Source of the DNA: Takakia lepidozioides
Lineage: Eukaryota; Plantae; Bryophyta
Direction of reading: 5' to 3'
Assembly: GCA_030704615.1 (NCBI GenBank)
Contig: CM060732.1
Coordinates: forward strand, 10,912,001-10,976,000
Length of the DNA stretch: 64,000 nt
The number at the start of each line of letters is the position of its first letter. The first letter of the stretch is position 1. Of this stretch, positions 1 through 64,000 are shown piece by piece. The notes beneath the pieces were generated by a model that had not been told where the DNA came from, did not search any database, and was given only the letters and a program-made list of their open reading frames with translations. Both the position numbers and the translations under genes were made by a program.

Positions 1-480
1 TGGAGTGGCAATATAAAAGGTCTAATTCAGGTCTGTCAATTGCGCAATCCAATGAGGCATCGAGTGACAGGCAGCCCTGCCGGTTGAGCTCTTGTAGCTC
101 TCTTAATTTTCCGATGGACTGGTACATTCTTGATACATACACAGTTTGATAGAGTCAACCTCAGCAACCCTCCCAGTTCCCCAAGAGACTCTGGTAGATT
201 CCTAGTGGAGTCAAAATACTCGAAGGTAAGTAAGCTCTTGCAAGTCCCAGCTCGGATTTACAATGGAAAATGGCAGACTTCTGATACTCATGCAATCAGT
301 AAGAGTTAGCTTTCGGAGCCCTCCGAACACTCCAATACAGATGGGAAGGCTTTCAAGTGACTTACATTGTGGGAGGTCTAGCTCCTCATGCCTCCCAACC
401 CATGCCCAATGGATTTTTGGAGGTTTTTCAGACTTGTACAATTAGCAAGCTGTAGCTTTAAAAGCCCCAATGAAATACAG
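1..480 (-). pseudogene. Degenerate NLR-type leucine-rich-repeat fragment
   Basis: Minus-strand pieces read LQLANCTSLKNL, EELDLPQCKSLESLPICIG, LRKLTLTDCMSIRSLPFSI, RNLPESLG and IGKLRELQEL. These fit the LxLxxCxxLxxLPxxIG repeat of plant NB-LRR proteins but are scattered over several frames with stops. Confidence 0.65.
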
Positions 481-1143
481 AAAGTACAGAAAGTATGTGA
501 CTGTTGAGGTGCAATGGCCACATAGCCCTCACCCTCGAACCTCCCTGCTCTTTGACTGTTGGGGGAACTTCTTATAATCGGTCAATTTCAATTGTCCATT
601 CAACTCTGGCGTCCTAGAGACAGATCTCATTCAAAATTCTGTGCTGTTTCTAATCTCAGACTCTTATCATCTCTGGTCCGCTACTCGATCAGTTTCCGAG
701 GTTTCAGAACCCAGGAGTGGGAGTCTGGGAACTTTGAACCATGCAGGCCATGCCCAATGCCACCCAAGCAGACCTGACAACACACTATGTAGATCACCAA
801 ACCACAGACCGCATAAGGCATTGGAATTGCTAGCTGCAGCCTCCATTCTTCTGGAATTTGCCCGGAGTGGCAGTATTGGCCTTTCATTTGCCTTTTCCTT
901 TCAGATCTTCATCCTCAAGTCTAATGAAACAAAGAATTTTTGGCCTGCATTCTGGACGTTGTTCTTCTTTGGAGATTTGATATTAACAGGCAGGTAAAAG
1001 AAGGGATGTGCATCATCCACCATGCAGAAAAAATTGCATGTGGTAAGGTCATACCAAGATCTCCAGCAATCTCACCTTCCTGCTAGATGATCCAAGTGAG
1101 AAAACTCAGCAGCCTCTCGTCTATGCGATCTGCAAATCCCCTA

Positions 1144-4100
1144 TCACAACGCTGACTCTTCCTCGTCTTCTCCACTACCCTCTTCCTCCCCACTATTACT
1201 AGCACTATCAATCCCATCAATCTCTTCAACATCTAGCCCTATGACCTTTTCCCCATTTACATGAAGTGCATCGATAACAGCAGCATCAGCTGCCAGGACA
1301 TCATCTGAAGACGTCATTGATCCTTGAACGACACTGTCGCCGCTGGCAGCTTCCTGTGTCACCCAATCAAAAAACTCCAGCTCATTTGCAGGCCATTCTA
1401 ACAGGAACGAGTTGTTAACAAAAAACCTGAAACACTGCAAGATATGACTTTTATCACGCCGTATGCCGGAGTCCAACAGCTTGGCAAGCAAAGTGGGCGG
1501 ACGCTTACTAGGGAGCCCCACTCTCTGGTTTCCTCCTTTGCCATCTTTAAGACCTTTATCTCCTGCAGCCTTTCCCCTTGGCCGACGATCATGCACATAA
1601 TGGCATCTGGCTCCCTTTTTGCAAAGACCACGTTGGTGGAAGTAGCAAGGTTGGTCAGAGGTCTTCCGTGGCCCCCTCTTCAACTCTTCTTTTTTAGAAC
1701 TATCAACTATGGATGCTGAACCCGACACTCCTACTGTTGAGATCTCTTCCTGTAACACCTGTGCTCCTTCAGCTACAATATCCCCAGTGCTCACAACCCG
1801 GGGTGCATGGTGCATGGAACCATTCATCACAGCCGAAGACTCAACATTTACATGTGCTACATTGGCTGGCCTCTCTTGCATGGAACCATTCACCACAGCT
1901 GAAGACTCAACATGTACACGTGCTAACTTGGCTGGCTGTTCTTCATCTTCTCTTCCGTCATTTCTCTCCCTGAGTTCGATGTCTTCATTATTGGAACGCT
2001 CCCTCTTTACTCCGTTAGCTGGGCTCTGCTTTAAGGTACTTGGGGTGGACAGGGATCCATTGGAGACTTGGCTTTGAATAGTGCCCCCAGCCACTGGCCT
2101 GGGATGGCCATCCACAGAATGGTCCCTATGGCCCCGGCCCCGTCCTCGCCCAGCCCCGAAAGTATCATAATGGTCTGACATATAATAGGCTGGAACTTCA
2201 GCCACTGGGACACCCAACTCAGCCTGCCTCGCCAACACCTCCTTTAACCTCTGCACAGCCCATTCCCTCTAGCAACGAGCATTAGAGAAATACAGAGATG
2301 ACACTAATTAGAGTTGCATAAGTTGACCCTGGTGATCTGGTGAGTCATAGTTCTCGGTTCATGAGTTCAACTTCAAGCTCCTTCAATGATCAATGCAACA
2401 ACATCCTGTGGTACAAAGCTACAGTAGGAAACTTCACCTGACGTCGTTTCCTCGCATCCTCATCAATCAGCTCCCCACGTGCCTCTTTGGATCGTATCTC
2501 TTCTGCCTACAGAGCCCCCCATTCCATCTCATCAATTCAGGAGATGCCCTACTATTTCTCTAGATTTCTCTTGATAGAAAAATAAATTTTCTGACCTATG
2601 TTGTCTCTAGCAGCAGCGGATCTGTCCGACGATGACCCCCTAGAAAATTAAAATAACCAACCTTGCGTTGGATGTTTGTGGGCGTAGGATAATTCTTCTT
2701 GCGCTCTTCACGCCATCTTCTGACTTCATCTTCAGTCTCTTTTGAGCGTAAGGCTGCAGCCCTGTGTATGAAGTAAATGTAAGTATGATGCAAAGTTTTA
2801 AATACAAACATCAAGTATTTGAACTTAACCAAGGCCAAAACTGAGCTGGACAACTATTAGGTGCTCATAAGGTTTCAGAGCACAAAAGAAATTTTACTGA
2901 ATGCCACTACCTGCAACAATAGCTATGATACCCTTACAACACAGACCCTAAGAAGACCCCAGAGCCAGTCATGAGGACCTTGCGACAGAATTCAGCTTGA
3001 AATTGTCTCAGCACTTGCGCACAGACCGTCATTAAAGATATACACCAATACAAGAGCCTGGTAACCTCTGGACTCACATTTGCATGGTAACCAACAAAGA
3101 TAAAATGAGAGCCCGTGAAAAAGAGCAGATCAACTTAAGTACTTTGGGCATTTGTAGCTGAGGGCTCAACCATGCATGGCATTGTCATGTGGACAGTAAG
3201 GGAGGCACAAGATGAACATACTTGACAGCAGTAGCTGAAAGAGGACCACTACGCTTGCCATGTACGGTTTGCCTGTGCTCCTTAACCATCTTTCCTGAAA
3301 GGCACTCACCAAAATGCTTCAGTCAAAAGAAACAAACAAACCAATGGACTTTGAAAGTTGGGACTCCTCCATCTTTGATACCTTTGTGTGATGAGGAACT
3401 TTGTGAAGAGGGTTTCTAATGAATTTGCATCAGGAGTCATGGCCCACTAAGATTTAGAAAAGGAGAGCAGAGGTCATCACCAGACATTGGCATTGTGGTC
3501 CAGATCTTCCTCAATGAGGCTAGTTCAAACTGAAGCACAATCGACTCCCCATAAACCCTACTAAAACTTGTTTAAGGTTGTGTGCAATCTCACCAGACGC
3601 TGAGAACGAGCAGCCAGGCTCTTCACACTGGACATGAGTACTCAAGTGGGCCGTCATTTGTGACGCAACTATAAAAGTTTTCTCACATGCTTGACACCTC
3701 AACTCCTTTGCCTGCGATCTGCAAGAGTCCCATCAGACTAAATCCTAATCGTGCTGACATGAAAGCCAGCGTTATGAGCAAGATACTAGTCTACTCTCGC
3801 AGCAAACTACCAGAGGATCCGTCCTTTCCGTCCTATCGGAAACCCATCCCCCCAACCAGCTGGAAGACTAGGAGGAACGATTCAAAGAATTACACCAAAC
3901 CTTACGATTGCAGGAATGCAACATCAAGAAATCATAAGAAACAAAGTAGAGACTTACGGTGCGGAAGCTTCTGATCGCCTTGACGCTGGAGGGCGAAGAG
4001 CCATATTGTTTAGAGAAGTCCTACCTCCAGAAATGCCCCTACCTCTACCCATCCCCATCCCCCTTCCCTCGCTCCTCCCTCCCCTAAAACCAGAATTCCC

Positions 4101-4589
4101 ACCCCGGCTTCCACCCGCCCGACACTCTGCAGGTCCACCTCCACCACTGACTCCAAAATCCAAAGGAGGACGATGGACATCCGGTGCTCGATGAGCTTCC
4201 GGGCCCAAGAATGGGGCGCCCCCGTGCCACATACCAGAAGGCGCTACCCTCTCTTGGGCATAGCCCCACTGTGGCATGTGTTGGAAATTGTCCCCTCTGG
4301 AGACAATCTGCGGCCATGATTGCGGAACCATGGGAATCCCTTGCAGTCCCATGGCAGGCGCCAAGTACTCACGTTGAGAAATCCCCATACAGCCTACGGG
4401 GACCCCCACAGCTGGGACTGAACCCAGAAACTGGTGCGGCAATTGTTGAACAGATTGTGCTTGCCCAACAGCATATTGCGGGTGCCGCAGGGCACCAGGA
4501 GGTGGGCCTGGTGATGAGCCATACATGCTCCGCTGTGCAGACCTCATGGAGAAGAGACGAGAAGACGAAGCCGGGAACAGCACAGGCAT
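1144..4589 (-). CDS. NUFIP1: NUFIP1/Rsa1-like box C/D snoRNP assembly factor with two C2H2 fingers and one CCCH finger (6 exons)
   Basis: Phase-compatible GT-AG exons: 4589 (or 4548)-3958, 3718-3594, 3294-3222, 2761-2662, 2506-2438, 2250-1144. Motifs: CQACEKTF..HLSTH, CEEPGCSF..H..H, the NUFIP1 signature WREERKKNYPT, CCCH finger CYFHQRGLCKKGARCHYVH and C-terminal PTLLAKLL..IRRD..HILQCFRFFVNNSF. Start codon uncertain. Confidence 0.85.
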
Positions 4590-5230
4590 GAAAAACCCAC
4601 ACGCCTATTTGGAGACTAGGGTTGTTAATTTCTGCACACTCCCAAAAACCCCAACACAAGCGTAATCCCGCCAGAATAGTAACTTAGATCCGTCTATATA
4701 AAATACCTTTGGTGACACCTGGATGCTGTCATCAAAACCCTAACTGGAGGTTGGTGGGTGAGCAGAAGGGGTCCACTGAGAAGATTCGTCCAGTCCTTTC
4801 TGCTCTTCTTGGGTATCTCCCCGCCTGCTATCGTTCATAGCAGTTGGTGCTTTGTGAGTTGGTTGTGATCTGCTTGGTGCTGCTGCTCGTCTTCAGTACT
4901 TGCTTCCAGACAAGATACGCGTCTGGGGGTGTGGGTTTTCCCATTTTGGGTATCTCTACCGTGCTTTCCAATATCCGTATCCCTTCCTCCTCTGGCCAAC
5001 TCCGCATGTGACTCCGGTTGATGCCCACCCCATTGGTCGTCTCAATCTCGAAGTTTTTATTTCGTGTCCTGTCTACCCGCTTGACGATTAGAGGTGTCGT
5101 AGTCTCTCTCCGATTTGGAGACGCGAAGAGGCATTTTCAGTAGACAAGGGTGGAGTTATTTGTCAAGCAAAGATAAGTGCTATAGGTCAAGGCGAGGTGT
5201 GGATGTGCAATAGTGGGATCGAGCACGACA

Positions 5231-7066
5231 ATGCAGACGCAGGGGAACTATTCTTCTTATAACAACACAACCTCGAGTAATCCCGTGGCCTCTACATCGT
5301 CATCCGGGGCATCACGGCCACGGCAGGGATCGCCATTGCCACAGCCACCCACACCCCCCGGTGCACCCGATGTACGTGGACGGCATCGCAAGCGCGCAGA
5401 ACTGCAGCGTCTTACACAGGAAATCCGAATGCTTCAGGTGCGTTTGAGTCTTCTACCCAATGTGACACCCTAATAAGAGGGAGGTATTCAGCAATGTGAT
5501 GAAACGCTGGCTGGAATAGTCTGCGAGCTGATCAACTGTGCAGTCCCAGGCATGTGGTTGCAAAGCGACAGTTTGAGTTGGAACGGTGATCATGACAAAG
5601 CAGCGAAAATTAACGTTAAAAGATTTGAGCACAGTAGACTACGTATTGCTGGATGATTCGGTATGTAGAAGCTGGAGTTCAAGTCCAGTGGTTGCTAGGA
5701 AGCTCAGCTTAGGCAAGCTTGTTCAGTGGCTTTTGACTTTTCCTTGCATACAGGACGAATCTGCTTGTGGCTTTTTTTAGGATTTGAAGAAAACCAGCTT
5801 CCGCAAAGGAATCTTATTGACATCCGTCAGAGCCCAGCCAAGCAAAGACAGGTTATTAGCTGGGAATGAAGCAAACTCGTTTGCACAGATAGGACACTTG
5901 TGGTTTTGTGGTCCGGGATGTGGCATGATGGGACTATCAGCATGAATGTCTGCCAGGAGTAGTTCCTGTGGCCTTTAATGAGTTGCAAGTGCCAGTGCTA
6001 TGCATCAGATGCTTCCTTTGTTGCTTTTGATCCTACCTAGTGACACATCCTCGCAAGCATCCATATCACATTTCCTTTTGGAATGGAGTTGCCCTATCAC
6101 AGTACAACTTTAATCTATGAAGATCAAGGCTCTTAGTAAAAGCTTTAACCGTGGGCAAGCTCTGCTACAGCAGGGCTGTCTCAAAATACTTCTTGCTCTC
6201 TTTTTTTAGTGCTATTTTACCCATTTTACATGTATAGCAGAGAGAGCACCCAATGCGTCCTTAAAACAAGAACTGGTGGATATTCCAGAGAATCATGTAC
6301 TTTGTGGAGCAGACACAAGCATAGAGTGACACTGCCTGTATAGGCCTGTCTATTTCTATTGGTTGGCCCTGTCCTTACATGTTTCCTGCATTTCACGATG
6401 GACAGCAAAACCCTTTTGTGAGGTTGATTTGCAGTTTCTTCACAAGTTAGACTATTTCTATAACTGTGGTGTTGTTTTTGGTTCGGATGCCTGCTGTAGA
6501 CCACATGGACAGTAGTACGACCCACAGTTGTGGAGCCTTGAAGTCATCTCAATCAGCACCTGATCTGCTGTTACCATAACATGCCTGTTTGAGTAACCAC
6601 CACATACTTGGCATGGCCCTTCACACTGACCTAGGTGACCATGTGAAGACCATCTCAGTTGCAGTTTCGGAAAAGTTCTAGAAACAGACAAGCAAGCTTC
6701 TAACAGTAGTGTGTCATGTATGTGACCACTGTTGTTCTCTGCGTGGTCAAGTTAATGTGGGCTTGTTGGTGGTGCCTGGCACTTTGTGTCTAAACATACG
6801 GTATGCGTGGATTAACAGGAGGAGTTGGACGCCATAGTGAGAATACCTCCTGCCTCCCAAGCTTGCAAAGAGTATGGTCTCTGCCTTGCATTGAGCATTA
6901 TCTTGCATCTGTGCAATCCCAGCATGTCACTTTTTGGAGGAAAAGAAAGGGGGTTGGCAACATACATTGTAGACTATGTGTTATGTGGAAGTGATGAAGT
7001 TTTGAAGTGGTATGGTGGCAGACTGGTGGCATTCATGGATAATTGCCCAGACCCTTTTCTTCCAAA
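5231..7066 (+). CDS. Heterotrimeric G-protein gamma subunit (first three exons; last exon not located)
   Basis: Exons 5231-5437 (..PDVRGRHRKRAELQRLTQEIRMLQ), 6819-6871 (EELDAIVRIPPASQACKE) and 7022-7066 (LVAFMDNCPDPFLP) splice in phase. They match the plant G-gamma pattern D.RG.HR..AEL.RL.QE...LEEEL......AS..CKE......PDP.LP. Confidence 0.85.
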
Positions 7067-10000
7067 GTAAGGTTTTCCAGCTGCTGACTCTGCCCTCTTT
7101 GGTCTGTCAGTTACATGTCTTTTTGTTGCCTGTACACTAATCATAGTTAGCACATTTGTATCGTGTAAGCATCTAGTAGTCAATGGTGTATTAGTGAAAC
7201 CTTGTCCAGGGAACTTGGGAGTAAGTAATTTCCTTCCATTGGGTTGATTAAATAGTCTTGTTGAGGCCCATGAAGCGGCAGCTGTTAAACTAGCTTTCGC
7301 TAAAGCCAGGTGAAATACAGCTCTTGGAATAGACACGGGAGGTCCACCTCACAAGGGGGAGGAGACTCCTCAAATCAATTCACATGAGTCAAAATTTTGT
7401 GATTTTGAGTTGTACACAGGGGGTTGCAAGTAAACACACCACTTAAACAGTGTTGCTGGTGTGAGTTTGTTAGCTGTTGTCTCAGAAGCTGATCAGCTTA
7501 GACTTCTACGGAGATAGGAGCTGAGCAAGTATCTGCTGGAGCTATGTAAAACTGCTGCTGAGAATTATGTTGGGATGGTTGCAGCTCACAAGGGGTGGAT
7601 TCAGCAAGGCAACGATGGTTTGACCCACCTGTGGAATCAAAGCGCTGTTGTTGGAAGTCATAGCCGGTTACTTTGTGTTAACTACACCATTAATTTGCAT
7701 GACGGATGTAGCTGCCTTGCACCAGCAGCAATTCTTCCTGGCTTCCTTTATTGTGCAGCTTGAAGGGCGTCTCGCAGTGGGAGGGTGGGCTCTGACTATT
7801 TGTGCTGCAAATATTAGTACCCGCGGACTGGCTACCTATGGTACTAATCAGCCGGTTGCATGGTCGCACATGCGATGGCCACATATGAGGGCACAATGAA
7901 GCGACAACTCATAAGTTTGCTTCCCTTTGTTTATTGTGGGCAGCAAATAGGTTATACATCACTTTTGTCTCTTGATTCTGGCTAAGTTTCTGAAAATCAA
8001 ATTTGGCATTGTCATTGAGTAATACTTTTGATCCTGAATCATCAGTTTGCAATCCACCCTGTCTATTTGAATGCGTAAAGCATATTACTGTGAGTCCCTT
8101 AAATGCCCAGCTGTAGGCACTAAACTTTTGCAGTGTTGGGCCCCTCAAAAGCTCACCGGGCAATCCCTTGCCTACCTATCCTCTCTATCTTTGACTGGAG
8201 ACAAACAACCCCAGCCTTCCTTCCACACAACGGAAAAACACACATCCTGGACATAATTGTCTGACTTTGTCAATAATGGGAACTATACAGTTCAACATAA
8301 TTCAAATGTCATTTATAAAGACTCTGTTAGATTACTGGATTGTCTGTTGCTAATCTGGTACATATTTCAAATTTGTGGCCTAAGAGCAGCCTTCCATGTA
8401 CCCGGCCCAGGGAGGATACGGACAAAAATGGCTATTCTTTTCACTTCCATGCATGGGGCGGCGGGCCCAGTACCGCGAGTTGATTACAGCATGTACTTGC
8501 CTGCCACGTCCTGCTAAAGTCACTCTCGTATCTGCAGTACCCTCTACCACGTCATGCTAAAGTCCAAATCTATTACTCGGCCGCAGAGAGCTCCGCATGA
8601 CATTGGAAATTCTTTGAGTGAACCCAGCCATTTGTTTTTAGCACCCGGCAAATTCATTTTTCTGGGGCCGAGCTCCTCCCACATGGAAGGACACTCTAAG
8701 CCTCACCTTTATATATATATAATTGGAGTGTTGAATCTCAGTGCCAAACGTGATTTGGCTACGAAGCATGGGAGCATGAGTCAGCACAGCTCTTTCTATC
8801 TGCACTGACTCAGAAGGTGAAGGATGCATTGGCTGCCTTGCGTGTCCTGGGACTTCGGTTGATCAAAAGTTTACATAAACCTAGTTGATATCGGCGTCGG
8901 TATAAAGTGCTGTGTGTGGCCATTAAGGCCAATGAGCATCCCCCTTGATTAGAAGGGGAATGCAATGTGTCTCTTTCTCTTTGTCTCTGTACGATCTGTC
9001 TGTGTTGGTTTGGAGACATTCAAAGACCTTCGTTGATTGCCATGTCGGGGTGCGGCAACCCCAACTGCGGCTAATAGCTGTGGCTCGAGCAGTAAGTAAG
9101 ATCCCTCTTTGGCCGGTGTGGGTTTGTTCGCATGCCACAAGGACAGCAGTAACGTTCATGCGTCAATTGCCAGGAAGTTCCTTCAAATATTGAATGATGA
9201 AGAGGGGTTTTGCAACTTGTAGAGCTCGTTCTCTGATGCCAGTATCCCTGAACTCAATTCACGTCTGGTAAGAGGTGAAGGTTTCAAATAGAATCCTTTT
9301 GTTGGTCCGACAGATTGGTGATTTGCAGAAGCAGATTTGGGTAGAGTTGTTATTTCAAAGGCTTTCAAGATTTTCGGGTCATATACAGCCTTGCTTCAAT
9401 TCCATGGAGTCCTCTTAACATACGACAAATGGTGCAGATGAGCAAGCTGAGTATGATGAACTTGTGCCGGTGACCACCGAGGGATACAGGTAAGCGCGTC
9501 GAGCGGTTTGCTGTGGCTTTTTAACTTATGAAAGTAGCTCCAGGCTCAATGTTCCGGTACAATGTGCTTACAGTTTCATTATGGAATGACCGCATCAATG
9601 TTGTTTGGAAATGTATTTGAGATGTCGGCAATAACTTAGAGGAAGCATGCCGCTTTGATCCTGTATTTTATGCACTGCTTGCAATTCACAATCCAACTAT
9701 GGTAGCTGTTATCGGAGGTGCACTCTGCATAGTCATGAGTTCTTACGTTTACTTTGACAGATCTGTGCTAAGTTTCATGAATTGTGCAACTGCAGCTACA
9801 CAACGCTATGGTCTGCAACAACTGTGGAAACAGCCCATGGTCCTGCACATAGCTATCTCCATGCAGTAGAGAAGGCTCGTAGAAGGGGAAGCCGTATGCC
9901 CAGAAGGCCATGGCACTGTACACATAGTCTCCATCGGTTATCGAGATAGCTATACAAATCTGCTCTGTTCTTTATATATGACCTGCGAACTTGGTGAGCT

Positions 10001-12369
10001 ACTGGCCCGAGAGATCAGGCAGAGATAGGCAGAGATCATGCAACTAGCCTGTTTTCTTATAAAAGCTTACTACGGATGTAACGTTTTTCGATACCACTAC
10101 TGTCTTTTGTAGTACAAAAATCTAGAAGACGAGCCCATAGATGAAAGTGCTCCTCATGGGTGTGCAAAATTGTCTGAGCATAACGTACCGGAAGGTGCGT
10201 CTCGTGTGCCAGACCTCGCTAAGGATAGATGGTCTTGAGAGACTCTACTGTGCAGTTTGGCAGAAATGGCCTAATGCGGAAACGGCCAGTTATATAGATC
10301 ATCTTCTTTACGCAATTGGCAGTGATTATAAGCACAGGTTTTATATCACTGCGATTTGCAACTACACAGTACTTGTATCAGCTTTTGATATCAATGTCGA
10401 CAAATAGAGTCATGTGTGATACAATTTTTTCCATGTAAATGGATCCCTTGCTGCAGTCGACTGGAATCTACGGTGTGTTATGACGCCTGTTTGCGTGACG
10501 ACAATGCAATCTCACCATACACATGGCTTCCGCTCCAACAAATCTTCTGTCTGAAGTACAGGTCTATGCAACTTCCTGATAGTCCCCCAAGAAAGCCAGG
10601 CTGAGATGTGAATAGAAGGCCGGAACGACTTTGCAAGTAACATAGAGTCAAATTTGTGTAAGACCTTTGCTACGTGGCCAGACAAGACTCTTGCACATTC
10701 ACCTGTTGGGCTTCCGTAAGCTACCCACTGGCAGAGAGGTATCCTTGAGCAAAGAATGAGACCACTTTCTGAAAGAGTCAGTGCAAGTTACCACCTGCGA
10801 TACAGTGTAAAGCATTTGAGCTTTGTTTTCACTAGTCCCCTCTTTATTGATTCAGGTAGTGTGACCGCAAGCCATTACCAAATTTGCAGAAGTTGGCACT
10901 TTGTAATTTGCAGAGATTACACCACGAGCTAATATTGTGGGGATTGCTTACTCAAAACTTGTAGCACAAATTCCAATCACCCTTTCTAAGCAGAAATCTT
11001 TAGCCATCCAAAGGAAAAAGTATAGTAGTTTTTTCAGGCCACGTGAACACCAAGCTCAACATGTTGTGGCCTTTTTCTTTCAATGTTTTGGAAGGGAAAA
11101 ATTTTACCGCCCTCAGTCATAAATATCTTTGCACCGTACAATGGCCCCACTACAAGATTCCCACCATCAAGTCATCGTTGTAGCTCAGCCCTAGTACTAT
11201 CTTACGTGTCTGCCTCACTTCTCACAGCAAGCTTCTGGATAGTGGGGGCGAAGAACTCATCAAGAGTAGTCACTAACTTACGAGTAGGCTACTATGCCAT
11301 GTCGGGAGAAGACAACTGAGTGGAAGTGAAGGGGAAAGAGGGGGACTCAGGAGAGAGCCGGAAAATATTTGGCGAGCGACAGCACACCAGGCTTTCAGTG
11401 CTTATTCATTAAGATTGAGTCTACTGGCAGTTTGTTGCAATAGTCTCTTACAAAACTCAGAGGCGACAATCTAGAAAATTTGGAATTAGATCCTCAGTTA
11501 CCATAAAGTGATTGGTGCAACAGTTAGCTGTCGAAATAAAAAACATAGAAACAGAAACCTGTCTCCTTGCTATCTGTTCGAGGATGGAGTGTGCTATTAA
11601 GGACAATCGCCATAGAACACGACTTCCTGATGTTGTGTCAAGGGTAACTTCAACTTGCAGATAGATCAGTATGTATTGCCATCAGAAGTAAACCAATGTT
11701 GCCTGAGGAATTCAGAACAGAACAGACATTCCCCATCCAAGTACATGCTTCAAACACTGTAAATTGAAATTGACGTTAAAGGAGAACATCAAGCTTCCAA
11801 GCCCCAATGCTCCATTATCACCAGTGCACGGTTAGGACAGAATGCATCCCACATAACACTTGTGATCCGATATAAAACATGCTTTCTGGGAGTAAGAATG
11901 CACCATCAAGACCACACAAGACTCGAAACAATGTACAAGAACTAAGCATTGAGCAAGGCCAGCAGCCCCCGAGATTGGCAGCTCTGCCTTTTATTGTGTT
12001 GATGACGGTCACATATTGATATGATCAACCCTTTGTCAAAGAATGATTGTGCCATTCAAATGGCTACAAAGAACATAATAATCTACAACTGCTGCTGTCT
12101 GTGTATCGTCATAGGTATATGTCGTCAAGGACCTCTAAGAGTATAACATGTACAAGGAAAACTGTGCAGTGAGGTATGTACACTCTTCCACCATAAAAAC
12201 TGCTAGAAATCTGTGTTCTTCCGGTAACTTCGAAGCCCTGCAGAGTGCCGCTATTGGAGAGTCACTTGGTTCTACAATGCCCAATTGCACCAGGGATTAC
12301 TCTCTTGCGAGCCGATGTCCGTCTGTGTCTAACAATCCCTCGCTCCGAGAGACCCTCAGCAAGAAACAT

Positions 12370-13395
12370 TTAGGAGGGAGGCGAACAAGCAAGGGTCGAC
12401 GGATCCCAAAGGGCAGGCAACAAGTACTTGCTACCGTTGCTGCCCGCTGCGTTGTAACTCGCACCAGTGATTGCGTCCTGCAACAGTTTTCCGGGGTATC
12501 CTGGGTATGCTCCAATGCCATAGATTCCGGTGCAGGCTGTGGCCGCCTCCAATGGAGCTGCAGCATCACCCTGGTAGTACCCATTATTGAATGGATCGGT
12601 CGCAGTGCCCGCAAGCATGCTTCCGACGTTGATCACCATCCCGTCCATACCCACATCCCCATTGGGAGGAATCAGAGCTTTGGCTCCCTTTGGCCCATAC
12701 TGAGGGAGGGCGAACGGCCAAGCGCACTGTCCAGGGCACTGTGTGGCTGAGTTTCCAACCCAGGCGAAAGGTAATTTATGTCCCTGCGTTGAAGGTGATG
12801 GAGTCGTGAAGAAATGGGACGCACAGGTGTTCATGCAGAAGCCATCCACATAGACATCATCTGCAGTAAGCACAAGGTAGATTGCCTTCGTATCCGTGGG
12901 GAACGTAGCCAGAGACTTCACGACCAAAGCTTCAATGTCGGTCGACTTGAGATTCTTCCCCAAAGAGTAAGCGCCGTCGGAGATCTCCGAGCCCATCTGG
13001 ACTGCTGTCGCCACGCCAGCATTGGACGCATCCTTGTAGTGTGAGGTCTTTGACCACCAGTTGCTCACTGAGGGCCCGTTCGAGGCCGAATCTTGGAAAG
13101 AAGCCAGAAGGTTATGGACGACGGACTTCTGAGCGGGACTAAAGGTTCCATACCAGATAACATAGACCTGGAGACTTGAAATGCCAGAAAGAAGGGGACC
13201 GTTATGGTAGGGCAGTATGAGAGGATTGTTCACCAGGGTCGAGAGCTTCCGGGTCGGGCCCGTGTTCTGGGGTGTTTGCGATTCCAGAATGGAAAAGAGG
13301 GGGGAGGGCCGGGCATCAGCAATAAGGACTATGCACATCAGCAAGGAAAGAACAGCAACTGAAGTCCCAACTTTGTGCGCTAGAGTGGAACCCAT
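12370..13395 (-). CDS. EXORDIUM / Phosphate-responsive 1 (Phi-1) family secreted protein, intronless
   Basis: A hydrophobic signal peptide follows the ATG at 13395. Family motifs: YHNGPLL, VIWYG.F...QK, PSVSNWW, LVLTADDV.VDGFC...C..H, WVGNS.TQCPGQCAWPF..P.YGP, PPNGDVGMDGMVIN, T.PF.NGYYQG...APLEA..AC.G.YG.GAYPGYPG, YLLPALWDP.T..C. Confidence 0.95.
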   Translation of the reverse strand: MGSTLAHKVGTSVAVLSLLMCIVLIADARPSPLFSILESQTPQNTGPTRKLSTLVNNPLILPYHNGPLLSGISSLQVYVIWYGTFSPAQKSVVHNLLASFQDSASNGPSVSNWWSKTSHYKDASNAGVATAVQMGSEISDGAYSLGKNLKSTDIEALVVKSLATFPTDTKAIYLVLTADDVYVDGFCMNTCASHFFTTPSPSTQGHKLPFAWVGNSATQCPGQCAWPFALPQYGPKGAKALIPPNGDVGMDGMVINVGSMLAGTATDPFNNGYYQGDAAAPLEAATACTGIYGIGAYPGYPGKLLQDAITGASYNAAGSNGSKYLLPALWDPSTLACSPPS

Positions 13396-14633
13396 TTCAC
13401 AGATCTGCAAGCAAATGCAGAGACAAGACCGGGGTAGAGTTGTGATCTGGCGAGTGACCAATAATCTCTCTTGCTCTGCAGACTGGGTCTTGCTCAAAGA
13501 ACCTGCTTTTGGGCAGGGAAGTACCTACAAATGGCAAAAGTGCGTCATAAAGGACAATGCGGGAGCAGAAACACGCCTGCAATGGCAAAATGTGTGCCGG
13601 GAAGATGTGAGATGAGATTCCCCTACAATAACAGTACTGAGACAAACGCACCACTCAAGCAGGACATGCACAAGGTGGGTGTGAAGGAAGAAGGGGGGGC
13701 TGAGAATGAGAGAGAAAAGTATGACTTAGAGCTGTGGTCCGACTTAAGAAGTAGGGAGTGGTAGAAGGGTTATAAAGAGGACAGTGGGATGGTAACCGAG
13801 GAAGAAAGGGTGGTAAGAAAGAAGAGAGGTGGAGGCAGGGCAGGACATGGGCAGCGCCAGCGCAGCAGAAACAATGAGGGGCTGCCAGGTCTGAGGCTTG
13901 CCGTTGACGGCCAGCTGCGCACCATGGCAGTTTCTCTACAGGCCAGCTGCGAGCCCTCCGTTGCCCCTTCTTTCGGAGTCTCAAGATCTGAGGGACAAGA
14001 GCCTGTTGCTCCCCATCAGACCTTTGGTCTCCACACTCTTCTGTTTTTCTTTGTGTTCTCTTTTGTTCTAAACACGCCATCATTGTTGCAACTTTCCGTC
14101 GGTATTCACAAAAGTGTCGTAACATAAGACAGACTGGGTGGATGTCCAATTCTTCTATCATTGCGTATAACTGTTTTCTCTCTTTTCTTTTCGGCTCCAA
14201 ACAAAGCTTCTCTACATTTGTCGCCGTCCAACTGCTCGGAAACATTGCAAAGCCCACAGAAGCCTTCATTAACCCATAAATGCAAACTGTACAAAATCTG
14301 AGCCCTTTATTTGAAACTAAACTCTTTCCTACTACCTATATAGCCGCGAAGCACCAAAGCTCACTAGGGAGGGATGAGAATATAATACAGCACACAACAA
14401 GTAGTAGGAATTGAGCCCAGAATCATCTGGGTGGCATATTGCTTCGGCAGGAGTCAACATTGTTTCAAATCCTGGGTTGGACAAGGGAACAGTAGTACAC
14501 CAACCCACCACGCAAGCATAGCACAGAGGAGAAGGTAGGGTTTGAGCCTCAAAGAGCTAAACCAACACAGCTTCCAATAGTCTGGGGTGAGTGTCTCCTG
14601 TTATGCTTCATGGCTTATATGAAAGGGGGTTAA

Positions 14634-15854
14634 CCCTTAAGTGGTATATCGACCCATTTGGGTCCGTCAGGTTTACTAAACTGGCCATTACTCCCTCTGG
14701 TTAAGACTGATTAGCCCTAGCACAAGGGCTCATTTGAAAGATAAAAACTTTTTCCTTCAAATGGCATTGGCCAATTGGCCAATGCCCCAAAGGGTTGCCA
14801 GGTGGAGCCCGCCAAGTGGGGCACACGCAGCTTTTTGGAGGGGATTTGGCCCCCCTAACCTGCCCAGGTTGCAGACGTGGCAACCACGGCCAGGTTAGGG
14901 TGAACATAGGATACCCCATGAAGCTGGGGGCGGCACATTTCCACAAACCCCTTGAATGCTGGGCGGGTGAAATGATGGCCCTACAGGTCTGGGCATTCCC
15001 AGGCCTGGGCCCTAGCCTAAATCGACGGCGATGGCAGCTCTGGCCAACACCAGGCTGGAGGGAGTGCAGCCGCGATGGCGGCAGAGCTCGCGGCTCGAGA
15101 AAACTCCCATGAGGAGTGGGTCAAACCTAGGGCGGGGGTTTGATAGGGTTGAGGGTGGAGTGGGCCCCCATGAAAGCAGGGCCGGGTAGCCAGAGGCGCT
15201 CCCAAACCCCGTGGCCTTCTGGGCTATGGCTCCAAATATCCTAGGCCTGCAGGCTATAACCTAGGTGTGCCATTTGAAGTCTTGGGCAGGGAACCTAAAG
15301 ATGCGATGACGTTGACTGATTGGATCCAAAGTTTTTTGGGGATCTCATATGGATGCTCACAACACTTCAACCGGAGGGATTAGGAATTGAACGGCTGAAT
15401 TTGGTTGTATAATTATAGGAAGAGAGATTTTGGCCTGCCCAAAGAAAATGGCATATTTTGACCCCCCAATTTGTCACTACAAAGGAGCCCACTTGAGAAA
15501 ATTTCAGAAAAAAACGAAAATTTCTGAGGATGTGTGTTATCAGGTATGGAACAACATTCTTGAGACTCTCAAAAAAGGAGAAACTAAAACTGCCCAAATA
15601 CGAGAAAAAAACAGTTATTTTTGGTACCTATTTCTTAGCGAAGAGTTTTTTTGTCTCCACTCTACACTTTATTATCTTCCGATCTGGCGGTTGGAATTTG
15701 ATGAAACTTTTTGTGGCAGGAGGTGGGGTAGGTGGGAGGTAATTCCAACGGTCAGTTTTACAGGGGCACAAAGATTCTCCAGATAAAAATGTTTTTGTGG
15801 GCCAGGGTCATGTTTTTCCACGAGAGGGTGAAAATGAGTCTGGGCAATTAAGGG
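14634..15854. mobile_element. Non-autonomous piggyBac-like DNA element (1221 bp) with TTAA target duplication
   Basis: TTAA (14630-14633) is followed by CCCTTAAGTG..GACCCATTT. The right end is ..AAATGAGTC.TGGGCAATTAAGGG followed by TTAA (15855-15858). Termini are CCC...GGG with a 9/10 TIR match plus a shared GACYCATTT. No transposase ORF. Confidence 0.6.
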
Positions 15855-18800
15855 TTAATGCCCCCCCCCCCCTCTCCGTTAGTACAGGGCCTGGATTGTG
15901 AGCTCTAAAAAGAAAGATCAAGTAAAAGTGATGTTGTTAGCAACGGAGGTCTAGTGATCAAATTGCCCTTGTATTTTTTTGCTTCAATCCTGTCCGGCTA
16001 GGTTACCAAGGCAGTCAAGCTTGGGGCAGTTGCCTGCACCTTCCTCATATTTCTTACTAAGTGGGTATTGGAACAGCTTCGAAATCCAACAGTGGCTGGA
16101 TTTGTGAGTGGAAGTTGCTCCGTTTAGAAAAAAGAACATATTTGTTAGCATCCAAATTCTCATAAACACCCATTTTGTGTTGCTCAAAGACAAAAGGGTT
16201 CTTAAAACTTGAAAGCCAAATTGCAGCGCGTATGGTTGTTGTGGGATTTTGCTTCTGCAATCGGGAATGTCAGGCTGCCGGTCAGCACCGGGAAAACACA
16301 ATCCTTTTTTTTTTTTTTTTTTTACGTAGACTGTAGAGGGCCCATTGTCAATTTGGGTATTTCCTGAAAAAAAGGCCGCTATTCACGTCATCGCTGAACA
16401 GCAGAGTGCCTCTGCGGCGTTTGAAGCTCAGCTTGCTCAACGTGGATGCTGGAGGAGCCATGGATCCCACCTGCACGATCTCCTTCCAATCTTGTGTGCA
16501 GCTTTGCCTTCAATACATGCTTTTCATCAGTCAGCACACAAGCAACACCCAAGTGGGGGCCCCCCTCCATCCCCATTCATCCAGGAGCTCCTTCCACACC
16601 CTGCAATGTAGGGCCTACCATCTCCATCTTCATTTAATTCATCTAGATCCACTCCCCCCGACCCAACACCCACAACGATCCACAAGGCACTCATAAGTTC
16701 ATTCATGCAACATCCGCATCATCCCACTTCACCACCCTTGGGCCCCACACGGAAGTTACTGTGTCATCATCTTCGCAAAATCCAGCAACCCACATTCCCT
16801 TCAATCCAGAGTGAGGATCCACCGACTCTCCCAGCTTGCAAGCTTCTGATCTCAAGCCATAAAGCCTAGTGCAGTCCTAGCAAGTTCCAATCCCACTGGC
16901 TTCGATTCCTGGGGAAGCATGAGGACAACGACCACCGCTGGACGAGATCGAGCTGCACACACAGCAGCAGCGAAAGGAGAGTGATGACTCTCTCAATCAT
17001 CAACCCCCAGAATCAATCATCTGCAGCCTTGGTATACAGCTCACTCTGCAGGTGAGCCCAGGCTTGACCGGCCTTAAACTCTAGATTAGCTATGGTGGAT
17101 CTGCAGTTTGGGAGAGAGATGATCAGCCCCAAGAGCAGCCATCTTCAACCACCGCCCGAGACTGAGTGAAGGCTCTCCACCTGTTCCGTTTCCACTCACT
17201 CCACCAACTTCTCTTTCCCCACCTCAGGGAGAAAACGGAAACCAAAAACCCTAAAAGCAAATATCATCATCCACATCCATCCGGCCGCCATGCACGCCAT
17301 CATTGCCGCCCTTTACTGCTTGGACCTTCCCGGCGGCGCCAATTTTCCCGGCGACGCGTGCGACGGGATATTCCTCTTCGGACAACTCCCCGGAATCACG
17401 GTCGCCGGTAACTTCCCGCCGTAAATCCCGAGCGCAGTTTACCGGTACCGACCCGACGGCCGCCGACGGAATCTCGCAGCACCGAAAGAATGTAGAAGAA
17501 TGATGCGGGGATTATATCATCTTATTGGATGCAATATGCCCCTCATCGACGATAATCTCTGCCTCATCCCCCTCAGATATGGATGACGGGTGTGCAGGAT
17601 GGATGCGAATATGGGATTTATCCACACATCGGCGGTCAACGGTCTTTATTTAAAAGTAGCGTGCAATAGAGGGTAAGGGCCCATGTGGGCGGCGCCAATA
17701 ATTCATTACTTGAGGGTCACATTCGCACGACTCGCATTTACTCTACCGTCGGGGTAGTCAGCAAGTTGGAGTCAAGTATGTACCCTGCTCTCATTTTCAC
17801 AATATCCACTCCCTCTGCTATATTTATATGTTTTTTCTATTTAGAATTTGCCACCCTTTTGATTTTTTATTTGTGGTCCACTAAAGTTAGAGTGTGACTG
17901 GACGAGATGGATGAGGAGGCGGTGAAATTATGGCCTACGTCATCCGTTCACTTATGTGACCGAAGTGGAGCTGTCATCCATGAACTTATGATGGTAATTG
18001 AATGGAGCTGAGGCATCGATGAAGTCCATTTTACCAGTCATCCTCCATCAATGAGCTAACGGATGAACTATCTCTCCTATAGATGAAAGTTCACTGTACA
18101 CGACATGGGTAAGTCAAGTTGGGAAGTCAAACGGTCCACTTTCCAACAAAACCCACCTAACAAGTTGATGGCTGAAACCCTCATCTTATGGATGAAAGTG
18201 CGTTGAGAAGAATGTAGCACATTACTGAAAATTTCAATGAAATCCTTGTCATTTTTCTTCTCACATTTCGGGATACTTAATTCTTACAACCGGACATGGG
18301 TTACACCTAACACAAGGTGCACACAAATGGATGCTTCTAAGACCCAGATTTCTGTAACAAGACACAGCCTTTCTGTAACAAGACACAGCCATCATGTCCT
18401 CTCTCACAAGTGCAAGACGGGATCAAACAGTTGAAACAATTGCGTGCGACCCTGTGTAGATTATAATCTTGTCGGCGACTAGTGATGCGCATGTCCAATG
18501 AATTCATCCTTCTCGTCTCTCTCCCTTCCTATGTGTACTACAAGAGTGTTGAGCGCTGGTTTCCATTTCTTTAATACAACTTACTAAGCAGTACCCTCAA
18601 CCAGGCTCTTGATTATCTAAACTGATTTTTTTAATTAAGGAAAGATTGACAAAAACAAAAAATACAAAAAATACAAACAAAACAAAATAGCCACATTCAT
18701 CACTGGATGAAAAGAACATTGGTAGTATTCCATCCACCATGAGTACATACAAATATAGTCTGACTTCCCGCAGGAGACAATGATGACGCCTCAGTCTGCT

Positions 18801-20217
18801 CTTCACGATGTCAGTCTGTCTGCAGTTTGAACCCACGACCACCCGGCGCCCGACCACCGTCTCCAAACCTAGCCTAAAAGCTTTAGCAGGTGACTCAGCG
18901 ATAATAGACCACGTGCACGATCTTGACACTTGTGCCCTAAAAAGCTGTCGCGGCAGGCACCGCGGCCTGTAACCCGTTGGATGTGACTGTGATGTGTCGC
19001 GCACAGGCGATCCCATAAAGTGCCGCGTGCAAATTCGATCGCCCACGAGTGTCACATCGAGCCGTGTGATCAGGGAGATCAATCGATGGCCAGAAGAGTC
19101 TCACCGCCTTGGGATTCGGGACGGATCAAACGGCCGAAAGAGGGCACCGCGTGCCTAGTCTTTCGGCCACACGTTTGTCGCTGGCAGATCCTTCCTTTGC
19201 CACGTAGTTGATTTTCTCACCGTCAGATCCTGCGTACAGAAGCCCCTTCGTAAAGATTCATCTAGAATAATAATATAATACAGTATAGTAGACCTAATTC
19301 TGATGGATGATGAAATTTGCGACTAAAGGATGGAAGCGAATCAGATGGATGAAAAGCCCCAGAGCAACCAACAAGGGATCTGTGTCCCGGGACAGAGAAC
19401 GGTTGACCGTTAGCCTCTGGCCTCTTTCTCTCCCCCTCTCCAGTCAGAGAGAAGAATGAAAACAAGGAACTGTAGAGAAATGAAATGAAATGATACTTTG
19501 GTCAGAGAGAAATGTACTCTTGCCGTTCCCTACGATACTAGAGAGAGAGTTAACAGCAGGATATTGCCAACGCCCTCTGTAGCATGTTTATGAGGCCGCC
19601 ATAATCACACCTCAACACTGGCCTAGAACAGCCCCAATTTCCAACGCTTTCAGAACCCACATTGTCATGAAGTTGACAGTTTCATCGTGTGATGAGATAC
19701 AAAGAAACGACCAACTTACAAAACCTGAATACAATGAGTAGACATGACTGCTACACAAAAGCCCTGAGCTCCAACAGTTTCGTGCAGCATGTCAAAGAGC
19801 TTCAGTACTCTGGTCAATCTCTGGAAAATCATCAGTCCCCACATGACAGACAAGCCTCTGGAATTGACTGAAATGGCAGATAGCTGGAGCATTAGGGCTG
19901 CATTAGCCTGAGGGTGTGACTCTGGTGGTTTGAATGGATCGTTCCCTCTATGAAGATTTTCTTCCAGGTCATAGAGAAAATCTTGATGAAGTGATTCCCG
20001 ATCCACAGCTTCCATCTGAATGCCAGGTCTGAAACTTCAATTCATTTGTCAAATCCCTGAGTTCACTGGGAAGAACTGAACCAAGTTCATGTCTGTCAGC
20101 TCCAGAGAGTAGCCACATGAGTTGCAAATACATGAGTGCAATTAATCATCCTGCTGTTAGTATGTGTCTACACCCTCGGTGTTCAGTTCTTTTCTGATTT
20201 ACGCATTCCTATGGCAG

Positions 20218-22447
20218 CAGTCAGGTTGTCCAAATGTATGGAGAATTGCACGTCGCTTCATGCAAGTGGCAGCACCCTATTGGAGATCTGAAGAGAAAGG
20301 GAAGGCATGGTTGCACTTAGCAGCGGTGATTCTTCTCACAGTGGCCACAACTGTCATAAGTGTGGGCTTCAGTTTTCAGCAAAGATATTTCTACAATGCC
20401 CTTGCCAGTGAGTGAGAATCATGCCTTTTGCCTCATGACCCATATCACTGGGCTTTTGGAAATCAACGCATAATGTGAAATCCACCACAGACAATTTCTA
20501 ATGTCCAACTCCGGGTAGATAACTGGCATTGCATCCATGTGGCACATTTGAACAGTGCTTCATGCATGCATATATTAATGACATATGATGATGGCTCTAG
20601 GTAAGAACTAGGTGGAGTTTGGAAGGCAGCTGTTGTATTACCTGGGTGCCCTTCTGGGTGGGATTCCAGTAAGTTTAACAATAACTTTCTTTCACTCTAA
20701 GCAGAATGCTTTTCCAGCTATGAGAGAAATCCTTGTAAAATGAAGCTGCACAGAGTACCACACACACACACAGGTGAGAGAGTCGCCAGGCAAGGTCTCC
20801 TTCCAGTCACGAAGCCTTGTTTTTTTCAAAGGGAAAACAGTGCTCTAATCTGAATGTGGTTTCTATCCCTAGGTCCTGTCCGGCAAAGTAGTGCATGTCT
20901 TACTTCATCAGGATAAGCTTTTTGTGAAGATGAATGTGGGTCTGATTGCAGGTATTTGTGCTCCGTGATTACTGCCAGGATTCACTTGCACTGCGATGGA
21001 GGGGCTGGATGACAAATTATTATATTGATCGCTATTTCGAAAATCAGACATTCTATAACATACAATCTCAGTCACTGATTGACAACCCTGACCAACGAAT
21101 AGTTGATGACCTTGACTCCTTTGCTGGCACCACGCTGGGCATTGCTTTGGCTATATTCAATTCGATTGTAGACTTTGCTTCCTTCAGCAGCATTCTCTAT
21201 GGGATTTATCCGCCCTTGTTCCTGGTACTGATCCTTTACTCCCTTTTGGGAACCATCATCAGCGTAGCTCTGGGCAAGGTATGTCACTCCCATTTTCCTC
21301 TCCAATGTCCTTCTGTCTAGTGTAATCCTGCAGGTTCCACTCCTAATCCAGCGATCTTAACTACTCTCCTTTCCCTCTCACTCTCTCTCTTCCTACATCT
21401 TTAATATTACCTTCTTTTCTTCTCTCTCTCTCATGATTTTTTCCTTTTCTCTCGTTTTGACATACATGCAAGGAGATTTGTAGTGAATTGTAGGTAGTGC
21501 TCCCAGATTTAAAACTATATTCATCGGCAGCTGTACCTGATTACCGGAGTGAAATGCATTCTGGTGAAGCAGGATCTTGTAGGCCTGAGTTTCATGCAAG
21601 AGAAGACAGAGGCTGACTTCCGATATGGATTGGTACGTGTCCGTGAAAACGCAGAGTCCATTGCATTCTATGGGGGAGAAAGCACTGAAATAAAACTTCT
21701 CCTCCAACGTTTCAAGCAGTTGTTTGACAACTACACTGTACGAGCCCTCTTTCCACGGTACTCGCCCATTTCACATGACTAGGTTCAGCCTAACACACTT
21801 CACCAATGCTTTACTAGAAGAAGAACATCATCTGTAGGGTAAAGCAAAGCTTTTACCACAATACTTTAAAGTTTGAAGATCAACTTGTACAGCTTTCCCT
21901 CATCTCCCTGCATGGATTTCTCTATCGGATTGTTGGAAACCCACACTGCATCACAAGACAAGTGTTCTCACTTCCGTACATAACTGGCTGAAGCTCTGCC
22001 TCTTCAGTGCTTAGGACCTTTTGACACATTGTTTTTGGTTTGTTTGTAGGTCTCATCTGCTCCTGTTGACGTACTAAGTCTCTCTATGAGCTTTCCCCGG
22101 ACGTTATACAGCACCATTCCATTTCTTCTCTCTAACACCCATGCACACCCGACACGTAAAGATCGAATTAGGCATACGTACTTACGTGTCTGTGTTGTGT
22201 GATTGGAACGCGATGCAGGCGATACTCAAAGTCAACAGAAATCTGAACTTCTTCACAAGTGCATATCGCTGGACTATCCAGCTGTTGCCGGCTGCGGTCG
22301 TGGCACCTCTGTTTTTCAGAGGGAGCATTGAGTTTGGCATTATTAACCAGTCCTTCTCAGCATTTGATCACGTCTTAAGCGACCTCTCAATCATTATCTA
22401 CCAATTTCAGTGGATCAGCGGTTTTTTTGAAGTCGTTGAAAGACTGG
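20218..22447 (+). pseudogene. ABC transporter D family (plastid/bacterial-type ABCD2-like half transporter), 5' exons encoding the TM domain
   Basis: Exons ~20218-20407 (AAPYWRSEEK..RYFYNALA), 20601-20668 (SKN*VEFGRQLLYYLG..GGIP, in-frame TAG at 20609-20611), 20952-21278 (LALRWRGWMT..IDNPDQRI), 21573-21737 (EAA motif EADFRYGLVRVRENAESIAFY) and 22219-22447. Confidence 0.9.
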
Positions 22448-23868
22448 GTAATGTCTGTTTCTCTTAAGTGTGTCTTCCCATCTCCACAGCCTCCTTTGAT
22501 CCCCAAGCGCATGGATGTAATGTATTTCTTCTTTTCCGTTTTTTGGGTTAGGCACTAGGGTGTACTAAGTACTTCCCACTTTGTCAGTAGTAACTATACC
22601 CAGGACGAAGAATCGTTCCTAGTGCCAAATCTCTGGCCATATGATGTGGTGCAATGGGTAGGTATCGACGCAGATGCACTGGAATCAGACTGCAGCTCTT
22701 TCGCCTCAGTCTGCAAGTCCCAAGTTGTTGCTGAAAGTTGTGCGCCCTTGGGTCTGAACTCTGTAGGGGTTAGATCTTTCCACTTTTAAGCCAAAAGACA
22801 AAGCATAGATAAAAATGACAACTCCTTGGGCCTCTTGGCCACTAAAGAGGATTAGTCTCTCTCTTTCCCAAGCTCCTACTATTCCTTGGGTAGCTAGGAC
22901 CAAGCTAAGGTTAGATATAAGCTTCCAACAACAATGGACAAGCAAGAGACAAGCAAAAACAAACACACACACATGAACAAGGGCTAAGACTCTCTTCTCT
23001 CCACTCAAAGGGGGTCACTTGGCTAAGTAGGCTACCAAAACTTGAAGGGAAGGGGTAGTGCTCACCTCTCCTATGGGGTTTGTTGCTCCTACCTCCTCTT
23101 CACTCAAAGGCTCATCACACTCTCAAATGACAAAACCTCTTTGCTTTTTGGGGAAGATGCTCTCATTTTTCACATAAAAATGGCTCTTGGCCCTTGATAG
23201 AAAGGGTGTCTGCCATCACCCAAATTTGAAAAACAAAAAGACCGAGTGGGCTGGTGTGGCTGCGCGCCAATGCTAGCCCCTCGTTGCTGCGAATTGCTTG
23301 ACAGAGAGCATGCGTGATAGAGAGGGTGCCTGCCATCACCCAATCAGATTAGAGCTTTCTGAAATACAGAAGACCTTTCGAAATAGGTACCCGGAGCAGC
23401 CTTTAGCAATGATGTTGGACCCAGTCTGCTCTCCTCTTACGGAACCCCCACCCTCCCTTTTACACTCCATCCATAGTAATTGAAGGGTCTAAGGAACAAG
23501 TTGGTTATGGCAAGCAAAGTCTGCATACCCTTTTTTCTCAGCCCTGGGTCCTTTTGATACTCCAGATGAACGGCGTGAGCCATGCCATTCCCTCTGTAAA
23601 ACTGACTAGTATGTGCCTTGGAGAATCCGAACAGAATAACTGCTGCATATGCAAATGGAAATGCAATAAATCATAGCTTATTGTATCTTCGCGTGTGTGA
23701 GAGAGAGAAAGAGAAAATGTACTCATAAGACTTTGTTGCCATAGCCTCGGCCATAGACCCGCGCCCAGTTTGGACGGAAAGAGTGTACTCATAACACGTT
23801 GTTTGCCGTAGCTTTCTGGCCATTGACCCTGCGCCCAGTTTGAGCGGAACACAAATGGACAGAAACTA

Positions 23869-24520
23869 ACTTTGTCAGGGGCTGACGCCGGTAGTATACC
23901 TTGGAACAGACAATCGATCCGAGTTTTCCAGATATCCTCTAGAGATCCCTTTACATAAGCATCAATCTGTTGCGTGTGATTTGCCAAATAACTAGGCCCC
24001 AAAAGGGCCTAGGCTTTTGGCTCAGCCTCGAGATTTTCAAAGTTGGTAAACAAAGGTACAGGAACAAATCCCTTGATGAATTTGAAGAGGGTGTCTCTCT
24101 AGTGAGAGCACCCAGGCCAATGAATCAGAAAATGAATATTGTCTTTAGGTTGCGCACACGACGAGTATTCGCAATCCCCCATTCCTCTCTGCATCTGTTT
24201 GCTGCTCAAAGGTAGGCTTCCCGCCCTGAGTTTAAATTTCAGTGTAGTGCCAAGAGTGGGTAAACCCTTGAGGTCATCCATGATGGCCTCACCCATGCAC
24301 AGACTCGAAACAAGTTCAGGGAGGTTTTCTGCCTAAACTTCATTTTCATCATACACTCTCCTGGCAACAGACATGGCTTTGGACACTACAGCCTCTAAGT
24401 CAGATTTATCCAGCAGGGTCAAGACTTGCGGACGGAGATTCAGATCCTTGAAATCTCTTCTACCCTCTTCCGCCAGGACTTGAGCCTATTTGGCAGGGCT
24501 TCCAAGATATAGAGTTGACT
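23869..24520 (-). mobile_element. Non-LTR retrotransposon (LINE) ORF2 C-terminal fragment, copy 1, lacking its 3' UTR
   Basis: Translates KFKLRAGSLPL..C...QP.DNIHFLIH (Cys/His C-terminal domain of LINE ORF2) with stops. It is a close direct repeat of 27180-27655. Confidence 0.7.
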
Positions 24521-24581
24521 AACTTAGGATATCTGATATTAGTCATACGTTGCAAATGACCCCACCATCTTGTTTGGATGG

Positions 24582-24850
24582 AAAGAAATGAAATGAAATG
24601 AAATGGTACTTTATAGCGTCCGCAGAAAGCTCAAGAGCTTATGGGACAAAATTGAAAAAAAAAACATGAGAGAGGAAACAAAACCAGAGCCAGAACAGCC
24701 CAAAAGAAACTACTGCTCAAGGGATCGTCTAAGGGTCAGGGCCTCGTGTAGGTAAGCTGCCAAGCATTTCTGATCATAGTGGAAGACTTCAGTGTGAGAT
24801 TGAGTTCCGCGGAATAGACAGTGGAATCTCCCACTGACCTCATAATATAG
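24582..24850 (-). mobile_element. Probable 3' end of another LINE with a (CATTT)n tail
   Basis: A (GAAAT)4 microsatellite at ~24585-24605 adjoins sequence with a decayed-coding appearance. Weak support. Confidence 0.3.
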
Positions 24851-24887
24851 AGGGCAATAAAAGAAAGAGAGAGAGAGAGAGAGAGAG

Positions 24888-24997
24888 GACTCCGGCCGAA
24901 TCCAGTGTAATAAGAGCCACTTCCCCTAGCAAGCTAGGATACTACACCTGGTCAGGGGTGGTCGAGAGAGAGAGAGAGAAGACTCCGGCCGAATCCA
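24888..24997 (+). mobile_element. Short LINE 3'-UTR copy with (GA)n tails; left inverted repeat of the ABCD inversion
   Basis: 24911-24965 (TAAGAGCCACTT...CAGGGGTGGTCGA) is a 54/55 reverse complement of 27124-27178. It is flanked by GA repeats and a duplicated GACTCCGGCCGAATCCA. Confidence 0.75.
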
Positions 24998-25209
24998 ATG
25001 TAGGTAGTTTCTGTCCGTTTATGTTCCGCTCAAACTATATGGTCTTATCTAAGTACTCCCCTCATCTCCACTCTTTATACATTCAAAGTGGATGCAAGGA
25101 ATTGACTTAAAATATGCCATTGTTGCAGGTCTTGTTTCCAGTCATGAGTTTCAGTACCTACATGAGGAGTTTAACGGTCCCTTCCTCAGAGCCTCAGGTG
25201 AGTGCCCAC

Positions 25210-26662
25210 CTCATTGTCTTCATCGAGAGCGCTCGTCGATTCATCCATGAGAGCTAGCTGAGGTTGTGATAGCAGTACTCGCGCAAATGCCAATTTCTGC
25301 TGCTCTCCCAGAGACAGCTCACTGGCCCAGTCAACCTTGGATTCAAGACCTCCACAACGGCCCAGCAAATGCCCCAGTTGAACTTTCTCCAGTGCTGTGA
25401 CTAGCTCTCCATCAGTTGGCAAAGGCCTTGGGTCATCTGGTGGCAAGCTTGAATCTGTCGCCTCAGCCAACAGAAGTGCAGTCTTAAGGAGAGTTTTTAA
25501 ACCAAGTAAGTCCAATGACAAAACATATCTTACTGTTTCTCAGTACTTTCAGGGAGAGGTTTTAGATTGTTTAGTTCCTGAAAGTGACGGACGTACATCA
25601 CCGTCTTGCTAGCATAATATTGGACAGACGAGGCGTGATTCATATGTTCATGCACTGTTTACTGATAGTTTGTGCAGATTCTTGTGAGCCACTCACCTTT
25701 GTCTGTGGAGGATATCCAGGTAGGGTACAACAGTTGTTCGCGCAAAGTCCCAAGAACCATGTAGGGCTTTTGAGGGAGGAAAAACATCTTGCCTTTGATA
25801 GCCACACTCGAAGTGGGGAGCTCTCCAATCCCTTCATTCTCATTGCTCTCATAATACTCAACTTCTTCATTTAAGCTGGTCTCTGACTCAACAGGTGAAA
25901 GCCATACTCCTGCATTTCTTCTGTCATACCTGCAGAAGACTTTGATGGTGCCCTTGCCGGACCGCCATAGTCCTGCAATGGCTCTGAGTACCGATGTCTT
26001 CCCGCTGCCACTTGCCCCCATTATCTGTAGTGACATGAGACTTTGGACAATTTTCTGTATTTCTTCATCATTTTAATAAAAACTGCAGAGCTGGCCAAGA
26101 GATTACTGGTAGAGGATGCTTGACAAGATAACCAATATGAATGTCTTCTGTTCGGCAGATGGGATTGAAATGGGTATTGACTAGGATAACCTTTTGACTA
26201 GGTCTTGAGTTCTACCCACTGTATATGTTTGATGTGCACTGGAGCTGACCCACGATTGGCTTCAGGATTGCCTCAGTTCCTGCTGAATGTGCATTGGCTG
26301 GCAGTGAAATTTAGAGAATTTGGGGATGTGTGCAGTTATACAAATGCATAGTTGCAGCAGCATGAACTCACATGAGAGAAGGGAGACAGTTTATTCTATG
26401 CAACTTACTAGTAGGTTTTCACCTTTGCGAACGATAAAGGAGAGATCCTCCACTAGCGTCATTGTGTACTGGGGTGTCTGCAGCGTCAGATTAGCCACCT
26501 CCAAGAGAGGCAAACCCTCTGCCATCAATGGTAGTTCAATGTCGATTAGTGTGATTTTTGGTAGTCCAATGATATTGCCAGCAGCTTTGTCAGCCTCTGC
26601 TTCTCCTTGCACATGAGAACTGGAGAGTTCATACTGGTGTTCCATTATGTCCGAGAACTCCC
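25210..26662 (-). pseudogene. Inverted exons 6-8 of the same ABCD gene (nucleotide-binding domain)
   Basis: Minus-strand exons 26662-26409 (GEFSD..LLEVANLTLQTP..LVEDLSF..GENLL), 26024-25697 (Walker A GASGSGKT; FLPQKPYMVLGTLREQLLYP) and ~25532-25210 (signature LSLGEQQ, Walker B LALMDESTSALD). Intron phases match the plus-strand exons on both sides. Confidence 0.9.
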
Positions 26663-27112
26663 CTACAAGCATATATTTTTACTCAATCCTCTGAAAAGGT
26701 CTTTAGCTTCAGTGATTCCTTCTGTCCATCTCTTTCCTTTGTTGTTTAAGCATCTTTTAGCATTGAGATGCAAAAACTGTGCATGGCCAACTCGACAGGC
26801 GATCCACTTCTACACAATTACTCCATTTCCATCTGTTCAGCTTATTCTATGAAGCTTTCTTTCGTTCTTTCCTTCTCTCAGGTGAAGTGTGGAGTACAAG
26901 ATCCAAAGTCGATGTTGGTGTCTCGTGAGACACTCTCCCTACATGGCAGAAGCTTTTAGCTGTGACGCCTCGAAGTGCCTGTTGGCCCACAGACTTGAAG
27001 CATTCCACCTTTGTGCAATGCTTGGGTAGTACTGTGGGTGCAGTAGTTCATCGGTTCTTTTTTCCTTTGCTTTGGTGACATAAGTTCTTGATCGTCTCGT
27101 TGAAGTTATAAA

Positions 27113-27655
27113 GTTTCTTTCTTTCGACCACCCCTGACCAGGTGTAGTATCCTGGCTTGCTAGGGGAAGTGGCTCTTATTTTGTCAGGGGCTGCCGCCGG
27201 TAGTATGACTTACCTTGGAACAGACAATTTATCCGAGTTCTCCAGATGTCCTCTAGAAATCCCTTTACACAAGCATCAATCTGCTGTGTGTGATTTGCGC
27301 AATAACTAGGCCCCAAAAGGGCCTGGGCTTGTGCCTCAGCCTTGAGATTTTCGAAGTTGGTTAACAGAGATACGGGCACAAATCCCATGATGGATTTGAA
27401 GAGGGCGTCTCTCTGGTGAGAGTACCCAGCACAATGAATCAGAAAATGAATATTGTCTTCAGGTTGCCCCACAACGGGCATTTGCAATCCCCCTTTCCTC
27501 TCTGCATCTGTTTGCTGTTCAAAGGTAGGCTTCCCGCTCTGAGTTTAAAATTCAGTCTAGTGCCGAGAGTGGGTAACCCTGGAGGTCATCCATGATGTCC
27601 TCCCCTATGTCACAGACTGGAAACAAGTTCAGGGAAGTTTTCTGCCCAACTTCAT
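27113..27655 (-). mobile_element. 5'-truncated LINE, copy 2, with ORF2 end, 3' UTR and (AAAG)n tail
   Basis: ORF 27487-27176 (QPEDNIHFLIHC..IW..R) ends at a stop. A 55-nt 3' UTR and an AAGAAAGAAA tail follow. Confidence 0.75.
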
Positions 27656-27755
27656 TCTTTTTGTCCAAAGAGAAAGAGAGGACAGATCAGAGCATAATAT
27701 CTAGGGGTTCAAACATACCAAAAGATAACAAAAATTTGCGGTGTTGAATTGGCAG

Positions 27756-28007
27756 GCCCGTTTGTACACAGAAACAGAGGCAGCAGGCGTGACATACATC
27801 AGCGTTGGACATCGAGGTAGCCTTCGTCAATTTCATTCTCATCTTTTTACCATCACAGAGCCAAGAGATGGTGCCCACATTTCTTCCTGGACTTATGTGT
27901 CCATTGCTCATTCTGATAGCTCCCATGAAGGTTTCAGCAGATACTTGGACAACTGCCTGCCTGAAAATAAACCGTGTCCTCCCACATTCTTTGGGAACCG
28001 TTTCTAG
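27756..28007 (+). pseudogene. Last exon of the ABCD gene (H-loop)
   Basis: The AG acceptor at 27754-27755 is followed by ARLYTETEAAGVTYISVGHRGSLRQFH. Phase 0 is compatible with the donor after ..DEDNE at 25210. Confidence 0.85.
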
Positions 28008-29585
28008 TTTGACAGGAGGGAATAAAAGGGCTAAACCAAAACCGTTACCAACTTGCATCCAGCCTACAACGCACTTGAAACCTACACCCACATCAAGGAA
28101 GTATCACACTCTTCAAAGAAGAGGGTGGGGGCTTGTATTGATTGAAATTTGACAACAACACGAGAGTTAATAGCCTGCCCATCTGGACCATTAATGGGAG
28201 TGCACATTACCGTTATTTTGGTTGGCGGTTGTGCAACAAACAACTATTCCACCTTCAAATCTGAATCTCCTACAAAATATTTTATGGCTGGCACTGCCAT
28301 ATCATCCTGCCGCTTCTCAGAGTTACTGGGTCATTCAGGCCTCGTACGAACTCTCTCCTGAGCCCATTTGCATTCAAATAGTTGCTATCTATCTAGTCAA
28401 AAGGGATGGTGTAAGTGTTTGCAGATGAGCGGCAAGCTCATCCACTCTTAAGTAGTGTTAGTGGATTACTTCCATCAAACCTTAGTCCTTCCATCTGAGA
28501 ATCAATGAGGTTAGCAAACTTGATCGGCAACATTCCAGGTTTCATTCAACCTTCAGAACAAGTGACCTGGTCAAACTGAGGTATATCCACCGCGTTTGCA
28601 TAGTCAGGCGGCATTGTCATTGAGCGAAAAGAGTCATTTTACATTGCGAATTGCCAGAGTGGTTGTTTACATGACCCTCAGAACATAGCTACAGCACTAA
28701 CAAGCTCCACCATAACCAAAGATGACCCAATGTAGTAGTGATCAATCAACCAGCATCCCGGAGCCTGCTGACGTCCAGCCTACTTCCTAAACAAGTTAGT
28801 GCCTCTCTGTGACTTGACTAATGTCAAATCTTCTCGGCGAACTCTCGAGCTAAACAAATATGTCTGAACGTATTGTGAATAGCCAGGTTCTGCAGTGTAT
28901 ATTCTGAGCTCCTCAGCTACCCCAGGGTGTGTTAGTCTAGTACCATGAGCTTTGTACGCCCAGTTTCATTGTCAACCATTACTGGGTATCCCCAGAAAAG
29001 GCTAAACCTACTAGCCCACTTGGATTCATTGGTCTATGGACCCCTATGTAATGTTGTGTTCAGTTGTCCTTGTGTACTAATGGGCCACCCTGGGCTGGAT
29101 TCATGGGTCAAATGCCCTTTCAAACATCTATGACTGTATGATCTAAAAGCACCAAGGGGCATTCAAGATGTGTGAAGAAATGGTACAGTTTGCTAAAAGT
29201 CACTTTTCTGGTCCTGGAAACTCGTGCTTCTCGCATTCCATCTTCATCTTTGCTCCTGAAAAACCATAAATGCGTTGACAATTTGTCAACACCAAAGCAT
29301 GATGTGTTCCAGTAACAAGATTTCCAGTTACATGTGTGTGTAACAATATCTATGTTAGTGGGGTTGGATCAAACTGGTTTATGCTGTACTGGAACCACTC
29401 CCTCATCAAGAGAAAGATGTTGAAGAGGCTTTTTTTAAGATCCATCCAGCGGGAAGAAGAATTTGAATGTTTGATAACCATACAAATTCAACAGGGTACT
29501 TCATTCTGCTCAGACCAGAATCATCCCATGGAATGTTGAAGAAGTCCTCTTAGAAGTCACCTAAGAGCTTTCTCAAGGATTCAAT

Positions 29586-31641
29586 TCAAACAGGTGCATC
29601 CAGCCTTGGGCTGAAAGGAAATCCAATGGTTGATCGATAATCCTCAATGTCTGTGAGCAAAGGACAACTGGGCACCCAACGCCATGACCGCCTGATGAAG
29701 TCATATAATAGAGCGTGGGGGCACTTATAACTTGTAAAACAAATTATATCATTGTGGCCAACACACATGAAGTCCCCATTCCGTGAGTCCTTCAAAAAGC
29801 GCTTGCACAGAGCGTGTGGCATCCGTACAACTTCCAGCCAATTCATTGTGTTTTGTTCAAGCTCCCACATGCGAATATTCTTGGGTATTGCGTGTTTTTT
29901 CAGCCCTCCAACCATGAATAGGCGCTGTTGGCATCCCACCAAGTGTGGAGAGGTAAGGAAGGAAGGCATTGGGGCTCTCACAACACTCCATATCCCGTGT
30001 TGCATGTTGAACGCTATGACCCCATATGGGTCCCGTGTCACCCAAAAATGGAAACCATTGCAGAACGCATTGCGGAGAGTGTAATTTGCAATTGGCAAGT
30101 GGTTACCGGTAATTAGCCAGCAATTTGAGACTGAATCATATACTTCTGTCCGCACGTTATCTTCATAGTAATCGCCAGCCACAACAATCTTGTAGTCCCC
30201 TGTTGACGAGTCAACAACCATGCCTACTAGGTTGGGGAAGCGCTTGTGCAACATAGGGGGCAGTTCTCTCCACCTACAAGTCGTACAATCTAGGGTTTCT
30301 TTAAATCAGCAGGAACAGTAGACTGCACTATTAACTTTTCCAGTGTCTTCATTGTAGATTTTCATAGAGCAACAATAATACCAAAAAGTGACATACCATA
30401 GCAACTCAAAAGAAGGCATATCAAACAAGTAACATCATCATGTATGCCAGTGTGCTCATAAGTTCTCTCATTTAGGTTTTACAAGGACAACCATTGATGA
30501 TAATTCATAAAAGTGAAACCCCTTGCACATAGTAAAGAGACACACTGTCGTGATCTTATGTGGAATCCGGACTAACCTATGCAAAACCCCAATAACAACA
30601 AAATTTTGGTTGAATGTAGTACTTACCTGCGTGTCAAAGGATTGCAAACAGACAAGCTAGGGTAGGCGCTCACGCCGCAAAAACAAAGCAAACCCCCAGC
30701 CGCTGCACATGGGAACTTAGTCTCATAGTGGAAAAACGTGAAGGGAATTCGATGCCAACAGTTGGAAGCAGGGTTGAAGACTGAACACATACTTCGATCC
30801 TTCGCCTCAAACATGAGAAAACAAGGGTCTGCTGAGGGCACACGCCGATACATCTCCAAGAAACTGTGGGAGTACATTACAGCATTCCACCTAGCCAATA
30901 AAATACCATCAGTTTCTGTCTAACATCGGTATTCACTGCCAAACGAGTAACGAAGTAGGACAACCCTCATAAACCCTTTTGAAACCCCAAGAACACTATC
31001 AATTGAGGCATGTGTCCATTAACCTGGCTAGAAAACCCTCATCCTATTCCATTTGATTTGGCAGAGTATCATGACCCACCACATTTCGTTCATAGGGTGT
31101 CTTTCAAGACATCCAAGATGCTTGGTCACATGAAGATGTGATTCTATTGTCATTGTGCAATCAACAGAGACCCTCCCACTACTAACAATGTGCACGCAAA
31201 CTTCTCATTCGATTCAACCTAAAACCCTATTAGAACCTCTGTCCATGCATTGACAATAAATGGGAACGTCAAATGATTTGACATTAAAGGGTACATTCTA
31301 TTCATTTAGCTAGAAGCCCGTTATGGTTCTTTAAATGGATAGCTCGACAGGGAGAGAGGAGAAGAGAGACAATACCTTTTGCAAATTGTGCTTGCACGAG
31401 CAAATGCAGGAAATGGAAGCCAAGCCAAAATTCGATCTTGAAGATCCTCAGGAAGTGTGCCCCACAAGGTTTCGTCCATGGGAACCACATTGGCAGAAAC
31501 TACATCCATAAGTGTTCCTAGGCCCCCCGCCTCCTCACATTCATTTTCATCAGAGACCATGGCTGCTGCTTGGGTGCCGGAGATGGAGCTACGGCCATGG
31601 CCACTGTCCTCTAAAAATGCACCTTGTGATGTACTAGTCAT
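29586..31641 (-). CDS. F-box/kelch-repeat protein (3 coding exons)
   Basis: F-box LWGTLPEDLQDRILAWLP..FARASTICKR|W. Exons ~31641-31375, ~30890-30627 (AAAGGLLCF..VCNPLTRR) and ~30273-29586 (WRELPPM..YKIVVAG..TEVYDS..W..F.PRL). Confidence 0.92.
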
Positions 31642-32727
31642 GGTGAGAGAAATATTGGCCTCCCCTCCGCGTTCCTTTCCTTCCTTCTAGACCCTCAGCT
31701 GGATTACAAGTTTGGAATGCTTGCCTAGAGAAGAAACCCAAGCTCATGATCTCACCCAACAATGTTGTTGATGAGAAGTTGTTCTCTTTTTCTCCTCATA
31801 AGACTATGTTGATATTATCTGTCCCTACATAGCTACCTCTCTCATAATCACTCCATTTTGTTGTCTTGTTGAAACACTAACACTCCATCATCTCATAACT
31901 GGACTGGAAATTATCACTCGCTCCGAGTTATGTTCTTGCGTTTCTTGCCATCATTGTCATCTCCATCTTGGTGGACGTCATCTCCATGGCGCTTGGTGGG
32001 CCCTGACTTCTCCCCATTCTTCTTCCTCTTCAACTCCAATTTCCTCCTCCATGTGCCGCTCATGCTGTGGGTTGGATGCAGATGATTGGTTTGCACACCT
32101 GGTATCCTACGACTCTTTCGTTCTGTGTAAATCCAGCAAGATGTAATCCGGCGCTGTACCAGCCAAGAAAAACCCACACGCTACCTCCTACATCAGCTAG
32201 TTCAAAGCGAGGGAGGAAGAGAAAACATGATTGAAGATCATCCCAAACGTATATGAATGCAAAGAAAAGGGAGCAGAGAGCTGCAAAGACCCTGCACCAA
32301 AAGGCAAAAACATGGGATTCGATGAGCCAATAGCTACCTGCGTTTGCTGGCACCCCTCCATGTGGCACTCCTTCAGACGTGGCATGCACCATGTTTGCAA
32401 CAATTTCCATAATTCATACATTTCCAAATTAGAGAAACCAATGACTTTTTTAATTCCTACAGCGCTGATCTGGCCTGTGGCGACTCTGGGGCGTAGCATG
32501 TGTGCCTCTCTGGCTCAGAAAGGGGGTTACTGTTCCCCTATAGCCATCACTCAAGTTTCCTTCCAAACCACCTTGCATGTGATTAGATAGAAGCTTCTCC
32601 GCCTCTTTATATGGCTCCAGCAGGTCTGGCAGCCTTCTAAAGAGGCTTCAATCGGCTTTGTCCACTGGACAAGGTTTGGGGCCTGCTGCCCCAAATTTGT
32701 TATGCTTTGTCCACTGAGGTGGCAATA

Positions 32728-33178
32728 CCGTCCCTTGACAACGGATTAGGCATTTTTGCGCCTAAATCCAAAATCAATCAATCAGAAAATTAGGCATGTT
32801 TTGAAAACAGGTTCTCAAATTAGGCATTGCATGCTACAATTTTTCAGAATTAGGCACATGAGAAGAGGAAACATCTATTTTCTTAAGAGTAAAATTACAA
32901 AAATAGACACCCCATGCCCATCCTTCCAAGCTCCAGCTACCTTTCATTTCCTTTGAAACCCTAGAAATGCCCCTCTTTGTTGTACGGAGTGCCCCAAGGC
33001 TCAAGCTGGTACAAGCAAGCTTTCCCTTCGCTCTCAAGTTTTTTGGTGGAATTTTTGGGCATTAGGCACTTTGGTCCCATAATTTCCCAAAATTAGGCTT
33101 AAATCTGAAAAATTCACAGAATTCGTTAGGCACTTTTATTTTGAATTAATTATCACCTAATCCGTTGTCCAAGGACGG
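32728..33178. mobile_element. Tc1/mariner (pogo-like) MITE, 451 bp
   Basis: TA|CCGTCCCTTGACAACGGATTAGG ... CCTAATCCGTTGTCCAAGGACGG|TA: 23-bp TIRs with 2 mismatches, TA TSD and repeated internal AAATTAGGCA motifs. Confidence 0.9.
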
Positions 33179-34262
33179 TATAGAGCAATGACAGGGCATG
33201 TTGGGGCGCTGGACAAAGCCATGTCTGAAAGTGTGTAGTGGACAAGACCCCATTCTCAACCAATCAGAGAGACTAGTCGTTTGTCTAGTTGCTCGCCCTT
33301 ATATATATATTTCTTTGTTCTCCACGAGTTACAGTGCATGCAAGAAATAAAGATGATGGTGTTGACGCTGCCCTCATCACTTTAGTCACCGTCAGAAAGC
33401 TATGGCGGTAAGCACATGCACATGCACATTTTGTAGCATAAATGAAGAGAAGGATGTTGACAAGATCCAGACCTCTGTAAGTGAGGTAGAGGGGAGATCT
33501 GTAAGTTAAAACAAGATCTGGAAGGAAGGGGTTGATTGTAATTGCAAACATGTAGTGGTGTCTTGCATGCAAGGAAAGAAGTATGGTCAAGCTGTGTTTT
33601 GTACCTCTCTGCATGGTGGCCATGTGGTTAAGCATCATCTATTATGCCACCCACCCGGCCCTGGACGAGGAGAGAGAGACACATTCCATAGTCAGATTGA
33701 AAAGTAATTGGCTTCAAGGCATGGATACATGGCAAAGGAACTTTACATATGTCCACAGTTAACCTAAGGAGACTGGGAGGACCAGACTGATCCAAGGTGA
33801 GGGAATGCAAAATTGATGGCTCATTAATGCATGCAGCATACACAGTTGCAAGTCACGGACATTGAATGCTAGAGTTGCACAAGCAAAATGGTGGAGTGCC
33901 CCTTCCGGCTCTCCCCTTTCACAATGGGGTTGAAACCTGGAGTCAAGCAGAGAGAGAAGAGCTTCTTGGTGAAAGCATTTCCAATACATGTTATTCAGAA
34001 CAGATATACATTGTGTATATGACTAAGTCTCGTTTGGTGTGCTATGATTGCCCATTAGCTAATCAACAATGAGCTAAATGGATACTTCAAATTGTTTTAG
34101 TAGACAACAGGGTGTCAATTAGACACTCGCTAGACAAAGCCACTTCTAGAGAATAAAGTACAACACTGGCTGTCTGACGGGTGCGTCTCACTCCTCCACC
34201 CTCTCCTCCACCACTCATACCAGTGCAGAAATGTAGATGCCCAACTCCTTGTGGATGAGAGC

Positions 34263-35873
34263 TCAAAGACCCTCTTGACTTCCATTTGCAATCCGGTTGC
34301 CTGCTGGTGCAGCCTGATCCTCATCATTTTCACCTGATAAATCTTCCAATGATTTTTGATTCGTCTCAGGCACAAGGAATGTAAAGAAGAAACCCACAGC
34401 ATTGATGATTGCCATAATCATCAAGGTTGCCTTCATGCCAATGCCCTTCTTATAGCCACCAGCGTCAACCTGGCTTTGGTGCGTGGACTCTGAGGCGTAC
34501 AGGAATCCAAACGCACCAACAATAGCCCCAGCTTTACCAGCTGCAGCTGAGATACCATGGCAAGTGGACCGTAATCTCGCTGGAAACAACTCAGCAGGCA
34601 CAATAAACGTGGTACTGTTTGGCCCAAAATTGGCGAAGAAGAAGGTCAAGGCATAGAGAATAATAAAACCGAGGTGGTTGTGGTTCTTCCAATGGTAGTA
34701 GGGGATGGAAACGGCAAACATAAACACGGACATGAAAAAGAAACCCTGCAACTGGATGGCGAATCTCCCCAGGTGATCAATGAGAGCAACCGTAAACCAG
34801 TAGCCTGGTACTGTTGAGCACAGGGCGATAATTGTTTGTGCCCTTGCAATCTTGAAGACTTCTTCGATAGCACTCATATATGAGGCTTTCGGCAGCCAAC
34901 CCACAGCTGTGAAAACGTCCTTCTGAAACAAATTTCCACTGTAGTAGCCGATATCAAGCAGGAACCAGCACATCGACGTTCCAAGCAGCTGAATGCCATG
35001 CTTGTGGAGAAATTCCCTTGAGAACAGACCGTACTGCACCTGCTGCACCTGCTTTTGATCCACCATATTGTCAACATCAAAGTGCACATCCATTACCATT
35101 CCCATATCTGCCGCCGCCTGCTTCCGGTTACCCTCCACCAATGCTGTGTAACGCGCGGTCTCGGGCATCCGTAGCCGGTAGTAGAAGGTCAATAAGGCAG
35201 GGACAGATCCAAGTGCAAAGATGATGCGCCATACAAAGTCGGCCTGTGTAGGAGTAGAACCAATCTGATCTTTGTTGAAAGGCGGCCGCGGATACAAGTG
35301 ATTGAAAATTGCGGCAACAATAACAGACACGGCACCTGCTGCAAGGAGACCTACCCCTTGCATCGCAAACACTGCGGCAATGAATGCTCCGCGAGTTTTC
35401 GTATTAGCGTATTCAGACATGATTGTGGCCGACAGAGGGTAATCTCCGCCGATGCCGAACCCGAGCCAAAATCTAAAGAAGCAAAGTGTAGTCATCACAG
35501 ATTTCGCTGTGTGGCCAAATGAGAGGGACGATGCTATTGCGCATATGATCATCATCAACAGCGTGATACCATAAACTTTCTTCCGGCCTAGCTTGTCTCC
35601 GAGCCAGCCAAAAAAGAGCTGCCCTAGCAAAGTCCCGACCAAAGCAACTCCGGTCACAGCAGAATTGACCCCCGCTGGTAAGACACCAGGTTTTCCAGTT
35701 GCTGGATTGTAGTAGTAGATCCGACCTAGCAGCTTGGTCAAAAAGGATATGCAAAAGAGATCGTACGCGTCAGTAAAGAAGCCCATCCCGGCTATGATGA
35801 TCGCCGTGAAATGGTACATCTGCGTTTTGGCCTTATCTAAGGCCTGCAGCACCTCCAGCTTCTGTTTCGCCAT
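34263..35873 (-). CDS. PHT1: High-affinity phosphate:H+ symporter, PHT1 family (536 aa, intronless CDS)
   Basis: PHT1 signature [13 protein letters not shown], plus [39 protein letters not shown] and [38 protein letters not shown] likely 5'-UTR intron spans 36175-35879, with TATAAA at ~36289-36294. Confidence 0.98.
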
Positions 35874-36509
35874 CTTTTCTGGAACCCCTACACAATTTCA
35901 CAACGCAACACACTTCAAACACCTCAACGCTTCCTCCACATCACAGACAGAGCAACTCCGTGCACGCACTCCCCAAACCTTAACAACCCAGACCCCGACA
36001 AACACCAAAACCACCCCGTAACCACGTACACAGAGGGATACAGAGCGTCTCAGAGAATCACCCCCACTACCACACGCACCGCTCAAAATTCCAACCTTCA
36101 ACACCAAGAGAGGCCGACAGACACCAGATTTGCCGCACACCAAATCGACCGGCCACCAAGTTGAACCAAACTTACCAAGGGTAGAGTCAGGCAACAATCA
36201 AGTGCTTTTCCAGCGATGGCACAAGCTCCTCCTCTACTCCGCTACCCTCCTGCCTCCGCTGCTATGGCAGCAAGCCACGGTGTTGCGGTTTATAAGCTCT
36301 GCTCGCATCGCCCGCGTCCTCTGCTGCCACCACCCAAGCGCGCCCTCGCTCTTGTGCTTGTGTGCCAGACGCTCGCCTCCTTCCTTGTTTCACCTGCCCG
36401 CCCTCCTTTCGCCTTCTCCTCTGCCCGTTCTATTTTTAGTTTCCATCTATTTCTGTTTTTAATTTACTGGGGTCCGCCACCCGCGGTTAACTAACCGCGG
36501 TGCGTCAAA

Positions 36510-38051
36510 GAACAAGAGAAGCCCTCACTAACTACAATAGTAACTAGTAATCATCCGTCAGTAAATGAAAAGATATATGAAATATAAAACCGTGGGTGCC
36601 GGCCCGGGCCGGGCCGGCCAAGTTCTCTGGCTCTTTCCGAGCCTCGCATCGCGTGTTCACACGTCTTGCAGCTCTGAAACACGTGCGCAAGTATAGGTCG
36701 GCCAGGGACGAGTGAGTCTGTCCACGAATATCCGTTACCCAGTAGAGCACAGCCTACAGTTGCAGCGTTGACTTTGCATTATCCGTAGCGCGTTGTGTAG
36801 CAAACGGTTGCGTACCGACAGACGCGAAAGCGAAAGCGAAAGCTGTAGCGAAAACGAAAACACGCCGTTTGGGCTGTCAGCTTTTTTAGTCCCACATCGT
36901 AGGCCAGCGCCGCGCCGGAGAATGGATACAAAAGCAGGCGGCCCTCCTGGAAGATGCTCTTCACTCGCGCGTTTCATCCTTTGGATGCTTCCTCGTGCTT
37001 TTCATTCGTCGGCCACCCAACCATATCTAATAAATTTGGAAAAGAGTTGTGTTAGTACCTATCTACAACAATTAACCAACTTGTTTATTTTTCTCCTGAC
37101 TTTATTTTATTTTAGTGTGGAGTTTTGTCGATAGCTTAGAAGATCCACGTGAGAAACAAACGGGCCTCGTAATGCGCACTTTAATATCCTTTACTGATTG
37201 GCCTTCAATACAGGGTGGCCGTCTTTCCCCGTGGCCCCCATGTGCACTTTGGGCCTGCAAGTCCTTGATTTCTCGGTCTACGGCAGCCAATAGTTGAAGG
37301 CAATTGACTGCCTTGGGTCTTGAGTCACCTGCACACAACACACAACCCTACCAAACACATCACTATCTTTGACTCAAAGGATGGCGTGACTTTGGGGCCT
37401 GGGCCCTGATCACGATGAGCCCCATCTCTCTTTTTCTTTTTCTTTTTCTTTTCAAGGGGAATAGAAGCACTATGATGGAGACAATAAGCTTATGAATGAG
37501 TCATTGCCACCATGGGCTCCCAGCTTAAAATGTAGGAGAAACCCAAAATAAAATCGCACTGAAAATATGAAGAACAGCCGACCCCATGGGCTGGATAAGT
37601 GCGCTGATAATTCTGAGCTCAAAATCCTACGGTAGTCAGCCGTGCGCGAAATTATATTCTCCGGTGTGTGTGCCATGGCATAGCGAGAAAGAGGTTATTT
37701 TCTGCTCTCTCTAATTAAGGGGCCTGATGTATGGGACGGGTGCTCCCAGGTGTTTCCATTTGGAAAAAAGCCTAAAACCAAAAAACAACAGAAGCAGGAT
37801 TTGGAGCATTGTCCGAGGTCCGCAATTTGGTCAAAGGCGGAGCGGCATATACTCAGATGCTTGAGCATATGCTTTGCTTGCCAGCTGCGACGTGCCATCC
37901 TCGGTCGTATTTACAAATGTCTCACTATTGGTTTGGGCCTGCTGCCCAGAGAGCCTGACCAAATCTCGGGAAAGAAGTGGCCTTTACACAGTCGAGCCCT
38001 AAGTAAGTGGGGAAAATAGGAGCGGGATCCCAGTAGGTAGCGGGCATATCC
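36510..38051 (-). promoter_or_regulatory. PHT1 promoter: four P1BS (GNATATNC) sites and one CTTC/MYCS core
   Basis: GAATATCC 36726-36733, GCATATAC 37845-37852, GCATATGC 37865-37872 and GCATATCC 38044-38051. TCTTGTTC lies on the gene strand at 36517-36510. Confidence 0.7.
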
Positions 38052-41000
38052 GATAATCCCATATGGCTTGTCGGGCCAGCGCGCTACGCGAGTATATATG
38101 TATGTAGGCAGATACAGCAGCGACCTGGCAGTTTCTTTGTTGGTAGATCTGTGTAAAGGGTGGCGACGGAAGGTGGAGTGACTACTACTCGACAACTGCT
38201 CCGCTGACCACATTCGTCCGTGTCAGTTTTGTCATCCCCTCATTCCTATCTTTTGTTTCTCTTTTCAAGTACTATTTGAATTTTGAGGGTAGGAAGAAGT
38301 CATTAGCTGATGGTGGAGGGTAAGGTCATGATGTGGGTACCTTTGTAGACTTATGGCGAGTTTGTGTAGGTATATCCTTGGATTGTGCATCATCACACTA
38401 ACAGCATGATGATGACTGGTCGTACTAGTTTGAATCTTCACAACCCTTGAATCAATGAGAAATTGCATATAGCATGCATCCATTCAGTATTCATTCACCT
38501 GTCATGGTTGTTATCTAGAATTACCTACTTCTAGTTAACTAGGACATTTTAGATATTTATATTTATATGTTGTGTGTTGAGACTTCATTTGGTCTCACAT
38601 GCCAAGTGAGGTGTCGAGCCTCACTTGGGACATGGGGATAGGTTTTCCCCTAGTGAGGATGGAGGAGGCTCATCTTCTTGTAGTTGAGCCTCCATGAGCC
38701 TCTCTCACCTCCATAGCTCTAGGTATTGAGAGGGAGTGTGGTGAGGGCTTTGTAGGGTGGATTCCCTTAGCAAGGGTGCCCTTGGCTTGACTTACTTTAT
38801 GTGATTGAGTGGATTCATGAATGGAGGGTTTCCATTATGTTCACTTTCATTATCACTACAAGAAGATCACCTTATGCTTGTGAGTGCGGAGTGTACGGAT
38901 AGTTTTGCACTTGTGTTGGTGTACACCAAGGAGTGAGAGAGCTAGGGAAAGCTCAGGTATCTCACAAGGCTTGCAAGGGAGAGTGTGTTTAAATTGCATC
39001 AAGGAGGTGGAGAGCTCAAGGAGAGAGCTCTTGAGTTACAAGACTTTGCAAGTATTATAGGGAGAAAGTCTTGTGGTGTGTGAAACAAAGGTTTCAAAGT
39101 TTGAGAAGAAGGAGCGTCATCTCTTGTATCTCAAGTGTTGTGACAACCATTTGCCAAGGAAGTGGCTTATATGATGAAAAGAATACATTGAGGGTTTGTA
39201 GAAGCATTATTGTGCACCAAGGGTTTTGAGAGCTTGGAAAAGAGCTCTTGCATCACAAGAGAAGCGTCTTGTATGTGGAGAAATAGACGCTAGGGTTTCA
39301 AGAGCAGCAACTCTAGTGTTCATGGTGTGAAAGAGAAGCCAAAGAGCGGCACATGCTTGGGTTAGAAACACCATAGAAGGAGTACAACAATGATAGCTTG
39401 AGGAGCATTGAGTAGCTCAAGAGAAGCTAAGAAGTAGTTGTTTTATCCATGGTGAAATGAAGCCAAGTGGGGTTTCATTTTTGATTGACAAACAAGCAAG
39501 CTAAGGCGCTAGAAGGAGTTTTTTGCTAGTCTATGAGTTCAGATTGCTCTTGGTGAAGCAGTGATTGACCAAGCAAGTAACGCATGTGTGGAGCATGTTT
39601 TCCAAGTGCGGCTTCCAACTTCAAGCTTGAGGAGAGCTAGAAGGTGAAGAAGAGAACAGTCATTCTTTGTGTATGAGGTGATGCTTATGTGGAGCATGTT
39701 TTCAGCCCATTGAGGCTTCTTTTCAAGCCTGGAGAGCAAGAAGAAAGGAAAAAGGGCTGGTTTCCACTTAGGTGAGGAAAAACACTTGTAGAGCACATGT
39801 TTGAGTTGGGGTTTCAACCTTAAGCTTGAGGAGAGCACGACTCTTGAGCTAGTAAGTGAAGGGACTTGAATCTTCATCTTTGCATGAGATGGAGATGTAT
39901 TTGATACTTGGAGAAGCAACACATAGAAGCCAAGAATGGAGCATGTGTGTGGATGGCCAAGGAGGGAGCACATGAATGAGTGCAAGACTTGGTTGCTTGT
40001 CAATGAGGTAAAAAGCTTGATTCTTGAGTTCCAAAGAGAAGTGAAAGCTGTTGTGTGGCAAATGCATTGCTAGGTGAGATGGAATCAAGCTTGGTTGTGG
40101 CTTGAGGTGAAGAAGATCAAGGTACTTTGCCTTGGTATCTCATAGAAGTCATGGATGCTTGAGGAGAGCAAGCATGAAGCTCAAGGAAGCCCAAACCCTA
40201 GCTTGGAATGCACAAACCCTAGCATGAGATGCACATCAAACCCTAGGTGCATGGGAACAGTCACCAAAGTGTGGGAACCGTCACTGTAGTGTGGGAACGG
40301 TCACTAAGATGTGGGAACGGTCACTATAGGCTGGGAACATAGTGATATAAAGACAATATAGGGCTTTTGGAGGATTTTCAAGGGCCTTTTGGAGGATTGT
40401 TTGGGGGATCTTTGGGGTCTTTTGGGGAGCTTTTGGAAGACACTCTGAGGAGCTTTTGTAAGGCACTTTGAAGAGCTCTTGAAGAGGTATTTGAATGACT
40501 ATTTTGAGGCCTATTTAAGGTCATTGAAGGCCAAGTTTTGGCAAGTTTTTTGAGCCTTGGAAGGCTATGTGGAGGACCATTTGGGGTCTTTGAAGGCCAA
40601 GTTTTGGCAAGTTTTTGGAGCCTTGGAAGGCTATGTGGAGGACCATTTGGGGTCTTTGAAGGCCAAGTTTTGGCAAGTGTCGTGCGCATACATATCGCTA
40701 CACAACTACATCGCTGTCCAAAACCACACAACACATGTGCACACCACACACTAGTATACCACTAGTCTACCACTAGTCCAACCACTAGTCCAACCACTAG
40801 GCTACAACTAGTCAGTCACTAGGCCACTATGCTGCCCACTATGGCAGTCACTAGTCCACACAATGATAAAGAAGAAGAATACAAGCACAAGCTCATGCGA
40901 GCTCACAAAGCTGAAGCATAAACTCATGCATATATAACCTCATCACTCAAATACAAGTCAAGCCAAGTGCACCCCACGCCATGGGGAATCCACACTACGG

Positions 41001-41638
41001 CGCCATAGCTAGGCGCGGTGAGGCTCAACTCGAGAAAGATGAGCCTCCCGCGCTTGCCGTGAAGATAACCACTCCAGGGCCTAAATCTGCCTTGACCCCT
41101 GGATTGACACTTGGGCCAATCCCAAATGTCAATATGTAAAAGCTAGCTATTTCCTAGCTAGTTTCACACTAGTGGTAAAATAACTTGACAGCTGTCGTGC
41201 GCATACATATCGCTACACAACTACATCGCTGTCCAAAACCACACAACACATGTGCACACCACACACTAGTATACCACTAGTCACCACTAGTCCAACCACT
41301 AGTCCAACCACTAGGCTACAACTAGTCAGTCACTAGGCTGCCACTATGCTGCCCACTATGGCAGTCACTAGTCCACACAATCGCCCCCCTAGCTGGTGCT
41401 TAGGTCCCTCTAAGTCCAGGTAGCCCAAGATGTGATAGTGACCATAGCCTCACTAAGTCCTCCACCACTATCCCTACTACACTCAAACTCGATAGATCAA
41501 GAGGCCGGGTGCAAGAGTTGCCCCATCGTTAGTCGCCGTCTTGCAACCTGTGAACTTGAGCTTGGGATCTCATGTATTGACTCCTATGAGCTTGGCCTCC
41601 CATGTCTTGTTAGCTGCCTCCAGTCATGTCCACTGCCA

Positions 41639-41790
41639 CTATCCCAAGCAGTGTGGACACAACCAATCTCCGTCAGGAACCTTCTCAAGAGGTGGTCAAG
41701 CATCCCATATGCCAACCCCTTGAGCATCGATCACACACCAGCATGGTGGCTGCCCCTTTGGCAGACCCACAGAGCATGCACCTCAAACCT
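41639..41790 (-). CDS. PHD finger at the integrase C-terminus (one frameshift)
   Basis: CMLCGSAKGAATMLVCDRCSRGWHMGCL, then in the next frame PLEKVPDGDWLCPHC: a complete C4HC3 PHD pattern. Confidence 0.88.
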
Positions 41791-41799
41791 GCAGGTACC

Positions 41800-42942
41800 A
41801 CTGCCAAGTTTGGGTCAACTCTGCCATCGACATTGGGAAGGTGACATGGCGCACAATTACGCACATGGTCCTTCCAAGTCATGCCATCCCGACCCTCAAG
41901 ATCAGGACCCCTGAGGGCAACACCTCTCGAACCCTCAGAATAACACGCCCTGCAGTAACATCCAGAGTCGTAGGAGCAGTCTGCTGCAAATAAACATAGT
42001 CACCAGGGCTAAACCTCCGAACCCCAGGACGATATCCTCCACCACGTATAGTGGCATACCTCAACGTATCACGGTGCTGTGCAATGGCAAGGTTCTCAAA
42101 AGCCATGGGCATGACTTTTGAACAACTCTGCACGCTGATCACATGCACGTACCCACACGTCCGGATCGTCAAGGTTAAGGACTTGAGCAGTGTCCCTACG
42201 AATGGCTGCAGGCAAATCCGGCTCTCGGCCAAAGAGAAGGAAATATGGTGAGAAGGAGGCAAGTGATGCTTGTTTGCTGAACCTGTAGCCCATGGCTAAC
42301 CAAGGAACCTGAAGATCCCAATCTCCTAGGTGTCCCTTCTGCAAGCCATACTTGCGCAAACCCCTCTTCACCGTCTGAACAACTCTCTCTGCTAAGCCAT
42401 CGGCCTCAGGATGATCCCGAGAAAGTGTGCGGTGGTCTATCAAGGCTTTATCACACAAAGCCTGAAACTCCCCCAAGAACTCTCTCCCTTGGTCCGTGAG
42501 TACCTCAGCTGGAGCACCAAATCGGCTAAGCACACGATCCAAGAATGCATACGCAGCCCCCTCACTAGCCTTGTCAGGCAATGGAACCAACTCAATCCAC
42601 TTGGAGAAGTGCTCCACCATCACCAACATATCTGTGGTGGCGCATAGTCAGTGGCAACGGTCCTGCGAAGTCAAGACTCCACCTGTAGCCCAATCCCATG
42701 ATTGGTAAAGGATGCAACTGTGGTGTAGGGGCGTTGAATGAAGCACGCACCCTGTCACACACCATGCACCTAGCCACGAACTGTTGCACCTCTGTATGCA
42801 TACCACGCCACCAATACTGCCCCTGCAGTAAACTGTGAGTGCGTCGCACTCCAAAATGCCCCAACTCCTCATGGGCATGCCGCACTAACCGTGCACGCTG
42901 TGTGGGGTGAGGCACAATCCTCACCCGACCATCCTCCCACAC
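41800..42942 (-). CDS. DDE integrase (frameshifted)
   Basis: HHCC zinc domain (HAHEELGH..CMVC). Catalytic WSLDFAGPLP, VLTDQGREF and HPEADGLAER; FSPYFLLFGREP. Confidence 0.93.
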
Positions 42943-43249
42943 TCGAAGTAGGTGTATCCCCTCCCACTTGAACCTCTTGGCGTTGCAGGATCCGATCCCT
43001 CTCCCTGGCAGTCACAATGGCTGCCGTGTCTCCCGTGCGGAGGTAGTCCAACACAGCCGAATCCTCATGTATATCTCTGGCACCACCTAGCTCATCACTA
43101 GCCTCAGGGTCCTCAGACACTCCGTCTACAGTCATCCCTGTTGTAGGTCCAATCTGACCTCCGATGCCAAGATACACAAAAATGCAGATGCGTGCCATCC
43201 CGGCACCATCTCCTCGTCCGTCTCACCATGCCACCGAGCTCCAGTGTCA

Positions 43250-44598
43250 TCCTGCTGGCTCATGCATGGATTGCGACTCAATCCATCCGCATCCCGATTG
43301 ACCAAACCCGGTCGATGCACAACCTGAAAGTCATACTCCTGGAGTATAAGTGCCCACCGTGCAAGCTTCCCCGTAAGCTTGTCTGACTCCATCAACCACT
43401 TGAGTGGCTGGTGATCCGTGACAAGGGTGAAAAGATTGCCGTATAGATAGCACCTGAAGTGTGCCACGGCCCACACTGCAGCTAAGCACTCTCCCTCATA
43501 TGAGCTGTACTTAGCCTCTGCAGCGTTGTTCGAGCGGCTAGCGTAAGCCACTACGAACTCTCTTCCCTCATCATCCACCTGTGTGAGCACCGCTCCAAGC
43601 CCCAGCATGCTCCAATCCGTATGCAGCTGAAAGGGACGCCCCCTGATAGGTCGTCTCAAGATAGGCGCCGAGGTCAACCTCGCCTTGAGCTCTTGAAAAG
43701 CTCGTTCCTGCTCATCTTCCCACTGCCACTCCTGGTCCACCTTGGTCAGCTTGGTTAGAGCCTTTGCAATGGTACTAAATCCCTTGACAAACCGTCTATA
43801 ATAGTTTGCCAACCCCATGAAAGCTCGAACTCGGCTCACATCCGTGGGGCGTGGAATTTGTGCAATGGTACTTAGTCTGCTGTACCCCCAATCCTCCAGG
43901 ATATATCATGTGACCCAGATACTCAATCTGGTTGTGGAAAAACTTGCACTTCCCCGGATGCAACTTCAATCCGTGCGCTCTCAAGCGCTCCAATACCACC
44001 TGAAGGTGTCTCTCATGCTCCTCCATCGTAACACTAAAGATGATGATGTCATCTATGTAGCACCGAGCAAAGTCCACCCCTGCTAGAATCCTATCCATGA
44101 CTCTCTGAAACTCTGCAGGAGCATTCTTAAGCCAAATGGTAAGAACCGCCACTGATATAGGCAATCCTTGCCGTGCTCATTGATCCCCCAGAATGCCGTC
44201 TTCTGCTTGTCCGCCTCCTTGATTGGCAACTGGTGATATCCGGATCGTAAATCCAAAGTGCTAAAGGCCTTAGCATGCCCGATGGCATCAAAGATCTCCT
44301 CTGGTGTTGGCATGGCATACTTATCGGACTTGGTCTGACGATTTACAGGCCGGTAATCACCGCACATACGTCTCTCCGTCCAATTGCCATAGACATCCTT
44401 CTTGGCTGGCATCACTGTGGCTGAAGCATACTCTCCACCAGAGAGCTCCACCAAACCTGCCTCCCAGAGATCTTGAGTCCTCATCTGAATCAAAGACCTC
44501 TCCATGTCACTGTATCTATAGGGTCTCCGAAAGATTGGCGTGTCAGTGGCCAACTCAATACGGATCTCTTGACCCTTCAGTGCTCCCAAGTCCTTCAA
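43250..44598 (-). CDS. Reverse transcriptase and RNase H (frameshifted)
   Basis: RMCGDYRPVN, FSTLDLRSGYHQ, LPFGL/KNAPAEFQRVMD, CYIDDIIIFS and LKLHPGKC. RNase H motifs LHTDWS, YSSYEGECLA, LVTDHQPL, N.DADGLSR. Confidence 0.95.
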
Positions 44599-45059
44599 AC
44601 TGAAGGCAAAGCAATTCCTGTAAGCCCTCAGGAACCGCCGTATACGTCGTCTCTCTCCTCCGGTGACAATGGGTCCAATGTCAGGCTCCCAATTGTCCTC
44701 CGTAACTGCAACCTTAAGTCCAGTGGGCTTAGAGGTAGAGGACGCGTCCCGTGGTTGCTATGTTGCAACCTCTTGAGCAGTACTCCCTACCTGCTCAGTC
44801 AATGACAAGGCCTCATCCTGCCCATCATCTCATCCTTGAGGACCTCCTCAACCGAGAAGAATCCCCAACCTCATCCATCACAGCCGCCTTGGCTGCCAAC
44901 TCCCTCTGAACCTCGAGCACCTCCCACGTGTGCCATGGATGCATGCACCCCGTGGTCCTCACATGCTCGCCCCCACTCACTGCCTGTACCGTCTCGGTAG
45001 GCAGAGAGACCATTGAGGGAAGTGTACTCCGCACTCTGCGTTGCTCAGCCAGAGCCAAG

Positions 45060-46000
45060 CTGATAATCCAGGTCAAGCAATTGAGATCCATTGCTTGCCC
45101 CAACACTTGACGACGTGATGCCTCAGAAAGAGACGACACCGCCGTGGTACCAGTGGTAAAACCCATTGCCCGCTCACGCTCGTCAGCATTAGGCTCCACT
45201 AACTGCTGCAACTGAGCATCCCACAGGAGGCCAGGTCCACTATCCCGGAAAGCATGCGATCCTGGGAAGCTGAGCAGTGTAGGTAATGCTGCTCGTGGTT
45301 GACCCACCTTGTTGACCACTGCCAAAGGCGAACGGTCATCGTGTCTCACACGCTGAGACTGCCTCCCTGTGTCCAGAATGTTATCCACTGTGAGATGTGC
45401 TGGCCGCTGCACCCCATCAAATGCACGCTTGAGCAGTGCGGGTGGCATCAAGTTAGTCCACCATAGCCGTGGACGATGAGCCCGTGACCCCACTGTAGCT
45501 GCATCTAGCAACACTGCTGACCCAAGCCACGACCGGACTTGATGCACACTGGCCATCACCCTGGCCCGAGAATCGCCCATCAGTGGCACATTCTCCAAGA
45601 TGTATGCTGGAGATACAGCTTGATGAAGCTGCAAGTGGCGCAAAACCCGCACCATCTCCCAAAACAGACCCGACCTCGAGTCTCGCAATCCATTGCCATG
45701 CCCGGCTGATGAATGCCCTTGGCAGGGCCAACCTGCCACTACCAGATCAATGGAGCCAACCCGCTCCAAATCCTGCGCCCCCAGCAACGAAATGTCTGCT
45801 GGCAAGGCCTGCTGATATCCACGAATTGCAGACACCGACAACAACTCAGGGTACCGCTGCACCAACTGAGCAACATGGCGAAGTGAAACGTCGTGCAGTC
45901 TCATCCCTCTCCACATACAGGTAACGCCGAACTCGTACACCTGCCTGTAAACAGCAGCCAATCCGGTGCTGATCCCGCCAAACAAGTCCAGAAGACAAAT
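45060..46000 (-). CDS. DNMT3-like C5 cytosine DNA methyltransferase domain inside pol
   Basis: Motifs in canonical order: I LLDLFGGISTG, II (shifted frame) YLYVERD, III ADI, IV DLVVAGWPCQGHS (catalytic Cys codon 45724-45722), V SGLF, VI YILENV, VIII SRAHRPRLWWTNL, IX ERERAMGF..GTT, X RRQVLGQAMD. Confidence 0.92.
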
Positions 46001-46439
46001 GCCTTCATCACTGCCACACAATAGGTGTGGTGTCCAATGGAGACAATTGAGGTGGTCCTGGTGCAATCCCCACACTCTCCTCCTCTCCTGACGGTACAAA
46101 AGCCTCCACCCAGGCTTGTTGCACCCGTCGATCAGCATCCCGCTGCAAATCCTTGCTCGTGCCCCACAATGGAGTCTGAGCAACCATGGTAGGCAACTCC
46201 GCCATACCATACATGTCATCCTGCTCTCCCGGAGGTGGTACATCCTCTGAATGAGCATTGCCCTCAAGCAACTCTCTAGGCCAACTCACTGCCGCTGTGA
46301 ATGCTGCTAGTGTCGGCATCTTGCCTCGCTGGGCAACCGCAACTCCTCCTATGAACGTCACAGGGAGCTGCACACGCCGGCCCTCCCTGACTGCCATGCA
46401 GGCCTATAGGAAGCTGACTCCTCCCAAAAATCCAGGGTG

Positions 46440-46800
46440 AAGCCCATGGGGTACAACACTGCCCCACCAACCAGGACATCGTATGAGACTGCGTCTGTCA
46501 CAATGGCCTTGGCTCGCATCACTGAGCCATCTGTAGGGTGATCCGGCCGTAGTCTGATAGCCAACTCACGCCGTGTCATGCCCCGAGCCTGCTCCGATCC
46601 TCCCAGAGACGTCTGTATCTGGAAAGGACAAGGCTCCATATCCGCCTCCGTGAGGCCCAAGCCTGCAATAGCAGCTCTGCCCAGCATCAATGGCTGAGCT
46701 CCCGAGTCCAACAAGACCCGCAGTGGCCGGTACCTCTTGCCTGCCGGTCCACTCAAACAGAAAATGCCATCCTGGTTGTCTAACATGACAACTCCAGGTG
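46440..46800 (-). CDS. Retropepsin aspartic protease
   Basis: VLLDSGA active site and C-terminal YDVLVG motif, located between gag and DNMT. Confidence 0.85.
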
Positions 46801-47291
46801 TCACCATGGCGCGCTCAATGGCTGGCCTAGCTGGCAGCTCCATCAACCTGGCAGCTGCAGCTTGCCATGGCGCCGCCGTGGCAGTCTTGACCCTCAATCC
46901 GAGGATCCCTCCGGCACTACACCTCCCACTATCTCCGCAGAAGATGAAGTAACCTCCCACTCTCACAGAGTGTAGCTGCCAGCCTGAACACCTCAGCTGG
47001 TCCCCCGGCGTCGCAATCATGGTAGCCGAGAACAATGGAGCCTGGCACACAGATGTGGCCGCTCCTAGCAGCACACTAGCTGCCGTAGCCTTGGCAACAC
47101 TAGGTAGTGGTGCTACCCGTGTAGCTCTCCCCAATGGCATAGTAACCTCCGCCTCGGTAACAGTCGGGCGAGAACTAGGTGCCATGGATGGCGTCGACAC
47201 TGTCTCCGCCAATGTGAATGACTGAGGAAGCCTAGCCTGACGGCTTGCCTCCCCACGCTGTGGATCCAACTCCACCTCTGCACCTCGTGGC

Positions 47292-48905
47292 TCAGGAACG
47301 TGCTGCTCCTCGAGTCACGGCTGCAGCAGACTCCACCTGCACTAGTGGTAGTGCTGCTCCACACATGAATCCCATGCCTCCCATATCTCCTCCCTCAGGA
47401 GCAGGAGGTGGACCATCCGGCCTTAGAGCCGGTACCACCTGAGCTGTAGCCATGGCAGCGAGCCTCTGCTCTAGCTGCTGAAGCCGGTTGGCCATGCCTT
47501 GGTCAACACCCTGACCTCCGCGTCCTTGGCCACGTTGAGCTTGCCCTTGGCCTGCACCTCGTGGCTGGCCACCTCGTCCTCTCTGGGCTGCTCCACCTCG
47601 CCCCCGGCCACCATTGTTCCCTTGGAACTGGCCTGGGCGCAACTCAGGATGCAAACCATAACACTGGGCCTCTCCATGCCCGTGCTTGCCACAATGCCCA
47701 CACTGCAACTGTGCAGGCTGTGCATGTGCCGCCCTTTGCCTCCCTGGGCAATCCTTCTTGACATGGGGTCCTCCACATGTCCAGCACACCACATCCGCCC
47801 GTTGTTGGCCAGCAAATGAAGGGAGAGACCCCTGCATCTGAGGTCCTCTCTGCCCTTCCCTGAGCTTCACTGAGCCCCCTTGTTGCCTTGAGCACGTTGA
47901 GGTAGTGGTTGGCTAGGAGCACCACTACCCCGTGGTGTCTCCTTAGCAAATCCCACCATGACCACTCGTTCCTCCACCATGTTGAGCTCTATCCGCTCTG
48001 CCAGCAAAAACACATTTGCTAAGGTGGTTGGGCCGCTTGTAGGAGAGTTGCATCCCGCACCCTTCTCCTCAGCTCCTTGTCCAATATCCCATACCAGAAT
48101 TGGACTGCCTGAGCTTCCGTAACCCCTTGGGTTACATTTATCAAGCGCCTCATGCGAGTGAAAGCCTCCCTCAAGCTCTCGGTCGGCTTCCGTTGGAACT
48201 CTTGCAAGCTCCGCAACTTCTCTGTCCTCACCCCTTGGTAGTTCCCTCTCAACTCTTCGAAGAACTCCACAACAGGGTTGAAGGCAGGGCACGGGTGCTA
48301 GTGCTGGTGCGGTAGTGGCTTGGGTGGACGTCGTAGCTACTGTACCACCAGTCCCACTGCTGCTTGCTGAAGCTGCCGGTGCAGCGGCAGTGTAGCCACT
48401 GCCCTCGTGGCTCTAGTGCCCCTAGTGATGGAGACATAGTCGGGTGACCAGTACATCCTCCACTCCTCGATCTCAACCTCATGCCCCCGCCTGAACTCAT
48501 GGTAATCATCCATAGGCGGCCCCTCAAGGTGCTGAAACAGCCCTTTCCATGCCATGAAGGCGTAAATAGTTGTGGATTGCGCATTTGCTGCAAATCACAC
48601 CAACTATCAAACTCTTGGATAAAATCATCCAACTCGATGGTGCCCACCGCCCCAGAGTACCTTCGTGGCCCCTTGGTAGCTCCATACATCTCCTCCATTG
48701 TGTCCCACAACAATGGCAAAGAAAAAACTTGCACCGCCGGTATGAGTCCTCCTGATTCACAATCCGAATCAGAACCTTCCGTGGAAGACACAGGAGGTGA
48801 AGGTGGCCTAAACCGCACACCTCGTCTCGTGTACCCACTAGTATCGCTAGTGCTCGAACCGGCACTGTCCCCAGCAACTAGTGGCACCTCCGTGTTGACA
48901 CTCAA
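47292..48905 (-). CDS. Gag (frameshifted) with two zinc knuckles
   Basis: Retrotrans_gag-like FQRKPTESLREAFTRMRRL; CWTCGGPHVKKDC and CGHCGKHGHGEAQC; RGG-rich tail. Confidence 0.88.
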
Positions 48906-49099
48906 CCGGTCATGAACATGTCCCTAACCCCCTCTCCACAAGGTAACCCTGTTGCGGCTTATGGTTTGGAATACTAAGTTCCTAACATAGCCTACACCTG
49001 AACTTGCATGACCATGGGAATATCATGAAGATACTCCTCAAACCGCCCTCCACGAGCTTCAAAATTCGGCCTTCCAGACCACATGCCAGTCCTTAGAGT

Positions 49100-49625
49100 T
49101 CCACAGGTCAACACGGGCCACCACAGACCAGCACAGGCCCACACAGCTCACTGGTCATTTCACACACAACAGCCAACACACATTTGGTCACAGTTTCATT
49201 CACAGCCTTCACATTCACAGCCCCAAAGGCCTCAGGCACACAGGCCCGTTCATTCACAGTCACAGGGGCACACAGCCCCTCACATTCAGCATTCACACAG
49301 CCCCTCACAGCCCGTCACAGCCCAAAGGCCACACACAGCACATTCCTGTCACAGCCCTCACACACAGGGGCATTTTTCACAGCCCGTTCATTCACAGCCC
49401 GTCACAGTTCACAGCCCGTCCACATTTCCCCTTTTGTCACAGTTCACAGGGCCTGCCTGTCACAGCCTTCCTTTTTGTTCCACACAGCCTGTCACAGCCC
49501 GTCACAGCCCCACAGGCCTGCCTCACACACAGCCCGTCACAGCCCCCCACAGCCTCAGCCTGTTCACACACACACAGCCCCACAGCCCGTCACACAGCCC
49601 ACAGCCCGTCACACCCACATCACAT
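49100..49625. repeat. Degenerate CACAGCCC(GT) minisatellite in the inner element's 5' leader
   Basis: Dozens of CACAG/CACAGCC units in ~500 bp. The ORFs called over it are low-complexity artefacts. Confidence 0.85.
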
Positions 49626-52600
49626 GGCCGCTCTGGCAGTTTAGCCATTTCTCCAAGGGGTTTAGCCACGCCAAGCTAGGGTTTGTGTCTCTTGGACTCT
49701 AGGCTTCTTTCCACCGAGCTATGGTGGCTGTGAGGAAATCAGCAAGGTATCCTTGCTCTTTCGGCTCCCACACACCACCATAGTAGCCCTAAGCCATGAG
49801 GTGGTTGCCACAAACCAAGCCTTCTTTCTCACTTAGCCTCCCCAAACACGCCACTAAACTCAATGGCAAACAACCAAGCCCTGCTGGTTCCCAGCCCTTG
49901 TGCACTCATTCAAGCACTCTCCTTGGCCATAGCATCTGTCTTAGAGCCTATTCCAGCCCCCTACACCTGCTGCTTCAAGAGTTGCGCTCCCTTCAAGCTT
50001 GAAGTTGAAACCCCAACTCACATAGGCCCTACAAGTGCTTTTCTTTCACTCCAAGTGGAAACCAGCCCTAGACCTTCCGTTCTAGCTCTCTAAAGCTTGA
50101 AAACAAGAGCCTCAATGGGCTGAAGGCATGCTCCACACATGCCCCACTCTCACCATAAGAGAATCAGCTCCTTTGCTTCATTTCTTGCACCCACAAACCT
50201 GAAAATACAAGCTTCAGCAGGCTGAAAGCATGCTCCACATGCCCTACAGGGAAACCAGCCCCTTCCTTCCTTTCTTGCACTCCCACACCTGAAAGTGCAA
50301 GCCTTCACCAGGCTGATAGCATGCTCCACACATGCATTGCCCTCACATAAGGGAAGTCAGCCCTTCCCTCTTCCTTGCTTGCCCTCCAAGCTTGAAGATG
50401 GAAGCTTCAATGAGCTGAATACATGCTCCACACATGCAACCTCTTCACACAAGAGATATCAGCCCCCTATCTTGGCTCCTTGGCTCCTTGATGCTCTCTA
50501 AGACAAGACTAAGCACTCCAGCCTTTGCCAAGCTCCTGAAACCCTAAGGCTTACATTTCCAGCCACAAGACACTTCTCTTGTGGTGCAAGAGCTCTTCTT
50601 CCAAGCTCTGAAACCCTAGGTGCACATTCCATGGCCTTGCCGCACCTCTTAGCTCCTGTTCCAGCCCTGCTCTTGCCATGACAAGAGCCCTCTCAATGCT
50701 GAAGCTCGAGATTGAAACCCAATCTCACCATACTCCACAAAGTGCACTGATTTGCCCCAAGCCAAATCAGCCCTTTCGCTTGGTCTTGCAATCCTTCACA
50801 CAATGAAAGCTCGCATTCCCAAGTCCAGTTCTCAGCTTTGCCACCAAAGCCACTATAACCTGCTCTTGACTGGTCCTCTTCCCAATCGTGCTTGCTCATG
50901 CATGTACACAATCTGAAACCATCAAGGTGCTCTGGAATTACCTGCAGCATGGTGCTTTCATCTCTGAAGCTGAAGATCGAATGCCAAGGTCTACCACCTC
51001 GTAACCCACATCGCCTCCGCTTCTAACAACCAAGAGCTCCACGGTGCTCCTTGCATAACAACTTGGTTTCTCTCATTCTCAAGCAAAAACCACAAGTGCT
51101 ACAACTAACTCGTATCTGGCACTCACAGATACGAGCTCATCTTTCTCGAGTGATAAAGAAGAAGAATACAAGCACAAGCTCATGCGAGCTCACAAAGCTG
51201 AAGCATAAACTCATGCATATAACCTCATCACTCAAATACAAGTCAAGCCAAGTGCACCCCACGCCATGGGGAATCCACACTACGGCGCCATAGCTAGGCG
51301 CGGTGAGGCTCAACTCGAGAAAGATGAGCCTCCCGCGCTTGCCGTGAAGATAACCACTCCAGGGCCTAAATCTGCCTTGACCCCTGGATTGACACTTGGG
51401 CCAATCCCAAATGTCAATATGTAAAAGCTAGCTATTTCCTAGCTAGTTTCACACTAGTGGTAAAATAACTTGACACAAGTTTTTGGAGCCTTTGGAAGGC
51501 TATGTGGAGGACCATTTGGGGTCTTTGAAGGCCAATATTTGGCAAGTTTTTGGAGCCTTTGGAAGGCTATTTGGAGGGCTGTTTGGGGTCCTTGGAGGCC
51601 GATATTTGGCGAGCTTGAAGAGTCTTTGGCGACTTGTTGAAGGACTATTTGGGATCCTTGAGGGCCGAGATTTGGCAAGCTCTTGGGGCCTTGGTGTACT
51701 GTTTGGAGTACCATTATGCAAGCTTTGGGAGCCTTAGTGAGATTGTTTGAGGGACATCTTGAGGGCTCTTAGAGAATTATTTTTGAAAATCTTTGAAAGG
51801 TCTTTATCCATTGCTTAAGCAAGAGAGTGTGGAGATAGGGTAGTGGGATGAGAGCATGTTGTGATAGGAATTGCTTTAGTCTCTCTTCACTATCGTCTTC
51901 CACCCTCTCTATAGGCCAAAACCTCTCCGTAGGTGGAGGCAAGAGTCAGTCAGGGTTTGGGCTGGGGTGTCGTGCAGGAGTGATACTGTGGAGTGTTTTT
52001 GGTGTGGGGGAGTTACTGTTTTGATTTTCTTGTGTTTGGATCCCCTCCACACCTATATACTTGACTGTGCGTCATGTCAGTTTTGTATGGGCGCTTGTTT
52101 TCATAGGAGGTTGGTCCGGATTTGATCACCGGTCAATCCTACAGCGTGCTGTCGGTGGTGAGGCTGGGGTGGTGATCAGTCAGACCATCATTGTTCTCTT
52201 ATGATGAGGCTGGGTTGATGACCAGCAGACCATAGGAATGTTTGCGGTGGATGCAGGTGCAAGTACAGGTCTACGTTAGAAACCTATTATTTCTGCTTGA
52301 ACCAGTAGCTGCAACAGGTTCTCTACCCGGTTACCTTGTGGAAAGGGGGATTAGAGACAGGTTTACAACAGGTGTGGTTGTGAGTTTTCATCACGGAGGC
52401 GCCACCAGTTGCTGAGGAGAGTGCCGGTACGAGCACCAACGATTCTAGTGGGTATACAAGACGAGGTGTGTGGTTTAGGCCACCTTCACCTTCAGTGTCT
52501 TCTGAGGAAGGTTCAGACTCGGAGTCAGGAGGATTCTCGCCGAGGGTGCAAGCCATTTCCGTGCCATTGTTGTGGGATACGATGGAAGAAATGTATGGAG

Positions 52601-53105
52601 CTACTAAGGGGCCACGACGGTACTCTGGAGCTGTGGGCACCATCAGTTTGATAGTTGGTGTGATTTGCAGCGGATGCGCAATCCACAACTGTTTACGCCT
52701 TTTATGGCGTTGAAGGGGCTATTTCAGCACCTTGAGGGGCCGCCTATGGATGACTACCATGAGTTTAGGCGGGGAAATGAAGTGGAGATAGAGAAGTGGC
52801 GACAATATTGGTCAGCTGACTATATCTCCATCACTAGAGGCACAAGGGCAGCGGCGACACCAGCAGCTACACCAACATCCCTAACTGCAAGCACTAGTAG
52901 TGGGACAAATAAAGATGGAGCTGGGAAATCCACTCAAGCTCCTCCTGCAGCACCAGCACCTGTGCCTGCCTTTAACCTAGTTCTGGAGTTCTTCGAGGAG
53001 TTGAGGAGAAACTACCAGGGGATAAGGACAGAGAAATTGCGGAGCTTGCAAGAGTTCCAGCGCAAGCCTACTGAGAGTTTGAGGGAGGCTTACACGCGCA
53101 TGAGG

Positions 53106-53840
53106 GGTCAGGGTTCGGGTCTTAATTTTAGATGGGGCATGCGGGGTCCACCTCAGCTTTGGTAGGTTTTGTCATATGTGTGGAGGGGACGAGTAGCAAT
53201 AGGCCACTCCAGCAGCCAACCTCACCACGTTATAGCCCAGTGGTAATGCCCACATGCCACCTCAAAAGCGGTTGTGGGTTCAATCCACGGAGTGATGTCA
53301 CAAAGTTGTGCCCTATGGGACCATAATTTACACCTCCCATAGGAGGCGTCATATATTATTATTAGGCCAGATCCCACACATCCATGCTATAGTGATCTAC
53401 CCTTGAGGCATATTACTATTCTTAACATGTTTAAAGAATTGATATTGAAAAATAGAAAATGGAACTCAAACTTCTATTTTAATTCTTATTCGTGGTATAC
53501 ATATTCATATTCATGGTATATTTTGAAGGAATGTCTCTTAAAATAAAATTCATTATTAGGATTTAAAGTTTTTTCCAGCCAAAAATAATTTTATCCTTAA
53601 TTAATCTTATTTTTCTAATTTATTTAATCAATAAATTAGGACCCGGATCCGAACCCGTGAACCCGCTAATATTTCCCAACAACTACCCGGACCCTAACCC
53701 GAGTCCGTGTTGACAAACCCGGACCCGAGCCCGGACCCGGATTTTCAAAAACCCGGATCCGGACCCGAACTTGGCTCCGAAAAAAAACCCGCACCCGGAC
53801 CCGGCGGGTTCCTTAAAAAGGCAGAACCCGCACAACACTG
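53106..53840. mobile_element. hAT-like MITE, left end deleted
   Basis: The right end ..GAACCCGCACAACACTG reads CAGTGTT inward, with dense ACCCG/CCCGGA subterminal repeats at 53640-53830. An inverted remnant GGGTTCGGGTCTTAATTT lies at ~53111. Confidence 0.55.
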
Positions 53841-54485
53841 GTATCAACCTGGTATCGCATAACCTACCGGGTCACCCTACCCTAATATCACTCCAGGCTC
53901 CACCATGTTGATACTGAGAACCGGCTTGCATTCTTCCTGCGATACCAATATTGAGACATAGATTGGCCCAAAAAAATTGGTGAATCTTGGGTACGGTTTT
54001 CACATTATGAGGGGAGGTGGTGGCTCCCTAGAAGATCAGATTTAGGCCTTTCTACTAATGCTCTAACTTTCTACAACTACAACAACGTATTGGTAAATTT
54101 CTATGAATTCAAATTGTCTCTGTTGGGACAATTTTCTTGCATTTTCTTGCATTCAAGCTTTGTATGGATGTTTTTGTGCGTATACTCAGGTTGTATGTTT
54201 GTGATTTGGCTAGTCATTCTCTATTGTGCGCTGCATGTTTCTGATTTGGCTTGGCTTTCAACTTGTGTATGATGGGTGCAAAAACCATTGATACTAGGGT
54301 TGATATACCCCTGGTATTGCAAAAAATTACCCCAATTATTGATACCACGTAGTACTTATACCAATATTGTATTTGGAAAAACCAGACTCTACAATATTTA
54401 GGTTGATACCCTGGTTCTAATTTCATAACAAAGCAAGACCCGGACCCGACTGGTATAGTAAAAATTCAATACCAGTACAATACTG
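53841..54485. mobile_element. Second hAT-like MITE remnant
   Basis: GGTATC/GATACC/AATACC subterminal repeats; end ..CCAGTACAATACTG at 54485. Confidence 0.4.
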
Positions 54486-54805
54486 GTTGTTATCACGTGA
54501 TCATAAGTTGGAGTAAGCAAAGGAAGCCAGACCACAATCCACGGTTATAGGGGTAATTTGGTTGCCAATAGAAATAAAAGTCATAGACTGACATAGGGTA
54601 GTGCCAGGTCAATAGGGTCAATTACAAGGTCTATGATGAATATGTTTATAATCTTTTTCTTTTTTTAATGGATAAGAAAATTTACTTCGAAGTATTGGAA
54701 GGGAAAAAGTAAAACCCTCAATAGTGCACCATAAAAAAATAAATATGTAATATTCGAGTAATAAATTGATTGGATAAAACTTAAATACTTGGTACTATGC
54801 CTAAA

Positions 54806-54942
54806 TAGCGCCCACCCCCGAAAGGGAGCAGTAGCCGTGAGGCGAGTGGCTCTTAGTTACGCCGACTTCGGCCAGAGTCATCTCTCTATGCCAAGTTTGA
54901 GTGTTGCATGGAGGATGCCCTGGTTATCAGCGTCCCGTATCA
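54806..54942 (-). mobile_element. 137-bp 5'-truncated LINE 3' end with 13-bp TSD
   Basis: TACTATGCCTAAA at 54793-54805 and 54943-54955. The insert contains an ORF end, then TAAGAGCCACT...GGGGTGG as in the LINE at 27124-27178. Confidence 0.75.
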
Positions 54943-54978
54943 TACTATGCCTAAAAAGCAAGAGAAACAAAAAGACTA

Positions 54979-55182
54979 TCGTACTTGCCTATGCTGTCCG
55001 ACATTAAATAATTCATAAACTCTTGTAATGAATTTTCTTTAAATGTCACCAAATCCTGCCGAAATTACACAAAATCTCAAAAAAATCGCCAAAAATCTTG
55101 AATTGTTTTTTAAAATAATCAAATAATTTTAATTTTAAAAAAAATCCGGCAGAGGCTTGACGAACTGCATAGGCAAGTACGG
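54979..55182. mobile_element. Tc1/mariner (pogo-like) MITE, 204 bp
   Basis: TA|TCGTACTTGCCTATGC ... GCATAGGCAAGTACGG|TA. Confidence 0.85.
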
Positions 55183-56219
55183 TAGTTGCATAATGGCTCC
55201 ACCTTTGCAAGTCTATTTACATAATCTGATATCTAAACGAAATTATTGTATACATTACTTGGAAATGATGTTATCATGTAGCTCACTAGGTAGTTTAAGA
55301 ACAATAAATACTGTTTATAATCAGCCCCACATATACATTTTTTGTTCTAGGGTTTCATGAGCATTTGTCCAAATATTATCAAGTTGTGAACCATACTAGA
55401 TAATTATGCACTCTCCACGCAACATCGAATCAGTTTGAGCATACTGCAATGGAATCAAACAAATGCAAGCCCACCGTTATTGTGTAATTATTAATTGGTT
55501 ATAAAGTGATCCCAAACTCTACACACTAATCCACATGGCACCTTTGTATAGTCTCGTGCTCAATGAAACCCAAAATTTGCACCCTTACTGGACAATGTAC
55601 CTCTTGATGACTTGTCAAATGTGCACCAACTTGATCGGATGAACTACATCATGTTTATATATTTCATATGTAAAATGTATGAAATATTTTATCTATACAT
55701 GGCTTGAATCAATACAACTCTCCAGAAACCATTTGCGTAGTCCTACCTTGAGAAGCTAGAGCCAACAAACAACCACCACCAATTCATTCGGGTAATTTAT
55801 ATACATGTAATTATGATTTTAAACAAACAAAATAAGATATAATTGTTGGGTTCAAAAGAATACCGTATAGCAAATATAGCAATCGATAAATCATTTGTGA
55901 ATTTTATAAATAAATTTATTTTATATTTTTATAATAGCAATAAAAGAATAAATTGAAACGACAATTGTGAAGGGATTTGAAGACTCAAGTGATCAACTAA
56001 ATGTGTGGAGTCCGGCGACGAGGTGGGTTAGGCTTAAGAACCGCCCACTTGCAAATGCTTCACTATTTTACAAATGGTCGGCGGCCAATGGGAGATATCT
56101 CCCTCTAACTTTCTACCGGCAAATATCGAGTCCAACTTCTCCACTTGCAGTGCAAGTGTTTATCCTAAACTAGTCATATCTAATTGTCTTCCAAGTCTTT
56201 TTTATTTCGGTTAACACAG

Positions 56220-56586
56220 CTTCACCATGAGTCCATCCTCTCCCGTATGGGGGACCTACTTCCGGAGCTCTATTCAGGGTATTAAGACAAGTCGTTTAGA
56301 TCTAGGTCGCTTTACGTTGTTCGCACTTCCCGAAACAACACATGCGTATCAGAGGCCATCCTTTTACCCCACTATCCCGAGGGGAGAGCAACTCTATCCT
56401 AGCAAGAGAAAATACTCTACACCATATTTCCCCCCTTATTTTTAAGGTTAGAAAGAGAAAGATAAGACTTCGGCCAAAGCCGGCGTAACTAAGAGCCACT
56501 TTGACCTTGTAGCTAGTACCTCCTTTCAGGGGTGGGCCCTATTTTTAAGATATATATATATATATATCTATCTATCTATCTATCTA
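56220..56586 (+). mobile_element. LINE 3' fragment with (TA)n(TCTA)n tail
   Basis: GACTTCGGCCAAAGCCGGCGTAACTAAGAGCCACT...CAGGGGTGGGC at 56466-56538 matches the 54809-54873 motif; a microsatellite tail follows. Left boundary uncertain. Confidence 0.55.
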
Positions 56587-57225
56587 ATTTAATAAAAATA
56601 CAAAAGACCTAAATTCAGAAGAAAAAAATGCATAATGTTGGAAATTTTTCTAGCTATCCAATGAACCGCACTTCATCACCTAGATATACCAGTAGTCCAT
56701 CTATCTTACAAGAAGAGTGAATCGTCGTGTGGAAACCCGTAGGAGGTCTGCCCAAATGGTCGGAAACATCCCCCCTTAAGGCCCTAAATATTTTTTCTCG
56801 ACCCCAAGGTCTTGAGTTCATTCCCTAGGTTTTGGACTGTCGTTTCATCCCTTGGATGAAATATCGCAAGCCTACCAGCCAATATTCACCCATCCAATCC
56901 AAACTACATGCTAAATGGAGGGCCATAGCTCTCGAGGGCTGTTATTCCTTGAGCCTGGAGGCGTGAGCCTGTGAGCCCATGAGGCCAACATAGGCTCACG
57001 CCATGTCAGCATGCCGGAGCGAACATGCAGGGCCTATTACCGCGGGTGGCACCTATTACCGCGGATAGATTAGCCTTTTCCGGGCAATGCAAACTGGATG
57101 TGTTACATCCATTGTATCCATCCTTTCTATCATTCCATCTATTTATACGTTATTAACATACCAAACCCTTGAATGGGAATGTGGCTACGTCGTGAGCACA
57201 GCTTGTGGGCAACCATTCTTGGCAT

Positions 57226-57530
57226 GTGAAGATGCTTCGTGAGGCAGGCAGACTGGAAGAGGCTCTTCAGACTTTGAACCAAAGAGGCATTGCAGCAGAT
57301 CCACATACGTATGTCTGCCTTTTCCTTTAGTGCATCAGGATAAAAGGCCCGGAAGCTAGAAAGCAGGTGCACACTCACATCATCCAAAGCGGATCCCTGC
57401 GAAATGTTTTCTTACTCACCACCCTTGCGAACATGTATGGTAAGTGCGGGAGCATCATGGATGCTCACCAAGTGTTCAGAAGAATGCCTGAACGATCTTT
57501 GATCACGTGGACTTTAATGTTGTTTTTTTG
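57226..57530 (+). pseudogene. PLS-class pentatricopeptide-repeat gene fragment
   Basis: MLREAGRLEEAL...D.HTYVCLFL*C...KQVHTHIIQSG...NVFLLTTLANMYGKCGSIMDAHQVFRRMPERSLITWT.ML, with an in-frame TAG at 57328. Truncated next to the palindrome array. Confidence 0.85.
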
Positions 57531-57712
57531 CAATGCACACAAGCCTGTGAGCTCCGGAAAACACTAAAGAGATTGAAGGAACAATCCGGGCAGTCCATGC
57601 AACCTCCCTCTCCAATAATTTTTTGTTCCCAGGAATTCACATCTATCCCCCTTGAATCATATTGAAATGCATGATGGAAACATGGCTTGAATCATATGGG
57701 AATGCAAGTTGG

Positions 57713-58716
57713 AAACAGTGTGCAGCACCGCACACTATGTTGAGCCCGTCATCAATGTTCTTTTTTTCTTTCAAATGTAGGCACTTAGTACACTCTTCTA
57801 GTCTTCAGTCACACTGAAATGTTTGCAAGGAACAGTGTGCGGCACCGCACACTATTTGTGCCCCTCTTCACTTTCGTTTTTTGCTTCAAAATTGATCTCT
57901 TCTGCACTGAGTTACAGTCCTGAATCACACCAAAATGGAAGCACAAAACAGTGTGTGGCACCGCACACTGTTTGTGCCCCCCTGAAACAATCGTTTTATG
58001 TTTGAATTGTAACCCCCAGGTCCTCTTTTGGAGTTCACTCACCTCTCTGTATCCCCCTTGAATCATATTGAAATTCATCCTCCAGACAGTGTGCGGCACC
58101 GCACATTGTTTGAGCCCCTCTTCAATGTTAATTTTTTGTTTGAAATGTGAGCACTTAGCACATTCTTGCATGCATAACTAACACTTGAATGGCAGCACGA
58201 AACAGTGTGTGACACCGCACACTATTTGTGCCCCCTTGGAACGCTCTCTTTTGGTTGGAAATGTATCCCTTCTGGTGTGTGAAGCAGGCTAGAATCAAAG
58301 CAAAATGGCAGCACGAAACAGTGTGCGGCACCGCACACTGTTTCTGCCCCCCTGGAACTCTCTCTTTTGGTTGGAAGTGTATCCCTTCAGTTGTTTGTAG
58401 CAGGCTTGAATCGGAGCAACATGGAAGCACAAAACAGTGTGCGGCACCGCACACTGTTTGTGACCCCCTAAAACATTCGTATTTTGTGTTTCAATTGTAG
58501 CCCGAAACAGTGAATGCCCCTCTTTGTCTCCTCTGACAGTCACCACTGCATCATGTTGAAATTCAAGATGGACACAGTGTGTGGTACCGCACACTGTTCG
58601 AGCTACTCCACAATGTTCTTTTTATGTTGAGAAAGTAGGCACTCAGCTCATGTTTTCAAAACTTCACTCGTGATGAAATGACAACTTCAAACAGTGTGCG
58701 GCACCGCACACTGTTT
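57713..58716. repeat. Array of nine 28-bp palindromes AAACAGTGTGCGG-CA-CCGCACACTGTTT
   Basis: Starts at 57713, 57830, 57946, 58084, 58200, 58316, 58432, 58572 and 58689 (spacings 117,116,138,116,116,116,140,117). Confidence 0.95.
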
Positions 58717-58755
58717 CAGCCCTCTGTATTTTAGTCACCCAACTCTGTCTGTCAG

Positions 58756-61700
58756 GCTTCAATCAACCTAAAATGAAGCAACAGTCAGTTTGGGGTACGG
58801 CACTGTTTTTGAAACCTCTGTCAAGTTTGTGTGTCGGCATGGCAAACTGGAATACTACAGCTCTACCCCTGAAGAGAGAAGGTCAGCAAAGGGGGTTGAG
58901 AGTCACATCAAGCGAGAGATGAACACCACCAGAAAAAATATTATGAGTGCTTTTGTGAAGCAGCTGACTAGAATTGCAGACCCAACCTTCGGACCAGAGT
59001 TCCTTCAAGAGGTGAAAAACCATTACAACAAACCAGGAAAGCCGGAGATGGCCTAGGAGAAGTTGCACAGGTTGTCTACCGCAGAACAGAAGGTGAAGTG
59101 GCTGCAAATATGGAACTCCAATCCCACTGTCAGGGACACCCACATGTTCCCTAGGCCGGAGAAAGAGAAGAAGACCCAACGTGTCATTCTAGTCAGTGAC
59201 AATATGATGGACACATGGCTTCACAAGGCCATTTACTGGAGCCAGGTATGATGTCCTTTGCTGTGTCACTTTCTTTTCGCTTTTCTGTCATTCTCTTTCG
59301 ATGTTTCATTGACTTGTTTTGTAGTTCATTCTTGCATTGGAATTGTTTTGCAGTTGGAGGAAATGGCCCAGTCTGTTCTACTTACGCAGCTGGCTGACTA
59401 TGGCATCACCATGACAACACCGAAGGTCACCTTCCAAGCATACATGCGGTAATGGAGAGCCACAATGTGGCAATCTTGTTTCTTCAGGGAGTTCAACAAG
59501 GAGGGTGGGATCAGTCGAACAAATGAGCTTGACCAGCAAGAGAAATGAGAGGAAGCCTGGAAACGATGCCTTTACAGGTGCAAAATGGCCTAGGCTTCTT
59601 TGTTTTGCAAAGACATTATCTCCTCCCTCCAACCTGATTTGTCTGGGCTCATATGAGTGTGCGGTGCCGCACACTCTTTTGTTCTGTCCGTGTGTAATAA
59701 CACCAACATACACACCCTGGGCCCTTCAGCCTATTTTGTGTGCGGTGATTAGAGTGTGCGGTGCCGCACACTCTTTTTGGGGGTCTTCGTGACGTGGTAG
59801 AAAATCTAGGAGACAATAGTTACAGTCTTTGTGCCGGCAGGTACATAAAGTATGTTCTCATGGCAGAGAACTGTTTGGACAAACATCCGGATTTCGTGGA
59901 CCTGTGGCTTATTCCTGCTGGCAACCATACCATGTTTACTATAGGGATCTTGCAGAACTGGGGCCCAAACCACCTTTCCAGCTGTGGTTGGTACTTGGAT
60001 TGCCCAGTTTCTGAGACCCCAATGCAGGAGGTGTCTTTGAGGGGAGAGAATGAGCGTGTAGCAGCCAGCGCCGCAACTGCTGACCTTCATGATAGAAATT
60101 TGAGGACGCTTGCAGAGAATGAGCCTCCCGCTCAGGATACCCCGGGTAAAGGTAGAAAGGGAAAGGGAAAGGATGCTGCTGTTGGTGGAGGGAAAGGAAG
60201 GGGTAAGGGGAATGGAGCACAGGGGCAGATAGGTGGGTAGGGAAGTGTTGCAGAAACTGGCCCAGCGGCAGATGTCCAGCCGGCCAAGGATACTCCACAA
60301 CATGGTAGGGGATCCAGGAGGAAGAAGAAGGGGGCGGTCGATCCTGAGGACCCGTACCATGCAGTGGAGCATCCCCTGAGGGTCATTCGCCCTACCAGGT
60401 TGGAGATGGCCAACGTCGGGTTCCTTGCCATGATGGAGTTCACGAAATCTGATTACAAGGGCGATCCTTCACCAGTGTGGGAGAGGATTGTGGAGTTCAT
60501 CGGCATGGTGCGTGTTGTCTTTTGCTTCTTTTGTGTTGTTTGAATGTTGTTTCAATCCTCTTGAGCATTTGCTTGCATGCTTTTTTGCAGGCAAAAATGA
60601 CCAAATCTTGGGTGAACGGGAAGGAGAAGACATATGCAGCCGCACTCATCATCTTGGACATCCCCGATGGGTTGACAGTCCCGGATGTCCCTCCAACGGG
60701 TGCTTGTCTAGGTTGGAATGCTTTTGATGAGCGCTACTGGCGGTGGGTTTTCTCCTTTTGCAACTTCTTTCTCTCCGATGCAGGTGTTTTGGTGCTTATC
60801 CAGTCCATCGACCTTCGCTGTCGCCGTGCACTTTCCAGCTATTTGAAAGCCTCAGGTATGAGGGTCGTGAAGACATGGAATTGTGTGAATAGCATGTATC
60901 TGACGAAGGGGGATCGTCCGGGAGAGATGGTTAATCTGCCTTCTTATTCCTCTTCTTGGTGGTTCTCAGATGGAATTGCATAAGTCACTCAAATGAATAT
61001 AGAGGGGCCGAGTTTTCAAGCTTCTTACTTCCTTGTGGATTCATGTTCGCAGACTTGTCTGTTTGAAGCGGTTTGTCTCGTCCGAGTGCATCCACCTACG
61101 ACTCCAGCCGTGATTAAGGAGTTCGCCATCACTCATGGGGGCAAGTTGAGGATAGATCCTCCCACGGATGACATGCACCACAACTACGTGGACAACAACA
61201 TGTGCTTGCGAAGGGGGAATGGGGTTCCTTGGAGAGGGGCCCATGGAGAGGAGCCCGGCTTTCATTCAAACGATTGTGGAGTGCTGCAACTATACCGACG
61301 CCAGAGTTTTGGATTTGTCCATGGGCACAGGTTCGTCTCTTCATCCTTCATATTTGATCGAGTTTGTTTGTGCATGCACTTTCAGCACTTCCTACCGTTC
61401 GAAAAGAGTCTTCAATGTCTGTTTCCTTCCTTCTATTCCATTGTAGGTGCTTCGTACCACGCTTGCCAGGCCAGTGCGCGACATCTTTTTGGGATTGAAG
61501 GGGATGCCAAAATTTGCAAGAACCTCATCATGGGTTTGGGTGGACAAACTTCTCAAGTCCTTCCGAAGCCCCTTCCCGGTGTTATTGATACTGGGGAGAT
61601 GTCCGACAAGGAGCTCGATGACGACTTTGCCTGTGAGTAAGTTCAACCTATGGATGCTTGTATTGTTGTTTCAATACCAAAATCACTGTTCTTAAGGCAA

Positions 61701-62023
61701 AGTGCACATGGGAGACATCATCTTCGAAAGACTTGTGCATTGCATCATTGTATTCAAGATGGTTTTTTCTCGTCTTGTGTAGGAGCCCGTGTACTTCCAC
61801 TGACCCTCAAGGACTATCACACCTTTTTGGACTTCTTTCAAGTCCTCATCAGTTTTACATGCTGCCCGTCTATGCGGAGGCACTCGTAGCAAGCATGTCC
61901 ATTCATGGCACTCGCAATCCAACCATCGACGTCCGTGGTAAAAAACGTGGTGTTGGGGCCGCAATCTTTGTGGATGACATAGCACAGGAGGTCAATTGTG
62001 ATTCTGATAACTGTGACACTTGA
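58756..62023 (+). pseudogene. Spliced gene with a C-terminal beta-class (N4C/N6A-type) DNA methyltransferase-like domain
   Basis: Phase-compatible exons ..60507, 60591-60929, 61053-61330, 61447-61636 and 61783-62023. They give ALIILDIPDG (motif IV-like) .. FLSDAGVLVLI .. ERSPAFIQTIVECCNYTDARVLDLSMGTG|ASYHACQASARHLFGIEGD (motifs X-I-II). Lesions: TAG 59054, TAG 60238 and a +1 frameshift in the G run at ~61235. Confidence 0.72.
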
Positions 62024-62170
62024 TATCAAGTTTTCTTTTGCTTTTATTCGGGGTCAATTTTGAAATGAGATGGTTGTGTGTCCATGTTGTCCTGTTTCTC
62101 TGTGACTGGACTCAGACAGAGGAGCTGGGGGCCAAAGTTCAAATGAATACGATTGTTTCAGGGGGGGGAC

Positions 62171-62720
62171 AAACATTGTGCGGTGCCGCACACTGTTTCG
62201 TGCTTCCATTTTGGTTTGATTTATGAAGTGAAGAGGGGCACAAACAGTGCTGACATTTCAGTGTGAGTGTAGCCTGAAAGAATGTGCTAAGTGCCTACAT
62301 TTCAAAGACTTAAAGAACAATGATGACGGGCTGAAACAGTGTGCGGTGCTGCACACTGTTTCTAGCTACCATTTCCATATGATTGAAGCCCAGTAGAAAA
62401 AGGTTGCTAGATCAAACAGAGGATCTGGGGGCTACAAATCAAACAGATACGATTGTTTCGGGGGGGGCATAAATAGTGTGCGGTGCCGCACACTGATTCG
62501 TGCTTCCATTGTGCAATGTTTGAAGTCTGGGGGAACAGATGTGGATGGCTACATCTCACAAAGAAAACAACTTTGACGACATGCAGAAACAGTGTGCGGC
62601 ACCGCACACTGCTTTCAGCTTCCACATATGTCATCCTCAATAGTTTGAATCATGTCCTATGATCATCATTTTGAACCATTTTGGAGGGGCAGAAACAGTG
62701 TGCGGTGCCGCACACTGTTT
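62171..62720. repeat. Right-hand array of the same palindrome, mostly inverted (TG loop)
   Basis: Copies at 62171, 62334, 62471, 62587 and 62693; a half copy at 62242. Confidence 0.9.
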
Positions 62721-62766
62721 TCAGCTTCCATTTCAGGGTGCTTGAATTTGCCGGCATGATTTCAAT

Positions 62767-64000
62767 CACTACAACAGATTGCGACTTTTATTACTCCCAT
62801 GGGTGCACAGTCATGACAGATTTGTGGCAGAAATGCTATTTGCAGTCGTAAAATGCTTTTGAAGTCATAATGTAGGTCTGGGGAAGGCATATATGGACTG
62901 TATGGCTCCGGACTCTGCGCAACACAGGTCAAACATGTTTGACCACGAATATTGGCATGGCAGATATGACTACTAGTCACGGTCATGGCTACACTGGAAT
63001 AACGTGTGCATATTGCTAGACAGACATATGACTTCATGACTCTCACTCTAATGCATTCTGCCAGATCATCACATGGATGAATCACTACATGACTGCACGT
63101 GTCGACACATGCTTTTCTGGTTATATATGTAATATATGAGTATTTATATTTTGAAAAAACAGCCACTAGAATAAATTTTAAAAAATAAAATAAAAATCAA
63201 AGTGCAAAGAGATTTAAAAAAAAGCACATCGGCTGGTAAGTGCACAGTGTGTCGCCTTGGTGGTTTGGGGTTCTAACCCGCTGCCCTTATCCGTGTGTGG
63301 GATTGTTGGTGACAGTATGTCTGGGCGTTGGTCGTCCTCTAGGTCTTATGGCCCATAAATGAAGGCGGGTGAATTTTTCCCCCTCCTCGAGGGCCTGTGG
63401 TTTCCTTTAAGAAAAGAAAAATAAAATAAAATAAAATAAATCAAAAAGGGGCTTTTAGGGTTTACAAAAAGGTTAAAAAACTTAAAAAGTTGCCCATCAC
63501 GGTAGCTGTAAACAGACTTAGAGCGAGCGGGAGAGAGAGAGAGAGCGGGCTGGGACTTAGAGCGAGCGAGCGGGAGGGAGGGCAAACATGCATGGGAGGC
63601 CCGCAATTGGAGCAACCTTCGCATCTGAAGCAAACATCCTAGAAATGCTAGGGTATGTGTGTGAGGAGGTGCTAGGGTATGTGTCCGAGGAGGTTTCGGC
63701 TGGATTTCAGCCTGTTTTGCCCTCTCATCAGACTCGGCCCTGAATTTGAATCATGGAGCAGAGCTGGCATGAGTTTTTTAAAGATCCTTCACGATGGTGC
63801 GACAACCGCAATCGCAAGGTGTGGCTTTTTCTTAATGTACGATGTGAAGAAGTTTGTCCATCCTGCAAATGTGGGTTGTTGGCTCCTGTTAGTACCATGA
63901 TTTGATATTCTTCCTGATGTTTACAAGGTTCTTGGGAGAGTCAGCTTGGTCTTAGCAGGCCGTGTTTCAATGTCTGCCTGCTCAGCTGCACCGTGGTGCA
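62767..64000 (+). mobile_element. Possible left end of a CACTA element running out of the window
   Basis: CACTACAAC abuts the array; short tandem duplications at 63514-63570 and 63645-63685. No partner end is visible. Confidence 0.3.

Follow-up and report, generated by a model that had tools for sequence, protein, structure and literature searches.

Organization of the locus

The window, meaning the whole 64,000-nucleotide stretch of Takakia lepidozioides DNA that was analysed, contains a retrotransposon together with host genes. A host PHT1 phosphate transporter gene lies at 34263–35873 on the minus strand (best single-length matches 72–74%; the gene region is also given as 34263–35897). PHT1 groups with moss proteins (SH-aLRT 96) in a quick tree with no liverwort or hornwort rows, in agreement with the land-plant setting assumed in the sequence-only reading of this DNA. 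The gene places the host among seed-free land plants, probably within the bryophytes. Other host genes lie in 1144–4604, 12370–13524, 20946–26072 and 29586–31686; we take them to encode a CCCH zinc-finger protein, an EXORDIUM-like protein, an intron-rich ABC transporter and an F-box/kelch protein.

The retrotransposon is encoded on the minus strand. Its domains are arranged in the order Gag, zinc knuckles, protease (PR), methyltransferase (MTase), stop, reverse transcriptase (RT), RNase H (RH), integrase (IN) and PHD finger. The element belongs to Ty3/gypsy, as it has the Gag-PR-RT-RH-IN order and a DDE integrase. The coding features are as follows.

48025–48698, minus strand: Gag capsid region (PF03732 E 2.3e-4, below cut-off; 57–78% identical to Marchantia P0123; frame-broken in the assembly)
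47570–47800, minus strand: two zinc-knuckle-like motifs and an RGG-rich stretch, nucleocapsid (sequence; tblastn to P0123)
46385–46867, minus strand: aspartic protease, LLDSG (PF13650 E 0.004, below cut-off; 60% identical to P0123)
45044–46003, minus strand: DNMT3-like C5-cytosine methyltransferase domain, the last domain of the Gag-PR-MTase frame
44761–45043, minus strand: post-MTase linker, coding in relatives, frame-broken here
44752–44760, minus strand: in-frame stop in a type I readthrough context, TAG CAA CCA (UAG-CAR-YYA, consensus in PMC3542737)
43871–44697, minus strand: reverse transcriptase, YIDD (PF00078)
43165–43881, minus strand: RT connection and RNase H (PF17917 E 1.2e-36)
41897–42975, minus strand: integrase with zinc finger, DDE core and C-terminal part (PF17921, PF00665)
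41648–41780, minus strand: PHD finger at the integrase C-terminus, in the place of the chromodomain of chromoviruses (PF00628)

The PHD finger is intact in the relatives L035 and L081 (E 3e-10 to 4e-10). A domain search gave no chromodomain match after the integrase; PHD alone was found there in L035 and L081. The finger is nearest to those of CHD4, PHF12, PHF21A, KDM5 and UHRF1, and fingers of the CHD4, PHF21A, KDM5 and UHRF1 types are readers of unmodified H3 tails. The long 5' leader of the element carries CACAGCC-type low-complexity repeats (49012–49700, minus strand), which vary among copies.

Several other repeats surround the element. It lies within a 66-bp tandem repeat (D2) of an older repeat (39200–40673 and 51480–51750), the left part of which resembles the element's own 5' leader (80%, inverted), and this suggests that the element inserted into one of its own relatives. 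On the plus strand, 52329–53105 holds a 5' gag fragment from a related family; it is inverted with respect to the main element and shares about 78% identity with it. Units of about 116 bp that share the palindrome-like core ACAGTGTGCGGCACCGCACACTGT form arrays at 57684–58742, 59625–59777 and 62112–62746. The arrays bound a 5-kb stretch containing degenerate ORFs, their orientation is opposite at its two ends, and they look like the subterminal repeats of a DNA transposon.

The methyltransferase resembles DNMT3

The Pfam profile PF00145 matched the minus-strand frame 46285–44825 with an E value of 6.4e-13 (49.3 bits against a cut-off of 22), so that a C5-cytosine MTase, as first recognized by eye, is present. 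The motifs, all on the minus strand, are located as follows.

45985–45974: motif I, LFGG
45730–45719: motif IV, WPCQ
45595–45587: motif VI, ENV
45478–45467: motif VIII, HRPR
45175–45161: motif IX, ERAMG
45100–45086: motif X, GQAMD

Motifs I–VI and VIII–X had been claimed. Those listed above stand in unpermuted order, with the catalytic PC and ENV present, but motif II (YLYVE) is off-frame in the assembled window copy; it is intact in relatives. Past motif I, a pair of compensating frame changes garbles about 20 codons.

Three rankings were used to place the enzyme. Sequence matches in the PDB were best for DNMT3A (1.5e-8), followed by DNMT3B (5e-6), M.HhaI (4e-4) and DRM (1e-3). A 38-row profile of the MTase matched DNMT3A at 2.5e-24, DRM at 2e-13, DNMT2 at 1.7e-7 and HhaI at about 1e-7; DNMT1, MET1 and CMT were absent from its 55 matches. 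A structural model (pLDDT 83) retrieved DNMT3A/B/C structures in 33 of 33 among the Foldseek matches listed. These sequence, profile and fold rankings, on which the likeness rests (the MTase tree held element and phage enzymes only), support a DNMT3-like enzyme at an identity of only about 20%; DRM, DNMT1/MET1/CMT, DNMT2 and the bacterial enzymes all appear more distant from it than DNMT3. The unpermuted, DNMT3-like and not MET1/CMT-like character seen in the letters alone is thus upheld. The catalytic Cys is kept in 36/38 aligned rows, the Glu of ENV in 37/38 and the RxR in nearly all. The domain search found no chromatin-reader domain of its own in the MTase part.

The window copy is young and its reading frames are broken in the assembly

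The terminal repeats of the element, designated A and B, differ between their copies by zero substitutions and small gaps only. The window copy is young. Its coding region nevertheless contains at least 16 frame changes in the assembly, and with motif II off-frame the copy as assembled is unable to encode the MTase. No stop codon occurs in the nine window segments that match the second ORF, and at the best-supported indels the extra bases are seen in other copies in 11 of 12 cases among the rows listed. The frame breaks are probably sequencing or assembly errors, since many small deletions, unaccompanied by nonsense changes or by substitutions in the repeats, are better explained by a faulty long-read assembly than by decay. 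In all four DNA-type read runs, each of the 30 element bins was covered, with hundreds of variants, which indicates a multi-copy family; read coverage of the MTase was as even as that of the remaining element.

The methyltransferase frame ends at a conserved stop codon

The sequence-only reading placed the MTase between protease and RT, inside pol and in frame with it. The position and the frame, which is that of the RT, are as described, but MTase and RT are separated by an in-frame stop, both here and in relatives. UAG-CAR-YYA, the context of this stop, is the type I readthrough consensus of tobamoviruses (PMC3542737). In the unbroken relative L035, a single TAG splits a 1369-aa Gag-PR-MTase ORF from a same-frame 1047-aa RT-RH-IN-PHD ORF, with no Met from the stop to the RT core. 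L081 has the same two-ORF, single-stop layout.

The stop was surveyed in 57 rows, comprising the window and the 56 of 80 metagenome loci that contain both the MTase end and the RT start. The linker length is a multiple of three in 40 of them. In 53/57 rows (TAG 41, TAA 12) CAR-YYN comes directly after the closest stop of the RT frame. Most of these rows (48/53) belong to a single family of the CAA CCC type, which matches five of six consensus positions, and several of the 48 are one insertion seen twice; in this largest family an ATG occurs two codons after the stop. Full CARYYA is found in 5/57 survey rows and in L081, as CAA CCA (window and L008), CAG TTA (L035 and L036) or CAA TCA (L038 and L081). 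The background in the 64-kb window is 12 of 5404 stop triplets. L008 has a second stop ahead of the MTase and L038 has a frame change in gag. Five diverged lineages differ in the six bases that follow the stop, but always inside the limits of CAR-YYA. Synonymous sites are near saturation between most CARYYA lineages, yet the stop context stays in the consensus.

The MTase thus ends the Gag-PR-MTase frame at a conserved stop, and the UAG is likely to be leaky. An MTase in the Gag-PR frame ahead of a stop of this type would be made at the capsid level, and RT-RH-IN-PHD by readthrough only; a same-frame, leaky-type stop makes packaging at the Gag level more plausible, not less. Eight related proteins have no stop after the MTase and some other relatives place the MTase between RH and IN, so Gag-level dosage would not be required clade-wide.

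The methyltransferase is inherited with the element and conserved by selection

Protein searches with the MTase returned 240 relatives of similar length and 81 longer ones. The named relatives come from Marchantia polymorpha, M. paleacea, Calypogeia fissa, Riccia sorocarpa, Sphagnum, Closterium and the chlorophyte Hariotina; no named Klebsormidium protein was among the matches. A profile search of 50%-representatives retrieved 569 proteins at E values up to 1e-30. Among the best 150 of these, 88 of the 140 new proteins also contain RT, RH or IN, mostly as RT-RH-MTase-IN-PHD, and the RH-MTase-IN order is found in 46/140 new representatives. Five Marchantia gene models of 1278–1281 aa, 95–97% alike, keep the protease and all MTase motifs and have a common end point; one of them reads DQAMD at motif X.

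Trees of the MTase and of RT-RH were built by quick search with midpoint rooting, and both carried long-branch warnings. The window copy groups with Marchantia- and Sphagnum-type copies in the MTase tree (SH-aLRT 100), which also holds Calypogeia, and in the RT-RH tree (98). In the latter, stop-bearing elements form one clade (99) and RH-MTase-IN elements another (100). Element MTases are separate from phage enzymes in the MTase tree (support 100). Recovery of the same groups in both quick trees shows, to their resolution, that the MTase has been co-inherited with the RT.

Selection was estimated among L035, L036, L038 and L081, the least broken relatives. MTase dN/dS is 0.08–0.14 in the 5/6 pairs that are unsaturated, similar to the protease (0.10–0.13) and above RT (0.04), and the linker gives 0.17–0.60 in six pairs. 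Between the window MTase and seven relatives, pN is 0.18–0.36 and pS 0.68–0.77. These codon comparisons show purifying selection on the MTase. Values of 0.65–0.96 among three decayed copies of the Sphagnum-type family, the largest in the stop survey, are as expected after insertion. Of the three outcomes named at the outset as fatal, a domain absent from sister copies and a dN/dS near 1 were not what was found; the MTase is present in dozens of loci from several genera, and its dN/dS is well below 1. On the third, an MTase out of frame with pol, the result was one that had not been anticipated, a shared frame interrupted by the conserved stop of leaky type.

Single-query searches of viral contigs gave no close MTase relative, and an alignment query found distant phage and giant-virus MTases outside the element clade. 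One 505-kb viral contig (L092:7836–8753) carries ORFs for a C5 MTase and a PHD-like protein that are not near the element clade. Three loci from prokaryotic genome bins, L081–L083, were considered as bacterial genes. This was rejected, as they hold intact gypsy polyproteins and are read as eukaryotic retrotransposon contigs in metagenome bins. L082 (3061–9516) and L083 (122–9916) encode unbroken gypsy polyproteins, 2152 and 3265 aa long, in which RNase H precedes and integrase follows the MTase; L082 has a weak Tudor-like match after the PHD. These two are likely to be algal contigs in bins labelled bacteria. More PHD- or RT-bearing relatives are nested beside MTase elements in L065 (12568–15195), L032 (1–2034) and L073/L077 (900–3100); that of L065 ends in a separate B-A-B arrangement which includes a near-palindrome.

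Element ends have split repeats and a palindrome

The ends of the window element are composed of the following features.

51476–51479: target-site duplication (TSD), 5' side; the identical 4 bases are present at both element ends
51151–51475, minus strand: repeat A1 (TG...CA, 325 bp), the 5' element end; 0 mismatches and one 2-base gap against A2
51314–51329, minus strand: predicted self-primer in A1 (position 147–162), complementary to the PBS (pairing; fold)
51135–51150, minus strand: PBS-like 16 nt right after A1 and complementary to A1, consistent with Tf1-type self-priming
41382–41392, minus strand: polypurine tract (PPT) immediately before B1, the same in relatives
41193–41381, minus strand: repeat B1 (TG...CA); 0 mismatches against B2
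41187–41196: B1/A2 joint, GACAGCTGTC, a perfect palindrome of 10 bp whose halves are the two outer element ends
40864–41190, minus strand: repeat A2, with two bases between B1 and A2
40678–40863, minus strand: repeat B2, the 3' element end
40674–40677: TSD, 3' side, 4 bp, matching the 5'-side bases

A complete, TSD-flanked gypsy element had been proposed. The domain order, the TG..CA ends and the 4-bp TSD agree with this, but the repeats are laid out as A...B-A-B and not as two full identical terminal LTRs, and the frame changes noted above interrupt the coding region. The A...B-A-B layout also occurs in L040, L066 and L073/L077. A 4-bp TSD is present in the window and at 7/7 loci with both ends (six distinct insertions). 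The palindrome GACAGCTGTC is exact in the window and in L015, L024, L038, L040, L081 and L083, including an RH-MTase-IN element, and the end site includes a CG in most families. At the A2/B2 joint the end of A abuts the bases found just past the PPT; L066 has filler there.

A PBS complementary to A1 fits self-priming of the Tf1/Tcn1 type described in PMC6317226. Self-complementary PBSs with other letters occur in L040 (17), L035 (16) and L081 (13); sequence comparison found no self-primer match in L066, L077, L038 or L083. Ordinary reverse transcription from such a self-primer and the PPT would yield linear DNA with B+GC+A at both ends. If these ends were joined into a circle and the circle then cut at one palindrome, exactly A...B-A-B would result. 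Integration from a circle opened at a palindrome inside one LTR stands at about even odds. Foamy virus integrase is known to cut palindromic two-LTR circle junctions (PMC1180852).

Shorter A...B forms with TSDs occur in L023, L051 and L006/L030. Their interpretation as integrations of one-LTR circles was dropped because L051 and the A...B-A-B locus L071 have a flank in common, which means that later loss or assembly collapse explains at least one A...B form. CpG depletion was considered as a footprint of self-methylation and was uninformative, the observed/expected ratio being 0.53 in the element and 0.51 in the window background (0.28–0.78 across eight elements).

Discussion

A model of the replication cycle

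The reading that we favour, and hold to be somewhat better than an even bet, is that the window element is a young copy of a multi-copy bryophyte Ty3/gypsy family in which the MTase is made at the capsid level by means of a leaky UAG, is packaged, and methylates the element's own cDNA before integration. Most ribosomes would stop after the MTase and a few per cent would read through to produce RT-RH-IN-PHD. The protease would free the MTase inside the particle. Self-primed reverse transcription would then yield an ordinary linear cDNA whose true LTR is B+GC+A, and the packaged MTase would methylate it, CG being the likeliest context given the likeness to DNMT3A. The PHD finger may guide integration to chromatin with unmodified H3 tails, and the new copy would arrive pre-marked, like the host's own methylated repeats. 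A less certain step, again at about even odds, is conversion of the cDNA to a two-LTR circle; the integrase would open this circle at the palindrome within one of the LTRs, and A...B-A-B would result.

We also put forward a wider version of this cycle, tentatively and as possible rather than probable. The window element may represent an old green-lineage clade of gypsy elements with PHD-ended integrases, alive in liverworts and mosses, that would combine a readthrough-dosed DNMT3, a methylated circular cDNA and a palindrome-cut, permuted, pre-methylated insertion in PHD-selected chromatin. Methylation might even determine at which of the two palindromes the cut is made. Such a cycle has not yet been described.

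An active MTase could instead target host chromatin at or near the insertion site, or rival elements, and not the cDNA in the particle. We consider this unlikely, though it has a basis in many algal relatives that carry the MTase directly before the integrase, an arrangement suited to travel with the integration complex, and in the resemblance of the PHD finger to those of chromatin proteins such as CHD4 and UHRF1. In the window lineage, however, the MTase lies on the Gag side of the stop, unjoined to the integrase, and its own part lacks a chromatin reader. A non-catalytic or RNA-directed role, such as nucleic-acid binding in the particle, protection or choice of the palindromic end site, or RNA methylation, seems improbable. 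It would account for a capsid-level dosage that appears to exceed the need of catalysis on one cDNA and for the CG within the end site of most families, and the related KnitGypsy-Dnmt3 gave no DNA methylation in yeast, a result its authors called inconclusive (PMC5890265). On the other hand, hardly any row has lost the catalytic Cys, ENV or RxR, and the nearest structures are DNA enzymes, with DNMT2 a far weaker profile match than DNMT3A.

The leaky stop itself could be questioned if RT-RH-IN were reached by splicing or reinitiation and the stop context were incidental. The ATG just past the stop in the largest family would permit reinitiation, and predicted introns join both frames in the Marchantia models P0125, P0128 and P0135. 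We nevertheless find this quite improbable, since L035 offers no Met ahead of the RT core, the linker keeps its frame with a dN/dS below 1, and the six bases after the stop remain confined to CAR-YYA in lineages that have otherwise diverged. The many frame breaks of the window copy might also suggest that a fragment of a host DNMT3 was captured just once, or that the assembly is chimeric here. That idea retains almost no probability; it is refuted by relatives with the MTase in the same position and frame at dozens of loci, by the congruent trees, by the low dN/dS and by the even coverage. Packaging of a capsid-level MTase that methylates the cDNA remains the reading we prefer.

Significance

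Why retrotransposons carry cytosine methyltransferases has been a standing question since 2018. The known hosts, Symbiodinium and Klebsormidium, are hard to work with, whereas Marchantia polymorpha is a model with genetics and methylomes. Its Gag-PR-MTase gene models are near-identical and complete in their motifs, which makes enzyme activity, readthrough and methylation of the cDNA testable there. The stop codon predicts the MTase at the capsid level and the polymerase at a few per cent, and the conserved palindrome suggests how Gypsy-Dnmt3 elements could come by their DIRS-like repeats, which have been a puzzle. Element ORFs are annotated as hypothetical host genes, which can inflate DNMT3 counts and confound the genetics of de novo methylation in bryophytes.

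Comparison with known systems

DIRS and other split-direct-repeat elements use a tyrosine recombinase and are not known to make a TSD, whereas the window element has a DDE integrase and a 4-bp TSD. SymbioDIRS-Dnmt3 is, like the window element, a retrotransposon that carries a DNMT3, but it is a dinoflagellate DIRS element with a tyrosine recombinase and an independent capture according to PMC5890265. The same source shows that it methylates CG de novo in yeast and proposes self-methylation of cDNA.

The stop context, including all six following bases, is shared with tobamovirus type I readthrough, in which the polymerase is the minor, extended product (PMC3542737). In the window element the stop belongs to a retrotransposon and follows PR and MTase instead of coming immediately after Gag. 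Among LTR elements, readthrough between gag and pol at a CARYYA context is described as rare (PMC3441728). The foamy virus offers a parallel to the proposed opening of a circle at a palindrome by a DDE integrase, but its palindrome is the LTR-LTR junction, whereas that of the window element would lie inside the LTR (PMC1180852).

Tcn1 and Chlamyvir chromoviruses are also Ty3/gypsy elements of seed-free plants or algae, Tcn1 with predicted self-priming, and Chlamydomonas Gypsy-7a_cRei has both a PHD finger and subdivided LTRs (PMC6317226, PMC9940879). Chromoviruses, judged by their descriptions, are set apart by the chromodomain, none of which was found in the window element, and the accessible text of PMC6317226 does not mention a methyltransferase. 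EpiLTRs are LTR elements that likewise pair a DNA MTase with a chromatin reader; unlike the window element, they carry a DNMT sister to DNMT4, with DAM and a chromodomain, and the accessible part of their description states that they are distinct from 'streptophyte Gypsy-DNMT3' (bioRxiv 10.64898/2026.05.21.726589).

The literature searched, which included papers on bryophyte methylation and on Marchantia and left most subscription papers outside its scope, described neither copies in land plants nor the readthrough stop nor the palindrome model. Two later papers, in their accessible parts, ascribe Gypsy-Dnmt3 elements to 'streptophytes' with land plants unnamed, and their supplements may list bryophyte copies.

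The closest known system is KnitGypsy-Dnmt3 of the charophyte Klebsormidium nitens (de Mendoza et al. 2018, PMC5890265). Together with SymbioDIRS-Dnmt3 it bears out the statement that such retrotransposons had been reported from dinoflagellates and a charophyte alga. According to the accessible text it is, like the window element, a gypsy element whose Dnmt3-type domain is intronless and unpermuted and evolves under purifying selection (Ka/Ks < 0.2), and it has DIRS-like A-coding-B-A-B repeats despite its gypsy domain set. Its DNMT is in the Pol ORF, a single ORF with RT and RNase H, whereas the window MTase ends the Gag-PR ORF at a readthrough-type stop; the comparison is with KnitGypsy as described. 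A term search of the accessible main text found neither PHD nor Marchantia, and a term search of the supplements found neither of these nor a stop codon. A retrotransposon-borne DNMT3 is thus already known from KnitGypsy-Dnmt3, and the additions made here are the position of the readthrough-type stop, the PHD-ended integrase and the palindromic ends of the A...B-A-B repeats.
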